Shown: piece after piece, positions 1 to 64,000 of the stretch | Layout: each line of letters starts with the position of its first letter | Position numbering within the stretch: the first letter of the stretch is position 1 | Assembly: GCA_903875465.1 (NCBI GenBank) | Contig: CAIQWB010000108.1 | Span: 1,725 to 65,724, forward strand | DNA: 64,000 nt | Direction: 5' to 3' | From: an uncultured Verrucomicrobia subdivision 3 bacterium | GTDB taxonomy: Bacteria; Verrucomicrobiota; Verrucomicrobiia; Limisphaerales; UBA11358 | The notes under the pieces: generated by a model | Database searches by the model: none | What the model was told of the DNA's origin: nothing | What the model saw: the letters and a program-made list of their open reading frames with translations, nothing else | Made by a program: the position numbers and the translations under genes

Positions 1-94
1 CTCCGGCCAGGCCAATTTTGGCAAAGATAGCCGTCAAGGCGGCAAATCCCGCCGAGCACAGCGCCCAGACTAACCAATTGGAATCGTTGGCCAT
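1..94 (-). CDS. partial CDS (N-terminus only, continues past window start): small EamA/DMT-like membrane transporter
   Basis: ATG at 94..92 on the minus strand, open to position 1. Translates MANDSNWLVWALCSAGFAALTAIFAKIGLAG, a hydrophobic N-terminal helix resembling small EamA-type transporters. Lies 20 nt downstream of the rhodanese stop on the same strand. Too short for the ORF track. Confidence 0.35.
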   Translation of the reverse strand, partial: MANDSNWLVWALCSAGFAALTAIFAKIGLAG

Positions 95-113
95 GGAGCT
101 GATGAACACCGCC

Positions 114-488
114 TCAAACACCCGTTTTTACGGTCCAGCCGGCTTGAACGAGGGCTTTATAGCCACCCATCACCGAAAGCACGCGGTGGTAACCCATTTG
201 CTGGGCGGCGTCGCAAGTGAGGGCAGAGCGGAAGCCGCCGCCGCAGTACATGAGGATTTCCGTTTGCTGGTCGGGGTACAATTTTTCCAAGTCGCGTTCC
301 AAGATTCCTCTGCCCAAGTGGAACGCCTCGGCCACATGTCCAGCCTGCCATTCATGGTCCTCGCGCACGTCCAGCAGAACGGCCTGGGGATTTTGGGTCA
401 GGCGGGCCCGGGCCTCGGCCACGCTGATCTCCGTAATGCGCGTTTTGGCCTGATGCGTTAGTTTTAAGAAACCTGGTGAATGATCCAT
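114..488 (-). CDS. single-domain rhodanese-like sulfurtransferase
   Basis: 124-aa ORF with LLDVREDHEW and the catalytic Cys loop MYCGGGFRSALTC typical of rhodanese domains. Confidence 0.85.
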   Translation of the reverse strand: MDHSPGFLKLTHQAKTRITEISVAEARARLTQNPQAVLLDVREDHEWQAGHVAEAFHLGRGILERDLEKLYPDQQTEILMYCGGGFRSALTCDAAQQMGYHRVLSVMGGYKALVQAGWTVKTGV

Positions 489-759
489 GAGGTGAAAGTA
501 ATGGCTTGGCCGGGGCGGTCAACCAAATTTACCCGGGGGTGTCGGGTCGGGGGCCGACGTGATTTATCCTGATGGTCTGGTGCGGTGGACCGGCTTCTGG
601 CTGAAAAATCACCTGGTTCTAAAAGCGCAACTGATCGGGTAAAGCGCCCGCCCCCGCGAGTTTTTTTGCTTTTTCATTTTCGTGGCTTGCCAATTTTTGG
701 AATTCACATCAAACTATAACTAAAGTTTATTAACTAGGAATTAACGATATAAGGAGCAC

Positions 760-2055
760 ATGAGCAAAGAGGCTAAACTGGAATTGGATGGCAAGGTATA
801 TACCCTGCCCACCGTGGAAGGGAGCGAGGGCGAAAAAGCCGTGGACGTTTCGTCTTTACGCGCGACCAGCGGCTACATCACGCTGGATGATGGTTATGGG
901 AACACCGGTTCGTGTTCCAGTAAAATCACGTTCATTGACGGGGATTTGGGAATTCTGCGTTACCGGGGTATCGGGATTGAGGAACTGGCGGAGAAATCCA
1001 ATTTTATTGAGACGGCTTACTTGTTGATTTATGGCTCGCTGCCCAACTCGCCGCAACTCCGCACTTTTTCAGACGCCCTCATGGAATTTCAGTTCCTGCA
1101 TGAGGACATGAAATATCATTTCGAAGGTTTCCCCACGGGGGCGCACCCCATGGCGATTCTTTCCGCGATGATTAATGCGGCCAGTTGTTTTGATGAAAAA
1201 ATTATGCGCTGGCAATGGGGCAAGACGAAGGAATTTGACATTGTGGTGGCAAAATTGATTTCGCAAGTGCGCACCATTGCCGCCTATTCCTATCGCAAAT
1301 CCCATGGTTTGCCGCTGATTTATCCCAAGAAATCTTACAAGTACACGGCTAATTTCTTGCACATGCTCTTTTCCTCGCCTTACGAGGATTACGAAATCAA
1401 ACCTGAGGTGGTGAAGGCCTTGGACTTGATCTTCCTGCTGCACGCGGATCACGAGCAAAATTGTTCCACGTCGACCGTCCGGATGGTGGCCTCCAGCCAG
1501 GCAAACTTATTTGCCTCAGCATCGGCTGGGGTTTGCGCTTTGTGGGGCCCTTTGCATGGCGGCGCGAACCAGGCGGTGATTGAAATGCTGGAACAGATTC
1601 ATAAAGAGGGGGATGACGGTTCCCGCTTTATCGCGGCGGCGAAGGACAAGAATAGTGGTAAAAAATTGATGGGCTTCGGTCACCGCGTCTATAAAAATTA
1701 CGACCCCCGGGCGAAAATCATTAAAAAAGCCTGTGATCAAGTGCTGGAGAAATTGAAAATTAGTGATCCATTGCTGGATATTGCCAAACATTTGGAAGAA
1801 GCCGCGCTCAAAGATCCCTATTTTGTCGAGCGCAAGTTGTATCCGAACGTGGACTTTTACAGTGGCATCATCATGCGGGCGCTGGAAATTCCCGTGGAAA
1901 TGTTCCCGGTAATCTTTGCCATTGGCCGCATGCCGGGCTGGATCGCCAACTACAAAGAGATCATGGAAGAGCCGAAGAGCCGCATTTACCGTCCCCGGCA
2001 GGTTTACGTGGGCCGGACCCTCAACCCTTACGTGCCACTGGCGGAACGGAAATAA
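760..2055 (+). CDS. gltA: citrate synthase (type II)
   Basis: 431 aa. Carries hallmark motifs [32 protein letters not shown] and [20 protein letters not shown]-like RBS (aaggagcaca) just upstream of the ATG. Confidence 0.95.
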
Positions 2056-2088
2056 TCTATTTTTGGAGTTTAATCGCTGGCTGGGAGC

Positions 2089-3018
2089 TTAAAAGGGCAG
2101 TCGCCCGTAAAGCCAACCCAGCCATTTTTCTGCCTGTTGCGCGGCGAAAAAAATCATCGCCGAACCCACCACCGGGGCGAAATCCACTTTGCCCAGTCGC
2201 AAAGGAATCCAGCGCAGCGGTTTAAGCAGGGTACGGGCCGTGGCATGCACATAATCCCAGAATGGATGCGGACCGAAGTAAACGTAAGTACTGAGGAAAT
2301 GGAGTATGATAAGTCCGCCGAGGACAAATTTCCAAACCACATAACTGCCCAGTCCCACTACCAACGCCGATTCCAACCGCTGGGTGGCGGAAACTGGCCG
2401 GGGAATGAAATGCGTCCGCGAACCCTGCCCCACCTCCAAGCTGGTAAATAACCAGGTGGCCAGCCACCACAAGAGGGATGCTAGCAGCAACGGGAGCAGT
2501 AATTTCACCCAGCGCGGCCAGCGGTCAACCGCCCCCAACTGCACGCGTACCAACCGGTGGATGGGGTCTGGACCGGCCAGGATGGACAGCAGCAACAACC
2601 AGATGTAAACCACGCCCAAGGAGAGGGCAAAACTTAGAAGCGAGTAAAGGGAGATACGGAAAAATAAATCGCTCAGGTGACTATGAAAAGGAATCGGGAT
2701 GGCTACCACCCCAAAATCCAGACGACCCACCCAGTTGTCCGCCGAACCAATCAACCAATATAGGAGTGCCCGAATGATCAAGAGGGCTGCAATTGCCGCC
2801 AACAAATGCCAACGGCGCCACGGTGACGGTTGAGCCGGTCGGAGGGTGCCTACCAAGGTGGCCGGGGTGCGTTTGGTTAACGGGTCGTATTGTACGGAAC
2901 GCCAGCTTAGCCAGAGGAGCAAGCCTGCCAGATTTAGAATGAAATCAATCAGGCCCATCAGAGTTCCGGGCTGGCGGCGAAAGAGGAATGTCCTAGCCAT
3001 TTCCCCTTCGCCGGCCAC
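2089..3018 (-). CDS. polytopic integral membrane protein, function unknown (N-terminus weakly YggT-like)
   Basis: 309-aa ORF with multiple long hydrophobic segments (LIDFILNLAGLLLWLSW, IWLLLLSILAG, LLLPLLLASLLWWLATWLF). No catalytic motif recognised. Confidence 0.6.
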   Translation of the reverse strand: MAGEGEMARTFLFRRQPGTLMGLIDFILNLAGLLLWLSWRSVQYDPLTKRTPATLVGTLRPAQPSPWRRWHLLAAIAALLIIRALLYWLIGSADNWVGRLDFGVVAIPIPFHSHLSDLFFRISLYSLLSFALSLGVVYIWLLLLSILAGPDPIHRLVRVQLGAVDRWPRWVKLLLPLLLASLLWWLATWLFTSLEVGQGSRTHFIPRPVSATQRLESALVVGLGSYVVWKFVLGGLIILHFLSTYVYFGPHPFWDYVHATARTLLKPLRWIPLRLGKVDFAPVVGSAMIFFAAQQAEKWLGWLYGRLPF

Positions 3019-3023
3019 CGGGG

Positions 3024-3926
3024 CTACATCATTTTTAGCAAGGTGTCGGCCATCTCACTGGGGGTGACTGCGATGCCAATGCCAGCGGCTTTGAACGCCG
3101 CAATTTTGGCCTCGGCCGTGCCTTTGCCACCGCTGACAATGGCACCGGCATGACCCATGCGGCGTCCGGGCGGGGCAGTGGCACCGGCGATGAATCCAGC
3201 CACTGGTTTTTGACAATTCGCCTTGATCCATTCCGCCGCCTCTTCCTCAGCCGAACCGCCAATTTCACCAATCATGATAATGCCATGGGTGTCAGGATCG
3301 GCTGCAAATAACTTAATCACATCCAGATGCGAGGTGCCGTTGACCGGGTCGCCGCCAATGCCCACGCAGGTGGACTGCCCCACGCCACGCGAGGTTAACT
3401 GCCAGACCGCTTCATAGGTTAGGGTGCCGCTGCGGGAGACGACGCCGATGTGGCCTTTTTTGTGAATATAACCGGGCGCAATGCCAATCCGGCAGCCGCC
3501 ATGGGAATCCTTGCCTTCACCGGGGGTCACCACGCCGGGGCAATTGGGCCCGATCAGGCGGGTTTTGGTGTTGCCTTGCAGGGCGCGCTTGACGCGCACC
3601 ATATCGCGCACCGGAATGCCTTCGGTGATGGCCACCACGAGTTCCAGCCCGGCATCCGCGCCTTCCAGAATAGCGTCGGCCGCGAAGGGCGGGGGCACAA
3701 ACACGGCTGAGGCAGTGGCCCCGGTCTGTTTTACGGCATCGGCAACGGTGTCAAAAATGGGCACCTTCACGCCAGCGTGTTCGAAAAACTGGCCGCCTTT
3801 GCCGGGTGTGACACCAGCCACGATGTGGGTGCCGTAATCGATGGAGAGTTGGGCGTGCTTCGCCCCGAAACTTCCAGTGATGCCCTGGACGAGGACTTTG
3901 GTATGAGGAGTGACGAGTATGGACAT
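3024..3926 (-). CDS. sucD: succinyl-CoA synthetase subunit alpha
   Basis: 300 aa. [18 protein letters not shown] CoA-binding start, SRSGTLTYE and the phosphohistidine loop MGHAGAI. Confidence 0.95.
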
Positions 3927-3981
3927 GGTTAAATTAAAATTTAAGATTGTGTTTTAAGACAATTTTTCGGTTGTTCGGTTT

Positions 3982-4245
3982 TTACTTTAATGGCTCGGAG
4001 CTACCGCACTGTCTCCAGGTCACCAGGCCGGCCAACAGCTTGTTTGCGGTTACCCGGTGACGCGGATGTAAATCTTTAATGGCGCTTTCGATGGGGCCCA
4101 GGTTTTCAGGAGTAAACCGGGCACAGACATCAACATCTTCCGTAACCAAAGTGACCTCATAATGGCGCGGGGCAAATCCGCCAATCAGGCTGAACTCGAC
4201 TTTTCCTGCATGCAGCCGTTTTAGGATTTCCGTGAGTGGTTCCAT
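3982..4245 (-). CDS. small nucleotidyltransferase-fold-like protein (truncated or degenerate), possible TA-module component
   Basis: Start taken at MEPLTEILKRLHAGKVEFSLIGGFAPRHYEVTLVTEDVDVCARF. The LIGG...T.D.D pattern resembles minimal nucleotidyltransferase (MNT/AbiEii-like) N-termini. The ATG lies 1 nt after the TAA of the upstream small ORF (TAAcATG). The ORF track offers an earlier start at 4281. Confidence 0.4.
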   Translation of the reverse strand: MEPLTEILKRLHAGKVEFSLIGGFAPRHYEVTLVTEDVDVCARFTPENLGPIESAIKDLHPRHRVTANKLLAGLVTWRQCGSSEPLK

Positions 4246-4246
4246 G

Positions 4247-4435
4247 TTAGTCAGCCTTTGCATGGTGCAAGGCCCGGTCATTGGCCACCAACCGTTCCCA
4301 AGGACTGCGTTTCAAATTGTCCTCGATGAGCGAAATGTCCACACCTGCTTCGCAAGCATCGCGCCAAGCCGGAGCGGCGTCTCCCGGCATGACGTACTTG
4401 CCGTTCGTTTCTGCCAATGTTTCCGTGTCAATCAT
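4247..4435 (-). CDS. small hypothetical protein (62 aa), possible partner of the downstream NTase-like ORF
   Basis: Start taken at the internal Met (MIDTETLAETNG...), 8 nt after the stop of the upstream VOC gene. The ORF-track start at 4483 would overlap that gene by 41 nt. The C-terminal LKRSPWERLVAND segment resembles the SP.ERL motif of small proteins paired with NTase genes. Tightly coupled to the next ORF. Confidence 0.35.
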   Translation of the reverse strand: MIDTETLAETNGKYVMPGDAAPAWRDACEAGVDISLIEDNLKRSPWERLVANDRALHHAKAD

Positions 4436-4442
4436 TTGGCTG

Positions 4443-4811
4443 TCAGGCGGTTTTCCGCTTATGAATGCACAGGCAGTTCCCATCCGGATCGAAAATCATA
4501 GCCATCTGACACACTGGTGTGTCCATGGGTTGGATGCGAAACTTTACGTTATTTACCCTGAGCTGTGTGATGGCGGTCTCAAAATCTGCCACTTCCAGAG
4601 CCACCGAACAACCATCCGGGCTGGGTTTAAAGGCGGGGGACGAACCGAGCGACAAGGCATATGGCCCGAATTCATATTCCACCCACTGGCCCTGTTCTGA
4701 ATCGTGGACCACCGTGGCTTTCAGGCCCAGCACGCCTTCATAAAAGGCGCGCGCACGAGCCATATCTGTAACGGCATAACAACTGAAAGCGATTTCGGTG
4801 ACCTTGAGCAT
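4443..4811 (-). CDS. VOC (glyoxalase/bleomycin-resistance/dioxygenase) family protein
   Basis: 122 aa with a typical VOC N-terminus (IAFSCYAVTDMARARAFYEGVLGL) and C-terminal FDPDGNCLCIH. Confidence 0.8.
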   Translation of the reverse strand: MLKVTEIAFSCYAVTDMARARAFYEGVLGLKATVVHDSEQGQWVEYEFGPYALSLGSSPAFKPSPDGCSVALEVADFETAITQLRVNNVKFRIQPMDTPVCQMAMIFDPDGNCLCIHKRKTA

Positions 4812-4819
4812 GTGCCCGA

Positions 4820-6025
4820 TTATTTCCCCACAGCGGCAACCACTTTTTTGGCCGCATCCGCCATCGAATCGCCGGTGATGATGGCTACGCCACTTTCGGC
4901 CAGAGTCTTTTTACCGGCCGCCACGTTGTTGCCTTCCAAGCGCACCACGAGGGGGAGTTTCAGTCCCGTTTCCTTGACGGCCGCCACGATGCCCGTGGCG
5001 ATAACATTGCAATCCATAATGCCGCCGAAGATATTTACGAGAATGCCCTTCACGTGGGGATCGCTCAGAATGATCTTGAACGCCGCCGTGACCTGCTCCT
5101 TGCTCGCGCCGCCACCAACATCGAGGAAGTTTGCCGGGTTGCCACCGAAATGCTGGATGATGTCCATGGTGGCCATGGCCAGGCCGGCGCCATTCACGAG
5201 GCAGGCGATGGAAGCGTCGAGCTTGATGTAATTCAGATTGAATTTGCAGGCTTCGATTTCCAGGGGCGCTTCTTCGTTTAAGTCGCGCATTTCCAAAATG
5301 TCCTTGTGGCGGTACAAGGCATTGTCATCCAGGGAAATCTTGGCATCCAAAGCAATCACAGTTTCCTTGCCATCGGCCAGTTCCACCACGGCCAGCGGGT
5401 TGAGTTCCACCATGGCGGCGTCGGTTTCCCACCAGGTGGTGTAAACACCGGTGACGAGCTTGGTCCCGGCATTAAATAAATCTCCCTTGAGCCCGAGCGC
5501 GGCGGCGATTTTCCGGGCCTGATAGGGCATAATGCCCACGGCGGGATCGACGTGTTCCTTAAAAATTTTCTCAGGATGTTTTTCCGCCACTTCTTCAATG
5601 TCCATGCCGCCTTCGGTGCTCGCCATGATGAGGGGGCGGGAGTTGGCCCGATCGAGCAGCACGGCAAGATAAAATTCTTTTTTAATCTTCGCACCGGCGG
5701 CCAGCAACAGGGTTTGTACCAACCGGCCATCGGGGCCGGTTTGTTTGGTCACGAGCACCTGACCAAGCATTTTTTCCGCAATGGCCACAGCCTCATCCAC
5801 CGAGGCCGTGACTTTCACGCCGCCCTGGAAGCCGGATTTGAACGTGCCTTTGCCCCGGCCACCCGCGTGGATTTGGGATTTTACAACCACCCGGGCGCTG
5901 CCGCTGGCGACGATTTTTTCGGCCGCCGGGCGGACCTCGGCGAGGGATTTGGCGGGGATTTCGAGGGATACTGCCACGCCGTATTTGGCAAGTAATTGTT
6001 TGGCCTGATATTCGTGAATGTTCAT
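4820..6025 (-). CDS. sucC: succinyl-CoA synthetase subunit beta (ADP-forming)
   Basis: 401 aa. [20 protein letters not shown]-grasp start, [12 protein letters not shown], and the C-terminal ligase-CoA domain [13 protein letters not shown]. Confidence 0.95.
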
Positions 6026-6149
6026 TGCAAAATTCAGGGTCTATTAAAAACAATTGTCGGCAAAAATCAAACTTTTAAGCAAAAACAGTTTTTAGGCGGC
6101 GGCGCATTTCCCTTGAATCCTGCGAGTTGGGCGGGCAACTTGCGCTGCC

Positions 6150-7181
6150 GTGATAAATCGAACTCTGTGCTTTCTGTTACTCTGGCTGGCCCTGGCGTCC
6201 GCTCCAGGGCAGGCGGCTTTCGTTAACGGCCACAGCTATGTGCCGTTGGCGGACTGGGCCCAGGCTAATGGCCTGAAAGTGGCCTGGCTCCGGCGGGGCG
6301 ATCAAATTGCCGTGGCCAATCACAACCTGCGGGCGATTTTTGTGATAAATTCAGCAGCAGCGGAAATTAACGGGGTGGCGGTCCGCTTGTGCTTTCCCGC
6401 CGCCAGTGCCCATGGCATCCCTTTAATTTCGCAATTAGATGCCGACAAGACCCTCCGGCCATTTTTGTATCCGCCGCGAACTCCGGCGGGCAAACGGATT
6501 ACCACCATTTGCCTGGATCCGGGCCATGGGGGGCGGGATACGGGTAACCAGGTGGGAGCGCACAGTGAGAAAACTTACACGCTGGCCCTGGCACAAGAAG
6601 TACGTGACCAGTTGCAACTCGCTGGTTTTCAGGTTTTTCTCACGCGCAATGATGACACTTACCCTGAGCTCCCGCTGCGGCCGGCGCAAGCCAACCGGCG
6701 GGGGGCGGATTTATTTGTGAGTTTGCATTTCAACGCCACGGAAAATGACCGGCAGGACGTGCAGGGAACAGAGACCTATTGCATTACGCCCGTTGGGGCC
6801 AGTTCCTCCAATGCCCAGGGCGAAGGGGCCGGTTACGGTCCCACTTCGGCCAATCACAATGAACAAAAAAGTATTCTGCTCGCGTGGTCGGTGCAGAAAG
6901 CGCTGGTTCACCTTTTGGGGGCGCCGGACCGCGCGGTGCGGCGCGCCCGTTATGCAGTGCTGCGCGATGCCATCATGCCATCGATTTTGGTCGAAGGCGG
7001 CTATATGACGCACCCAGTCGAGGGGGCCAGAATTTTCACTCCGGGCTATCGCCGCTTGATGGCGCGGGCGATTGTGCAAGGCATTTTGACTTACCAAAAA
7101 AGCTTGCAGGCCCCGGCCGCGACCATTCCCAGTCACTCAAAACATCCAACCCACTCAGTTTATTCCCATTCACCTCGATGA
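6150..7181 (+). CDS. N-acetylmuramoyl-L-alanine amidase (Amidase_3 family) with signal peptide
   Basis: GTG start. Signal peptide MINRTLCFLLLWLALASAPGQA. Amidase_3 motifs ICLDPGHGGRDTG and ADLFVSLHFNA, and a C-terminal EGGYMTHP. Confidence 0.85.
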   Translation: MINRTLCFLLLWLALASAPGQAAFVNGHSYVPLADWAQANGLKVAWLRRGDQIAVANHNLRAIFVINSAAAEINGVAVRLCFPAASAHGIPLISQLDADKTLRPFLYPPRTPAGKRITTICLDPGHGGRDTGNQVGAHSEKTYTLALAQEVRDQLQLAGFQVFLTRNDDTYPELPLRPAQANRRGADLFVSLHFNATENDRQDVQGTETYCITPVGASSSNAQGEGAGYGPTSANHNEQKSILLAWSVQKALVHLLGAPDRAVRRARYAVLRDAIMPSILVEGGYMTHPVEGARIFTPGYRRLMARAIVQGILTYQKSLQAPAATIPSHSKHPTHSVYSHSPR

Positions 7182-7723
7182 GCATTGCAACTAAAACTGG
7201 CGATGACGGAACCACCGGCCTGATGTATGGGCGCCGGGTGCCCAAGAACCATCTGCGGGTGGAGGCCTGCGGATCAGTGGATGAGCTTAACGCCGCCATT
7301 GGTCTCGCCCGGGCCCATGCCACTCGCGATTTTATCCGCCAGCCACTTGTGGCCATTCAACAGGATTTGATCATTCTCATGGGCGAGGTGGGGGTTTTAT
7401 CCGAGGATTTAAAGCGCTACACCACCGCTGGATACTCCCGGGTGAGCCCCGAAATGACGGTGCGGCTGGACGCCTTGGTTCAGGAGATTGAAGCGCAGAG
7501 CATCAGTTTTAAGGGCTGGGCCACTCCCGGGGCCACGCTGGATGCCGCCGCCCTGGACGTGGCCCGCACGGTTTGTCGCCGGGCCGAACGGCGGGTTTAC
7601 GATTTAACCCAGGCGGGGGAGTTGGAAAATCCCGAGGTCGGCATCTTCCTCAACCGGCTGAGCGACCTCCTTTGGCTGCTGGCCCGCTGGTCGGAAACCC
7701 AGGCGGGAGTGGCCGGCCAATAA
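7178..7723 (+). CDS. ATP:cob(I)alamin adenosyltransferase, PduO type
   Basis: Real start at an internal Met of ORF 6884..7723. MSIATKTGDDGTTGL...VEACGSVDELNAAIGLAR is the PduO/MMAB signature. The ATG overlaps the amidase stop (ATGA at 7178..7181). Confidence 0.85.
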   Translation: MSIATKTGDDGTTGLMYGRRVPKNHLRVEACGSVDELNAAIGLARAHATRDFIRQPLVAIQQDLIILMGEVGVLSEDLKRYTTAGYSRVSPEMTVRLDALVQEIEAQSISFKGWATPGATLDAAALDVARTVCRRAERRVYDLTQAGELENPEVGIFLNRLSDLLWLLARWSETQAGVAGQ

Positions 7724-7746
7724 AGCGACCGCTCCCGGGACCGAAA

Positions 7747-7776
7747 CGCCGCCGCGAAAGTGACTTCGCGGCGGCG
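7747..7776. terminator. perfect 12-bp GC-rich hairpin between convergent genes (candidate bidirectional terminator)
   Basis: CGCCGCCGCGAA-agtgac-TTCGCGGCGGCG. Sits between the stop of 7178..7723 (+) and the stop of 7802..9220 (-). There is no clean U-run directly after the stem. Confidence 0.45.
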
Positions 7777-7801
7777 CTAGGAAAACCCCTTTTAGGATGG
7801 T

Positions 7802-9220
7802 TTAGGTCATCCGATACGGTGCCCGGTATTCACGGGTCAAGAGCTTGCTTGCCTCGGCATCGTCAATAATTTTTTCGTGCTGCACACTCCAGCGGATTTT
7901 CCGGCCGGTCAGCATGGAAATCAAGCCGAGGTGGCCCGGCGTGGCCGAGTGGTGTGCGGTCTGAACCGGGGCAACGGTTTCCTTCCGAGATTTGATGCAG
8001 TCCAGAAAGTTTTGCCAATGATTCACGGACTCATTGTTGGGGTATTCGTAAATTCTGATTTTGGCCTGGTCATCAGGGAGGTTTTTGTACTTTTTCCATT
8101 CAGGATTGGAGGCAGCAAAGCCGCTGCGATCCACCCAGACCCAGCCATCCGTGCCGATCCACTTGGTACCACTTTTAATATCATTATGGCCGCCGGCCAT
8201 GGTGATCAGAATATCATCAGGATATTTCATTTCGATGCGATATTTGGTGCACGTGTTCCACAAGGCCTCCCGCGCCGGGAATTCGCCCTGGCCTTCAATT
8301 TCCGAGGGGCCGTTGCGGTCAAAGCCGAGACCCCAATGGGCGATATCCAAGTGATGCCCCACCCAGTCCAGTAATTGCCCGCCACCGGTGTTGTAATTCC
8401 AACGCCAATCCATGTGGACGCGTTGCTTGATGTACGGCTCCATGCGGGCGGGCCCAATCCACGTTTCGTAATCGAGTTCCGGCGGCGGGGCCGTCACCGC
8501 AATGTCCCAGGCCGGGGTGCCGGGCAGGATTTTGGTGAAATCATTGGCGAATTCCGGGTAGGCGGCCAGTTTGGCCTTCAGTTCGGGACCGGTGCCTTTG
8601 AAGTCATAATGGCCCGAGGGCAGGCCAACCTCCACGCGGGTAACCTTGCCGATGAGGCCGTTACGGACGATTTCCGCCGCCTTGCGAAAGGTCGAGCCGG
8701 AGCGCTGCCAGGAGCCGGTTTGCCAAATGCGACCGTGTTTTTCGACGGCCCGCACGATGCGCTGCTGTTCATGAATAGTCTTGGCCAGCGGTTTTTCCCC
8801 GTAAATATCCAAGCCCTGGCTGGCCGCATGGGTGGATATGATTTCGTGCCAGTTATCCGGCACGGCGAGCATGACCGCATCAAGGTCCTCGCGCGCCATC
8901 ATTTCCTTATAATCGTGGTAGGCGGCGCAATCCTTGTTTCCATACTGCTGGTTAACCGTGTCCACGGCGTCCTGAAGTGCGTTTTTATCCAGATCGCAAG
9001 CCGCGACCACCCGGCAGGCATCCAGCGAAAGGAAATTTTTGGTGTTGCTCGGGCCTTGCATGCCCCAGCCGACCACTCCGATATTAATTCGATTGGAGGG
9101 CCGCGAGGCGCGGCCCCGGCCCACCGCACAGCCCGGTACCAGCATGGGCAGCACCAGCGCGGCGCTGGTGCGGGCGATAAATTTGCGGCGATTCATTTGC
9201 GTGTCAGCGTTTTTTTTCAT
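7802..9220 (-). CDS. Gfo/Idh/MocA-family oxidoreductase with twin-arginine (Tat) signal
   Basis: 472 aa. Tat-like MNRRKFIARTSAALVLP and a Rossmann start INIGVVGWGMQG. This architecture is very common in PVC bacteria. Confidence 0.8.
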   Translation of the reverse strand: MKKNADTQMNRRKFIARTSAALVLPMLVPGCAVGRGRASRPSNRINIGVVGWGMQGPSNTKNFLSLDACRVVAACDLDKNALQDAVDTVNQQYGNKDCAAYHDYKEMMAREDLDAVMLAVPDNWHEIISTHAASQGLDIYGEKPLAKTIHEQQRIVRAVEKHGRIWQTGSWQRSGSTFRKAAEIVRNGLIGKVTRVEVGLPSGHYDFKGTGPELKAKLAAYPEFANDFTKILPGTPAWDIAVTAPPPELDYETWIGPARMEPYIKQRVHMDWRWNYNTGGGQLLDWVGHHLDIAHWGLGFDRNGPSEIEGQGEFPAREALWNTCTKYRIEMKYPDDILITMAGGHNDIKSGTKWIGTDGWVWVDRSGFAASNPEWKKYKNLPDDQAKIRIYEYPNNESVNHWQNFLDCIKSRKETVAPVQTAHHSATPGHLGLISMLTGRKIRWSVQHEKIIDDAEASKLLTREYRAPYRMT

Positions 9221-9312
9221 TTAAGCATGGCTTGGATGTAGCGATTTATAGCCGAACTAGAGAATGATGCCACCACAAAAGTTTCAAAATGTTTTAGCGA
9301 TGTGGGCGGGGT

Positions 9313-9849
9313 TTAAAATTGGTCAGTTTTCTCTTTGAACAGGACATTGAAGGTGGTCAAAGAGCCGTAGCAGCGGGTGATGTATTGCTGCATCTCCACT
9401 TTTTCCCCGTCACTCAATTGCTCGTGGGCATTGATCTTTTGTTCCAGCACCCGGAGATTGTTGCGGACCATGACAATTTTGTGAAAAAAGGTTTCCAAAG
9501 GCACCTCCTTGGTTTGCAAGGCCGGATCGGCCGGGTGAAGTACGGCCCGCCCGCCGTGCCAGCGGATGCCAAGTTGTTCCACCACGGTGTTGGGCTTTTC
9601 CAAGCCGAGTTGCTGCAAGGCCGCCGCCAGGGTGGTTTCGACAAACTGCTTCAATGGCTGGTTCAGGCCAGAGATGGCCGCCTGTGGCTCGGCTGCCTCC
9701 AAGCCGGCCGCTTCCGGGGCAATTGTGCGTTTGCCGTCGGTGAATAAAATGTCGGCGGTAACTTCAGTGATGGCTTTGACGACGCCCAGCCCGTATTGGG
9801 GATGACGCACGTTCATGCCGATTTGCAGGGCTTCAATTTTCATGGTCAC
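9313..9849 (-). CDS. hypothetical protein (N-terminal small beta-domain motif G.NVRHPQYGLGVV)
   Basis: 178-aa ORF with coding-like composition. The N-terminal motif resembles DUF3553/UvrD-C-like small domains. The C-terminal half is unassigned. Confidence 0.55.
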   Translation of the reverse strand: MTMKIEALQIGMNVRHPQYGLGVVKAITEVTADILFTDGKRTIAPEAAGLEAAEPQAAISGLNQPLKQFVETTLAAALQQLGLEKPNTVVEQLGIRWHGGRAVLHPADPALQTKEVPLETFFHKIVMVRNNLRVLEQKINAHEQLSDGEKVEMQQYITRCYGSLTTFNVLFKEKTDQF

Positions 9850-9992
9850 CCATTAAGCATCAAGAAGTGCGCCGGGCCAAGGGCAAACTCCAGCGGCATC
9901 TCCATGGGGCGCCGCTGGTGGCAAGGGATCGGCTGCCCCGCAAAAAATAGGTGGCTGCCTGCCGGGCGCCTCGCTAATCTCAGAATTAAATT

Positions 9993-11096
9993 ATGTCCCT
10001 TGCCGCAGCAGCGCCTAAAATCATGGTGGTGGATGACACGGTGGCCAATCTGAAATTGCTTGAGGAAATATTGGGCAAAGAGGGCTATGCGGTGCGCACC
10101 TTTCCCCTGGGCCGGCTGGCCCTTGCCGCGGCTGCCCAAGAATTGCCGGATTTGATCCTGCTGGATATTCAAATGCCGGAAATGGATGGTTTTGCCGTCT
10201 GTGAGCGATTTAAAGCCAACCCGGTTACTGCCTCCATTCCCATCGTTTTCATTAGCGGCCAACAGGATACCGCGGATAAAGTGCGGGCGTTTACCCTGGG
10301 CGGGGTGGATTACGTCACGAAGCCGTTCCACTTTGGCGAAGTGCTGGTCCGGGTGCGCACCCATCTGGAATTGCGCCGGCAGAAACTGGCCTTGCAGGCG
10401 AGCTACGAGCGCTTGCAGGAGGTGGAGCAGTTGCGGGACAGCCTGGCGCACATGGTGGTGCATGACATGCGCTCGCCGCTGTTTGCCGTTATGATGTCCC
10501 TGGAACTGGTGCAAATGAACGTGGCCCAACCGACACCCAAAGTGACCAAGTATTTGGACATGGCCGTCGGGAATGTCAACAAGCTGACCGAAATGGTCAA
10601 TCAGTTGCTCGATATCAGCCGGCTCGAAGCCGGTCGCATGCCCATGAACAAGGCCCGGGGCGATCTGGTGACCACGGCCCAGGCCGTGGTGGAGGCCTGC
10701 CAGACCCTGGCGGCGGATCGGCGCATTGAGCTGGTCGCTCCGGAACCGGTTTTGGCTAATTATGACAAGGACCTGGTTGGGCGGATTCTCACCAACCTGG
10801 TCGGCAATGCGTTGAAATTCACCCCGGTGGAGGAGGAGGTCAGGATTACGGTAAGCCGGGTTGGGAGTTCGGCCCGGTTCGCCGTTACGGACCAGGGCCC
10901 CGGAATACCGGCGGAATACCGGGAAAAAATCTTCGAGAAATACACTCAATTGGAGGGGGAAAAACGCAAATATGGCACCGGTCTGGGGCTGACCTTTTGC
11001 AAACTTGCAGTGGCGGCGCATGAGGGGGAAATCGGGGTGGAGAGCATCCCTGAACAGAGCAATACTTTTTGGTTCAGCCTGCCGATAAAGGACTGA
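9993..11096 (+). CDS. hybrid response regulator / histidine kinase (REC-HisKA-HATPase_c)
   Basis: 367 aa. REC domain (IMVVDDTVANL...DLILLDIQMPEMDG...KPF), DHp His box (VVHDMRSPL), and ATPase G-boxes (DQGPGIP, GTGLGLTFCK). Confidence 0.9.
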   Translation: MSLAAAAPKIMVVDDTVANLKLLEEILGKEGYAVRTFPLGRLALAAAAQELPDLILLDIQMPEMDGFAVCERFKANPVTASIPIVFISGQQDTADKVRAFTLGGVDYVTKPFHFGEVLVRVRTHLELRRQKLALQASYERLQEVEQLRDSLAHMVVHDMRSPLFAVMMSLELVQMNVAQPTPKVTKYLDMAVGNVNKLTEMVNQLLDISRLEAGRMPMNKARGDLVTTAQAVVEACQTLAADRRIELVAPEPVLANYDKDLVGRILTNLVGNALKFTPVEEEVRITVSRVGSSARFAVTDQGPGIPAEYREKIFEKYTQLEGEKRKYGTGLGLTFCKLAVAAHEGEIGVESIPEQSNTFWFSLPIKD

Positions 11097-11201
11097 GCCA
11101 TCGGCGGGTAGTTCAAGCGCGGCCCGGTAGATTTAAGTCATTTTCCGATAAATGGTTGGGTGGTCATGGTGGTTCGTGTTAAGCTGGTTTCGGGCCGAGC
11201 C

Positions 11202-11792
11202 ATGACCACTGCCAACAAAATCACCATCCTGCGCATCCTGCTGGTGCCCTTTTTCGTGGTTGAATTGCTTTATTACCTGCGCACCGGTCATGAATCGCAC
11301 CGGCTGGCGGCCCTAACTTGTTTTGGCGTGGCAGCCGCTTTGGACGGGGTGGATGGTTATGTGGCCCGGCGTTTTAATCAAAAAAGTGAACTGGGCGCCA
11401 TATTGGATCCCCTGGCAGACAAGTTACTCTTGGTTTCCGCCGTGGTCACCCTCAGTTGGAGCCATTCTGTCTGGCTGGGCCAAATTCCCTTATGGCTCAC
11501 CGGGACCATCCTGGGCCGGGATGTGTTGATTTTGCTGGGCCTCATGGTGGTTCGGTGCACCACCGGCAAGGTGGTGGTGCGTCCGCGCCTGATGGGCAAG
11601 TGTGCCACGGTTTTGCAAATGACCGTGGTGATTTGGGTGCTGTTGCGATGGGACCGGGGCCGGGGCGGTCCCTGGCTGGCTGGCTGGTGTCTCAGCGCGG
11701 CGATTTGCACCGCGTGCTCGGGCATGCTATATCTGTGGGACGGCATGCGGCAATTCAGCGCGCATCCGGTGAGTGCAGCGATTAATAAATAA
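11202..11792 (+). CDS. pgsA: CDP-alcohol phosphatidyltransferase (PgsA-like)
   Basis: Motif DGVDGYVARRFNQKSELGAILDPLADK, which fits D(x)2DG(x)2AR...G(x)3D(x)3D. Start taken at the ATG giving MTTANKITILRILLVPFF. The ORF track allows a GTG at 11160. Confidence 0.8.
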   Translation: MTTANKITILRILLVPFFVVELLYYLRTGHESHRLAALTCFGVAAALDGVDGYVARRFNQKSELGAILDPLADKLLLVSAVVTLSWSHSVWLGQIPLWLTGTILGRDVLILLGLMVVRCTTGKVVVRPRLMGKCATVLQMTVVIWVLLRWDRGRGGPWLAGWCLSAAICTACSGMLYLWDGMRQFSAHPVSAAINK

Positions 11793-11795
11793 CTT

Positions 11796-12269
11796 ATGCC
11801 CAAAGAATTGACTCTTAAGCTACAAGTCGGCGATGTGGCCCCGGCCTTTACCGTGGCCACCAGTGGTGGTGGCAAAATCTCCCTGGCCGATTACCTCGGT
11901 AAAAATGTCATCCTATATTTTTATCCCAAGGACGACACGCCCGGGTGTACCAAGGAGGCCTGTGCGTTTCGGGATGGCTTCGCCGACTTCAAAAAGCGGG
12001 GCGCGGTTGTTCTGGGGGTCAGCACCGATCCGGTTAAGGCCCACGACAAATTCGTGGAGAAATTCAAGCTGCCCTTCCTGCTCCTGGCGGACGAGGACAA
12101 AAAGATTGTGGAAGCCTACGGCGTGTGGGGCGAAAAAGTGTTCATGGGCAAGAAATACCTGGGCACCCACCGGGTAACTTTCTTGATTGGACCCGATGGC
12201 AAAATCAAGCAGATCTGGCCGAAGGTAAAGCCCGAGGAGCATGCGGCCGAAGTGCTGGAGGCGTTGTAA
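11796..12269 (+). CDS. bcp: thioredoxin-dependent peroxiredoxin (Bcp/PrxQ)
   Basis: 157 aa with FYPKDDTPGCTKEACAFRD, which contains the peroxidatic Cys motif. Confidence 0.9.
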   Translation: MPKELTLKLQVGDVAPAFTVATSGGGKISLADYLGKNVILYFYPKDDTPGCTKEACAFRDGFADFKKRGAVVLGVSTDPVKAHDKFVEKFKLPFLLLADEDKKIVEAYGVWGEKVFMGKKYLGTHRVTFLIGPDGKIKQIWPKVKPEEHAAEVLEAL

Positions 12270-12288
12270 GGATACGCTGCGGAAAAAG

Positions 12289-12363
<75 letters not shown>

Positions 12364-12376
12364 TACCGGGTAGTGA

Positions 12377-12404
12377 ATGATAGCCCAGCCCGGTTCCGGG
12401 GCAA
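12377..12404 (-). promoter_or_regulatory. candidate sigma70 promoter of tRNA-Thr(CGU)
   Basis: Minus strand reads TTGCCC-N16-TATCAT. The -10 element ends 13 nt upstream of the tRNA 5' end. Confidence 0.45.
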
Positions 12405-12491
12405 GTTTATTTCGGCCCCAGTTGACGAAAACTTTGGCCAAACCCGGCTGACGGGGCTGGACAGGCCTTGACAGAAGCCCGGGTTATAATG

Positions 12492-12529
12492 TCGCAAGTT
12501 GTTAAAAAATAACAGCTTGCGATTTTTTT
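12492..12529 (+). terminator. canonical Rho-independent terminator (plus-strand orientation), no obvious upstream plus-strand gene
   Basis: TCGCAAGTTGTTA-aaaaa-TAACAGCTTGCGA, a 13-bp stem with 1 mismatch, followed by T7. On the minus strand the 3' tail is only CAUUAUAA. Confidence 0.6.
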
Positions 12530-12611
12530 ATGCCTGCTGGAAAGGGGGGACGCGGTTTGAAGAGGAGCGGGATGCACTGGAAGGAAGGTTGCGGGGGAGG
12601 GTTAGGGCTCT

Positions 12612-12860
12612 GGGCGCTGGGGGGGAGACATATTTTCAAGCGTAATTCAGTGCAATTTACCGTAATTCACCCCGGTTCACTTCACGGTGGTCTCCCAAGC
12701 TCGAAGGTCCCGACTGGCGGACGGGCGATGTCAAAGAACTTGCCAGGGTTTTCGATTTCCCAACCCACAAGCGAATCGGTCCCGTTTGTATGAGCCAGTT
12801 TTGGCAGGCCAAAGGGCCAAACTCTCTTAGATTAGCATCGTTTGATGAGTTGTCAAATGG
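12612..12860 (-). ncRNA. candidate small RNA gene / conserved noncoding element, copy A (paralogue at 51171..51361)
   Basis: Three boxes are shared with copy B. (1) GGGCGCTGGG at 12612..12621. (2) TGCAATTTACCGTAATTCACC at 12651..12671. (3) AGATTAGCATCGTTTGATGAGTTGTCAAATGG at 12829..12860. Read on the minus strand, box 3 is TTGACA-N16-TAATCT, a sigma70-type promoter pointing toward boxes 2 and 1. No plausible ORF. Strand and transcript ends are inferred. Confidence 0.4.
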
Positions 12861-12897
12861 TGCTTTGGAAGCGGCAGTGGAGGGTCCAGGGGAAGGC

Positions 12898-13356
12898 TTA
12901 TTGGTCCGGGCTGGCCATGCGCCGTTGCAATTCCCCGGGGGAGACGTCCTCCACATGGGTGGCCACGTTCCACAGGTGGCCAAAGGGATCCACCAGCAAG
13001 CCGGAGCGGTCGCCGTAAAATTGGTTGGTTAGGGGCCGGATTTCCCTGGCCCCGGCGGCCAGGGCGCGGGCGAACACGGCATCGGCATCGCTTACGTAAA
13101 GGTGAAAACTCACGGGGTTGCCGCCGCTGGCGGACGGACTTTTGGCGGCGGAGTCGGGGCACTCGTCGGCCAGCATGAGAATGGAACCGCCGATTTCGAT
13201 CTCGGCATGGGCTATGAGGCCATCCGCGTGGGGCAGTCGCATTTTTTCCACGGCGCCGAAGACTGTTTGATAGAATGCAATCGCCGCCGCCGCGCCGCGC
13301 ACGATCAGGTAGGGGGTGACACTGGCATAACCGGCGGGAATGGGGTGAACGCTCAT
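12898..13356 (-). CDS. VOC family protein (PhnB/glyoxalase-like)
   Basis: Shows YLIVRGAAAAIAFYQTVFGA...HAEIEIGGSILMLADE...FYGDRSGLLVDPFGHLWNV, typical of PhnB-like VOC proteins. Start taken at MSVHPIP. The ORF track gives 13368. Confidence 0.8.
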   Translation of the reverse strand: MSVHPIPAGYASVTPYLIVRGAAAAIAFYQTVFGAVEKMRLPHADGLIAHAEIEIGGSILMLADECPDSAAKSPSASGGNPVSFHLYVSDADAVFARALAAGAREIRPLTNQFYGDRSGLLVDPFGHLWNVATHVEDVSPGELQRRMASPDQ

Positions 13357-13524
13357 GCAATTAAACAATTTAAAAGCGGGGTTATGCTAACGGTTGGTGA
13401 AGCGAATGCAAGCGTGGTGTGGCGGGCTGATAATACCGGGAGGGCGGTGCGCGAACCCGCAACCGAGGACGACTGCGCTGGGGCTCAGGGCGCGTCCGGG
13501 CGATGGAAAACCCAATGCCGGTTC

Positions 13525-13552
13525 TTGCCAAGTCTGATGGCTCTGGCATAAT
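13525..13552 (+). promoter_or_regulatory. candidate sigma70 promoter of tRNA-Thr(UGU)
   Basis: TTGCCA-N16-CATAAT, about 60 nt upstream of the tRNA 5' end. Confidence 0.5.
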
Positions 13553-13611
13553 TCATGGCTCCTAGAGGCATGGTTCGCCATGCAACCTTGGGAAGCAAGG
13601 GTGGGATGCAC

Positions 13612-13683
13612 GCCAGTTTAGCTCAGTGGTAGAGCAACGGTTTTGTAAACCGTCGGTCGTCGGTTCGACTCCGACAACTGGCT
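13612..13683 (+). tRNA. tRNA-Thr (anticodon UGU), CCA not encoded
   Basis: Hand-folded cloverleaf: GCCAGTT/TA/GCTC-AGTGGTA-GAGC/A/ACGGT-TTTGTAA-ACCGT/CGGTC/GTCGG-TTCGACT-CCGAC/AACTGGC/T, followed by CCC. Confidence 0.9.
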
Positions 13684-13743
13684 CCCGCCGTCGCGCTGCG
13701 CGCTATGGCGGGCAGGCCCGCTTTCGGAATTGGGAAGAGTTTA

Positions 13744-13763
13744 GGCTGGCAGGCCAGCCTTTT
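13744..13763 (+). terminator. short hairpin plus T-run downstream of tRNA-Thr(UGU)
   Basis: GGCTGGC-ag-GCCAGCC followed by TTTT. Confidence 0.4.
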
Positions 13764-13781
13764 AAGCAAGGGAAGGGGACT

Positions 13782-14030
13782 GTGACGAGCTTTCATTACG
13801 TTTACATTCTGCAGTCACTATCGAAACCAGATCAGGTTTATACGGGCAGGACGGAGGACTTGAAAAGGCGGCTGGCGGAGCATAATGCGGGAAGGGTGCC
13901 GCATACTTCCAAATTTGTTCCCTGGGAAATTCGGGCGGCTACAGCGTTCAAGGATCTTGAAAAGGCAGTCGCCTTTGAATATTACCTCAAAAGCGGGTCA
14001 GGCCGGGCGTTTCTGCGCCGGCATTTTTGA
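13782..14030 (+). CDS. small GIY-YIG nuclease-superfamily protein
   Basis: GTG start preceded by GGAAGGGGA. Shows FHYVYILQSLSKPDQVYTGRTEDLKRRLAEHN (GIY-YIG motif) and a conserved E in AFEYYLK. The ORF-track start at 13626 lies inside the tRNA and is rejected. Confidence 0.75.
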   Translation: MTSFHYVYILQSLSKPDQVYTGRTEDLKRRLAEHNAGRVPHTSKFVPWEIRAATAFKDLEKAVAFEYYLKSGSGRAFLRRHF

Positions 14031-14341
14031 AAGGGATTCGGCAGGCTGGGACGTCTTTGGAATGGGGATGGATTAAGGCTCGCAAACCGTTCGCCCATGG
14101 TCCTGGCCGCTGCTTCGCGCAAAATCATAAAATAGCGTAAAACACCTTAAAATTAGCGGTTTTTTAAGGCGGTTCAGGGAAACCCCTCATGGACGTGAGC
14201 AAGAGCGGGTTTGGCCGTTCTCGTCGGCAAGCCCAGAGCCGGCCAAATTGGAGGCATAGCACACACCCTTTTTCGATGCATTACTGGGTTAAATGCCACA
14301 TCCCCAAGGCCTTTTCGCGTCCGGCGCGGCCGCTTTCCCAC

Positions 14342-14388
14342 TGCGCAAAAACATTACAAACATTTCGCCAGTGCGCAGAAGTTGCGCA
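14342..14388. promoter_or_regulatory. cluster of palindromic TGCGCA hexamers (candidate enhancer/UAS for the sigma54 activator)
   Basis: TGCGCA at 14342..14347, 14372..14377 and 14383..14388. The last two are 11 bp apart. A degenerate CGCGCA lies at 14395..14400. The cluster sits 40-90 bp upstream of the sigma54-type promoter. Confidence 0.3.
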
Positions 14389-14428
14389 GTGTGCCGCGCA
14401 AAATGGGCAATTGGCGCGGGTTTGTGGT

Positions 14429-14444
14429 TGGCATGAACAATGCT
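14429..14444 (+). promoter_or_regulatory. sigma54 (-24/-12) type promoter
   Basis: TGGCATGAACAATGCT fits TGGCAYG-N4-TTGCW with correct GG-N10-GC spacing and one mismatch. It lies about 100 nt upstream of the ATG at 14546. A sigma54-dependent activator is encoded at 31009..32376. Confidence 0.5.
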
Positions 14445-14545
14445 TCGCCATAGGGCAGGGCGCGGTGGGTACGGAGTACCCCGGGGCGCTCGTAACTAAC
14501 ACGAGAACAACGAGAACACAGTCAACCTTAACCGGAGTTATTGCA

Positions 14546-15124
14546 ATGAAACTAAAGCAACTGGCAGTCGTGTGCGGCCTGGCCGTCGCACTTTTATTCA
14601 GTGTCAACACTGTTACCGCGCAGAACAATGGCGGCGGTGGTGGTGGTAATGGGGGCGGTGGCGGTTTTGGTGGCGGCGGCGGCGGCCGGGGTAATTTTGA
14701 CCCTGCCCAAATGATGCAGCGCATGATGGACAACATCAAGGAGCAGCTCGGCTTTACCAATGACACGGATTGGGACGCGGTGCAACCGCTCGTGCAGAAG
14801 GTCATGGAAGCCCGGCGGGATTCCGGTGGCGCCAATATGATGCGCATGTTTGGCCGCAATCGTGGTGGTCCGGGCGGCCAGGGTGGCCCGGGCGGTAATC
14901 GCCGGGGCGGCATGTTTGGAGGCGCCCCGAACCCGGATGCAGATGCGTTGCAAAAGGCCTTGGATGACAATGCGCCGGCGGCCCAGGTGAAAACCTTGCT
15001 GACCAAGTATCAAGATTCGCAAAAAGCCAAGCAGGCCAAGGCCAAGGAGGCGGAGGAAGCCTTGCGCCAGGTGCTGACCGCGAAGCAGGAGGCCCAGGCC
15101 ACGCTGCTCGGATTGCTGGAATAA
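14546..15124 (+). CDS. secreted Gly/Met-rich protein with helical C-terminal half (Spy/CpxP-like LTxxQ flavour); first gene of the T2SS operon
   Basis: Start taken at the internal Met of ORF 14189..15124, giving signal peptide MKLKQLAVVCGLAVALLFSVNTVTAQ. This is followed by NNGGGGGGNGGGGGFGGGGGGRG, Met-rich segments (QMMQRMM, NMMRMFG, GGMFGG), and a KQAKAKEAEEALRQVLTAKQEAQ tail. Confidence 0.65.
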   Translation: MKLKQLAVVCGLAVALLFSVNTVTAQNNGGGGGGNGGGGGFGGGGGGRGNFDPAQMMQRMMDNIKEQLGFTNDTDWDAVQPLVQKVMEARRDSGGANMMRMFGRNRGGPGGQGGPGGNRRGGMFGGAPNPDADALQKALDDNAPAAQVKTLLTKYQDSQKAKQAKAKEAEEALRQVLTAKQEAQATLLGLLE

Positions 15125-15157
15125 TCACGCGGTTGTGGCTGACCTCGTTACCTTGGT

Positions 15158-16909
15158 ATGAGCGAAAAACTCTCCCCGGAATTGGAAGCGTTGCTGGAAC
15201 GCATGGTGGCGTCCCGGCAGCTCTCGGCGCTGGATGCCGAGGCGGTGCGCCGTGATCGCTCCACGGTCCCAACCGAGGAGGGGGTGCTGCGCTGGCTGGC
15301 CCAGGAATATGGGCTGGCCTTTACCACGCTGGACGATGTCGAGCCGGACCGGCAGTTGCTCTCCCTGTTTCCCGCGCGCCTGCTGCTCAAGGAGGAGTTG
15401 CTCCCCTTGCAGCGGGTGAGCGGGACGGTGGAGGTGGCCACGAGCCGGCTGTTTGCCACGCAGGGCTTTGATGCCTTGAAGACGATGACCGGCCTCACGC
15501 TCAAGCCGGTGCTGGCGACCAGCGAGGTGATTCAGCGGGAAATTAAAAAGCGTCTCGGCGTGGGGGCGGACACCATTGACACCCTGGAGGAGGAAAAAGG
15601 GTTTGAGGTGGTGGATGAGAATGCCGAGGACACGAACCTGGACAACGCGGCCGAGGACGCCTCGATCATCCGCTTCGTCAACCAGGTGTTAAAAGACGCG
15701 ATTGAATTGCGCGCGTCGGACGTGCATCTGGAACCGTTCGAGGACGAGTTTCGCATTCGTTACCGGATTGACGGGGTGTTGCAGGATGTTTCGGTGCCGG
15801 CCCAATTGAAACGGTTTCAACCGGCGATTGTGTCGCGCGTCAAAATCCTGAGCCATTTGAATATTGCGGAGAAGCGTCTGCCGCAGGACGGGCGCATCAA
15901 GGTGCGCATTGAGGACGCGGAGGTGGACATTCGCGTTTCGATCATTCCCATGCTGCACGGCGAGGCGGTGGTCATGCGTTTGCTGCGCCAGAATTCCAAG
16001 CTTCGCGGGTTGCAGGACATTGGGATGGACAAGCGGGAGCTGGATTGTTTCCGCCGGGTGCTGCAACTGCCGCACGGCATTATTCTGGTGACGGGCCCCA
16101 CCGGCAGCGGCAAAACCTCGACGCTGTACACGGCGTTGAATGAGATCAACGATTCGGACCGGAAAATCATCACGATTGAAGACCCGGTGGAATACCAATT
16201 GAAAGGGGTCAACCAGATTCAAGTTTCGGAAAAAGCCGGGCTGACGTTTGCGCGCGGTTTGCGCTCGATTCTGCGTCATGATCCAGATGTGATTCTCATT
16301 GGCGAAATTCGCGATGCGGAAACGGCGCAGATTGCCGTGCAGGCCTCCCTGACGGGGCATTTGGTTTTCTCGACGCTGCACACGAATGATGCGCCCGGGG
16401 CGCTGACGCGTTTGGTGGACATGGGCGTGGAACCTTATTTAGTGGCCTCCTCCCTGGAAGCGGTGCTGGCCCAACGGCTGGTGCGGGTGCTGTGCAAGAG
16501 CTGTAAAATTCCGGATGATTCCACGACCGCGCAAGCCTTCAAGGTGCGCCTGGGGATTCCGGCGAATGCGACGATTTACCAAGCGGTGGGCTGTCGCGAA
16601 TGCCGCAACACGGGTTTTACCGGCCGCCACGCCATTTTCGAGTGGATGGATGCGGACGCGGAAATTCGCAAACTGATTTTAACCAATGCCTCTTCGGATC
16701 AAATTCGCGAGGCGGCGCGCCGCAATGGCATGCGTTCGCTGGCGGACGACGGCTGGCGGTTGGTACGCCAGGGCATCACCACGGTGGAGGAAGTTCTGAG
16801 TGTGACCACGGCGAAGGAAGTGGAGCGGTCCAACCAAAACCTGGAAGCCGCGCCGGGCGGGGCCGCCACCGCGCTGCCCACGGCGGCGATTGCGGTCAGC
16901 CGCGCCTGA
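15158..16909 (+). CDS. gspE: type II secretion ATPase GspE
   Basis: 583 aa. T2SSE N-terminal domain, Walker A GPTGSGKTST, Asp/His boxes, and the tetracysteine motif CKSC...CRECRNTG. Confidence 0.9.
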   Translation: MSEKLSPELEALLERMVASRQLSALDAEAVRRDRSTVPTEEGVLRWLAQEYGLAFTTLDDVEPDRQLLSLFPARLLLKEELLPLQRVSGTVEVATSRLFATQGFDALKTMTGLTLKPVLATSEVIQREIKKRLGVGADTIDTLEEEKGFEVVDENAEDTNLDNAAEDASIIRFVNQVLKDAIELRASDVHLEPFEDEFRIRYRIDGVLQDVSVPAQLKRFQPAIVSRVKILSHLNIAEKRLPQDGRIKVRIEDAEVDIRVSIIPMLHGEAVVMRLLRQNSKLRGLQDIGMDKRELDCFRRVLQLPHGIILVTGPTGSGKTSTLYTALNEINDSDRKIITIEDPVEYQLKGVNQIQVSEKAGLTFARGLRSILRHDPDVILIGEIRDAETAQIAVQASLTGHLVFSTLHTNDAPGALTRLVDMGVEPYLVASSLEAVLAQRLVRVLCKSCKIPDDSTTAQAFKVRLGIPANATIYQAVGCRECRNTGFTGRHAIFEWMDADAEIRKLILTNASSDQIREAARRNGMRSLADDGWRLVRQGITTVEEVLSVTTAKEVERSNQNLEAAPGGAATALPTAAIAVSRA

Positions 16910-16919
16910 ACCTGCTGTC

Positions 16920-18167
16920 ATGCCCACGTTCAAATACAAAGCGTTGCAAGCCAATGGCACGGTGGCCGAAGGGGTGCTGGAAGCCTCGGGGCGGCCGGAA
17001 GCCCTGCGGTTGATGGAAACCCGGGGGCTGCGGCCGGTCAATTTGGTGGAGAAGGCGGGCGCGGCGGCGAAAAAATCGGCGGCGTTGCCAGCGGTTCCGG
17101 CAGGTTTGAACTTCAAGTTCGAATCCAAAAAAATCCCGGCCAAGTCGCTGGAAAACTTTACGCGGCTGCTGTCCAGTTTGCTCGCCGCCGGCGTGCCGTT
17201 GAGCCGGGCGATGGTCATTCTGTACAAGGATAACAAGAACCCGGTCGTGGCCGCCAAATGGAAGGAATTGCACGACCTGGTGGTGGACGGCATGGCGTTG
17301 TCAGATGCGATGGCCAAATCGCCGGACACCTTTCCACGGGTGTACACGGCCATGGTGCAGGCCGGGGAAATGGGCGGCTTTCTGGATGTGGTGCTGGCGC
17401 AAATCGCGGATTTTCAACAGCGCGAAAAGGAGCTGAAATCCAAGGTGTCCACCGCGATGATTTACCCGTTGATCCTGCTGTTGCTGGCGCTGGTGGTGCT
17501 GACGGTGCTGCTGGTGTTTTTCATTCCCAAATTTCAAAAAGTGTTTAACAGCGTCCACGGCTCGCTGCCGCTGATCACGCAGGTGATCATCGGGGCCAGC
17601 CACATTCTCCGCTCCTACGGCCTGTTTGTGCTGATCGGGGTGGTGGGGGTGGGGGCGCTGCTGCGCACCTGGTTTGTGTCGGAAAAAGGCAAGCGCGTGT
17701 GGGAACTGATCGTGCTGCGCTCCCCGCTGGTGGGACCACTGATTGCCGAGTTTGCCATGGCGCGGTTTTGCCGCATGCTGGGCACCCTGCTGGGCGCGGG
17801 GGTGCCGCTGATCCATGGGTTGAACGTGGCGCGCAAATCCATTGGCAACCAAATTCTGGTGGATGCGGTATCCCAGGCGATTGAACGGGTGCAACAGGGC
17901 GGGCGGCTGGGCGAAAGCCTGGCGGAATGCAAGCGGTTGTTTCCCAGTTCGGTGCTGGAAATGATCTCGGTGGCGGAGGAGAGCGGCCGGCTGGATGTGG
18001 AGCTGGTGCGCATTGCCGCGGTGACCGAGGTGGATTTGGACCGTAATTTGAAGACCGCCGTGGCGTTTGCCGAGCCCCTGATGCTGTTTCTGATCGCGGG
18101 CTTCATCGGCCTGATTTTCATCGGCATGTTGCTGCCGATTTTCTCGCTCCAAGATTACATCAAATAA
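16920..18167 (+). CDS. gspF: type II secretion inner-membrane platform protein GspF
   Basis: Start MPTFKYKALQANGTVAEG (internal Met of ORF 16890). Two T2SSF repeats (FTRLLSSLLAAGVPL..., FCRMLGTLLGAGVPL...). Confidence 0.9.
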   Translation: MPTFKYKALQANGTVAEGVLEASGRPEALRLMETRGLRPVNLVEKAGAAAKKSAALPAVPAGLNFKFESKKIPAKSLENFTRLLSSLLAAGVPLSRAMVILYKDNKNPVVAAKWKELHDLVVDGMALSDAMAKSPDTFPRVYTAMVQAGEMGGFLDVVLAQIADFQQREKELKSKVSTAMIYPLILLLLALVVLTVLLVFFIPKFQKVFNSVHGSLPLITQVIIGASHILRSYGLFVLIGVVGVGALLRTWFVSEKGKRVWELIVLRSPLVGPLIAEFAMARFCRMLGTLLGAGVPLIHGLNVARKSIGNQILVDAVSQAIERVQQGGRLGESLAECKRLFPSSVLEMISVAEESGRLDVELVRIAAVTEVDLDRNLKTAVAFAEPLMLFLIAGFIGLIFIGMLLPIFSLQDYIK

Positions 18168-18188
18168 AATCGAACCTGATCAACGACT

Positions 18189-18635
18189 ATGAAATTAACT
18201 CATGCCTCAACCCCCGCCCGGTCCAGCTTGCGCGCGCAGGCGTTCACGCTGGTGGAAATGCTGCTGGTCATCACCATCATCGGCATTCTGGCGGCGCTGG
18301 TGGTGCCCAAGATGATGGGGCGCAGCGAACAGGCGCGGCAGGCGGCCGCGCGGTCGGATTTGTCCTCGATCAAAACCGCGCTGGACGCGTTTGAAGTGGA
18401 TAATGGCTACTATCCCAAGGGCAAGAACGGCCTGGGGGACTTGATCCAGATGCCGCGCGATGCCAAGGCGTGGCACGGACCTTATTTGGACGCGGTGCCG
18501 CAGGATCCGTGGCAAAATCCGTATATCTATGAATTTCCCGGCAAGCACAATCCCAGCAGCTATGACCTGTATTCGGCGGGTCCGGACGGGAAGCCCGGCA
18601 ATGATGATGACATTGGCAACTGGCAATCCAAGTAA
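18189..18635 (+). CDS. gspG: major pseudopilin GspG
   Basis: Prepilin N-terminus AFTLVEMLLVITIIGILAALVVPK. GspG signature QARQAAARSDLSSIKTALDAFEVDNGYYP...WHGPYL...DPWQNPY...SAGPDGKPGNDDDIGNW. Confidence 0.9.
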   Translation: MKLTHASTPARSSLRAQAFTLVEMLLVITIIGILAALVVPKMMGRSEQARQAAARSDLSSIKTALDAFEVDNGYYPKGKNGLGDLIQMPRDAKAWHGPYLDAVPQDPWQNPYIYEFPGKHNPSSYDLYSAGPDGKPGNDDDIGNWQSK

Positions 18636-19125
18636 CCGCCGCGCGGCGTTCACCCTGATCGAGTTGATCCTGGTCATGACGTTGCTGGTGGTGGTGGTCT
18701 CGATGGTCGCGCCGAAGCTGTCGGGTTTTATCCGGGGGCGGGCCCTGGATTCCGAAGCCCGGCGCTTTCAGGCGCTGGCCCATGCGGGGCAGAGCCGGGC
18801 GGTCTCCGAGGGTGTGCCCATGGTGCTGTGGCTGGATGCCAAGCAGGGCAGCTATGGCATGGAAGCGGAAACGCCGGCGGCGAGCGGGGATCCGAAGGCG
18901 GAGCGGGTGAGCCTGGCGGATAATTTGCAGATGGCGGTGGTGAATACGGGCGGCAGCGCGCCCACGACCTTTCACAACCTGCCGGCCATTCGCTTTCAGG
19001 CGGATGGGTCGGTGGATGAAACCAGCCCGCACACGGTGTGCCTGACCGATGCGGCCGGGACATCGTTGTGGCTGGTGGAATTAAAGAACCGGACAGGTTA
19101 TGAAATTCGCGATACCAGCAACTAA
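18607..19125 (+). CDS. gspH: minor pseudopilin, GspH-like
   Basis: Prepilin N-terminus RRAAFTLIELILVMTLLVVVV followed by LSGFIRGRALDSEARR. Three consecutive ATGs at 18601, 18604 and 18607 leave the start ambiguous. Overlaps the 3' end of gspG. Confidence 0.6.
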   Translation: MTLATGNPSNRRAAFTLIELILVMTLLVVVVSMVAPKLSGFIRGRALDSEARRFQALAHAGQSRAVSEGVPMVLWLDAKQGSYGMEAETPAASGDPKAERVSLADNLQMAVVNTGGSAPTTFHNLPAIRFQADGSVDETSPHTVCLTDAAGTSLWLVELKNRTGYEIRDTSN

Positions 19126-19531
19126 GCGCGGCACGGCGGGGTTCACCCTGGCCGAGGTGCTGGCGGCGATGCTGTTTCTCGCGCTGGTGATTCCGGCGGC
19201 CGTGGAGGCCCTGCATGTGGCGGGCCTGGCCGGGGAAGTGGCGGCCCGCAAGAGCGCGGCCGCGCGGGTGGCCGACCGGGTCTTGAATGAGAGCCTGGTG
19301 CTGACGAACTGGACGGGCGGCACGCACAGCGGGACGGTGGCGGAAGGCGCGTTGGAGTTTCGCTGGACCCTGACCAGCCAGAACTGGCCGCAGGACGCGA
19401 TGCAGTTGCTGACGGCCGAGGTGAAGTTTTCGGCCCAGAACAAAGATTATTCGGTGAAAATGTGCACGCTGGCGAATGTCCAGCAGATGCCCGGGGCCAC
19501 GACCCCGGGGATGGCAGGCAGGCAACCTTGA
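19100..19531 (+). CDS. gspI: minor pseudopilin, GspI-like
   Basis: 143 aa. Prepilin N-terminus GTAGFTLAEVLAAMLFLALVI. Size and position fit GspI. Confidence 0.55.
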   Translation: MKFAIPATKRGTAGFTLAEVLAAMLFLALVIPAAVEALHVAGLAGEVAARKSAAARVADRVLNESLVLTNWTGGTHSGTVAEGALEFRWTLTSQNWPQDAMQLLTAEVKFSAQNKDYSVKMCTLANVQQMPGATTPGMAGRQP

Positions 19532-20217
19532 AACTGACATTACATCACGGGCGCGGGACGCGGGCCTTCACGCTGATCGAAATGATCCTGGCGGTGGGGA
19601 TTACCGCGATCGTGCTGCTGGCCATCAGCGCCACGCTGTTCACGGCGCTGCATTTGCGCGACAGCACCCAGGCGCTGGTGGATGCCGAGCAGCCGCTGGA
19701 CCAGACCGGCACGTTCTTGCGGCGGGATTTGCAAGGCGCGATGGTGCCCACGACCAACGGGATATTTACGGGAGATTTTAAAGTGGGCAACGTCACCAGC
19801 CCGGGCATCGGCCAGCCGGTGGCCCTGGAACTCTACACGACCACCGGGGCGTTGAGTGACACGAAGCCCTGGGGTGAGGTGCAAAAAGTGACGTATGAAT
19901 TGAAGCCGTCCACGGATCAAAGCCAGCCGGGCAAGGATTTGGTGCGCAGTGTCACCCGCAACATTCTGGCCACCGCCACCGTGGATGTGGATGACCAATT
20001 GCTGCTGGGCGGGGTGCAGGACTTGAAAGTGACTTGCTACGACGGCAACCAATGGCAGGAAGCCTGGGATACCACCGATCTCACATCCGCCACCACGAAT
20101 CTCCCGCAGGCGGTGAAGGTGGAAATTCAAATGGCCGGCGCCGCCAACGGCAACACGCGGCCCATGCCGATCGAATTCTTGGTGCCGATCGATTCGCAAT
20201 CCCGGACGAATTCCTGA
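19528..20217 (+). CDS. gspJ: minor pseudopilin, GspJ-like
   Basis: Prepilin N-terminus TRAFTLIEMILAVGITAIVLL. C-terminal ...GNQWQEAWD...LPQAVKVEIQM resembles GspJ. Start inferred as a TTG overlapping the gspI stop (TTGA). The ORF-track ATG at 19462 would add 22 non-pilin residues. Confidence 0.6.
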   Translation: MKLTLHHGRGTRAFTLIEMILAVGITAIVLLAISATLFTALHLRDSTQALVDAEQPLDQTGTFLRRDLQGAMVPTTNGIFTGDFKVGNVTSPGIGQPVALELYTTTGALSDTKPWGEVQKVTYELKPSTDQSQPGKDLVRSVTRNILATATVDVDDQLLLGGVQDLKVTCYDGNQWQEAWDTTDLTSATTNLPQAVKVEIQMAGAANGNTRPMPIEFLVPIDSQSRTNS

Positions 20218-20218
20218 C

Positions 20219-21607
20219 ATGCAACTCACCCCCCCAGCCCAGCTTCAGCACACCCGGCGCCAGCGCGCCTCGGTCCTGATCATTGTGCTGTGGATTTGCA
20301 TCGGCCTGGTGAGCATCACCCTATACTTTGCGAATTCGATGACCTATGAATTGCGCGCGGCGGACAACCGGGTTACCGGCCTGACCGCCGACCAGGCCAT
20401 TGAGGGGGCGGCGCGCTATGTCAGTTTCGTGCTGTCCAACTTTGCCACCAATGGTGCGGTGCCGAACAACACCCAGTTTTCCTGCGCGGGCGTCAACATT
20501 GGGGATGCCCGGTACTGGATCATTGGCCGGGATCCGGCCGCCACGCCGTCGGTGACGGAACCTTATTTCGGGCTGATTGACGAGGGGTCCAAATTGAACC
20601 TCAACCGGGCGGGCACCAACACGCTTTCCTACCTGCCCAACATGAACTATGACGTGGCCCAGGCCATGGTGAACTGGCGCAATACCAATGCCAACCCGGA
20701 CCTGACGTATGCCCAGTATGGTTATAGTGAGAAGGAAGCTCCGTTTGAAACGGTGGATGAACTGCGGCTCGTGGATGGCGTGACCCTGGAGGTGCTGCTC
20801 GGCGAGGATCTCAACCGCAACGGCGTGCTGGACGCCAATGAGAAGGACCAAAACGGGAACGGCCAGCTTGACCCCGGATTGATGGAATATCTTACCGTGT
20901 ACAGCCGCGAACCGAATTTTCACCTGGATGGCTCCAGCCTGACGAATGTGAACACCGCGCGGCGCGCGCAATTGCTTTCTTTGTTCCAGAACGCGAATGT
21001 CAACAATGCCACCGCGCTGGCCACGGCCATCGATACCTACACCCATCCCACGCCGCCGGCCACCGGCCAGACGTTCGCCAGTCTGCTGGGATTTTACCTG
21101 TTTTGCCAGAGCCGGGGAGGCATGACGTCCGCGCAATTTGCCACCATTAACAATGACATTACGATCACGGCCACCAACGTCAATTACGTCACCGGCCGGG
21201 TGAATATCAACACCGCCTGTGCCGACGTGTTGACCGCACTGTTCATGGGCAGTGGAATCGCCGAGCAGACGGCGGAAAGCGCGGCGCAGACCATGGTTAC
21301 TTATCGCGACCAAAATCCCAACTATTTAGATTCCATCGGGTGGATGGCAGATGCCCTCGGCACCGGCAATCAAGTGGTGACCACCATGGCCGCCTCCGAC
21401 AAACTGACGACCCACAGCTATCAGTTCACCGCCGACATTGCGGCGGTGGGCAATTATGGCCGCGGCTACCGGCGGGTGAAATTTATTTTTGATGTGAGTG
21501 AGGGGGCCCCAAAAATTCGGTATCGTCAGGACTTGAGCCGGCTGGGCTGGGCCCTGGGCACCAAGGTCCGCGAAAATCTCAATCTGGTGGCGCAGGCAAC
21601 GAAATGA
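20219..21607 (+). CDS. gspK: minor pseudopilin GspK
   Basis: 462 aa. Non-cleavable hydrophobic N-terminus RASVLIIVLWICIGLVSI, the IDEGSKLNLN motif, a Ca-binding-like DLNRNGVLDANEKDQNGNGQLD, and an HhH-like VNINTACADVLTAL. Confidence 0.75.
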   Translation: MQLTPPAQLQHTRRQRASVLIIVLWICIGLVSITLYFANSMTYELRAADNRVTGLTADQAIEGAARYVSFVLSNFATNGAVPNNTQFSCAGVNIGDARYWIIGRDPAATPSVTEPYFGLIDEGSKLNLNRAGTNTLSYLPNMNYDVAQAMVNWRNTNANPDLTYAQYGYSEKEAPFETVDELRLVDGVTLEVLLGEDLNRNGVLDANEKDQNGNGQLDPGLMEYLTVYSREPNFHLDGSSLTNVNTARRAQLLSLFQNANVNNATALATAIDTYTHPTPPATGQTFASLLGFYLFCQSRGGMTSAQFATINNDITITATNVNYVTGRVNINTACADVLTALFMGSGIAEQTAESAAQTMVTYRDQNPNYLDSIGWMADALGTGNQVVTTMAASDKLTTHSYQFTADIAAVGNYGRGYRRVKFIFDVSEGAPKIRYRQDLSRLGWALGTKVRENLNLVAQATK

Positions 21608-23061
21608 ACACGATTTTGAAAGTGAAAACCGCCCGACATAAAAAATTGACGAGCCTGCTGGCGCTGGTCCTGGATGGCACCCGCCTGACGGGGGTGGTCC
21701 TCCGGCGCAATAATGACGCCTTGCAACCACTGCAAACTCTGGCCGTCACACTCGCGCTCGATCCACTCACCGCCGCGCCCGAATTGGTGGGGCGGGAAAT
21801 TCGCAACCACCTGGATGCCGCCGGCGTGCGCGAACGTTTTTGCGTGGTGGGCGTGCCCTTGAAATGGGTGCTGACCGCGCAAACCGAACTGCCGGACCTG
21901 CCGGCGGAGGATGCGGCCAGCCTGCTGCAAATGGAAACCGAGCGGGGTTTTCCCGCCGATGTGACCACGCTGCACATTGGCCAGTCGGCCTGCGCCCTGG
22001 CAGCGGGCAAACAATTGGTGACCCTGGCGGCGATTCCCAACAGCCAGATCGGATTATTGGAGCAGGTGCTGGTGGCGGCGAAATTGAAGCCGGTGAGTTT
22101 TGCCCTCAGCCTGCCGGCTTTGCAACCGCCCGCCGGGCCCAAGGCAGCGGGGGTGCTGGCTTTGCTGGTGGGGGAAACGCAGGTGGGCTTGCAGATTACG
22201 ACCCAGGGCGGGGTGGCGGCCCTGCGCGGCCTGGAGGGGGCCGTGGAAAACGAATCCGGACACCCCGTCCTGCATGCCGGGCTGGTTTCCCGGGAGGCCC
22301 GCATTACGCTGGGCCAGTTGCCGGCGGAACTCCGGCAGTCGGTGAAACGCATTCGGATTTTTGGGCCGAAGGACCTCGCCCGGCAACTGGCGGACGAAAT
22401 GGAACTGCGGTTTGAACCTTTGGGTCTGGAAGTAGAAGTCGTCACGGCCTATGCCCCCGCGGAGTTTGGGTTGGAACTGCCCCCGGCGCCATCGCTTTCC
22501 GCCGCCTTCAGCCTGGCCGCGTGGGCGCTGGCCGGCCAGGCGCCCGTCTTTGAGTTTCTGCCGCCCAAACCCACCTTGTTCCAGCAGCTGGCGGCCAAAT
22601 ATTCCTCGGGCCGGTTACAGACCATTGGCGCGGCGGCGGCCATCCTGCTACTGCTCGTGGGCGGGCTCTTCGCGGTGCAGGAATATCAGCTGGTCCAGTT
22701 GCGTTCCGAATGGGCGGCCATGAAGCCCAAAGTGGATGAATTGAACACCCTCCAGGGGTTGATTCGGCAGTACCGCCCGTGGTTCGATGATTCGTACACG
22801 GCGTTGAGCATCCTGCGTGAATTGTCCATCGCCTTCCCCGAGGATGGCACGGTCACCGCGAAAACCATTGAGGTGCGGGATGGCAATATCGTGAGTTGCG
22901 CCGGTACGGCGAAGGATAACACGGCCTTGCTGCGAACACTCGGGCAGTTGCGCGAGGCCGAGCAGGTTTCGGATTTGAAAGTGGAGCAGATTCGCGGCAA
23001 ATCGCCGATGCAGTTCACGTTTGAATTTCACTGGGGTACTGGAGGTCGTCATGAAAATTGA
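21604..23061 (+). CDS. gspL: GspL-like assembly protein (PilM-like cytoplasmic domain + TM + PilN-like periplasmic domain)
   Basis: 485 aa. ATGA overlap with gspK. One central TM segment (IGAAAAILLLLVGGLFAV). The assignment rests on position and topology; sequence motifs are weak. Confidence 0.55.
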   Translation: MNTILKVKTARHKKLTSLLALVLDGTRLTGVVLRRNNDALQPLQTLAVTLALDPLTAAPELVGREIRNHLDAAGVRERFCVVGVPLKWVLTAQTELPDLPAEDAASLLQMETERGFPADVTTLHIGQSACALAAGKQLVTLAAIPNSQIGLLEQVLVAAKLKPVSFALSLPALQPPAGPKAAGVLALLVGETQVGLQITTQGGVAALRGLEGAVENESGHPVLHAGLVSREARITLGQLPAELRQSVKRIRIFGPKDLARQLADEMELRFEPLGLEVEVVTAYAPAEFGLELPPAPSLSAAFSLAAWALAGQAPVFEFLPPKPTLFQQLAAKYSSGRLQTIGAAAAILLLLVGGLFAVQEYQLVQLRSEWAAMKPKVDELNTLQGLIRQYRPWFDDSYTALSILRELSIAFPEDGTVTAKTIEVRDGNIVSCAGTAKDNTALLRTLGQLREAEQVSDLKVEQIRGKSPMQFTFEFHWGTGGRHEN

Positions 23062-23587
23062 GAATCGTCAGCAATTATTAGTTGTGGTTACCGTCGCCGT
23101 CCTGGCTTTGCTGGTCCTGGACAGCGTGGTATTTGAGCCCCTCGTGGGTTGGTATGGCACGCGGGCCAAGCAAATCACCGAGTTGCGCAACCAGGTGAAA
23201 AATGGCAAAGGCCTGCTGGCCCGGTCGCAGGGGATCCGGGGGCATTGGAAGGAAATGCTGGCCAACACGCTGCCGAACAAGTCCTCCGTGGCGGATCAAA
23301 AGGTCATCAGCGCCTTTGACCAGTGGTCCCGCGACACCGGGGTGGAAATCACGGATATCATGCCGCAATGGAAGAACGATACCGATGATTATCAGACCCT
23401 GAACTGTCGGGTGGAGGCCTCCGGCAACCTGGCTGCCCTGAGCCAGTTTTTGTATGACGTGGAAAAAGGCCAGCTGGCGATCAAACTGGATTCCTTGGAA
23501 TTAAGCTCCAAAGACAACGGCGGTCAAACCCTCAACCTGGGACTGCAAGTCAGCGGTCTGGCCCTCATCAACCCCACCCAGCCATGA
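23051..23587 (+). CDS. gspM: GspM/PilO-like bitopic protein
   Basis: Start at an ATG preceded by GGAGG (23041..23045). N-terminal TM segment LLVVVTVAVLALLVL, then a coiled segment and an alpha/beta domain. The call is based on position. Confidence 0.45.
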   Translation: MKIENRQQLLVVVTVAVLALLVLDSVVFEPLVGWYGTRAKQITELRNQVKNGKGLLARSQGIRGHWKEMLANTLPNKSSVADQKVISAFDQWSRDTGVEITDIMPQWKNDTDDYQTLNCRVEASGNLAALSQFLYDVEKGQLAIKLDSLELSSKDNGGQTLNLGLQVSGLALINPTQP

Positions 23588-24192
23588 ACCTGAAACCCCT
23601 TTGCCACGGCACCCTCCTGGTCCTGATACTGGCGGGCGGCAGCCTTGCCCCGGGCCAGTCCCAAACGCCGGGTCCCACGGACTACAGCGGCTTCAGCCGG
23701 TTTGTTACCAGCCGGAATATTTTTAATCCCGAGCGCTTTCCGCACAGCGGCCGCAATGCCTCGCGGCCGCGGCCGACCAACCGCCCCCGACGGGCGGCGC
23801 TGGCCTTTGCTTTTGTGGGAGCGATGGAATACGGCAAGGGGATCTTTGCCTTTTTCGACGGGAACAATGATGATTACCGCAAGTCCCTGCAGGTGAATGG
23901 CAAGCTTGCCGGTTACACGGTGGAAACGATTACCCTGGGGGGCGTGCAACTGGTGGCCGGCACCAACTCGGTGTTTCTCACGGTCGGCGCCCAAATGCAG
24001 CAGGGCACGGATGGCACTTGGGACAAGGCCGAGGAACCCGTGGATTTTTCCGGACGGACGGACGGTTCCGCGCCGGTGACGACGACCGGCGGTGGCAGCG
24101 ACACCGCCCCGGCCGCCCCGGCCGCGCCCGCCGGGCAAATGAGTGATACCCTTAAACGTTTAATGATGCTTAGACAACAGGAGAACAAATGA
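23584..24192 (+). CDS. secreted Pro/Arg-rich protein with small beta-domain, GspC/PilP-like (secretin-coupling candidate)
   Basis: ATGA overlaps at both ends. Signal peptide MNLKPLCHGTLLVLILAGGSLA. The C-terminal segment FVGAMEYGKGIFAFFDGNN..LQVNGKLAGYTVETITLGGVQL resembles PilP/GspC HR-type beta domains. Confidence 0.3.
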   Translation: MNLKPLCHGTLLVLILAGGSLAPGQSQTPGPTDYSGFSRFVTSRNIFNPERFPHSGRNASRPRPTNRPRRAALAFAFVGAMEYGKGIFAFFDGNNDDYRKSLQVNGKLAGYTVETITLGGVQLVAGTNSVFLTVGAQMQQGTDGTWDKAEEPVDFSGRTDGSAPVTTTGGGSDTAPAAPAAPAGQMSDTLKRLMMLRQQENK

Positions 24193-25646
24193 ACAAATTA
24201 ATGTGGCAAACCCTCCCGGCCCTGTGTGTGGCGGGATTATTGATTTCCGCCCGCGCCCAGGATAACAACCCACCGCCGCCGCCGGACACGAACAACGTGC
24301 CCGAGACCCCCGGCCAGCCCGGGCCGGGTCCAGGTGAAATGCCGTTGCCGCCGGATGCGGCGGCCCAGCCAGCGGAAGGTGATGGCACGACTACTAATGG
24401 GGTCGCCGGCACCAACGGCACGCCCGCGGCGGTGGCTGCGCCGACCGTGGCCGAGGACCGGCCGGCCGCCCGGTCCGCGAGCCTGACCAATACTTCGCCG
24501 GATGCTTTTATGCCGCCCGCGGCGGCCGGCACCAATGTGGATGCGCTGCGGCTGAATTTCCGCAATGCGCCACTCGAAATGGTCTTGAATTACCTGAGCG
24601 ATGCGGCCGGCTTTATCATTGTGCTGGACACCCAGGTGCACGGCTCGGTGAGTGTGATCAGCAGCCATCCCATGACCCGCGATGAGGCGGTGGATTTGCT
24701 GAATGCCGTCCTCAATAAAAATGGTTATGCCGCCATTCGCGATGGCCGCACACTGACGATTGTGGACAAGAACGATGCCAAGACCCGCAACATTCCGGTC
24801 AAGGTGAGCAACGATCCGGATAAAATCCCCAACAATGCGGAGATTGTCACCCAGATTATTCCCATCCGCTTTGTGGAAGCCGAACAACTCGCCAAGGATT
24901 TGTCGCTGTTTGTCTCCCCACAGGCCACGATCGTGGCGAATGAGGCGGGCAATTCGATTGTGGTCACGGACACCCAGTCGAACATCCGCCACCTGGTGGA
25001 AATCATCAAGGCGATCGACAGCAGTGCCGAAGGCGAAACCCAGATCCGCGTGTTTCACCTGGCGCATGCCAGCCCGGCTGATGTCGCCAGTGAATTGGGT
25101 CAAATCTTTCCTTCAACCAGCGGTTCGAGCGGAGCCACCCAGTCGCCCATCCGTTTCGGTGGTGGTGGCGCGGGCGGTCCGGGCGGATTTTTTGCCCGGA
25201 TGATGGGCGGTGGGGGTGGTTTTGGCGGCGGTGGCGGCGGCGGAGCCGCCGCCGGCGGGGGCAGCAACTCCCGCATGCAGAAGCAAACCCAGGTGACGGC
25301 GGTGGCCGATCCGCGCACGTCGTCCGTAATTGTGACCGCCTCGGCGGATTTGATGCAGGAAATCATTGGCATGATGACCCAGCTCGACGTCCCCTCCCAG
25401 CGAGATCAGAAGGTGTTTGTGTATCATCTGGATCATGGCGATCCCCAGCAAACCCTCCAAGTATTGCAAAACATGTTTGGCGGCAGCAGTTCCACCAGCT
25501 CGCGGGGTGGCAGTTCCTCCAGCACCAGCAGCGCCCTGGGCAACCGGCAAACCCAAAATGCCACTTCCACGGGCACCAGCACCAGCACCGGCATCGGTGG
25601 TTCTGGTTTGGGTGGCGGCGGCGGCGGCGGTCGCGGCGGTTTATAA
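24189..25646 (+). CDS. gspD: secretin GspD, N-terminal part only (N0 + ring-building N domains, no secretin core)
   Basis: Signal peptide, Pro-rich linker, N0 (LNFRNAPLEMVLNYLSDAAGFIIVLD) and N domains (IRFVEAEQLAKDL...NSIVVTDTQSNIRHLVEIIKAID; IRVFHLAHASPADVASELGQIF...VIVTASADLMQEIIGMMTQLD). It ends after half an N domain plus a Ser/Gly tail, with a TAATAA double stop. Confidence 0.8.
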   Translation: MNKLMWQTLPALCVAGLLISARAQDNNPPPPPDTNNVPETPGQPGPGPGEMPLPPDAAAQPAEGDGTTTNGVAGTNGTPAAVAAPTVAEDRPAARSASLTNTSPDAFMPPAAAGTNVDALRLNFRNAPLEMVLNYLSDAAGFIIVLDTQVHGSVSVISSHPMTRDEAVDLLNAVLNKNGYAAIRDGRTLTIVDKNDAKTRNIPVKVSNDPDKIPNNAEIVTQIIPIRFVEAEQLAKDLSLFVSPQATIVANEAGNSIVVTDTQSNIRHLVEIIKAIDSSAEGETQIRVFHLAHASPADVASELGQIFPSTSGSSGATQSPIRFGGGGAGGPGGFFARMMGGGGGFGGGGGGGAAAGGGSNSRMQKQTQVTAVADPRTSSVIVTASADLMQEIIGMMTQLDVPSQRDQKVFVYHLDHGDPQQTLQVLQNMFGGSSSTSSRGGSSSSTSSALGNRQTQNATSTGTSTSTGIGGSGLGGGGGGGRGGL

Positions 25647-25674
25647 TAAGCAATCCCTCTGAATTTTAACATTT

Positions 25675-26937
25675 ATGAAAAAGAACGTTTATAACCAGAT
25701 TTTTGGCGCGATCGCCATTGGCCTGTTTAGCACCCTGCTGGCGGCCCAGGCCCAGCCGCGATTTGGCGGCGGCGGTGGTGGCTTTGGTGGTTTTGGTGGC
25801 GGTTTTGGTGGCGGTGGCTTCGGGGGCAACCGGGGCGGCGCCAGTTCCAGCACCACCGGCCAGTACAACAATAACGGCCAGGTGGGTTCCGCCACTTTCG
25901 CCGTGGATCCCGATACCCACACCATCACGGTGATTGCCGACGAGGAAACCGCCCGGCAGGTCGCCTCAGTCATCAGCAGTCTCGACCAGCCCAAGCGGCA
26001 GGTGCTCATCAAGGTGGTGTTTTTGGAAGTGGACCACAATAATTCCGTGGATCTCGGGCTGGAGGGCGGCTGGACCGGGCCCGTTGGTAATAACAGTGTG
26101 AGCGCCGCGACGGCGTTTCCCTTGACACAATTAAGTGGCACGGCCACCCCCACGCTGAATGCCCTCGGTGGTGCGGCCGGCACGGTGCCCAATTCCTCCG
26201 GGGCCTCCGGCGGCGGTTTCTCGCAAATCGTGGGCAAGGATTTTCAGGTGACGTTGCAAGCCATTGCCAAGGCCGGCAAGGCCGAAATTCTCTCCCGTCC
26301 CTCCATCATGGCGCGGGACGGGCAGCTGGCGGAAATCGTTTCCGGCCAGAGCATTTATTTACCCAGTGGCGTGAGCTACGGAACCATCGGGGCGAGCACC
26401 GCCAGTTCCACCACGATCCCCACCATTAACGGCTCCTATCAAAATGTGGGTATTCAACTCGATGTCACCCCGTTTATTGGCGCCAACAACATGGTGGAAA
26501 TGATCCTCCAACCGCAAAACACCTCGGTGGACACCTCCTCGCCGGGCCAGGAAATCACCGGTGGCAGCGTCTTCTCCTCGGCGATCTATGCGCCGAATAT
26601 CAACAAGAGCTCGGCCAATACGGTGGTGGTCACCCCGGATGCCCAAACGGTGGTGATCGGCGGGTTGATCTCCAATAGCAAGGCCGTGAACAACAATCAG
26701 GTGCCCCTGCTGGGGGACATTCCCATCCTGGGCAATCTCTTTAAGCACAAAAGCACCAGCAACGAGAAAAAGGAACTGGTGATCTTCATCACCCCCCACA
26801 TTCTCCAAAGCCCCGAACAACTGGCGGGCGTGTATGGCACAGAAAAGGGCTCCGCATCATCCTTTGTGACCAATTCCTTCACGGAACAGGAACTGGATCA
26901 TTTTCTGGACAAAGTGCCCGTGAAAAAGAGCCGGTAA
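25675..26937 (+). CDS. gspD: secretin GspD, C-terminal part (half N domain + secretin pore domain) with its own signal peptide
   Basis: Signal peptide MKKNVYNQIFGAIAIGLFSTLLAAQA, then a G/F-rich stretch, then TITVIADEETARQVASVISSLD. Secretin core: QVLIKVVFLEVD..., AEILSRPSIMARDGQLAEI, VVIGGLI...VPLLGDIPILGNLFK...ELVIFITPHIL. Confidence 0.85.
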   Translation: MKKNVYNQIFGAIAIGLFSTLLAAQAQPRFGGGGGGFGGFGGGFGGGGFGGNRGGASSSTTGQYNNNGQVGSATFAVDPDTHTITVIADEETARQVASVISSLDQPKRQVLIKVVFLEVDHNNSVDLGLEGGWTGPVGNNSVSAATAFPLTQLSGTATPTLNALGGAAGTVPNSSGASGGGFSQIVGKDFQVTLQAIAKAGKAEILSRPSIMARDGQLAEIVSGQSIYLPSGVSYGTIGASTASSTTIPTINGSYQNVGIQLDVTPFIGANNMVEMILQPQNTSVDTSSPGQEITGGSVFSSAIYAPNINKSSANTVVVTPDAQTVVIGGLISNSKAVNNNQVPLLGDIPILGNLFKHKSTSNEKKELVIFITPHILQSPEQLAGVYGTEKGSASSFVTNSFTEQELDHFLDKVPVKKSR

Positions 26938-26983
26938 GTTTTGATTGTCAATCATTGCAGTCCGGCTTATCTAACCTGTCATC

Positions 26984-28582
26984 ATGAACGCCCCCCGTCG
27001 CAGCTCCCTGGTTTATGGGCTATTGCTGCTCGTTTGGGTGCTCGTGGTGGGCTGGCAGGTCGGGCAGCATTACCGGGTGCAGGAGACGGCCAAAACCGAC
27101 CTGCGCAACCGTTCCAAGGAAATCGCCAACACTCTGAGCGCGGTGATGCGGGCGATGCGGTTTCGCGGGGGCGTTTTGCAGGAGCGGCTGGAGCCGGTGT
27201 TGAATGAGCTGGTCAACGGCCGCACCAACCAGCTGGTGAAATCCAGTGAACTCCTCTCCGTGGTGCTGCTGAACACCGCCAGCGAACCGCTGGTCAGTGT
27301 GGGGGCGCCCATTGACTTTTCGAATCCGGAAATTTTGCAGGCGGGCGAGCATTGGGCCGGCGGCACGGTTATCTTTGTCAATCCCATCGAAGGGGCCAAT
27401 GTTTCCCCGGATAGCACCAACGGTTCGGCCACGGTGGTCATCCCGTTGCGTGATTTCACCAATGCCCTGCGCGGCGCGGGCCAGGATTTTCCGCGCCGGG
27501 ACCGTCCGGGTCCGGGGCCTGATCGGGCACTGCCGGCACCAGACCAACCGCCCACCAATGAATTCCCCGCGCATGGCAGCAATAACCCGGCAGCCACCGG
27601 CACCGATGGGCCGCCACCACCGGCCGGCGGGGCAGGGGATTCCCGGTTCCGGGGCAATCGCGATGCTAACCGGCGCCCGCCGTGGCTGCGCTGGATGAGC
27701 GAGGATGATTACAAGACCCTGGTGCAAAAGCACGAACTGCACGGTCTCGTGCTGGCCATGTCCACCGAGAAATACCGTGCCACCAGCGAGGATGATTTGT
27801 GGCTGCGCTATAGTATCGCCTTTTTTGCCGGTATTTCCGCCATCGGCCTCGGCCTGGCCTGGCGCAGTATTTCCAAATCCTCGGAATTGCAAATCCGCCT
27901 GATTCGCGCCAGCGAGCTGAATTCTCATCTGCGGGAAATGAACCTGGCCGCCGCCGGCCTGGCCCATGAAACCCGCAATCCCCTGAATATTATCCGGGGC
28001 ATGGCCCAAATCCTTTCCAAACAGCCCAGCGCGACCCCGGAAATCCAGGAAAAATCCTCGGCCATCGTCAATCAGACCGACAAGGTCACGGCCCAGCTCA
28101 ACGAATTCATCAATTACTCCCGTCCCCGCGAGGTTCGTCGCACCCGCCTGGCCCTGACCTCCGCCATCAACGAAGTGGTGCGCACCCTGGGCTTTGACAT
28201 CGAGGAAAAGCAACTCACGGTTGAGACGCTCGGCGACCCACTCCTGATCGAGGCCGACGAGCAATTGCTCCGGCAGGTCCTGTTCAACCTCATTCTCAAC
28301 GCCATTCAGGCCGCCGAAATGAACGGCCACATCCAAATTGTCACCCGCAAGTCCGGGGCCGCCGAGGCGGCGTTGGAAGTGCGTGACAATGGCCCCGGCG
28401 TACCGCCGGAGAATCGCCAGGAAATTTTCAAACCCTACTTCACCACGAACCAAAAAGGCACCGGCCTGGGGCTGGCGGTCGTCCAGCAAATTGTCCTGGC
28501 GCACGGTTGGGAAATCGCCTGTCTGCCCAACGAGCCCAAAGGCGCCATTTTCCGCATCTACCACCTGAAGTTGCTGGCTTAA
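26984..28582 (+). CDS. membrane sensor histidine kinase (NtrB/PilS-like)
   Basis: 532 aa. N-terminal TM segment, an extracytoplasmic region with a Pro-rich stretch, a second TM segment, His box LAHETRNPLNII, and N/G boxes (LILNAIQA, DNGPGVP, GTGLGLAVV). Confidence 0.85.
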   Translation: MNAPRRSSLVYGLLLLVWVLVVGWQVGQHYRVQETAKTDLRNRSKEIANTLSAVMRAMRFRGGVLQERLEPVLNELVNGRTNQLVKSSELLSVVLLNTASEPLVSVGAPIDFSNPEILQAGEHWAGGTVIFVNPIEGANVSPDSTNGSATVVIPLRDFTNALRGAGQDFPRRDRPGPGPDRALPAPDQPPTNEFPAHGSNNPAATGTDGPPPPAGGAGDSRFRGNRDANRRPPWLRWMSEDDYKTLVQKHELHGLVLAMSTEKYRATSEDDLWLRYSIAFFAGISAIGLGLAWRSISKSSELQIRLIRASELNSHLREMNLAAAGLAHETRNPLNIIRGMAQILSKQPSATPEIQEKSSAIVNQTDKVTAQLNEFINYSRPREVRRTRLALTSAINEVVRTLGFDIEEKQLTVETLGDPLLIEADEQLLRQVLFNLILNAIQAAEMNGHIQIVTRKSGAAEAALEVRDNGPGVPPENRQEIFKPYFTTNQKGTGLGLAVVQQIVLAHGWEIACLPNEPKGAIFRIYHLKLLA

Positions 28583-30702
28583 AGCCCGGGCGTCATTAAC
28601 CGGAAAAACCGGCTGCCGGTCGCGGCGGAGTTGGTTGCCCGGCGGGTGGTTCCATCACTGCCAATGCTGCCGTTAAAGCCGGTCCAGCCCCGGGGATTCA
28701 AATTGGTATTCTGCTGCAGGCTCCAATTGGCCCAGCTGGCCGGCCACGAGACGACGACATTGGGGCCGGAGGCATTCAGTTTCAGCAGCGGTAAAAAGCC
28801 GGCGGCGTTGGTCAGGACGGTGAGGGTGCCATCATTCCAATCACCGCTGATCAAATCGATCCGGCCATCACTGTTCACATCGGCTGCGGTGAGCGACTCT
28901 GGTCCGCTGCCGACATTCAGCACGGCGTAAGTGCCGAAACTGCCCGCGCCATTGTTGGTAAGCACGGCGAGCGTGTTGTTGCCTTGGTTCGCGCTCATTA
29001 AATCGGGCCAGCCGTCCCCATTGACATCCGCCACCGTCACGGCATAGGCACTGTTACCGGCCGGATACGTTCCGGCAAACCCAAAGCCGCCGGTCCCGCT
29101 ATTCGTGAGGACCGTCAATCCCGAATCCAGAATCAAATCAGGTTTGCCATCACCATTGATATCCGCGGCGGCCACGCAGGAAATGCCCGCAGCCAGGCTG
29201 GGCAAGGGGGCCGATACCAGGCCGCCCGCGCCATTGTTGGTCCACAGGGTCAGGAAGACGTGGGATCCGGTGGCGGCGCAGAGGACGTCCGGTTTGCCGT
29301 CACCATTGACATCCGCGGTGGCCACCCATTGGGGATTATCCGCACCCGGGGTGCCCGCCTGGCAAGTCGCATTGGAGGCAAAAACACCACCAACCCGGTT
29401 GGACCAGACCGTGAAGGAGGCCGAAAGGGAGTTCGCGCAGATCAGATCCAGCCGGCCATGCCCAAATAAATCAGCGGCGCACACCGAATGGGGCTGGGTG
29501 CCTGAACCTTCCGCCAGCGTGGCCGCAAGGGCGAATAGGCCATGACCGTCATTAGTCAGGACCGTCAATGAATTGCCGGAATTATTGGCCGTGATTAAAT
29601 CGGGCTTGCCGTCATTGTTCACATCCGCAGCCAGGACCTGGTAGGGAAAGGACCCGACGGCGTAGCTGGCATTGGAGGCAAAAATGCCGCCGCCGCTGTT
29701 GGTCCATACGTACAAATAGCTGGGATTGCCCCGCACGGTAATCAAATCCGGCCGGCCGTCGCCATTCACATCGGCGGTGGTGACCGAGCGCACAAAAGGA
29801 CCATTGACCAGGAATGCGGAGAGGGTGAAGGGGGCCTGGGCATTGGTGGGGGCGGGAAGGGCGGTAATTAAGATTTCGCCATGGGGCGATCCATCGGGGC
29901 TGGCAACGCCGGCCACCGCCGGGAAAACCACAATAGCCGAGGGCTCTACGAGGGAACCGCCCCCGCCGCCGCCCAGGTTGTTGCCCCAGCCGCCGCCCCC
30001 GCCCCCGCTGTAACCCCCACCGCCCCCACCACTGCCAACATAGGAACTGCCGCCGCCCCCACCGCCGCCGCCGTAGCCGCCCCGGGCAACTCCCGAACCG
30101 CCGCCCGCGCCACTTAAATAACTGCCCCCGCCGCCGCCGTCCCCCGACCCGCCGCTGCCCAGAAAACCACCGCCGCCGCCGCCGGTATAGGTGCCGTTGC
30201 TGCCGGCGTTCCCCCCGGAACCGCTGGTGCCGCCGGCACCGCCCCCGGGCGTGCCGCCCACCCCGCCGCCGCCGGCAGTGGTTACCGCCGCATCACTTCC
30301 CCCGCTGGCTGCCGCCCCGCCCCCGCCGCCTGCGACCAACAGGGGTGAGCTGCCATTGACCACGAAACTGCCGCCCCCGCCACCCCCGCTGCCCAAGGCC
30401 GATTTTCCACTACTGCCAACCAGCAGGGTGAGGGTGGTGGGCCCGGAAAAGGCAAATCGGGCGGACATTTTGGCACCACGGCCACCACTGTTGCCAAATA
30501 GCATGCTGCCACCGCCTTGCGCGCCATAGGCCGTGATGTCATACAGGCCGGAGGGTAAAGTGATATTCGTCGTCGACCCGCTAAACAGATACGTATTCGT
30601 CTGCGCCCAACCGGTCAGTGGGGGGTAAAACCAAATCAGTGCCACCAGACCAATCAGCATGGCTGGCCAGCTTCTTGAATTTAACAAATATGTGGGTTTC
30701 AC
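28579..30702 (-). CDS. secreted glycine-rich-domain (ALK/LTK GRD-like, Pfam Gly_rich type) + seven FG-GAP/VCBS repeat propeller + C-terminal beta-domain protein
   Basis: GTG start. Signal peptide MKPTYLLNSRSWPAMLIGLVALIWFYPPLTGWA. N-terminal domain YLFSGSTTNITLPSGLYDITAYGAQGGG...LLVGSSG...GGGGGGSFVV..PLLVAGGGGG. Seven repeats of the type (T/A)ADVNGDGKPDLI. The tail ...VVSWPASWANWSLQQNTNL..WTGF...RFFRL is common in PVC secreted proteins. Confidence 0.8.
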   Translation of the reverse strand: MKPTYLLNSRSWPAMLIGLVALIWFYPPLTGWAQTNTYLFSGSTTNITLPSGLYDITAYGAQGGGSMLFGNSGGRGAKMSARFAFSGPTTLTLLVGSSGKSALGSGGGGGGSFVVNGSSPLLVAGGGGGAAASGGSDAAVTTAGGGGVGGTPGGGAGGTSGSGGNAGSNGTYTGGGGGGFLGSGGSGDGGGGGSYLSGAGGGSGVARGGYGGGGGGGGSSYVGSGGGGGGYSGGGGGGWGNNLGGGGGGSLVEPSAIVVFPAVAGVASPDGSPHGEILITALPAPTNAQAPFTLSAFLVNGPFVRSVTTADVNGDGRPDLITVRGNPSYLYVWTNSGGGIFASNASYAVGSFPYQVLAADVNNDGKPDLITANNSGNSLTVLTNDGHGLFALAATLAEGSGTQPHSVCAADLFGHGRLDLICANSLSASFTVWSNRVGGVFASNATCQAGTPGADNPQWVATADVNGDGKPDVLCAATGSHVFLTLWTNNGAGGLVSAPLPSLAAGISCVAAADINGDGKPDLILDSGLTVLTNSGTGGFGFAGTYPAGNSAYAVTVADVNGDGWPDLMSANQGNNTLAVLTNNGAGSFGTYAVLNVGSGPESLTAADVNSDGRIDLISGDWNDGTLTVLTNAAGFLPLLKLNASGPNVVVSWPASWANWSLQQNTNLNPRGWTGFNGSIGSDGTTRRATNSAATGSRFFRLMTPGL

Positions 30703-31008
30703 GGCGTTTCATTTCGGTGCTTGAATTGCGCCAGCGTCGGACCTGGCAACATGGCGCACGCTGGATAAACCAGGTGGCAACCTCTCTGCCCGTGCATCCG
30801 GCGCGGTATGCCATCCAACTGGTGCCCATATTTAAACCATCAGCCAGCCAAGGCAAGGGCTAATACCGTGAGAAAGTCGTTGGCCAGCCTGGCCACCGCG
30901 TATTTAAGCCTCCACGGACCCGGGCCAGCCGACCGCCAGGTGCTCCGGTTGCATGCGTTCATGCTGAATGTCCTTTTGCGGCTGTGCTGGTTCGTTTAGC
31001 TTCCCGCC

Positions 31009-32376
31009 ATGCCGTCTGAATCGCGCAAAAACCAACTGGAAGTGCCCCGGATCCTGGTCGTGGATGATGATCCCGGCCAGCGCAGCCTGCTGCATTCCTT
31101 TTTGAGCAGTCAGGGCTTCCTCATTACCCTGGCCGAGTCCGGCGAGCGGGCGCTGGCTCTGCTGCCCAAGGGCAATTTTGCCATGATGATTTCTGATGTC
31201 CGCATGCCCGGGCTTTCCGGTTTGGAAACCCTCCGGCTGGCGCGCCATGATTTTGCCACCCTCCCGGTGCTGCTGGTCACCGCCTTCCCGGACATTCGCG
31301 ACACCGTGGCCGCCATGCGCGACGGCGCGGTCAATTACCTGGCCAAACCCATTGATCTCGATGAACTGCTGGCCAGCGTGCGCTCGGCCATTGGCCTGTC
31401 CGTCAGCGCCCCGTTGCGCTATGATGCGGAAAAACAGCTCCCGGAGTCCGTGGTGGCCCGCAGTCCCCTGACCCAGGCGGTCTTCCGGGATGCCTCGTTG
31501 ATTGCCCCCTCCGATACCCGGGTGCTCATCACCGGGGAAAGCGGCGTGGGCAAGGAAATTCTCGCCGATGTGATTCATGGCTGGAGTCTTCGCGCGAGCG
31601 GCCCGATTATCAAAGTAAATTGTGCGGCCATCCCGGAAAACTTGCTGGAGAGCGAATTATTCGGCCACGAGAAAGGCGCTTTTACCGGCGCCCACGCCCA
31701 GCGCATCGGGCGGTTTGAGGAGGCGGATCGGGGCACCATTCTCCTTGATGAAATCGCCGAAATGTCGCCTGCGCTGCAATCCAAGTTGTTGCGCATCACC
31801 CAGGACGGCCGGTTCCAGCGCGTGGGTTCCAACCGGGAAATTCATACCCATGCCCGCCTGCTGGCCGCGACGAACCGCAACCTGGAGACCGAGGTGAAGC
31901 ACGCCCGGTTCCGGGAGGATTTGTTTTACCGGCTCAATGTGGTGGAACTGCATCTGCCCGCCTTGCGCGAGCGGCGGGAGGATATTTTACCGCTGGCCAG
32001 CCAGTTCGTCACGGAATTTGCCCGGGGCCGCGCCCGCTTGTCCGATCCCACCGCCCGCTGCTTGGAAAAATACGCCTGGCCGGGCAATATCCGTGAATTG
32101 CGCAACGCCATGGAGCGGGCCGTGCTCTTGTCGCGGGGCGAATTGATTCTGCCCGAGCACCTGCCCGCGCGGGTTTTGGAGGCCGGCAAATCGGCCCTGG
32201 CGGCGGAGCCCAATGATTTGGAACGCCTGGAGGAAATCGAGCGGCAGGCCATTTTCCAAACTTTGAAGCAGCACCAGTCCAATCGTACCGAAACCGCCAA
32301 GGCCCTGGGCATCAGCCGGCGCACGCTGATATACAAACTGCAACGCTTCCGCCAGCAAGGTTTCCAGGAGGAATGA
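31009..32376 (+). CDS. sigma54-dependent response regulator (NtrC/PilR family: REC-AAA+-Fis HTH)
   Basis: 455 aa. REC domain (ILVVDDDPGQ...MISDVRMPGLSG), Walker A GESGVGKE, the sigma54-contact motif GHEKGAFTGA, and a C-terminal HTH NRTETAKALGISRRTL. Confidence 0.92.
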   Translation: MPSESRKNQLEVPRILVVDDDPGQRSLLHSFLSSQGFLITLAESGERALALLPKGNFAMMISDVRMPGLSGLETLRLARHDFATLPVLLVTAFPDIRDTVAAMRDGAVNYLAKPIDLDELLASVRSAIGLSVSAPLRYDAEKQLPESVVARSPLTQAVFRDASLIAPSDTRVLITGESGVGKEILADVIHGWSLRASGPIIKVNCAAIPENLLESELFGHEKGAFTGAHAQRIGRFEEADRGTILLDEIAEMSPALQSKLLRITQDGRFQRVGSNREIHTHARLLAATNRNLETEVKHARFREDLFYRLNVVELHLPALRERREDILPLASQFVTEFARGRARLSDPTARCLEKYAWPGNIRELRNAMERAVLLSRGELILPEHLPARVLEAGKSALAAEPNDLERLEEIERQAIFQTLKQHQSNRTETAKALGISRRTLIYKLQRFRQQGFQEE

Positions 32377-32397
32377 TGGTGGCCCCACCCGGGCGGA

Positions 32398-34827
32398 TCA
32401 TTGGGTATCAAACCAAAAGCCCGGTCCACTGAGGCTGGCCGCCACCCAGTGCCCCGGGCTGGCTGTGAGCGTCACCGCGCCGTCGGTCCGGGTGTAAATG
32501 ACCGGAATGCCAGTGGCAGCCAGACGTTGCTTGAGTGCGGTGGTGGCCCGGCGCAGCGGGGGAAATTCCGCATCGTTAATCACCATGAGGCGCGGGTGGA
32601 TGGCCTGGATCAAGGCGGCGCACAAGGGTTCGCCCCGGCCGGGCACACTGGCCACGACGACGTCCGCGCGCAAGTCCGGCGCCCGGTTTAACAGATCACT
32701 CTGGCCCGCGCGCCCCAGATCGGACAGGAGCAGGATGGTGGTCCCATAAAATTGCCGCCGCAGCACCAGGGCATGGTCATCCGCGAGGGAAAAGGCATTG
32801 GTAGGGCCGGGATGGAGCACCGTCCAACCGGCGATTTGGTCCTTGAGGCGAACCCTTTCATGGGCCTGATGGCGCTGGTCGAATTGTGCCACATAATCGC
32901 GATAGACTGGCGAACGAAAGTGAATGTCACTGGTGAACAGTGCGTCCACTGGGAACAACTCGTTCAAGCGTTCTGCGCCGCCGCAACTGTCCGCCCCACC
33001 GGTGGTCAAAATCAGGCGGGACAGGCGATTCACTCCCTGGGCGCGCAAAAATGGTTTTAACGTGCCGTCCACCGACACGGTGGTGCCGCAATTGACCAGG
33101 CATTGGTTGGTGTTTCCACCGCCGGTGACATAGACCACCTGGCTGCCGTTGAGCGGCAGGACGGTCAGGGTCAGGGTGGTTTGGGCCGTGGACCAAGCCC
33201 GCCAGCCCAAGGCGGCCACCACCAACAGGCTGGCGAGCGCGAGTCCTTGGGAAAATAAAGATTTCGGCCAGCGCAACCAGCCGGTCAGCAAGGCCACCAG
33301 TCCCAAATAATAGAGTCCAATCGCGGGCCAGGGTGGGGCCGGCACATATAAATAGGCACCCGGCCAATGGGCGGTGATTTCGCTCACCCGCGTCAGGAGC
33401 AGCATGAACAGCCAGGCGCCATGGTTAAAGAGTCCGCTGAGGGCGGGACACCAGGCACCGCACACCAGACTGCCCAGGTTGCTGGTCAGCGCGCCCATCC
33501 CCAGTGGCACCGCCACCAAGTTAGCCAGGGGAGAAACCGGACTGAACAAATTGAAATATTTGGCGGAGAGGGGAATGGATCCCACCCAGGCGGCGATCGA
33601 CAAAGCCAGCAATTGCCAGGCATGGCGCAACACCGCCAGGCCCCAGCGCTGCCAGCGGGGGATCAATTCTGGCGGCACGAGGGGGTCGAATTTTAGCCGG
33701 GCGTCCCCCCAGGCATTCATGGGTGGCAGCATCAAGGCGATGATCAAGACCACCAAAAACGACAGTTGAAAGCCCGCCGCAAATAATTCCGTGGGGTCCC
33801 AGAATAAAATCAGCAGCGCGGCGGCGGCCAGGGAATTGAGCAGATCACCGGGCCGATGCAACGCCCAGCCGAGAATTACGATGCTCATCATCACCGTGGC
33901 CCGGATGGCGGAGGGTTCCCAGCCCGTGGCCGCGGTGTAAAACCAAATCAAGGGGAGGCTGACCAGACCGCAGACCGCCCGCGGCAGGCGCAGCACCCGC
34001 AATAGAGTGAGGAGCATGCCGGATACTAGAGCAATACGCAGACCGTCAATCGCAAACAAGTGCATGGTGCCCGCCTGGAGGAAGGGGTCGCCCAGGTCAC
34101 CCTTGAAAGCGGTGTGCCAGCCCAGGGTCATTGCCCAGAGCAGGCGCAGGGGTTCGTCCTGGACCGGCAGGCCGAGCGCCAGGGTGCGCCGGGACCAGTC
34201 CATAAACCGCTGTGTGGGGGGTGGTGCGGTCAGCCCGTCGGCCGGGATTTGCCAGTCGTTGGTGCCGCGCACATTCAGTTGGAAATAAATGCCCCGGGTC
34301 GCCAACCATGCGCGATAATCCAGCAATCCGGGGGCCACGGGCGGGGCGGGCGGCGCGATCACGCCGGTGACTTCCACCCGTTGTCCCGCAAAAAACCGCC
34401 CGTCAAGCCCCATGGGAGTGGTGGCCATCACCCGCCCCGTGGCCGGTTCCCAATGCTCAGCCCGGCGCAACGCGGTTACCGTGAGAATGGTTTGGGAACG
34501 TTCAGCCTCGGTCCCCTGGCGTTCGACGATTTTTACCTGCGGTGGCTCGGCCACCCGCCCGAGCACCACCACCCGCACCGGCTGATCGGCCAGCAGATGA
34601 CGCAGATCCTGCGGGTCCAGCGGAAGGGTATGGCTGACGAGATTGGCCCAACCCGCCAATACCACCAGCACCCACAAACAGGCCGTTTGAATGCGTCCGC
34701 TGCCCCAGGCGAGTACGCCGGTGACGAGCACGAAGCTCCAGAGCAGGACGGGGGCGGGTTGGCAGAAATGACCCAGCAGAATGCCACCCGCATAGCCAGT
34801 CATGACTCCTGCCAGTGGACGCTTCAT
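32398..34827 (-). CDS. comEC: DNA internalisation channel ComEC/Rec2 (DUF4131 + competence + metallo-beta-lactamase domains)
   Basis: 809 aa, polytopic. Competence-domain motif FLQAGTMHLFAIDGLRIALV. The C-terminal soluble domain is MBL-like (LTVLPLNGSQVVYV...). Confidence 0.85.
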   Translation of the reverse strand: MKRPLAGVMTGYAGGILLGHFCQPAPVLLWSFVLVTGVLAWGSGRIQTACLWVLVVLAGWANLVSHTLPLDPQDLRHLLADQPVRVVVLGRVAEPPQVKIVERQGTEAERSQTILTVTALRRAEHWEPATGRVMATTPMGLDGRFFAGQRVEVTGVIAPPAPPVAPGLLDYRAWLATRGIYFQLNVRGTNDWQIPADGLTAPPPTQRFMDWSRRTLALGLPVQDEPLRLLWAMTLGWHTAFKGDLGDPFLQAGTMHLFAIDGLRIALVSGMLLTLLRVLRLPRAVCGLVSLPLIWFYTAATGWEPSAIRATVMMSIVILGWALHRPGDLLNSLAAAALLILFWDPTELFAAGFQLSFLVVLIIALMLPPMNAWGDARLKFDPLVPPELIPRWQRWGLAVLRHAWQLLALSIAAWVGSIPLSAKYFNLFSPVSPLANLVAVPLGMGALTSNLGSLVCGAWCPALSGLFNHGAWLFMLLLTRVSEITAHWPGAYLYVPAPPWPAIGLYYLGLVALLTGWLRWPKSLFSQGLALASLLVVAALGWRAWSTAQTTLTLTVLPLNGSQVVYVTGGGNTNQCLVNCGTTVSVDGTLKPFLRAQGVNRLSRLILTTGGADSCGGAERLNELFPVDALFTSDIHFRSPVYRDYVAQFDQRHQAHERVRLKDQIAGWTVLHPGPTNAFSLADDHALVLRRQFYGTTILLLSDLGRAGQSDLLNRAPDLRADVVVASVPGRGEPLCAALIQAIHPRLMVINDAEFPPLRRATTALKQRLAATGIPVIYTRTDGAVTLTASPGHWVAASLSGPGFWFDTQ

Positions 34828-34833
34828 GGCGGG

Positions 34834-35292
34834 CTACCTTGGTTTGCGGATTCGGTGCCAGCACCAGCCTGCCACCAATCCAGCCGCCCCGCCCGAGGTG
34901 TCCACCAACACATCGGAAAACAGGGACGTCCGACCGGGGACGAAACGTTGATGGAATTCATCCGAGGCGGCGTACAGGAAAACCAGGGCAAGGACGCCGG
35001 CTGTCAGCCTCCCTGACCATGCGGGGCCCCCGGTCTGCCCGGTGTTGGCCAGGGTCCGGCGCAAGAGCAGGGCCAGGATGGCATATTCCGTGAGGTGGGC
35101 ACATTTCCGCAGGACATGATGGATGGCATCCAACTCGGGTTGGGGCATCTGGGGAAACAGCCAGCGCAGTAGCGGTCCCACCAGGCTAAAACTCCGTTCG
35201 GCCGAGTGCCGGTCGGCCGAAGCGGAGAAAATCAGCACCATCCAACTCAAGGAGGGCAGCCAGTATTTGATGAAAATCCAGAGTTTGGACAC
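34834..35292 (-). CDS. VanZ-family membrane protein
   Basis: HVLRKCAHLTEYAILALLL and YAASDEFHQRFVPGRTSLFSDVLVDTSGG are VanZ-like. Start uncertain: GTG at 35292 is chosen, the ORF track gives 35403, and an ATG exists at 35241. Confidence 0.7.
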   Translation of the reverse strand: MSKLWIFIKYWLPSLSWMVLIFSASADRHSAERSFSLVGPLLRWLFPQMPQPELDAIHHVLRKCAHLTEYAILALLLRRTLANTGQTGGPAWSGRLTAGVLALVFLYAASDEFHQRFVPGRTSLFSDVLVDTSGGAAGLVAGWCWHRIRKPR

Positions 35293-35384
35293 GTAAAATG
35301 AAAACCGGAACCCGCCCGTGGCTGCAATCAAAATATGTTTCAAATTGCAATACCCCGAATTTTTTGGCAAACCATGCCCTCTCA

Positions 35385-36902
35385 ATGAAAAAGTATTTGT
35401 CATCGCTTGTTATCGCCGCCGTCTCGCTGGCGGCCACGGTCGGTGCCGCCCCTTTGGAAACGGGGTTGGTGGCCAGAATTCATTTTGCCGGCGGGGACAG
35501 CGTGGCGGCCGACCCCAATGCCGCCTCGCTCAAGGCGGTATGGTCCAGTCCCGAGGCCCAGTCGTTGCGGGTGCAAACCGTGGACAAATTATCCCGCTTT
35601 TTGGATGGCTGGCTGGGGCAGCAAGTGGCCCCACATCTGGCCGTCCCCTTACAGACGCGGGCGTTGCTCATTGATCTGACCCAGTCCGAATGGCAGTTGG
35701 AAGTTCATCAGGCCGCCGCTGGTGCCGTGCAGTTTTCCCTGGCCGTCCGGCTCGATAATTCCCGGGCCCAAGCGTGGCAAACCGCGCTGAAGCCGGTGGT
35801 GGCTGGCTGGAGGCAAACTTCGCCCGCACACCATGGCCAGCTCCAGCGTAACGGTGACTGGGTTTTGCTGACCTTGGACAACGCCACGGTCCCAGCCGTG
35901 CCCGCCACCGTTGCGGGTTTAAATCACCAATGGCTGACTGCCGAGGTGGACTGGACCCGGCTGGCGGTGTGGTTCCCGGCCGTGCGCACGCTGGATTTGC
36001 CCCAAACCCGGTTACAGGTCACCGGCCGTAACGGTAATTTTGAAACCACCGGCAATTTGTATCTGGCCCAGCCCCTGCCAACGCTGCCCAACTGGCAGTT
36101 TCCCACCAATCTGGTGCACTGGCCGTTTGTCAGCTTTACCGCCGCCCGGGGGATTGCCAACTGGCTGCACGACCAACCTTGGGTAACGTCAATGGGCCTC
36201 AATCCACTTCCGAACCAGGTGTTCACCTGGGTGGAGCCGCAGATTCCTTTTCTGGCATTTGCCGCGTTGCCATTGGCGAATGCAGATGCCGCGTTGCCGA
36301 AAATCCAAGGTGCCCTGACGGCCCGGTTGCAAGCCGAGCCGGTGGGTTCGGCGTACCACGGATTTAGTGTGACCACGGAACCCAACAAGGTGGCGCTCGT
36401 CGGACTGCCTTTGATTGCTCCGTATGTGGAGGCCCGGCAGGTCGGTGGGGCGAACTTTCTGGTGAGTGGGTTTTTGCCCGCCACCCCCCGGGGCAAGCCC
36501 GCTCCCACGGAAATTTATAACCGTTTAAATACGCCCAACCTGATTTACTTTCATTGGGAAGTTACGGCTGAACGCCAGAAAATTTTCCCGGAGCTTTACC
36601 AGTTGGGACTAGTGGTTACCCGGCACCGCCAGTTGGAGGCTACGAGTGCGGCCGGGCGATGGCTGTCGCATCTAGCCCCGGCGCTGGGGCCCACCGTGAC
36701 CACCGCCACGGAAATCAGTCCCAATGAAGTGAGCTTCGAACGTCATGCCCCGGGCGGGCTGACCGCCGTGGAACTGGTGGCCTTGTGCAGCTGGCTGGAA
36801 GCCCCCAATTTCCCGGGCTGCGATTTGCACGCGCCGCCCCCACGCCACCGCCCCCGGCCGGCGGGAGCCGGCGCCCCGCAACCGTTTATTCTCCACCCCT
36901 GA
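35385..36902 (+). CDS. secreted hypothetical protein (505 aa)
   Basis: Start at an internal Met giving signal peptide MKKYLSSLVIAAVSLAATVGAA. Trp-rich soluble protein with a Pro/Arg-rich tail. No family recognised. Confidence 0.6.
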   Translation: MKKYLSSLVIAAVSLAATVGAAPLETGLVARIHFAGGDSVAADPNAASLKAVWSSPEAQSLRVQTVDKLSRFLDGWLGQQVAPHLAVPLQTRALLIDLTQSEWQLEVHQAAAGAVQFSLAVRLDNSRAQAWQTALKPVVAGWRQTSPAHHGQLQRNGDWVLLTLDNATVPAVPATVAGLNHQWLTAEVDWTRLAVWFPAVRTLDLPQTRLQVTGRNGNFETTGNLYLAQPLPTLPNWQFPTNLVHWPFVSFTAARGIANWLHDQPWVTSMGLNPLPNQVFTWVEPQIPFLAFAALPLANADAALPKIQGALTARLQAEPVGSAYHGFSVTTEPNKVALVGLPLIAPYVEARQVGGANFLVSGFLPATPRGKPAPTEIYNRLNTPNLIYFHWEVTAERQKIFPELYQLGLVVTRHRQLEATSAAGRWLSHLAPALGPTVTTATEISPNEVSFERHAPGGLTAVELVALCSWLEAPNFPGCDLHAPPPRHRPRPAGAGAPQPFILHP

Positions 36903-36904
36903 TT

Positions 36905-37645
36905 ATGCTTAAACTAGGGGTTAATATTGATCACGTCGCCACCCTGCGCGAGGCGCGGTACCGCGGGCAGCCGTGGGGCGAGCCGGATCCAGTGCTGGCC
37001 GCGCAAATCAGCGAGGCCGCCGGCGCGCACGGCATCACCGCCCATCTCCGCGAGGACCGTCGCCATATTTTGGACCGCGATATCTGGCGCTTGCGCGAAG
37101 TGGTTAAAACGCGCTTCAATTTGGAAATGGCCAATGTGCCGGAGATCGTGGCCATTGCCCTCAAATTGAAGCCGGACATTATTTGCCTGGTGCCCGAGCA
37201 TCGCCTGGAGGTCACCACCGAGGGGGGGCTGGATGTGGTGGCCAACGAAACCGCGCTGGCCCGGACGTGTGCGCAAATGCGAACTGCGGGCATTGAGGTG
37301 AGCCTCTTCATTGATCCGGACGAACGCCAGATTGCGGCCAGTGCGCGCCTGGGGTGCGAATTCATCGAACTGCATACTGGTTCGTTTGCGCACGAGTTCA
37401 ACGACGCCGCGGGGCGGGAACGGGAACTGGACCGCCTCACTGCCGCCGCCCGGCAGGCCCATTCCCTCGGCTTGGGCGTCAATGCCGGCCACGGACTCAA
37501 TTACCATAACCTGGCCGCTTTGCATCGGGTGCCGCATTTGGTGGAGTTGAATATTGGCCACAGCATTATCAGCCATGCGGTGACCGTCGGCTTGAGCACA
37601 GCCGTCACCGAAATGCTGCGACTGATGGAGAATTACCCCGGCTAA
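36905..37645 (+). CDS. pdxJ: pyridoxine 5'-phosphate synthase
   Basis: MLKLGVNIDHVATLREAR... and HLREDRRHI, NLEM, ELHTG and HAGHGL motifs. Start is an internal Met of ORF 36785. Confidence 0.92.
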   Translation: MLKLGVNIDHVATLREARYRGQPWGEPDPVLAAQISEAAGAHGITAHLREDRRHILDRDIWRLREVVKTRFNLEMANVPEIVAIALKLKPDIICLVPEHRLEVTTEGGLDVVANETALARTCAQMRTAGIEVSLFIDPDERQIAASARLGCEFIELHTGSFAHEFNDAAGRERELDRLTAAARQAHSLGLGVNAGHGLNYHNLAALHRVPHLVELNIGHSIISHAVTVGLSTAVTEMLRLMENYPG

Positions 37646-37647
37646 CC

Positions 37648-38025
37648 ATGATATTGGGCCTCGGCACGGACATGGTGGAGGTGGCCCGCATTCAGGCGTC
37701 GCACGCCCAATTTGGCGAGCTCTTCCTCACCCGCATCCTGCGGCCCGCTGAAATTGCGTATTGCCTCGCGCATAAAACCCCGGCTCCGCACCTGGCCGTT
37801 CGCTTCGCCGCCAAGGAAGCCATCGCGAAGGCCTTCGGCACGGGGATTGGGGCGGAATTACACTGGCACGATCTGGAAATTGCCCGGGAGGCAACTGGTC
37901 GTCCTTATGTGATTCTCCATGGCGGTGGGCTGGACCTGCTGGCCGTCCGCGGTGCCCGGCAAGTGCATCTGAGCTTGAGCCATACCCTGCAATACGCGAC
38001 CGCCACGGCGATTTTAGAAGGGTAG
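37648..38025 (+). CDS. acpS: holo-[acyl-carrier-protein] synthase
   Basis: 125 aa with MILGLGTDMVEVARI... and FAAKEAIAKA. Sits in the conserved pdxJ-acpS arrangement. Confidence 0.9.
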   Translation: MILGLGTDMVEVARIQASHAQFGELFLTRILRPAEIAYCLAHKTPAPHLAVRFAAKEAIAKAFGTGIGAELHWHDLEIAREATGRPYVILHGGGLDLLAVRGARQVHLSLSHTLQYATATAILEG

Positions 38026-38093
38026 GGCCGGACCGCCCACAGCTCATGGTTGGTGAATGGGGATGCTTGCGGCTGGCTGTTTCCCGGACCGCG

Positions 38094-38147
38094 GCAGCCG
38101 GGCCGGTGCCAATCCCCGAGGCCTGGCTGCGCTTTCTGCTTTTTTTA
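38094..38147 (+). terminator. candidate Rho-independent terminator after acpS
   Basis: GCAGCCGGGCC...GGCCTGGCTGC (11-bp stem, 1 mismatch) followed by the T-rich GCTTTCTGCTTTTTTT. Confidence 0.5.
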
Positions 38148-38163
38148 GCGGGCCGATTGGGGC

Positions 38164-39414
38164 ATGCTCAGATTGATGGGTTTGGCCATTGCCGCGATTA
38201 TGTTTTTTGCCGGTGCGAGTTTTTTCTTCGCGCTGGCCGAAACCGCGCTGTTTTCCCTCGGCAAGTGGCAGGCCAAACAACTCGCCGAGGGCGCGCATCG
38301 CTCGGGGCGCGTCATTCAGGAACTCCTGGCCCAACCGCAAGACTTGCTGGCCACCCTCGCCCTGGGCAACACCTTTGCCAATGCCGCCATGCTGGCGGTG
38401 GCTTTGCGCATGGTGTTTGACGCCCAGTGGGTGCTGGCCTGGACCATGCTGGCGTTGCTGGTGCTCACCTTGGTCGTGGGCGAGGTGTTTCCCAAAACAT
38501 TGGCGGTGCGTGAGCCGGAATTATGGGCCCTCCGCGTTGCCTGGCCGCTGGCCTGGTTTCAACGCTGCACCCGTCCTTTGTTTCGGGGGGCCCAATGGTT
38601 GAACGCCGCGATCCTGAAAAAGGCCGCCGCCCAAACCGGCGCGCCCCGGAGCGGGGCCCTTACCGACTTGGAATATCAAGAACTGCTGGAAATGGCCTGG
38701 CGACAGGGCACCCTCGCGGAATCGGAAAAGGAAATCATCCTGCAAATTATCAGCCTGGACCAGCGCATGGCCCGCGATGTGATGCGGCCCCGTTCCAAAA
38801 TGGCCTGTCTTTCCGACGATGCCACGGTCCCGGAAATGATCACCTTTGCGAAAAAATGCCGCTTTCAACGCCTGCCCATTTATGACGAAACCCCGGATAC
38901 GATTGTGGGGATTCTCAATACCCGCGCCTTGTTGCTGGACCCAGGGATTGATCTCTCCGAAGTCATTGAATTTCCGTCCTTCGTGCCGGAGACCATGAAC
39001 CTGCTGCAATTGTTTAAAAGTTTGCAAAATCAACGGCGCGGACTGGCCATCGTGCTGGATGAATTTGGCGGGGTGGCGGGCCTGGTGACCATGGCGGACA
39101 TTCTGAGCCTGCTGGTGGGCACCATCCGGCCGGGGCAGCCAACGGGCGGGTTTGTCATGGAAAAACAGGGCCAGTACCGCTGGCGGGTTAACGGCACCAT
39201 GCGGCTGGATGATTTTCGCCGGGAATACCCCGCCCTGGGGGTGGTGGCGGAAGTCGAAACCATGGGGGGACTGCTCACGCATTTGCTGGGGGTGGTGCCG
39301 GCGGCGGGCGAGTCTGCTGAGTTTTCCGGTTTAAAGCTAACCGCGCAGGTGGCAGATGAACGTTGTGTGCGGGAATTAACGGTCCAACGGATTAAATTCC
39401 AGCGTCTTAACTAA
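38164..39414 (+). CDS. CNNM/CorC-family (HlyC/TlyC-like) membrane protein: DUF21 + CBS pair + CorC_HlyC, paralogue 1
   Basis: 416 aa. DUF21 N-terminus (FFFALAETALFSL...GEVFPK), a CBS region (VMRPRSKM...PIYDETPDTIVGIL) and a C-terminal transporter-associated domain. Confidence 0.85.
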   Translation: MLRLMGLAIAAIMFFAGASFFFALAETALFSLGKWQAKQLAEGAHRSGRVIQELLAQPQDLLATLALGNTFANAAMLAVALRMVFDAQWVLAWTMLALLVLTLVVGEVFPKTLAVREPELWALRVAWPLAWFQRCTRPLFRGAQWLNAAILKKAAAQTGAPRSGALTDLEYQELLEMAWRQGTLAESEKEIILQIISLDQRMARDVMRPRSKMACLSDDATVPEMITFAKKCRFQRLPIYDETPDTIVGILNTRALLLDPGIDLSEVIEFPSFVPETMNLLQLFKSLQNQRRGLAIVLDEFGGVAGLVTMADILSLLVGTIRPGQPTGGFVMEKQGQYRWRVNGTMRLDDFRREYPALGVVAEVETMGGLLTHLLGVVPAAGESAEFSGLKLTAQVADERCVRELTVQRIKFQRLN

Positions 39415-40404
39415 ATGTATTGGCCGCTCTTCAACTGGTTGCTGCTGGGCCTTTGCCTGGCCTTGTCCTTCCTGCTTTCCGGCATGGAGGCGGGGGTGTT
39501 TGCCCTCAACCGGTTGCGCATCCGGCGGCTGGCGCGCGGGGGCAATCGCCGGGCGGAATTGTTGCACCATTGGCTGGAAAAACCCGAGCGGTTTTTATGG
39601 ACGATTTTGGTCGGCAACACGCTGGTTAATTTCGTGATTCTCGGCTGGACGCTGGCGCAATTCCACGCCTGGCTGCCCGGGCTGCGGGTGCTGGTCATAG
39701 TCTTGTTCGTGATCGTGGTGTTTCTCTTTTATGCTTTTTTCGATCTCCTGCCCAAAATGCTGTTCCGGGCACACCCGAATTCGTTCTGTCTGGCCGTGGC
39801 CGGGGTGTTTCAGGTCATTTACCTGGCCTTGCAGCCCTTTGTTTCCGCGGTGGAGGAGGGATCCCGGCTGCTGCTGCGCTTTACCAAAGGCCAGGCCCGG
39901 ACCGCCCGGTTGTTTGGCAACCGGGAAGAAATGCGCGCGGTGATGCAGGAGGCGGCCCAGACCTTTTCCCGGGAGGAGCATGCCATGATCAACCGGATTC
40001 TCGATCTGCAAAACCTCACGGTGGCGCAAATTCTCGTGCCGCTGGCCCAAATTACCGGGGTGAAAACCACGGATCCGCTGGCCAGTGTGCTCGCCCTGGC
40101 CCGCGAAAAAAATCTATCCCGGTTCCCGGTCTGGGAAACCCGGCCGGACCATCGGCGGATTGCCGGGCTGCTCTATGTCAGTCCCCTGTTATTTCTGGAG
40201 GAACTGGATCCGCAGCGTCCCACCTCGGCTTTTATGGAACCCGCCTTGTATCTGGAAGCATCCACGCGCCTGGAGATTGCCCTGCGCCGGATGCAGCGCG
40301 GCGGGCAGCGCCTGGCCATTGTTCTGGATCAGGAAGGCCGGGAGACCGGCCTCATCACCCTGGAGGATATTTTAAAATTCATGTTTGGCGAGGTGAAGTT
40401 GTGA
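39415..40404 (+). CDS. CNNM/CorC-family membrane protein, paralogue 2 (DUF21 + CBS pair, no C-terminal CorC_HlyC domain)
   Basis: 329 aa. LSGMEAGVFALNRLRI...DLLPK, then a CBS region that ends with LEDILKFMFGEV. The ATG immediately follows the TAA of paralogue 1. Confidence 0.8.
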   Translation: MYWPLFNWLLLGLCLALSFLLSGMEAGVFALNRLRIRRLARGGNRRAELLHHWLEKPERFLWTILVGNTLVNFVILGWTLAQFHAWLPGLRVLVIVLFVIVVFLFYAFFDLLPKMLFRAHPNSFCLAVAGVFQVIYLALQPFVSAVEEGSRLLLRFTKGQARTARLFGNREEMRAVMQEAAQTFSREEHAMINRILDLQNLTVAQILVPLAQITGVKTTDPLASVLALAREKNLSRFPVWETRPDHRRIAGLLYVSPLLFLEELDPQRPTSAFMEPALYLEASTRLEIALRRMQRGGQRLAIVLDQEGRETGLITLEDILKFMFGEVKL

Positions 40405-41711
40405 ATTGGGACACCGCCATCCTAAATGCCCTGAAGCTGCTTGCGGTGCTCCTGCTCGTACTGCTCAATGGCTTTTTTGTGGCTGCCGAGTTTGCGCTCG
40501 TCCGCATCCGCGAAACCCAGCTGGATGAACTGGTCGCGCAAAACCGCCCCGGTGCCCGCATGGCCCGCCATATTGTACGGCATTTAAATACGTACCTGAG
40601 CGCCACCCAGCTTGGCATCACCATGGCCAGCCTGGGGCTGGGCTGGCTGGGCGAACCCGTCTTTGCCGCGCTGCTCAGCCCCGTGCTGGGGGCCGTGGGA
40701 CTGCATGCGCCCGTCTGGGTCCATTCCATCTCCTTCGCGTTTGGTTTTACCGCGCTGACTTTCCTTCATATCACGGCCGGTGAACTGGCCCCCAAATGGC
40801 TGACCATTCAAAAGCCGCTCTCCGTGGCGCTGGTTGCCTCCCGTCCCCTCCACTGGTTTTATCTGGCGTTCTATCCGTTTAACCGGCTCTTGAATCATGC
40901 CGCCCGCTGGCTGTTGCGGAAATTTGGCATCGAGCCGGATGGGCAGGCGGAAGGGTTGCACTCCGAGGAGGAATTACGCCTCGTGATTGGTGCCGCGCAC
41001 ACTGCCGGGGGCGGGCGCAATTTACTGCTCAATGCCCTGGACCTGCGCCGGCGCGTGGCCCGGGAGGTGATGCAGCCCCGGCACGAACTTACCGTGTTCG
41101 CCAGCGAGGCCAGCATCCCCGATTGTTTGCGGGTGGCCGAGCGCACCCGGTACTCCCGCTTTCCGATTTGTACCGGTGGCGACCTGGACCAGACGCTGGG
41201 GGTCATTCATGTGAAAGACCTGTTCGCCTGGCGTCATAAGGCCCGTACGGCCCGGGATTTACTGCCGGTTGCCCGCAAACTCATTTACGTGCCGGAAACC
41301 GCCCGGCTGGAACCCTTGTTGCAGCGATTCCTCGACCGCAAATTGCACTTTGCCGTGGTGGTGGATGAATACGGTGGCACGCTGGGCGTCGTGACGCTGG
41401 AAAATGTGATTGAAGAGCTGGTGGGCCAGATTCAGGACGAGTTTGACCAGGAAAAGCCCGAGCTGCAGAGCCTGGGCGAGCAGGTTTGGGAAGCCGCCGG
41501 AACCCTGCCGATTCACGAACTGGAAAAAATTGTGGGGGAGGTGCCGCACGATGAAACCGTCGCGACTGTCAGTGGCTGGCTGACGCAAAAACTGGAGGGC
41601 TTTCCGCAAGCGGGTGACACGCTCACGGTGGGCCGGTGCCAGTTAGTGATTGAGGAAGTGGATGGGCCGCGCGTGGCACGCTTGAAGATCACCCGGCAGT
41701 TGCCCGATTAA
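40401..41711 (+). CDS. CNNM/CorC-family membrane protein, paralogue 3 (DUF21 + CBS pair + CorC_HlyC)
   Basis: 436 aa. FFVAAEFALVRIR...GELAPK, a CBS pair (VMQPRHEL...), LENVIEELVGQIQDEFD and a C-terminal domain. The GTG start overlaps the previous stop (GTGA). Confidence 0.85.
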   Translation: MNWDTAILNALKLLAVLLLVLLNGFFVAAEFALVRIRETQLDELVAQNRPGARMARHIVRHLNTYLSATQLGITMASLGLGWLGEPVFAALLSPVLGAVGLHAPVWVHSISFAFGFTALTFLHITAGELAPKWLTIQKPLSVALVASRPLHWFYLAFYPFNRLLNHAARWLLRKFGIEPDGQAEGLHSEEELRLVIGAAHTAGGGRNLLLNALDLRRRVAREVMQPRHELTVFASEASIPDCLRVAERTRYSRFPICTGGDLDQTLGVIHVKDLFAWRHKARTARDLLPVARKLIYVPETARLEPLLQRFLDRKLHFAVVVDEYGGTLGVVTLENVIEELVGQIQDEFDQEKPELQSLGEQVWEAAGTLPIHELEKIVGEVPHDETVATVSGWLTQKLEGFPQAGDTLTVGRCQLVIEEVDGPRVARLKITRQLPD

Positions 41712-41712
41712 A

Positions 41713-41937
41713 CCCGAACTCCGAAATTAAAACGGACAGTCTGCATCAATCTCTTGGGCATAAACGCTTTGGAAAATTGGCTTCCCAAGCCGCTGCCAAT
41801 CAGTTGCCCATTTAAGAATGCGCGCTTCGCGCCGAGGCAGTCTCACCAGACCACTGCGGGTATGCCGGCGATTTTTCCAAAGTGTTTCTGCTCCAACATC
41901 TTAACGCATCCCAGCCGTTTTAATTTCGGAGTTCGGG
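41713..41937. mobile_element. MITE-like nonautonomous element / long inverted-repeat structure
   Basis: A perfect 25-bp inverted repeat: AACCCGAACTCCGAAATTAAAACGG at 41711..41735 and its exact reverse complement at 41915..41939, separated by 179 bp. Read instead as 23-bp TIRs (41713..41735 and 41915..41937), it is flanked by the direct repeat TTAAA (41708..41712 and 41938..41942). There is internal 10-bp complementarity (CTTTGGAAAA / TTTTCCAAAG). No ORF. Sits between convergent genes. Confidence 0.6.
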
Positions 41938-41985
41938 TTAAAGGGCGCGCCCGGGCGAGCTGGTTGGTTTGCCGCCTTGATAGCT

Positions 41986-42774
41986 TCAAGCCATCCGGGC
42001 ACCGCCATAGACCGCCACCTTTGAGCCTTCGGCCAGGAACGCCGAGCTGGGCGGACCTTGTAAACATTCGCCCATCGTGTTTCCGTAGCAGGACCGCAGG
42101 TCGCCGGTTAAACTCGCTGCTTCCGCCAGCCAGACTCGCCACGGGGGATGCTCGACCTGATATTCCAAGGTGGAACCATCCCGTTGGGCTGTATAGCCCC
42201 AATAATGTTCGGCGATGAATTCCGCCGCGGAGCCCCGCAGCATCGGTTGCGGTTCGCCCTGGACGGTGATGGACATTTCATTCCAGGTCTGCCGCCATTT
42301 CCAACTGTAGGCGGCGGTGTGCCGGAGGCCGGGGGCAGGGGCGGTATCCCAACGCTGCCGCATGGGCACGGCCGCGTACGGTTCGTTGTAAACCATCCGG
42401 GCCACCAGGGCGATGGCCAGGCGCGGCACCAGTTCCCGGATGAACACCACGCCGCGCCGCCAGCCCTCCGGGCCCCGGCGCCGCACATAAAAGCGCAGGT
42501 TTACTTCCGCGAAATTACAGTGAAAAGGAATCGCCACGCCCCGTACCCTCGTATGCTGGAACTGGAAGCCCACGACGCTGATAAACGTTTGGTCTTGGAA
42601 AAAGTCCAGCTCGGTGCCGGCGGGGACAAATGACTGGAGAATGCCTGGATCAACCCGGTAATTTAGCATGGCCAGGTGCCGCCATTCCGCCTGGAGAAAT
42701 AGCGGGGTCCGGGCTGGCGGTCGGGCCCCGATCTCATCAATGACCGTTGGCGAGGTTGGTGGTCGGGGCTTCAA
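41986..42774 (-). CDS. DUF2071 (YqjF-like) family protein
   Basis: 262 aa. WRHLAMLNYRVDPGILQSFVPAGTELDFFQDQTFISVVGF...FAEVNLRFYV matches the DUF2071 pattern. The 5' end overlaps the ftsB-like 3' end by 38 nt. Confidence 0.7.
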   Translation of the reverse strand: MKPRPPTSPTVIDEIGARPPARTPLFLQAEWRHLAMLNYRVDPGILQSFVPAGTELDFFQDQTFISVVGFQFQHTRVRGVAIPFHCNFAEVNLRFYVRRRGPEGWRRGVVFIRELVPRLAIALVARMVYNEPYAAVPMRQRWDTAPAPGLRHTAAYSWKWRQTWNEMSITVQGEPQPMLRGSAAEFIAEHYWGYTAQRDGSTLEYQVEHPPWRVWLAEAASLTGDLRSCYGNTMGECLQGPPSSAFLAEGSKVAVYGGARMA

Positions 42775-43060
42775 AATAAATCACCGTTTCATCCGGTCGG
42801 GCGTAGCTGAGTTTTTCCCGGGTGAGGCGCTCCACCGTCTTGGGGTCGTTGCGCAATACGGTGATCTGGTTGCCCAGGTCCTGAGAGATCTTTTGCTGGA
42901 CGGCAATTTCCTTCTGCAGCGTCAAAATTTCGCGGCGCATGCGTTCGTTTTCCTCGATCAGTGGCTTGTAGCACATGAAGATCAAGAGCAAAACGGCAAG
43001 CACCACCAAGCCGACGACTAATTGCGTCAGCTTGCTCCAGATGCCTAGGTCCACACTCAC
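42737..43060 (-). CDS. ftsB: septum formation initiator (FtsB/DivIC family)
   Basis: 107 aa. N-terminal TM segment, a leucine-zipper-like coiled coil, and the C-terminal motif ERLTREKLSYARPDETVIYF. Confidence 0.8.
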   Translation of the reverse strand: MSVDLGIWSKLTQLVVGLVVLAVLLLIFMCYKPLIEENERMRREILTLQKEIAVQQKISQDLGNQITVLRNDPKTVERLTREKLSYARPDETVIYFEAPTTNLANGH

Positions 43061-43140
43061 GCCCTTAGTAAAGCACGGCGCTGGCTGTGGTGCCAGCGGA
43101 TTCTAATGCCCGCAGGCCAGGTTCACGGATCTTGGCCCGT

Positions 43141-43524
43141 TCACCGCTGCACTTTTTTCCAGGTGGCTAATTGGTGCGCGGGGTCAAACCTCAGCCGCAA
43201 CAGATAATCCGGTGTGTTGATGGCGGTCAAATTCCCTCCGCCCATCCCCACTCCCGCGCTGGGGTAGGGTAGGTACGCCCCGGCCCCGGAGACTAGAATG
43301 GTCTGGCCCCGCTGTGTCAGCCAGTCGGCCACCACCGAGCCATCGGTCAGGGTGGCCGATTTTTCCGGCGGGCCCAGCTCAATAATCGCCTGATCATAGG
43401 TGTAATGGCCCACCCGTGCCGGCCAGTCAATCCGGTGCGTGGCACACCCTGTCAGGAGCAATAACCACCCGGCGAAGACCAAGCCGCCACCAGATTGGCC
43501 CAAACGGCCCAAAGTGAATGTCAT
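43141..43524 (-). CDS. lipoprotein, function unknown
   Basis: 127 aa with a lipobox LLLTGC after a hydrophobic signal sequence. Confidence 0.6.
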   Translation of the reverse strand: MTFTLGRLGQSGGGLVFAGWLLLLTGCATHRIDWPARVGHYTYDQAIIELGPPEKSATLTDGSVVADWLTQRGQTILVSGAGAYLPYPSAGVGMGGGNLTAINTPDYLLRLRFDPAHQLATWKKVQR

Positions 43525-43646
43525 ATCCTCAATTTAACCCACCGCGCATCGTTTGCAATCCCCCTGCGCTCCACCGGTGTGAACCCTGAATATTGAATGT
43601 TTCGTTCCCTTTGCCTTTTTGGCCAATACCTTTATGCTCATGGGGC

Positions 43647-44447
43647 ATGGCATCTGTCCCTCCCCTGCTGGTCGCTCCGGTTAACCGCCGTCGCTGGTGG
43701 ATTCACCTGGTGCTGATTTCTGGCTACCTGGTGTTCATCGGCGCGCTGGGGGTGTTGCGCAAACCCTCACATACCCCGGCGTTGTTGCATTCCGCGCGCG
43801 GCCTGCTCCTGGTATGCGGGCTGGAGTTGCTCACTTTCGGGCTGGTCTTTGCCGTGGCCTGTTTTGCTTCCCAACCTTCCCGGGACGATTTGCGCCTGCG
43901 CTGGCGGGGCACTTGGCAACCCGTGCTTTTTGGGGTGGGCTATTCGTTGGCCCTGCGCCTGGCTGTGGGGGTGGCGATGCTGTTGGCGGGCGTAATCATG
44001 CTGGCGGCCGGCTTCATGACGCCCGATGCCTTGCAGCACTTTGTCGCCAGCCATCGTCCCGGCGTGGAGGCGCTGGTGGATATTGAAGCCTTGCGCAACG
44101 ACCGGGTCTACTTTTGGCTCACCGTGACGGTGGCCAGTTTTGTGGTGGCCGGCTTGCGCGAGGAGCTCTGGCGCGCTGCCTTCCTGGCCGGGTTGCAGGC
44201 CCTGTGGCCGCAACGCTTTGGTTCCCGCGCTGGTCAAACGGGGGCGGTGTTCATCGCGGCCATTATCTTCGGCAGCGCCCATTTATCCATGGGTGTGCTG
44301 GCGGCCGTCATGGCCGGTTTACTGGGTCTGGGCCTGGGGTTTATCATGGTCCTGCATCGTTCCCTCTGGCCGGCGGTCATCGCGCACGGACTCTTTGATG
44401 CCACCACCTTTGCGATGTTGCCGTGGGCGCTGGGGCACATGAAATGA
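43647..44447 (+). CDS. CPBP-family (CAAX) intramembrane glutamic metalloprotease
   Basis: Motifs REELWRAAF, FGSAHL and HGLFDA in a polytopic protein. An ATG start is chosen. The ORF track offers a TTG at 43593. Confidence 0.8.
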   Translation: MASVPPLLVAPVNRRRWWIHLVLISGYLVFIGALGVLRKPSHTPALLHSARGLLLVCGLELLTFGLVFAVACFASQPSRDDLRLRWRGTWQPVLFGVGYSLALRLAVGVAMLLAGVIMLAAGFMTPDALQHFVASHRPGVEALVDIEALRNDRVYFWLTVTVASFVVAGLREELWRAAFLAGLQALWPQRFGSRAGQTGAVFIAAIIFGSAHLSMGVLAAVMAGLLGLGLGFIMVLHRSLWPAVIAHGLFDATTFAMLPWALGHMK

Positions 44448-44685
44448 GGCATTTAGAATGGGTTTGCCCGGGCACGCCTCGCCAGCGAGAAACCCAACCT
44501 CCGCCGGGAACGCGAAAAGCAACTGGATCATCCGTTTGCCTGCCAATCCACGGTGGCGCCCCAAGCGGCGGTTCCCGGCAATGAACTGAATGTTTTTTCG
44601 TCAAGCTTCAGACCCTTGGAGCGTGCCGGCATCGGGGGCAAAATTCCCGATTCCGGCGACCACAACATATTCGGTTGATGGGTAA

Positions 44686-47343
<2,658 letters not shown>

Positions 47344-47399
47344 TTTGCGCCCGATGCGCGCGAAAAGCCTGATTTTTACGGAATTTTTCCTAATTTAAC

Positions 47400-50027
47400 A
47401 TGTCTGACGAAACTGAATCCAAAGCCTCCCACGCCACGGGGGGAGCTTATTCCGGCGGCGAAGTCATCGCGCGGATCAATGTGGCGGACGAAATCAAAAA
47501 TTCGTTCCTGGACTACTCGATGTCCGTGATCATTTCCCGCGCCCTGCCGGATGTGCGGGACGGCCTCAAGCCTTCGCAACGGCGCATCCTCTATGCGATG
47601 CACGAACTTTCCCTCTTCCCCGGTCGCAAGCCCTACAAGTGCGCGAAAATTTGCGGTGACACCTCGGGCAACTACCATCCCCATGGGGAGGCGGTGATTT
47701 ATCCCACCCTCGTGCACATGGCCCAGCCCTGGGCAATGCGTGAGCGGTTGGTGGATGGGAAGGGGAACTTCGGTTCCATCGAAAACGATCCCCCGGCGGC
47801 GATGCGTTATACCGAAGCCCGGTTGACGCACCTGGGCGCGGCCCTGATGCAGGACATGGACCGCGACACGGTGGATTTTGTCCCGAACTACGATGAGCGC
47901 ATGACCGAGCCGACGGTGTTTCCGGCGGCGTTCCCGAATTTGCTCGTCAATGGCGGCACCGGCATCGCGGTGGGCATGGCCACCAACATGCCGCCCCACA
48001 ATTTGGGCGAGGTCATCGACGGCATTTGCGCGCAAATTGACAATCCGGCGATCACCATTCCGGAATTGATGAAGTTCATCAAGGGGCCGGATTTTCCGAC
48101 CGGTGGCGTGATTTGCGGGATCGAGGGGATCAAGAATTATTTTACCACGGGCCGGGGTTCAGTGAAGTTGCGCGGCCGCCTGGACGTTGAAGAATTAAAG
48201 GGCAATCGCGAGCAGGTGGTTATCACCGAGATTCCCTACAACGTTAACCGCGCGGCGCTGGAAGAGGCGATTGCCGCCCTGGTGAATGAGAAAATCATCA
48301 CCGAGATTTCGGCGATGCGCAACGAGTCGGATGAAAACACCCGGCTGGTGATGGAACTCAAGCGGGATGCCCTGGCCAAGGTGGTCATCAATAATTTGTT
48401 CCAGCACACGCAGATGGAGGTCAGCTTCAGCGTGAACTCGCTGGCCATCGACAAGGGCAAACCGAAAACGCTTAATTTGCGGGAACTCATTGCCTGTTAT
48501 ATCGATCATCGCCGCGAGGTGGTTTTACGCCGGACACGCTTTGAATTGCGCAAGGCCGAGGAGCGCGCGGAACTGCTTGAAGGCTATTTGGTGGCCCTGT
48601 CCAATCTGGATGAATTCATCAAGATCATTCGCAGCAGCAAGACCAAGGATGAGGCCAAGATTAAATTGCTGGCGTTTGAATGGTCGCGGGCGCAGGTGGA
48701 AACGTGGGGCATTTTGATCCGGCGCGAAGAACGTCTGGTGGGCGGCCGTTACGCCCTGACGGAGCGGCAGGTGGACGCGATCCTGGAATTGCGGCTGTAC
48801 CAGTTGACGGGGCTGGAAATTGACAAGGTGGATGCGGAGTACCGCGCCTTGCTGGAGCGCATCAAGGATTTGCTGGACATCCTGGCCCGTGAGGCCCGGG
48901 TCATGGCGATCATCAAGGAGGAACTCATGCTCATCCGGGAAAAGCATGCCACCCCCCGCAAAACGGAAATTGTGCCGGACGCGGGCGAAATCGCGATTGA
49001 AGACCTGATTGCCAATGAGGGCGTGATCATCACGCTCACCCACGCGGGCTTGCTTAAGCGTACCAACGTCAGTGCTTATCGCGCCCAGCGCCGGGGCGGC
49101 AAGGGGGTCATCGGCATGACGACCCGTGAGAGCGAATCCCCGGCGGACCAGGATTTCGTCGAACACCTCTTCACGGCCAGCACCCATGATTACCTGATGT
49201 TTTTTACGAACCGCGGGCGGGTGTATGTGGAACGCGTGCATGAGATTCCGGACCTTGGCCGCACCTCCAAAGGCAAAAACATTGCGAATCTTTTGGAATT
49301 GCAGGCCGATGAGAAAGTGGCGGCTTTGATTCGCATCCAATCCAAACTGGATGAGAACAAAAAGGACACGACCTGGCAGCAACTGGGTGAATTGTTCTTC
49401 ACCACCCGCCTCGGCACGGTGAAGAAAACCACCCTTAGCGAATTTTGCAATGTCCGCAAGGGCGGCATCATTGCCATCGGCATTGAGTCCGGCGACACGT
49501 TGATTGATGTCAAACTGACCACGGGTTTGAATGAGGTGGTGATCATCACCAAGGACGGGATGAGCATCCGGTTTAATGAGTCGGAAGTGCGCTCCATGGG
49601 CCGGCCGGCCAGCGGGGTCAAGGGCATTACCCTCGAACCCGGGGATGCCGTGGTGGCCGCCGCCGTGGTGGTGCCCGATGCCTCCCTGCTGGTGGCGGGT
49701 GACCAGGGCATTGGCAAACGCACGGATTTCGGTGAATACCGCATTCAATCCCGCAGCGGCAAAGGCATTATCACCATGAAAACGGGCGATAAAACCGGCA
49801 AGGTGATCGGGGCGTTGACGGTCCGGGAGAACGACGAAATCATGCTGATCACCGTGAGCGGGCAGATGGTGCGCACCAATGTAAAAGATATCCGTGAGGC
49901 CGGTCGCAACACCATGGGGGTGAAGCTGGTGAACCTGGATGCGGGCGACAAGTTACAGGCGATTGCCCCGGTGATCAGTGAGCCAGCGGACGAAGTGGTC
50001 GCGGAATTGCCGGCCAACCCGGCGTAA
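47400..50027 (+). CDS. gyrA: DNA gyrase subunit A
   Basis: 875 aa. DGLKPSQRRILYAM, the QRDR-like GDTSGNYHPHGEAVIY, the catalytic AAMRYTEARL, and C-terminal beta-pinwheel repeats with a GyrA-box-like QRRGGKG. Confidence 0.95.
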   Translation: MSDETESKASHATGGAYSGGEVIARINVADEIKNSFLDYSMSVIISRALPDVRDGLKPSQRRILYAMHELSLFPGRKPYKCAKICGDTSGNYHPHGEAVIYPTLVHMAQPWAMRERLVDGKGNFGSIENDPPAAMRYTEARLTHLGAALMQDMDRDTVDFVPNYDERMTEPTVFPAAFPNLLVNGGTGIAVGMATNMPPHNLGEVIDGICAQIDNPAITIPELMKFIKGPDFPTGGVICGIEGIKNYFTTGRGSVKLRGRLDVEELKGNREQVVITEIPYNVNRAALEEAIAALVNEKIITEISAMRNESDENTRLVMELKRDALAKVVINNLFQHTQMEVSFSVNSLAIDKGKPKTLNLRELIACYIDHRREVVLRRTRFELRKAEERAELLEGYLVALSNLDEFIKIIRSSKTKDEAKIKLLAFEWSRAQVETWGILIRREERLVGGRYALTERQVDAILELRLYQLTGLEIDKVDAEYRALLERIKDLLDILAREARVMAIIKEELMLIREKHATPRKTEIVPDAGEIAIEDLIANEGVIITLTHAGLLKRTNVSAYRAQRRGGKGVIGMTTRESESPADQDFVEHLFTASTHDYLMFFTNRGRVYVERVHEIPDLGRTSKGKNIANLLELQADEKVAALIRIQSKLDENKKDTTWQQLGELFFTTRLGTVKKTTLSEFCNVRKGGIIAIGIESGDTLIDVKLTTGLNEVVIITKDGMSIRFNESEVRSMGRPASGVKGITLEPGDAVVAAAVVVPDASLLVAGDQGIGKRTDFGEYRIQSRSGKGIITMKTGDKTGKVIGALTVRENDEIMLITVSGQMVRTNVKDIREAGRNTMGVKLVNLDAGDKLQAIAPVISEPADEVVAELPANPA

Positions 50028-50114
50028 GGGAAGCACGGACGGCTGGAAAAATAGTCTGCAAGATTATGCCGTGGCGGGAGTATATGGCTGGAAATGCTGG
50101 ATTTAAGTCGACCC

Positions 50115-50984
50115 ATGAAAAAAATCATCGCCCTTCTGGCTGCTTTGTGCACGGCCCATGCCGGCCTGGCGGATAATCTTTCCCGCCCCGTCACCAATTC
50201 CGTCGTCCTAGTGACCAGCGGTTCCAACGCGGTGGTGCGTATCAGCCAGGGTACAAATTCGGTGCTGCTGCCCACACAGGGAGCCAATACCCTGATTCAG
50301 ATTGTCCAGATTACCAATCTGCCGCCGGTGATCATTACTTACCCGTGGATCAGTTCGGTGGCCGCCGGTTTGACCATCACGCGCGGCAATAGCGACACCA
50401 CTTTGTTCACTGCCAAAGTGCAAACCCAAAAAAAGCATGAGCCCAATGAATGGTTGTTTGAAGCGGATGGTTCTTATGGCGTGAACAATTCCGTGCTCAG
50501 TGAAGACAGCTTGCATGGCTCGGGCCAGTTCAACCACCTCTTTAACGAGCGCCTGTATGGGTTTGGCAACGCCGATGCCCTGCATGATGGCATTCAGGAT
50601 CTTAAATACCGGCTCTCGCTGAGTCCCGGCACGGGATATTATGTTGTAAAAACCAAACCCACATCGCTTACGATCGAAGTTGGTCCCGGATTTGTTTCCG
50701 AGCGGCGCGGTGACACGGATGAAAGTTACTTGAGCATGCGTCTGGCGGAGCATTTTGAGCAGCGGTTGAGCAATTCCGCCCGCCTATGGGAAAAGGCGGA
50801 GCTGACCCCCCAGGTCAGCAAGCTGGATAATTACATTGCCTATGCTGAAATCGGCGTGGAATCCGCCATTACCCGGCGGTTGAGCCTGCAAGTCACGCTG
50901 AATGACGATTACGCCAATGTCCCCGCGGATGGTCGGAAAAAAAATGACCTCAAGCTGATCAGCAGCATCGTCTTTAAATTCTAA
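50115..50984 (+). CDS. DUF481 (YdiY-like) outer-membrane beta-barrel protein
   Basis: Signal peptide MKKIIALLAALCTAHA. The TRGNSDTT motif and alternating beta-strand pattern end in ISSIVFKF, a C-terminal aromatic residue typical of OMPs. Confidence 0.7.
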   Translation: MKKIIALLAALCTAHAGLADNLSRPVTNSVVLVTSGSNAVVRISQGTNSVLLPTQGANTLIQIVQITNLPPVIITYPWISSVAAGLTITRGNSDTTLFTAKVQTQKKHEPNEWLFEADGSYGVNNSVLSEDSLHGSGQFNHLFNERLYGFGNADALHDGIQDLKYRLSLSPGTGYYVVKTKPTSLTIEVGPGFVSERRGDTDESYLSMRLAEHFEQRLSNSARLWEKAELTPQVSKLDNYIAYAEIGVESAITRRLSLQVTLNDDYANVPADGRKKNDLKLISSIVFKF

Positions 50985-51170
50985 AGCGCCTCCATGCGGG
51001 TTACGGTCCCGACCATTTTCAAGGCTTGATTCGTATTGATTCGCTTTGACTGATGAGGAAAGCCGGGCGGCCAACCAGGGTTTACCGGACCACCAGGGCC
51101 CGGGTTTGATCCGCGAATTTCGCCAAGGAGCGCCAATTTTTGAGGCCGGAATTTAGGATGTCAAAGAACG

Positions 51171-51361
51171 GGGCGCTGGGCAATCTGGCCCCCCAAAAAA
51201 ATATTTGCTGCAAGTTACCGTAATTCACCGTAAGTCCTGCCCGGGAGACAAGGCTTGGCGCGCACTGCGGCGAACCGGCAGGGAACGCCGGGTTCGATTA
51301 CCCGGAGGGGCGGGTTGAACGACTTTCTTAAAATAGCATCGGATGATGAGTTGTCAAGTGG
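51171..51361 (-). ncRNA. candidate small RNA gene / conserved noncoding element, copy B (paralogue of 12612..12860)
   Basis: Boxes: GGGCGCTGGG (51171..51180), TGCAAGTTACCGTAATTCACC (51209..51229, 20/21 identical to copy A) and AAAATAGCATCGGATGATGAGTTGTCAAGTGG (51330..51361, 27/32 identical). On the minus strand the last box reads TTGACA-N16-TATTTT. The minus-strand RNA would contain GC-rich hairpins (CCGGGU-aaucga-ACCCGG) and a U7 run (51194..51200). No ORF. Confidence 0.4.
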
Positions 51362-51442
51362 GTTGGGGCTAGAAAAGACTGCCCAGGCGCCCCGGCGCGA
51401 GAGGGGGCAAATACTGATACATGGCGGAGTGGTGGCGGTTGG

Positions 51443-53762
51443 TTAAGGTACCTCCTTTACCCCGGCGGGGTGGGCTTCGCTCAATGCGAGGGCACGGCGC
51501 ACAGCCTCGCCCAATGCCTGCATCGTGCAGGGCTTAAGGAGCAATTGCTGGAAACCAAATTGACGGACTTTTTCATCCGTTATGACGCCGTTGTAGCCGG
51601 TGGTCAAAATCATGGGCACCCCCGGCCGGATTTGCAGAAACTCCTGGCCGAGCCGGAGACCGTCCATGCCCGGCATGGTGAGGTCGGTGATGATCAGGGC
51701 AAAGGCCTCCGGTTGGTCCCGAAAAGCCGCAACGGCTTCCAAGGGGTTGGTCTTGGTGGTGACGGCATAACCCAATCTTTCCAATATTTTTTTGTTCAGT
51801 CTGACCAATGTTTCCTCGTCGTCGACAAATAAAATATGTTCCCCATGCCCGGTCAACTGGGGGGCGGTGGCGATTGGGGGGGGGCGCGATTTCGGTTTCC
51901 AAGATGGGGAAATACAGATGGAACGTGGTGCCCTGGCCGGGCTGGCTGTCCACATAGACCGCGCCGTCGTGACTTTTCATGATGCCATGGACCACGGCGA
52001 GGCCCAACCCGGTCCCTTCCCCGGCCGCTTTGGTGGTGAAAAAGGGTTCGAAGATGCGCGTCAGGGTGAGTGGATCCATGCCCGAGCCGGTGTCACTGAC
52101 TGACAAGCGCACATAACGGCCGGGGTGCAATTCCGGGTGGGTCAGGACGAACGCTGGCGCCACGGACTCGACCATGAGTTCAAATTTGAGCAGGCCGGGC
52201 TGGTCGCGCATGGCGTGCCAGGCATTCGTGCCCAAATTCATAATCAATTGATGAATGGCCGTGGCGTTGGCCAGCACCGGCGGAGACACGCTGAGTTCCG
52301 TCTGAATCCGGATGGTGCTGGGCACGCTGGCACGGAGCAACTTGAGGGCTTCCAGTATGATGGGGTTTAGGGCCAACACCCGGCGTTCCTGCTGGCCCTG
52401 ACGGCTGAAAGTCAGAATTTGTTTGACCAGGTCGGTGGCACGCTGGGTGGCGCGCTCAATTTCCCGCAGGGAATGCAGCACCGGCTCGTTGTCCGCCGCA
52501 TCGATTTTGATCAAATAGGCATAGCCGGCCATGGCCATCAGCATATTGTTAAAATCATGCGCGATCCCGCCCGCCAACTGGCCGATGGATTCCATTTTTT
52601 GCGCCTGCCGCAATTGTTCCTCCAGGCGGCGTTTCCCGGTGATGTCTTCCGCAATGCCCGCCACCCGGTAAATTTCCCCCGCCGCATTGTAAACCGGAAA
52701 TCCCTTTTCATAAATCCAACATTCAACTTTATCCGGGCGGGTGATACGATAGGTGGCTTCATAGCCGCCGGTCGCGGGGATGTGGTTGCCGGCTTGCACC
52801 ACACGGTCCTTGTCCTCGGGATGAATCGCGGCAAACCATTCGCCGGGGGCGCCATAGAGACTGCCGCAAGTGCGGCCCCAGATTTTTTCATAAGCGGGGC
52901 TGACGTAAATAAACTCCGTGCGGTCCAGGTTCGTAATCCAAAACACCTCGTTGATGGTCTCCGCCAGTTGCCGGAAGCGTTCCTCACTGGCGCGCAAACT
53001 TTCTTCATTGCGCTGCCGTTCCGAGATGTCCCGCACGGTGGCGATGAGATATTCACGATCCACCGCCACATGGCGGACATTGACCTCCACGGGAAACGTG
53101 GAGCCATCTTTGCGCCGATGCCGGCCTTCGAGGGTGGTCACCCCAATTTGCCGGATTTCCTGGGCCAGCTCCGGCCATGAGTGGGTCGCCAATATCCCGG
53201 CCTCAATGTCCATCACGCGCTGCGTTAACATTTCCTCCCGGGTATAGCCGAGCCGTTCGCAGGCGGTTTGATTGACATCCAGAAAACGCCCGGTTGCCGG
53301 ATCAATCACCTCGATACCGTCATTTGTCCGGTCGATCAAGGTGCGGAATAGCTGCAGACCGGCGTCGGCCTGCTTTTGCGCCTGCCGGATTTGCTTCTGG
53401 GCCAAAGCCTGCTCGACCGACCGCCCCAAACGCCCAATGCGGTCCTTAAGGAAATAATCCGTCACCCCGCGTTTCATGGCCTCCACCGCAGTCTCTTCGC
53501 CCACGGTCCCGGAGATCAGGATGAAGGGAATATCCAAGCCACTGGCCCGGTTGATTTCCGCGGCCCGCAGCCCGCTAAATTGCGGCATGGCAAAATCGGA
53601 AATAATGATGTCCGGCCGCGTTTGCAGGGCGGCCAAAAATTCCACTTCGGTTTCCACCTGCCGCCAATGGGGATCGAAACCCGACCGGCGCAATTCGGCC
53701 ATGACCATGGCCACGTCATCCGCCGAATCTTCAGCCACTAATATTTGCAAGGGGGTGGGCAT
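51443..53762 (-). pseudogene. hybrid sensor kinase (REC-PAS-PAS-HisKA-HATPase_c-REC) interrupted by a frameshift in a C9 homopolymer
   Basis: ORF 51573..53762 encodes REC, two PAS domains and the kinase core up to ...HLYFPILETEIAPPP, then 100 aa of non-homologous tail. ORF 51443..51955, in another frame, encodes ...PPPIATAPQLTGHGEHILFVDDEE plus a full REC domain. The frames meet at the G9 run 51876..51884 (C9 on the coding strand). Removing one C fuses them into a protein of about 770 aa. Confidence 0.8.
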
Positions 53763-53765
53763 GGG

Positions 53766-54212
53766 CTAGGCCTGGTTGGTCCGGTTGATCAGCAGCCAAT
53801 AGCTCCCCAGTTTTTGAACCGCATGGGCGAACTGCGCGAAATCCACCGGCTTTACAATATAACTATTGACCCCCAATTTATAGCTTTCCACGATGTCACA
53901 TTGCTCTTGGGACGAGGTGAGCATGACCACCGGGATAGGCTGCGTGCGGGGATCGGCTTTCAAAGCGCGTAACACCTCCAAGCCGTCCACCTTGGGCAGC
54001 TTCAAATCCAGCAGGATCACTTTCGGGTCGTTCTTCAGCACTCTTCCGGCATGGGGTCCCCGGCAAAAAATGAAATCCAACGCCTCCGCGCCGTCCCGCA
54101 GGACTTGGATGTGATTGGCAAGCTTCGCCCGGTGCAGGGCGAACAAGGTCAGGTCAACATCGTCCGCATTGTCCTCGACCAGCAGGATTTCCACAGCCTG
54201 GGAATCGTTCAT
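53766..54212 (-). CDS. single-domain response regulator (CheY/Rcp1-like REC)
   Basis: 148 aa. [13 protein letters not shown], the phospho-acceptor context [13 protein letters not shown], and YIVKP. The ATG overlaps the stop of the upstream kinase (ATGA at 54209..54212). Confidence 0.9.
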
Positions 54213-57200
54213 AATGGTTGGTTGGGTTTCAGGGTAAAATAAAACGTTGCGCCCCGGTCCACTTCCGCCTCCGCCCAGATGCGGCCACCGTGGCGATGAA
54301 TAATTCGTTGCACGATGGCCAGGCCCACGCCGGTACCCTCAAATTCCGCCGCCCGGTGCAGCCTTTGAAAGACGCCAAATAATTTATCGGCGTATTGCAT
54401 GCTGAATCCAGCGCCGTTATCCCGCACGAAATAAACGGCTTCGTCACTTTCGAAGCGGCAACCGATCGCGATGCTGGCCGGCGTGCGTCCCTGCGTGTAT
54501 TTTACGGCGTTCGAGAGCAGGTTGATCCAGACCTGTTTCAGCAGTCCCCAATCACCCCGGCAGGGCGGCAGGTCGCCGATGTGCAGGTCCAGCGCACGGC
54601 CTTTCCGCTGGGCCTCCAATTCCTCCCAGGCCGCCGGCACGAGGCGGCCCATCGCCACCGTTTGCCAGTTGATGGACTGGCGATTCAAACGGGAGAAGGC
54701 GAGCAGATCATCGATCAACAGGCCCATGCGCACACCGCCCTTTTGAATGCGTTCCAAGTAGTGCTGGCCGGCGGGGGGCAACCGTTCGCCAAACTCGGCC
54801 AGCACCAGACCCGCAAACCCGTTGACCGCCCGCAGCGGCGCGCGCAAATCATGCGACACTGAGTAAGAGAAAGCCTCCAGTTCCTTGTTCGCGGCTTCCA
54901 ACTGGGTGGTGCGGGCGGCAACGCGCCGTTCCAATTCGGCATTGAGCTGGCGGATTTTTTCCGCAGCCTGCTGGCGGAGGGTGATATCCGTGGTGGAGAC
55001 AAATGCGAGGGTCTCGCCCCCGGACCCGTGGATGAGCCAGCCGGAATGCGCGAGGATCTTTTCCCAACCCTGGTCGCGCCGCCGCACCCGGACGGCCCAA
55101 TCCCGCAGCACTTCCCCGCGCAGCACGCGCTTCATCGCCCAGTCGTCGACCGCCAGCGGTTCATCGTCATTGAGGGGGCGGATTTCCAAGGGGGCGGCCA
55201 GGCCGGAGAGATGGCGCTGCAACTCGTCGAGGTTGGCGCAGCCGAACATGACCAGGGCCGCAGGGTTGCCGTAAATAACCCGACCCTGGGGATCGCCCAT
55301 GACCAGTCCCTCGCCGAGGTTGGCCATCAACGCCGCCAAACGTTCCTGACTTTCGCGCAACGCCGCCGCGCCGCGTTTCAAGGCCGTGATGTCCACGGCC
55401 ACGCCGACCAGCGCCGGTCCATCGAGCCCGGGCAGGGTAAAAGGGATTTTAGTTGTTTGGAAAATGCGCGTTTCGCCGGTGCCAATGGTTAAATGCTCTT
55501 CGGCGACAAATTTCAATTTACCACTGGCCAGCACTTCCCGATCCACGCGCATGCAGGCCTCGGCCTCGGCCGGGTTGGGCAACAGATCCCGGTCGCTGCG
55601 CCCGATCATTTGTGCAGGCGTCAAGCCATTGGCGGCTGCACAGGCTCGATTGACGAAGAGGTGGCGGCTCTGGCCATCCTTGGCGAAAATAAAATGCGGC
55701 ACTAAATCCATCACGGTTTGCAATAAATGCTCGCTTTTCAGGCGCTCCGCCTCCGCGCGTTTGCGTTCCGTAATGTCGAGAATCGTCAGGAGGATGAGGC
55801 TGACTTCACCGGCGCGGTTGCGCACCGGTTTGGCCGTGTAGCTGCCCACCCACGCATGGTGGGTCTGGAGATTGTGCAGATGAGCCTCGTAGTTCTGCAC
55901 ATAATCGCCGGCCACGGCGCGCGACACCGGCCACTCGGCATAGGGCATGGGCCGTCCGTCGGCATAATGCAATTCCCACGCCGCTGCGTAATCCTCGATC
56001 CGGGTGAGCATGTCCCCGACCGAGGCAAAGCCGTGGAAGCGCAGGGCGGCCTGATTCATGGTCATTTCCCCACCCCGGGGATTGAACAGCACAAAACCAA
56101 TGTCCGTGTTCTCCAGTGCCGCCGACAGTTTTTGGCGCTCCAACGCCAGGGCCAGTTCCACGTGCTTCCGCTCCGTGATGTCCTCAAAAATGGTATAGAC
56201 TTCCACCGGACTGACCTCGCCGGGAGGCAACACCGGCACGGCATCAATGCTGATCCAGCGGCGGCACTGCGCCGGTGCGTTCCAAACGCCCATGACGACC
56301 CCACGGACTTTCCGGCTGGTGCGCAAGGCCACCATGGCCGGATGCTCCGGCCCGGGAAAGGGCGAGCCATCCTCGTGAATCGTGTCTTGGCCTTCGAGCA
56401 CCGAGTTGCTGCCCACGAGCTGCTCCCGGGTTTTGCCGAGAATGCGCTCGGCGGCTGGATTCAACGCAACGATGGTGCCATCCGCGGCTTGATGGACAAC
56501 ACCCTGCAACATCGTTTCCACCAGCAGCCGGCGGCGCTCCTCCCCGGCGCGCAGTGCCTCCTCGGCCGTTTTACGGGCAGTGATGTCTTCCGCGAAGATG
56601 ATGATGCCGCCGATGGCACCATCGGCCTGAAACCACGGCCGGATTTCCCAGCGTTTATATTCCCGGGTGCCGTCGGCGCGGAGGTGGACGTCGTTATCGG
56701 ACTTCTCAACCGCACCCGCCAGACAGCGTTGATGAATTTCGGTCCAACTCGCTGGCAGGTCAGGCAGGCAGTCGTAATGACTGCGGCCGATGACGGATTG
56801 GCCGACCAATTGGTGATCCGCCAGCCACCGATGGCTGACCACCATATACTTCATGTCCCGGTCGAGCATCGCGATGGCCGCCGGACTGTATTCCGCATAA
56901 AGGCGCAGTTGTCCCTCCCGTTCCTGCAAGGCCGCCTCCGCCCGCTTGCGTTCGGTAATGTCAAAATTAACTCCCAAAAAGCGGGAGGGCGGGCGCGCCG
57001 GGTTTGCTTCGGGAAACGCAAAGCGGCCGCGCCCAACCAGCCAGCGCACCCGGCCATCCGGAAGCCGGACGCGAAATTCAGCGGCCAGGGCGCCGGTGCG
57101 CAAGGCTTCTGCCCATGCCGTGCGCAGCCCGGTGACATCCTCCGGGTGGACATACCGGAAAAAGGTTTCGGGTCCCGGTGCATCCGCTCCTGGCTGCAGC

Positions 57201-58546
57201 CCCAGCAATTCATACTCCACGCTGTTCCAGTGGGCTTCGCCGGTGGCCAGATTGATTTCGAAGGTGCCCATCCCGCCGGCCTGCAAGGCAAGTTGCAAGC
57301 GCGCCTCGTTTTCTAGCAGCGTGCTTGCGGCCAGGATGCGTTCGTTGATATTGCGGGCGATTTTGGAGACGCCAATAATCTGGCCGGTGGCATCTTTGAT
57401 GGGGGAAACCGTGAGGGATACCTGCTGGGTGCCACCGTTTTTGTGCTGCCGCACGGTGTCAAAATGCCGGACGCTTTCGCCGCGCCGAATCTGGGAGAGG
57501 ATCGCCGCTTCCTCATGCTGACGATCCGGCGGAATAATTCGCAGAATTGGCTGGCCCACCATTTCCGCCGCCAGATAGCCAAATATTTTCTCCGCCCCCG
57601 CATTCCAACTGGTCACGATGCCCGCCAGATTTTTGCCGACGATCGCGTCATCCGAGCTTTCCACAATTGCCGCCAGGCGGGCGGCCTTTTCCTCGCCCAT
57701 TTTACGGTCCGAAATATCGCGTTCCACCGCCACAAAATGCGTAAACCAGCCCTTTTCATCCGCCACTGGGACAATGTCCAGATCGAGCCATAACTCCTCG
57801 CCGCTTTTGGTGTAATTGACCAGTTCCACCCGGATGGGCTGCCACTGGCGCAGGGCCGCGCGGATGCGGTCGAGCTGCCGGCGGTCCGTCCTGGGTCCGT
57901 GGAGCAGGCGCGGAGTCTGCCCCAGTGCCTCCGCGCGGGAATAACCGGTGCGCCGCACGAACGCATCATTAACGTAAAGGATGCGGGGGCCAGGGGCCTC
58001 CTGCGGTTCGGCCTCGGTGATGAGCACGATGTCGTTCAGCCGGTTTAAGCAGGTTTCCAGCAGTTTGAGCCGGGCCTCCCCCCGCCGCCGGGCGGATACT
58101 TCGGCTTCGAGAATTTGGGTCTTTTCCAAGAGTTCGGTCGTGCGTTCTTGAACGCGCGCCTCCAGTTGCGCATTGCTGGCGCGCAGGGCGGCGGCGCTGG
58201 TTTCGGCGCGGCGTTGCGCCCGGTGCATTAAACCGCCCAGCCCGGCGATCCCGCAGCCGGTGAGCAGGTACAGGAGCAAGCCCAAGAGAGCCGTGGAATC
58301 CAGGTTAAAACTCCCCCGGGGCGCGAGCAGGAAATAATCGGCCGCCAGCCCGCCCACGACCACGGCGGTCAATGCCGGAACCAAACCTCCGAGCCAGGCC
58401 ATGAGCATGATGGCCAGGAATAACGTGGCGAACGGAAACTGCCCACCCAGGCAGGGGTCCAACAGGCGCCGGGCGACAATGGCCAGGACGACGCTGGTCA
58501 CCGCGCCACCCAGTCGCAACAGCATGGGCTTCCAGCTAGCCAGCAT
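54209..58546 (-). CDS. giant sensor histidine kinase: DUF4118-like membrane module + coiled coil + eight PAS/PAC repeats + HisKA + HATPase_c
   Basis: 1445 aa. N-terminal KdpD-type TM bundle ([23 protein letters not shown]...[10 protein letters not shown]). Eight segments each end in D(I/V)(T/S)ERK-type PAC motifs. His box [14 protein letters not shown]-boxes DNGAGFS and GTGVGLAIV. Confidence 0.9.
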
Positions 58547-58613
58547 GCCGGGGCTCCTTGAGTTGGCTTGGTTTGTCCATGAACCAGTTGAGGGCCGCCG
58601 GCATGGTGGGCAT

Positions 58614-59363
58614 TTAGACGCGCGCCGCCGCCGCCAGTGGGGTGGCCGGTGGTTTCAGCAGCACCCAATTGAGATTGAGTTTCTTCATGGCCGGGGCAAA
58701 CACATTCCAAGTCAAGGGTTTGGTGATGTAGGTCACGGCCCCGAGCCGGCGGCATTCGGCGATGTCCTTGTGCTGGCTGGATCCCGTGAGCACGACAACG
58801 GGCAAGCTGGCGGTTTTAGGATCCGCTTTGATACGCCGCAAGACTTCGAGCCCGCTCAATTTAGGCAGGCTTAAATCCAATAAAACAACTTGGGTTGCGG
58901 GCTCCGTAGAACGCCCCGCATATTTGCCCCGGCCAAAGAGGTAGTCCAGGGCCTCCGGGCCATCGGACACCACATGGATGCGATTCTCGAAGCGGGCGAG
59001 TTGGAAGGATTTCAAGGTCAATTCCACGTCATCCACGTCATCCTCCACCAGCAAGATATCCACAAAATTACTTTGCAAACTTTCCAGGTGGACTCCTTTG
59101 GCTTTCCAATGCTCCAGGTCCACGGGGAACAAGGCCGCTATCGTGACTTCCAAAGCATGGGCCAGCCGGATGATGGTTTTTAGCGAGGGATTGCGCGCCC
59201 CGCGTTCCAAGTCAGAAATGTAGGTGCGATGCAACTCGGCCCGCTCGGCCAGAGTTTCCTGGGAAATGCCCAATAAATTCCGCGAGACTTTGACCGATGT
59301 CCCAAACAATTTTTGCGAGTCAATTATTTTCATGGTGCCAAATTCGGCACGCCAAGTGGGCAT
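58614..59363 (-). CDS. XRE-family HTH fused N-terminally to a CheY/Rcp1-like receiver domain
   Basis: HTH: LLGISQETLAERAELHRTYISDLERGARNPSLKTIIRLAHAL. REC: ILLVEDDVDDVEL...VVLLDLSLPKLSG...YITKP. An alternative start at MKIIDSQ (59333) is possible. Confidence 0.8.
   Translation of the reverse strand: MPTWRAEFGTMKIIDSQKLFGTSVKVSRNLLGISQETLAERAELHRTYISDLERGARNPSLKTIIRLAHALEVTIAALFPVDLEHWKAKGVHLESLQSNFVDILLVEDDVDDVELTLKSFQLARFENRIHVVSDGPEALDYLFGRGKYAGRSTEPATQVVLLDLSLPKLSGLEVLRRIKADPKTASLPVVVLTGSSQHKDIAECRRLGAVTYITKPLTWNVFAPAMKKLNLNWVLLKPPATPLAAAARV
59335..59350. promoter_or_regulatory. 16-bp near-palindrome, candidate operator site 1
   Basis: GTGCCAAATTCGGCAC, with perfect GTGCC/GGCAC arms. Lies directly upstream of the ATG at 59333, or within codons 5-10 if the start is 59363. 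Confidence 0.35.
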
Positions 59364-59425
59364 GCTCTTAGATTGAGATATTTATAATCATCATTACCAA
59401 CCCCCGCCACAGACTCCGAGTGACA

Positions 59426-59441
59426 TTGCCTAATTTGGCAC
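59426..59441. promoter_or_regulatory. candidate operator site 2
   Basis: TTGCCTAATTTGGCAC. Its reverse complement GTGCCAAATTAGGCAA matches site 1 at 14/16 positions. The centres are 91 bp apart. Confidence 0.3.
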
Positions 59442-59875
59442 TTGGAGTCGGGGAGTGAATTCGCGACGGCCGGCACCAGGACAGCCGGGTTTGACGGGAT
59501 TTAACGAGGGGATTAAATTGAATGTTTGAAACCTCCCCGGCCATTGATTTCACCAGGCTATGACTCGACGAGTTGGCGATGGATGGGTTGACGACGTTTA
59601 GAAAATAAGATGGGGCTTGTGGCTTTCCATGCATACGCAACTAGACGCCAAAATATGCCAAAGGTTTCATCCGGTATCCGCGTTTTAAAAACCAGCTTAT
59701 GCACTCTAAGCCTGCAGCCAAAACCGCGCGAATTATTTCGGTTTAAATCACCATTGGCGGCCGGAACACGTTTGGCTGCCGCTCCCAGATCCCCGGGAAT
59801 CGCCCATTGTGCCGGAGGAGCAGGGAGGATGGGGGAATGGGCTCTCAATGGCCGCTTCCCGGGGCGTGGCTTGTT

Positions 59876-62800
59876 TTAGCTGTTTCCAGCGGCATTTTTG
59901 CCCGCCTCCCAGGCGAGTGCCAGCACGCGGATTTGGCTTAAATCCAGCTTGCCGGTGCCCAGTAGGGGAAAGGCGGCCACCGCCAGGAAATTCTCGGGAC
60001 GAGGTTTCCAGAGGTTTGGCAGCTCGCTGGCGATCAACTTGTTCCAGAGGCAGGCCAGGGCCGGGGCGGCCTGTCGATGCAGGACGACCAATTTTTCCCC
60101 TTTCTTGGCATCGGGAATCGAGGTGACCACAAAGGTTTGTTCCGTGGCTTCCGCCAGGGTGTGCAGGGCTTCCTCGACCTTGATATGAGGCACCATCTCG
60201 CCGCCAATTTTACTGAACCGGCTGAGGCGGTCGGTGATTTGCAGGAAGCCGTCCGCATCCAGCGCGGCCACATCGCCGGTGATATACCATCCATCGTGCA
60301 GCACGGCGCGGGTGAGGTCCGGCCGGTCGAGATAGCCGAGCATGATATTGGGGCCGCGCACTTTTAAGAGACCGGCCTCGCCCAGGGGCAGGGGCACGTC
60401 GCTGAAAGGCTGGTCCAGCGCCACCACCCGGACGGTCAGGCCGGGCAGGGGATGGCCGATTTTGCCGCGCTTGCCGCCGACTTGATGCAGGCCCGCTGCG
60501 CGAAAGTCATGGGTGCTGACCGTCACGGCCGGGGCACATTCGGTGCAGCCATAAGCTTCCAGCGGCCGGAGGCCAAAGCGTTCCTCAAAGGCCGCAGCCA
60601 CCCGTTCGGACAGTTTTTCCGCCCCGACCGCCACAAGCCGCAGGCTGCCAAATTGCTCCGGAGTGCAGCCGCGCAGGTACAATTGCAGAAAGGTGGGCGT
60701 GGCCAGCAGAAATGTGGCGGCATGTTGCTGCACCAGTGCGCCGATGGATTTGGCATCCATGGGGTTGGGATGGAACACGACCCCGACGCCGAGGGTCGCC
60801 GGCAGCAGCAGGGTGCCGGTGAAACCGAAGGAATGGAAAAACGGCAGCATCCCCAGCACACGGTCCCGGGAACCGAGGGCGAACACCTGTTCCAGCTGGT
60901 CGATATTGGAGCCCAAATTGTAATGCGAGAGCAGCACTCCCTTGGGCTCGCCTGTGCTGCCACTGGAGAAAATCACGGTGCCCAATCCGTCCACCGGATG
61001 GATGGCGGGGTCCTGCGGGGCGGTGCGCAACCCGGCTTCGAGCCAGGGGACGGGCAGCAGCCAGGCCTTCAGCCAGGCGGTGATTTTTTCTCCGGTCCGC
61101 GGCTGGGCCGCCAAATCTTCCAGATAGAACACTTCGCCGGGCACCGTGACATTGATATTCTCCAGAAAAGCGCGGGAGGTAATGACGGTTTTAAGCCCGC
61201 ATTGCTGGACACAGGACGCCAGGCCGGCGGGGGCCAATGTATAATTCAGGTTCACCGGCACCTTGCCAGAGAGCAAGGCGGCCCAGTTCACCAGTGCGCC
61301 CGGCACACTCGGCGGGAGCAGCAAGCCCACCATGGTCTGGCCCTGCCAGACAGGTTTCAGGCGTTGGGCCAGGAACACGGCCCGGTTGAGGGCGCCGCCG
61401 AAGCTCACCTGCGGGGTCCGGGCATCGGCCATGGCGAAACGGAACGGAAACCGGCGGGCGGTCCGGACGATGCGGCGCGGGAGGGTGCGCATCCGCGCGC
61501 GGCGGTGCGACCACGCAGCGGCCACGAGTTCCTGCACGGCCTGGCGGATTTCAAACGCCGTGGACTGGCCGGGCAAGGGGGTGCCCACGCTGACCGTGAC
61601 GGGATGGGGAATGCGCGCGGGCAAACACCAGACAAAACGCCCTTGGAGGAAACTCGAGGGGCTGCCTGCCACACCGTCGAGCGCGAGGGGAATGACCGGG
61701 GCATCGACATTTTTCATGATGCGTTCCAGCCCGCGCCGGAAGGGCAGCAACTGGCCGATCCGGGTGATTTCGCCCTCGGCAAAAATGCACACCAACTCGC
61801 CGTTGCGGAGGGCGTCGCTGGCGGTGTGCAAGGCCTGGATCAGTTCCTTGGGCCGTTGCTCGGAAGCAATGGGGATGACCCGCAAAATTGTGGCAAAGGG
61901 CTTGATCCAGGGTTTCTTGTAATGCTCCTGGTAGAGCAGGAACCGCACGGGCCGGTCAATGGCGGCGATCAGGAGCAGACCGTCCATCCACGAAACGTGA
62001 TTGCAAACCAGGAGCGCACCGCCGCGGGCCGGGATATGGTCGCGGCCATCCACCCGGATGTGATACAGGGAATGGGTCAGGCACCAGAGCCCGAAGCGCA
62101 GCAGGGCATCCGGGAGCAGGATCAGGAGATACAGGGTGGCGGCCAGGGTGGCGAGGGCGAGCACCAGAAAACTGTGCGCGGGGCTGAGTTTGAGGACGGC
62201 GGAGAGCACGGTAAACAGGCCGGAAGCCACGAGCATGCCCACGGCGGATAACAAATTGTTGGCGGCCAGAACCCCGCCCTGGGCTTCCCGCGCCGGACGG
62301 TGTTGCAACAGCGCGGCGATGGGCACGATGAAAAAGCCGCCAAAGAAGCCCAGCAGCGATAAATCCAAGGCGGCCTGGGCGTAGCTCAGCCCGGTTTGAG
62401 CCAGGAGAGCCGAGCAAACCGTGAGACCCAACGCCCCGAGCGGGATCAAACCGGTTTCAATTTTACCACCGGACAAACAACCGGCTGCGAAGCTGCCCAG
62501 GCCGATGCCAATGCCGGTGGCACCCTGCAAATAACTTGATTTTACGGGGTCATTGATGCCCAGGGCAGCGGCCGTGTAGCTGATAATGAGCAATTGCACC
62601 AGGGGGGCAAACGTCCAAAAGTATATGTTGCCCAAGGTGGCCAGCCACAGCACGCGGTCCCGGCGAATCAAATTCACCTGCACCAACAGGTCCGCCAGAA
62701 AATTGGGATTAAAGCGGATGGCCGGGTTCGCGGCGGGAATTTTGCTGATGGTCAGGCTGGTCAGCAAACCCGCGCCCGCCAGGGCCAGTAACACCAGTCC

Positions 62801-63346
62801 ACACCAGCCTTGCCGTCCCAGGAAGTGGGCATATAACTGAGGTCCGGCGACGGTCCCGCCAATCACGGCCACAAAGGTGCCCAGTTCCAGGAGGCCATTC
62901 CCCCAGGATAGTTTTTTTTCCGGCAGTAATTCGGGGAGCGAACCATATTTGGAGGGGCCAAAGAGGGCGCTGTGCACGGCCATCAAGAAGACGCAGCCAA
63001 GGGTGACGTACAAATGGCGGGTGGCCAGTCCGCAGGTGGCCAGGAGCATCACGAACATTTCGAACCACTTGATGCCGATGGTGACTGAACGCTTGCTAAA
63101 CCGGTTCGCCAGGAATCCGCCGCTCATGGAAAACAGGATGAAGGGCAGTGAAAACAGCGCGCTCACCAAGCCGGTGAGGGAATCCCGTTCGGCGGCTGGC
63201 AGCCCCAGGCCAGTGATCAGCGAAATGGCGAGCCATTTCAGCACGTTATCACTGAAGGCACCTTGGAATTGAGTGAGGAAGAGCCCCCAAAATCCGCAGG
63301 TGGATTGCGGGGCGGTTGCATGATTGATCGGATTGCCACTATTCAT
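59876..63346 (-). CDS. triple-fusion lysophospholipid recycling protein: MFS transporter (LplT-like) + PlsC-type acyltransferase + acyl-ACP synthetase (Aas-like AMP-binding domain)
   Basis: The N-terminal ~400 aa form a 12-TM MFS module. The acyltransferase carries the HX4D motif (LVCNHVSWMDGLL). The adenylate-forming domain carries VIFSSGSTGEPKGV, YGCTE, GWYITGD and the late GEMVP. Start taken at MNSGNPINH. The ORF track gives 63424. Confidence 0.85.
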   Translation of the reverse strand: MNSGNPINHATAPQSTCGFWGLFLTQFQGAFSDNVLKWLAISLITGLGLPAAERDSLTGLVSALFSLPFILFSMSGGFLANRFSKRSVTIGIKWFEMFVMLLATCGLATRHLYVTLGCVFLMAVHSALFGPSKYGSLPELLPEKKLSWGNGLLELGTFVAVIGGTVAGPQLYAHFLGRQGWCGLVLLALAGAGLLTSLTISKIPAANPAIRFNPNFLADLLVQVNLIRRDRVLWLATLGNIYFWTFAPLVQLLIISYTAAALGINDPVKSSYLQGATGIGIGLGSFAAGCLSGGKIETGLIPLGALGLTVCSALLAQTGLSYAQAALDLSLLGFFGGFFIVPIAALLQHRPAREAQGGVLAANNLLSAVGMLVASGLFTVLSAVLKLSPAHSFLVLALATLAATLYLLILLPDALLRFGLWCLTHSLYHIRVDGRDHIPARGGALLVCNHVSWMDGLLLIAAIDRPVRFLLYQEHYKKPWIKPFATILRVIPIASEQRPKELIQALHTASDALRNGELVCIFAEGEITRIGQLLPFRRGLERIMKNVDAPVIPLALDGVAGSPSSFLQGRFVWCLPARIPHPVTVSVGTPLPGQSTAFEIRQAVQELVAAAWSHRRARMRTLPRRIVRTARRFPFRFAMADARTPQVSFGGALNRAVFLAQRLKPVWQGQTMVGLLLPPSVPGALVNWAALLSGKVPVNLNYTLAPAGLASCVQQCGLKTVITSRAFLENINVTVPGEVFYLEDLAAQPRTGEKITAWLKAWLLPVPWLEAGLRTAPQDPAIHPVDGLGTVIFSSGSTGEPKGVLLSHYNLGSNIDQLEQVFALGSRDRVLGMLPFFHSFGFTGTLLLPATLGVGVVFHPNPMDAKSIGALVQQHAATFLLATPTFLQLYLRGCTPEQFGSLRLVAVGAEKLSERVAAAFEERFGLRPLEAYGCTECAPAVTVSTHDFRAAGLHQVGGKRGKIGHPLPGLTVRVVALDQPFSDVPLPLGEAGLLKVRGPNIMLGYLDRPDLTRAVLHDGWYITGDVAALDADGFLQITDRLSRFSKIGGEMVPHIKVEEALHTLAEATEQTFVVTSIPDAKKGEKLVVLHRQAAPALACLWNKLIASELPNLWKPRPENFLAVAAFPLLGTGKLDLSQIRVLALAWEAGKNAAGNS

Positions 63347-63458
63347 GCACCCAGCCTGGCAGCCGTGCGGAAAAAGGGTGAATCGATAAACTTTGGCGCG
63401 ATATCGTCTGTAACGATAGGTCATGGACTGCCCGCCAAGGATAACCAGACCGTCCCGG

Positions 63459-64000
63459 TCAAGCCAGATGCCGGGCCTGCCGCTTGGGGAGGGAGGCGGT
63501 TGGTCGCGACGAGCGTGGCGGGCCGGCCGGGAGAAAATCTTTCATGAACCCCGGTTTGTCGAATCGCCCGCCATTTTGGTAATCCTGCCAGAGGTTTTCG
63601 GCGGCCAGCCGGGGGTCCAGCTTGAGTTCCGTGGTGAGAAATTCGAACAGCAATTCCATCAGGCGCACCAAGGCAATGCTATCGGTACGTCCGATGCGGG
63701 CATACAGCCAGTCACTCCAGCGCAAGAACCCTGGGAAGGGGGCGGTGCCACGCCAAATCAGCGGTGTGGCGTGGCGGAAATTGCCGCTGTTGCCCACCAA
63801 ATCCCAATATTTGGCAAACCGCCGGAGCCGTTGCATGGTGGGGAAATCAATCAGGCGGTTGCAGAGGATTTCGTAGGGCGGATGCGGGTGCCAGGTCATG
63901 CCCCACTCGGCGTCATGGCGGATGATCGGGGTGCCGCGCAGCCGTTTGAGGATGCCCACCTGGATTTCCTGGGGGTCCAGGGCCACCAACCGGTTGAAGC
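63459..64000 (-). CDS. partial CDS (C-terminal part; N-terminus beyond window end): B12-binding radical SAM protein C-terminal DUF4080-like domain
   Basis: The reading frame is open to position 64000. ...LKRLRGTPIIRHDAEWGMTWHPHPPYEILCNRLIDFPTMQRLRRFAKYWDLVGNSG resembles the DUF4080 tail of B12-binding radical SAM enzymes. Confidence 0.55.
   Translation of the reverse strand, partial: FNRLVALDPQEIQVGILKRLRGTPIIRHDAEWGMTWHPHPPYEILCNRLIDFPTMQRLRRFAKYWDLVGNSGNFRHATPLIWRGTAPFPGFLRWSDWLYARIGRTDSIALVRLMELLFEFLTTELKLDPRLAAENLWQDYQNGGRFDKPGFMKDFLPAGPPRSSRPTASLPKRQARHLA

Follow-up and report, generated by a model that had tools for sequence, protein, structure and literature searches.

Secretins form the outer-membrane gate that type II and type III secretion systems, type IV pili and filamentous-phage export have in common. 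Their ring-building domain N3 sits directly beneath the secretin pore, while the N-module (N0-N2) contacts the inner-membrane platform. To our knowledge, all secretins that have been studied structurally are built from a single chain. The canonical secretins of type II secretion systems (T2SS), such as GspD from Escherichia coli K12 (5wq7) and Vibrio cholerae (5wq8), XcpQ from Pseudomonas aeruginosa (5wln), and PulD from Klebsiella pneumoniae (6hcg), follow the domain order N0, N1, N2, N3 (Secretin_N repeats), and secretin core. N3 and the secretin domain together form the conserved C-module of secretins (PMC10550240).

The sole split-secretin precedent that we found in the literature is RhcC1 (NolW)/RhcC2 of the Rhc-type type III secretion system (T3SS) of rhizobia and P. 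syringae (PMC3574062, PMC3973906), a functional system in which the secretin functions are spread over two genes that lie far apart in separate operons. In strain NGR234, NolW consists of a signal peptide, N0, and a complete Secretin_N domain (positions 1-63 of 69), and RhcC2, encoded beside a CpaD-like lipoprotein, is a complete CpaC/RcpA-like secretin (PF13629 T2SS-T3SS_pil_N, PF04972 BON, PF00263). No domain is cut in two in this pair, and therefore no fold complementation is implied. The first-pass annotation of the DNA analyzed here knew of no description of such a secretin architecture. This holds for T2SS, as we found no report of a split T2SS secretin, but not for split secretins as such, given the differently built rhizobial T3SS pair. 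As far as the literature that we found goes, a two-gene secretin broken within N3 is a previously undescribed secretin build.

A two-gene secretin beside a complete gspE-M operon

In the window (the whole 64,000-nucleotide stretch analyzed, from an uncultured Verrucomicrobia subdivision 3 bacterium), the T2SS secretin is encoded by two neighboring genes in different reading frames, ORF1 and ORF2, which each encode a separate export signal. The locus comprises the following features:

15158..24192, + strand, upstream T2SS operon (Pfam and NCBIfam matches)
start 15158, + strand, GspE
start 16890, + strand, GspF
start 18189, + strand, GspG
start 18460, + strand, GspH-like
start 19100, + strand, GspI
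start 19462, + strand, GspJ
start 20219, + strand, GspK
start 21604, + strand, 485-aa protein in the GspL position
start 23021, + strand, GspM/PilO-like
start 23584, + strand, conserved 202-aa protein, family unassigned
24189..25646, + strand, ORF1, secretin N-half (GspD-N), 485 aa
25647..25674, + strand, AT-rich intergenic spacer, 28 nt; its first triplet is the second TAA, which is not conserved
25675..26937, + strand, ORF2, secretin C-half (GspD-C), 420 aa
26984..28582, + strand, histidine kinase, found after the split secretin in all related loci
31009..32376, sigma-54 response regulator, partner of this histidine kinase

The upstream T2SS ORFs are all co-oriented and abut or overlap one another. 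The core T2SS genes thus accompany the split secretin as a complete GspE-M operon, a context shared with canonical GspD and found with identical synteny in a related locus (L007). A search for a second secretin within the window found none. The domain order of the pair is also that of canonical GspD. However, canonical GspD is one chain, whereas the window encodes two polypeptides, the second with a signal peptide of its own; the break cuts N3 and hence falls within the conserved C-module, and the pair also has long disordered termini rich in Gly/Phe and in Ser, with N0 preceded by a Pro-rich linker of 95 aa. All domains that define GspD are present (N0, the Secretin_N repeats with N3 as two halves, and the secretin core), but not in one polypeptide that passes the family cut-off. 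Of the NCBIfam GspD model TIGR02517, which ranks first among the models for ORF2, ORF1 spans positions 1-293 and ORF2 positions 277-598, together the whole model; the halves score 198.7 and 213.2 bits against a cut-off of 351.35, which only their sum passes. The split explains the inconsistent labels given by annotation pipelines ("secretin N-terminal domain-containing protein", "hypothetical protein", "GspD"), and T2SS of Verrucomicrobiota may accordingly be overlooked or scored too low when single-gene secretin models are used.

Two known classes were considered for the pair and rejected. An Rhc-type split T3SS secretin does not fit the gspE-M context, around which no sct (T3SS) genes were present among the ORFs examined, nor the adjacency of the two genes; Pfam found no pil_N or BON domains in ORF2, and ORF1 ends in a half domain where NolW ends in a complete one. 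ORF2 is likewise not a stand-alone short secretin of the Tad RcpA/CpaC or phage pIV kind, as TIGR02517 is its best model and the ORF2-type gene is directly preceded by an N0-N2 gene in the window and in all ten related loci.

Conservation of the split

The coordinates and translations of both ORFs, the TAATAA, and the 28-nt AT-rich spacer match the sequence as first annotated. The double stop had been taken as an argument for gene fission, but it is peculiar to the window: the 99%-identical locus L001 and the loci L002-L006 have one stop each, and the second TAA therefore carries no weight as evidence. In the 28-nt spacer, no promoter or terminator signal rose above background.

Fission is instead strongly supported by comparison with relatives, over a frameshift or sequencing error. 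The closest 120 homologues of ORF2 are all 346-455 aa long and split alike, and the closest 120 homologues of ORF1 are all 437-519 aa long and contain N0 and Secretin_N only. Among 1.84 billion representatives searched, the best ~40 matches (38-59% identity) represent the short, split form, and unsplit secretins of 700-1000 aa come up only below E ~1e-46. The split is retained down to ~38% identity, including in a metagenome-assembled genome labelled Sumerlaeota. Both genes are adjacent in 10/10 related loci (L001-L006, L007, and L009-L011), separated by 13-45 nt, and all ten share the split. The new signal peptide of ORF2, which the first-pass annotation had cited as evidence of fission, is kept in 114/114 evaluable homologues, with a K/R n-region, a hydrophobic core, and an [IVLA]-x-A|Q cleavage site, and is also found on all distant ORF2-type members. 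Both genes are under purifying selection: ORF2 differs from its L001 counterpart by 53 synonymous and 5 nonsynonymous changes, and dN/dS against L002 is ~0.1 for the N3 beta1-alpha1 segment and ~0.06 for beta2-beta3-alpha2, with dS near saturation in this comparison.

The possibility that the split reflects a mistake in sequencing or assembly, or that an ordinary single-gene gspD is decaying into a pseudogene, draws on the position of the junction between GGC-rich repeats, which assemble badly. Three contigs (L013-L015) end at the junction, one of them terminating in poly-G. A fused 847-aa version occurs on a single metagenome contig (L012, P0394), inside an otherwise split 90% cluster, and probably arose by misassembly across the GGC repeats. 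An error would, however, have to recur identically in hundreds of independent assemblies from many samples, with varying frame relations and a conserved spacer, start codon, and full signal peptide, and dN/dS is far below 1 for both genes. We regard this explanation as effectively refuted. Programmed recoding, by frameshifting or stop read-through, into one full-length GspD is suggested by the adjacency of the ORFs across a gap of just 13-45 nt, but is highly improbable: the frame offset is not conserved (+1 in the window, in-frame in L005, and other offsets elsewhere), stop codon type and spacer length differ among loci, no conserved slippery site was seen on inspection of the spacers, the second gene has a separate Shine-Dalgarno sequence (AAAGGAG) in L007, and recoding would yield a periplasmic protein with a hydrophobic signal peptide in its middle.

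Complementary halves of N3

Pfam searches found N0 (aa 122-186) and two Secretin_N stretches in ORF1, and in ORF2 a Secretin_N match restricted to profile positions 25-69 (aa 48-109) followed by Secretin (aa 197-377). Combined with AlphaFold2 (AF2) models of the monomers, which are of low confidence (mean pLDDT 58 and 53), these matches give the following anatomy:

24189..24257, + strand, ORF1 Sec signal peptide, aa 1-23, ARA|Q, read from the sequence
24258..24542, + strand, Pro-rich disordered linker ahead of N0, aa 24-118 (pLDDT <50 over aa 21-118)
24552..24785, + strand, N0 domain, aa 122-199 (PF21305, E 8e-15; AF2 elements aa 123-199)
24846..25028, + strand, N1 domain, aa 220-280 (PF03958, best stretch aa 221-279)
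25041..25385, + strand, N2 domain, aa 285-399 (AF2 secondary-structure elements)
25395..25481, + strand, N3 first half (beta1-alpha1), aa 403-431, SQRDQKVFVYHLDHGDPQQTLQVLQNMFG (Secretin_N positions 1-25)
25482..25646, + strand, Ser/Thr/Gly-rich disordered tail, aa 432-485, plus stop codon
25675..25752, + strand, ORF2 Sec signal peptide, aa 1-26, AQA|Q (AF2 helix aa 4-25)
25753..25872, + strand, disordered Gly/Phe-rich GGF-repeat stretch, Ser-rich stretch, and QYNNNGxVG motif, aa 27-66
25873..25998, + strand, N3 second half (beta2-beta3-alpha2), aa 67-108 (Secretin_N positions 30-69, 29.6 bits)
25999..26937, + strand, pore-forming secretin core (Pfam Secretin, PF00263, aa 197-377) and C-terminal helical region

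ORF1 thus consists of a signal peptide, N0, N1, and N2, followed by the beta1-alpha1 half alone of the last N domain. Its signal peptide is modelled as a helix (aa 3-21), with A23 and Q24 invariant (alignment A3). N1 and N2 are complete Secretin_N domains: N1 has the beta-alpha-beta-beta-alpha fold in the AF2 model, and N2, once its loop is removed, matches Secretin_N profile positions 1-68 with 54.8 bits. This loop, between alpha1 and beta2 of N2, is the site of the Gly-rich insertion previously noted in the preceding N domain, a Gly/Phe-rich stretch of ~55 aa (aa 311-366) with low pLDDT. The ORF1 tail holds a conserved SAL-x-x-R motif, and the C-terminal residue is F or Y in 114/120 ORF1 homologues and L in the window. 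In ORF2, the QYNNNGxVG motif is conserved within a region of pLDDT <50 (aa 26-69), and aa 197-377 match PF00263 (E 1.1e-45) as well as GspD and PilQ cores in the PDB.

The break itself was located by alignment to E. coli K12 GspD. ORF1 aa 363-437 align with 5wq7 chain residues 199-270, the end of N2 and N3 beta1-alpha1, and ORF2 aa 65-108 align with residues 280-321, N3 beta2-beta3-alpha2; the break therefore lies in the alpha1/beta2 loop of N3. The claim that the secretin is encoded as two signal-peptide-bearing ORFs split inside a ring-building N domain is confirmed, and that domain is N3. Profiles detect an N-domain half at both the ORF1 C terminus and the ORF2 N terminus, at 13.9 and 29.6 bits, and the two spliced in silico match Secretin_N positions 1-69 in full with 45.6 bits. 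In the AF2 monomers, ORF2 shows just the beta-beta-alpha part (strands 73-78 and 83-88, helix 90-104), and ORF1 just alpha1, its beta1 not being modelled as a strand. The orphan beta1-alpha1 is conserved to the same degree as the complete N domains (R405, D406, Q407, V411, D418, L426, M429, and F430 are invariant) and the most distant loci, too, retain it at the C terminus of their N-half.

The best-supported reading of these sequences is that the two chains would complete the N3 fold in trans. Overall, an ancient, fixed fission of GspD into two exported chains, likely assembling 1:1, is probably the best explanation. The two genes, with their short spacer free of recognizable signals, would be co-transcribed as the final genes of the gsp operon and translated separately, and each product would be exported via Sec with its own cleavable signal peptide. 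GspD-C would form the outer membrane pore through its secretin core while bringing only beta2-beta3-alpha2 of N3; GspD-N would be a soluble periplasmic protein carrying N0, N1, and N2, with a C terminus that supplies the missing beta1-alpha1. Assembly would most likely be 1:1, and the completed N3 may act as a non-covalent latch between the periplasmic N-module and the outer-membrane C-module.

Less plausibly, no fold complementation takes place: GspD-C would be a minimal secretin with a truncated N3, and GspD-N a separate periplasmic adaptor, GspC-like or vestibule-like, touching the pore, if at all, by other surfaces or by its disordered Gly-rich termini. Functional short secretins without N0-N2 do exist (e.g., RcpA, pIV, and the CpaC-like RhcC2), beta1 of ORF1 is not a strand in the AF2 model, and the conserved tail motifs and C-terminal aromatic residue could dock otherwise. 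On the other hand, orphan beta1-alpha1 and beta2-beta3-alpha2 segments would each bare a hydrophobic core, yet both are strongly constrained across lineages that are ~38-42% identical and jointly give a full-length Secretin_N match, and the half-plus-half pattern is found again in an independent split of N2 (see below). A further, rather speculative extension of completion in trans is a two-part, reversibly latched machine, in which the GspD-C pore and the GspD-N vestibule would assemble apart, for instance with the cell wall between them, and possibly in different amounts, and the beta1-alpha1 "plug" would complete the N3 ring and join the parts on demand. The Gly/Phe-rich and Ser-rich disordered ends and the N2 loop, ~45 segments per 15-mer, might then act as a flexible mesh or gasket, either surrounding the channel or lying within it. 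If true, this would be a new principle of secretin assembly and gating that has apparently arisen at least twice in PVC-group bacteria.

Completion in trans would imply that the ring-building fold of N3 tolerates, and may exploit, two-chain assembly. The split amounts to a naturally occurring separation of N-module and C-module, and bears on the coupling of the flexible N0-N2 rings to the pore, on symmetry mismatch, and on the passage of secretins through the cell wall. GspD-N and GspD-C also offer a ready-made pair for studies of periplasmic fold complementation.

Origin and recurrence of the split

The closest unsplit homologues of ORF2 (34-39% identity) are PVC-type GspD proteins (P0281, P0290, and P0397; relatives named Tepidisphaeraceae/Phycisphaerae), which, unlike the window pair, are single chains of 814-833 aa without an internal signal peptide. 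They carry Gly/Ser-rich insertions of 60-110 aa in the alpha1/beta2 loops of N2 and N3, that is, at the split sites; those in the N3 loop are disordered, low-complexity stretches of 90-110 aa. Fission probably occurred within such a long insertion already present in PVC-type GspD, a site tolerant of chain breaks.

Sequence comparison indicates that a split secretin arose a second time, in Planctomycetes, at an equivalent loop. Eleven Planctomycete-type proteins (P0395, P0396, P0398-P0404, P0408, and P0430) and P0296 each open with a signal peptide, after which come a Gly-rich stretch and half of N2, and directly upstream of P0296 lies a 329-aa gene with N0 and Secretin_N. We take this N2 split to be independent because it belongs to a different phylum-level lineage whose nearest relatives are unsplit. 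Conservation across a large, Verrucomicrobia-like environmental clade, together with this recurrence, argues that the two-gene form is a real secretin build and not an error. As in the window, these Tepidisphaeraceae-like GspD proteins are broken within a ring-building domain, at its Gly-rich alpha1/beta2 loop, and the C-half opens with a new signal peptide and then a Gly-rich stretch. Unlike in the window, the break comes one domain earlier, so that the C-half (522-606 aa) holds half of N2 and the whole of N3, and the N-half is merely ~329 aa long, compared with 485 aa for ORF1.

Two ORFs for one T2SS secretin

The first-pass annotation had proposed that a T2SS secretin is spread over two ORFs that divide within an N domain, and Pfam matches, the NCBIfam GspD equivalog TIGR02517, and alignments to a solved structure confirmed this. 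The genes for the N-half (ORF1, GspD-N) and the C-half (ORF2, GspD-C) are separated in the window by TAA-TAA and an AT-rich 28-nt spacer:

24189..25646, + strand: ORF1, 485 aa
25675..26937, + strand: ORF2, 420 aa, in a frame different from that of ORF1

In ORF1, Pfam matched N0 and, in two stretches, Secretin_N; in ORF2 it matched Secretin_N at profile positions 25-69 only, followed by the Secretin core. TIGR02517 was covered at positions 1-293 by ORF1 (198.7 bits) and 277-598 by ORF2 (213.2 bits), each below the cut-off of 351.35 bits. In alignments to the E. coli K12 GspD (5wq7), ORF1 aa 363-437 corresponded to chain residues 199-270, comprising the end of N2 and beta1-alpha1 of N3, and ORF2 aa 65-108 to residues 280-321, comprising N3 beta2-beta3-alpha2, with the alignment running on into the pore domain. 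Because the domain matches and the alignments meet there, we placed the break in the alpha1/beta2 loop of N3. Judged by its content and its context, the pair is a T2SS secretin; it differs from canonical GspD in not being a single polypeptide.

The N2 domain of ORF1 carries a Gly-rich insertion of ~55 aa in its own alpha1/beta2 loop, the equivalent of the loop in which N3 is broken, as had been noticed from the sequence. ORF1 also has a Pro-rich linker of ~95 aa, predicted to be disordered, between its signal peptide and N0 (aa 24-118; 24258..24542). Such a linker is unusual: canonical GspD has N0 directly after the signal peptide.

The predicted N-domain halves were both detectable by profile. 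By itself, the ORF1 C-terminal segment matched Secretin_N positions 1-25 with 13.9 bits and the ORF2 N-terminal segment positions 30-69 with 29.6 bits. Joining both segments in silico gave a full-length match (positions 1-69, 45.6 bits, E 8e-12), compared with 54.8 bits for N2 without its loop. Among 40 diverse homologues, ORF1 residues R405, D406, Q407, V411, D418, L426, M429, and F430 are invariant, and beta1-alpha1 is conserved to the same degree as complete N domains. AlphaFold2 monomer models, of low to moderate confidence (mean pLDDT 58 and 53), predicted N0, N1, and N2 followed by the alpha1 helix alone (aa 419-430) and a disordered tail for ORF1, and for ORF2 a signal-peptide helix, disorder (aa 26-69), two strands (73-78 and 83-88), another helix (90-104), and a beta-rich core.

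Conservation and origin of the split

The split is kept among homologues. The best 120 homologues of ORF1 are all 437-519 aa long with N0 and Secretin_N only, and the best 120 of ORF2 are all 346-455 aa; they come from many independent samples and reach down to ~55-60% identity. Six genomes, each representing a species and all except one bearing the label Verrucomicrobia subdivision 3, have the N-half gene directly upstream of the C-half gene and the same histidine kinase downstream. The spacers in these genomes measure 27-34 nt and the frame relations differ, one locus (L005) being in-frame. Recoding of ORF1 and ORF2 into one product was rejected because the frame relations vary between loci. 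Compared with the closest locus (L001, 99% identical), ORF2 has 53 synonymous and 5 nonsynonymous differences. Against L002, dN/dS was ~0.14 for ORF1; the segments beta1-alpha1 and beta2-beta3-alpha2 gave ~0.1 and ~0.06, respectively. These values are only approximate, since dS approaches saturation at this divergence. The conserved split, varying frames, and low dN/dS rule out an assembly error or a pseudogene. The earlier preference for fission over a frameshift is therefore upheld, and we regard a genuine, fixed gene fission as nearly certain. The double stop, which had been cited in its favor, was dropped as evidence because it is not conserved among the loci.

The suspected new signal peptide of ORF2 is likewise conserved: all 114 homologues whose N-terminus could be evaluated have four features in common, namely, a K/R-containing n-region, a hydrophobic core (11-residue Kyte-Doolittle mean ≥ 2.05), an [IVLA]-x-A|Q cleavage motif, and a length with a median of 26 residues. 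Past it, the ORF2 homologues have GGF-type repeats, a Ser-rich stretch, and a highly conserved QYNNNG(T/Q)VG motif before beta2. In the window, (GGF)n-type Gly/Phe-rich sequence occurs both in ORF2 aa 27-66 (25753..25872) and in the N2 loop of ORF1 (aa 311-366; 25119..25286). The tripeptide periodicity is striking and is not kept in distant split secretins, which have Ser/Thr/Asn-rich or plain Gly-rich stretches, so that we rejected the GGF repeats as essential; in the C-half stretch only low complexity is conserved, not FG composition.

At the other side of the break, the ORF1 homologues end in beta1-alpha1 (RDQKVFVYHMNNGDPQQALxVLQNMF), a Ser/Thr-rich stretch, a conserved SAL-x-x-R motif, and a Gly/Ser/Thr-rich end. 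The last residue is aromatic in 114 of the 120 (P0121-P0240; F in 84, Y in 30), and this end may be a peptide that docks elsewhere, a PDZ-like pocket and one on the C-half being two possible sites. ORF1 in the window ends in L, its last codon being TTA where L001 has TTT. An aromatic end is present in the distant locus L007 and absent in L009-L011, and distant ends include I or R; a C-terminal F/Y as a universal docking or beta-signal-like feature was consequently rejected.

A search of ORF2 against 1.84 billion cluster representatives returned as its ~40 best matches (38-59% identity) proteins of the short split type, complete or as fragments, and unsplit secretins of 700-1000 aa appeared only from E ~1e-46. 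Approximately two dozen full-length distant members share one layout: signal peptide, a Gly-rich or Ser/Thr/Asn-rich low-complexity stretch, half-N3, and core. L007 (42% identical) has a 545-aa N-half in which beta1-alpha1 leads into a Ser/Asn tail with a final F, and a 13-nt spacer with the Shine-Dalgarno sequence AAAGGAG comes next. In L009, from a MAG labelled Candidatus Sumerlaeota, the N-half ends in KEQKVFTYTLKYADPETVAEVLQNLF and a Ser/Lys tail; L010 and L011 have the same split arrangement as the window. Because a single-protein scan of genome contigs gave only six close relatives, taxonomic breadth was judged from metagenome proteins and from a small number of names given by the sources. 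Some labels look wrong (uncultured Bifidobacteriaceae for L003, CAZUBG010000015.1; Candidatus Acidoferrum sp. for P0203 and P0242), and name-based breadth therefore needs care. The unsplit proteins P0281, P0290, and P0397 carry Gly/Ser-rich insertions of 90-110 aa in the alpha1/beta2 loop of N3, P0397 with one in the N2 loop as well; the fission therefore fell inside a pre-existing disordered loop.

One fused protein, the 847-aa P0394 (L012 3001..5544; ERZ27254133), was found on a single megahit contig within an otherwise split 90% cluster. Its N-half tail and C-half are joined at a TTGGCGGCGGCGGC repeat (GGC repeat) that both have, the fusion deleting the stop codon, spacer, signal peptide, and GF stretch. 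The sibling contigs inspected (L013-L015) are split and broken at the G-rich junction, one with a poly-G end. P0394 at first resembled a natural reversion to the unsplit form. A misassembly is the probable explanation, and a rare deletion, hence a natural re-fusion, a possible one; with Gly-codon repeats on both sides of the junction, either could easily occur.

A second family, from Tepidisphaeraceae-like Planctomycetota, is split in N2. It consists of P0296 and eleven relatives (P0395, P0396, P0398-P0404, P0408, and P0430), with C-halves of 522-606 aa (588 aa in P0296) made up of a signal peptide, a Gly-rich stretch, half of N2 (…PVNASSDARTNTVVVSGP…IDxNP), a complete N3, and the core, the break again being in the alpha1/beta2 loop. 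A 329-aa gene with N0 and Secretin_N lies 95 nt upstream of P0296. The nearest relatives of the family are unsplit GspDs named Tepidisphaeraceae/Phycisphaerae (Planctomycetota), and a like fission in the equivalent loop of another N domain therefore arose separately.

A proposed two-chain secretin and other split secretins

We propose, as the reading with the best support, a two-chain secretin in which GspD-C would form the outer-membrane pore and GspD-N a periplasmic N0-N2 module. The ring-building N3 would be completed in trans by beta1-alpha1 of GspD-N and would thereby latch the N-module to the pore non-covalently. In single-chain secretins, N3 lies immediately below the pore and belongs to a conserved C-module (PMC10550240). 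Trans-completion is what two indirect tests, the in silico splice and the monomer models, suggest, and we judge the whole explanation, with this coupling mechanism included, to be likely. The main rival, in which the two proteins would function without completing a shared fold, is less likely. It fits poorly with how strongly two orphan half-domains have been conserved over deep divergence, and with the recurrence of the half-plus-half pattern in the independent N2 split.

The term "split secretin" has been used for RhcC1/NolW and RhcC2 of the Rhc-type T3SS of rhizobia and P. syringae, where the "functional significance … is not known" (PMC3574062, PMC3973906). We compared the genes of pNGR234a (NGR234):

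L019 44373..45077: nolW, 234 aa; signal peptide, N0, and one complete Secretin_N
L020 7670..9097: rhcC2, 475 aa; pil_N, BON, and Secretin

The domains of RhcC2 are those of a Tad-type CpaC/RcpA secretin; its gene adjoins that of a CpaD-family lipoprotein and is far from nolW. Unlike in ORF1/ORF2, no domain is cut, and the architecture is therefore different; simple fission does not describe the rhizobial "split secretin". The split T2SS secretin is real and conserved, and in the searchable literature we found no paper describing it, only the Rhc-type T3SS case, which is absence of evidence only.

Operon and neighborhood

ORF1 and ORF2 form the end of a complete T2SS operon with GspE, F, G, H, I, J, K, a 485-aa protein at the GspL position, GspM, and a 202-aa protein. 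No second secretin was found in the window, and no promoter or terminator signal above background was found between ORF1 and ORF2. The features surrounding the secretin are as follows:

21604..23061, + strand: 485-aa protein at the GspL position; no Pfam/NCBIfam match, conserved in L002-L006
23584..24192, + strand: 202-aa secreted protein, family unassigned; no Pfam/NCBIfam match
26984..28582, + strand: histidine kinase, directly after the split secretin
28579..30702, − strand: 707-aa Gly-rich protein with FG-GAP repeats, interrupting the kinase/regulator pair in the window
31009..32376, + strand: sigma-54 response regulator, further downstream of the secretin

In the window, L007, and L009, the split secretin is followed by both the kinase and the sigma-54 regulator. 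The kinase is also found after it in L001-L006 and L012-L014. This repeated association suggests that they are a dedicated regulator of this T2SS.

The 202-aa protein is conserved and always lies directly upstream of the N-half secretin gene. Its L007 counterpart (198 aa; L007 3757..4353) has in common with it the motif …NIFNP.R… and a basic C-terminal helix. It may act as a GspC/GspN-like or pilotin-like partner of the split secretin. A small ORF (13626..14030, + strand) closely precedes the T2SS operon and has a GIY-YIG nuclease domain, matched weakly by T5orf172.
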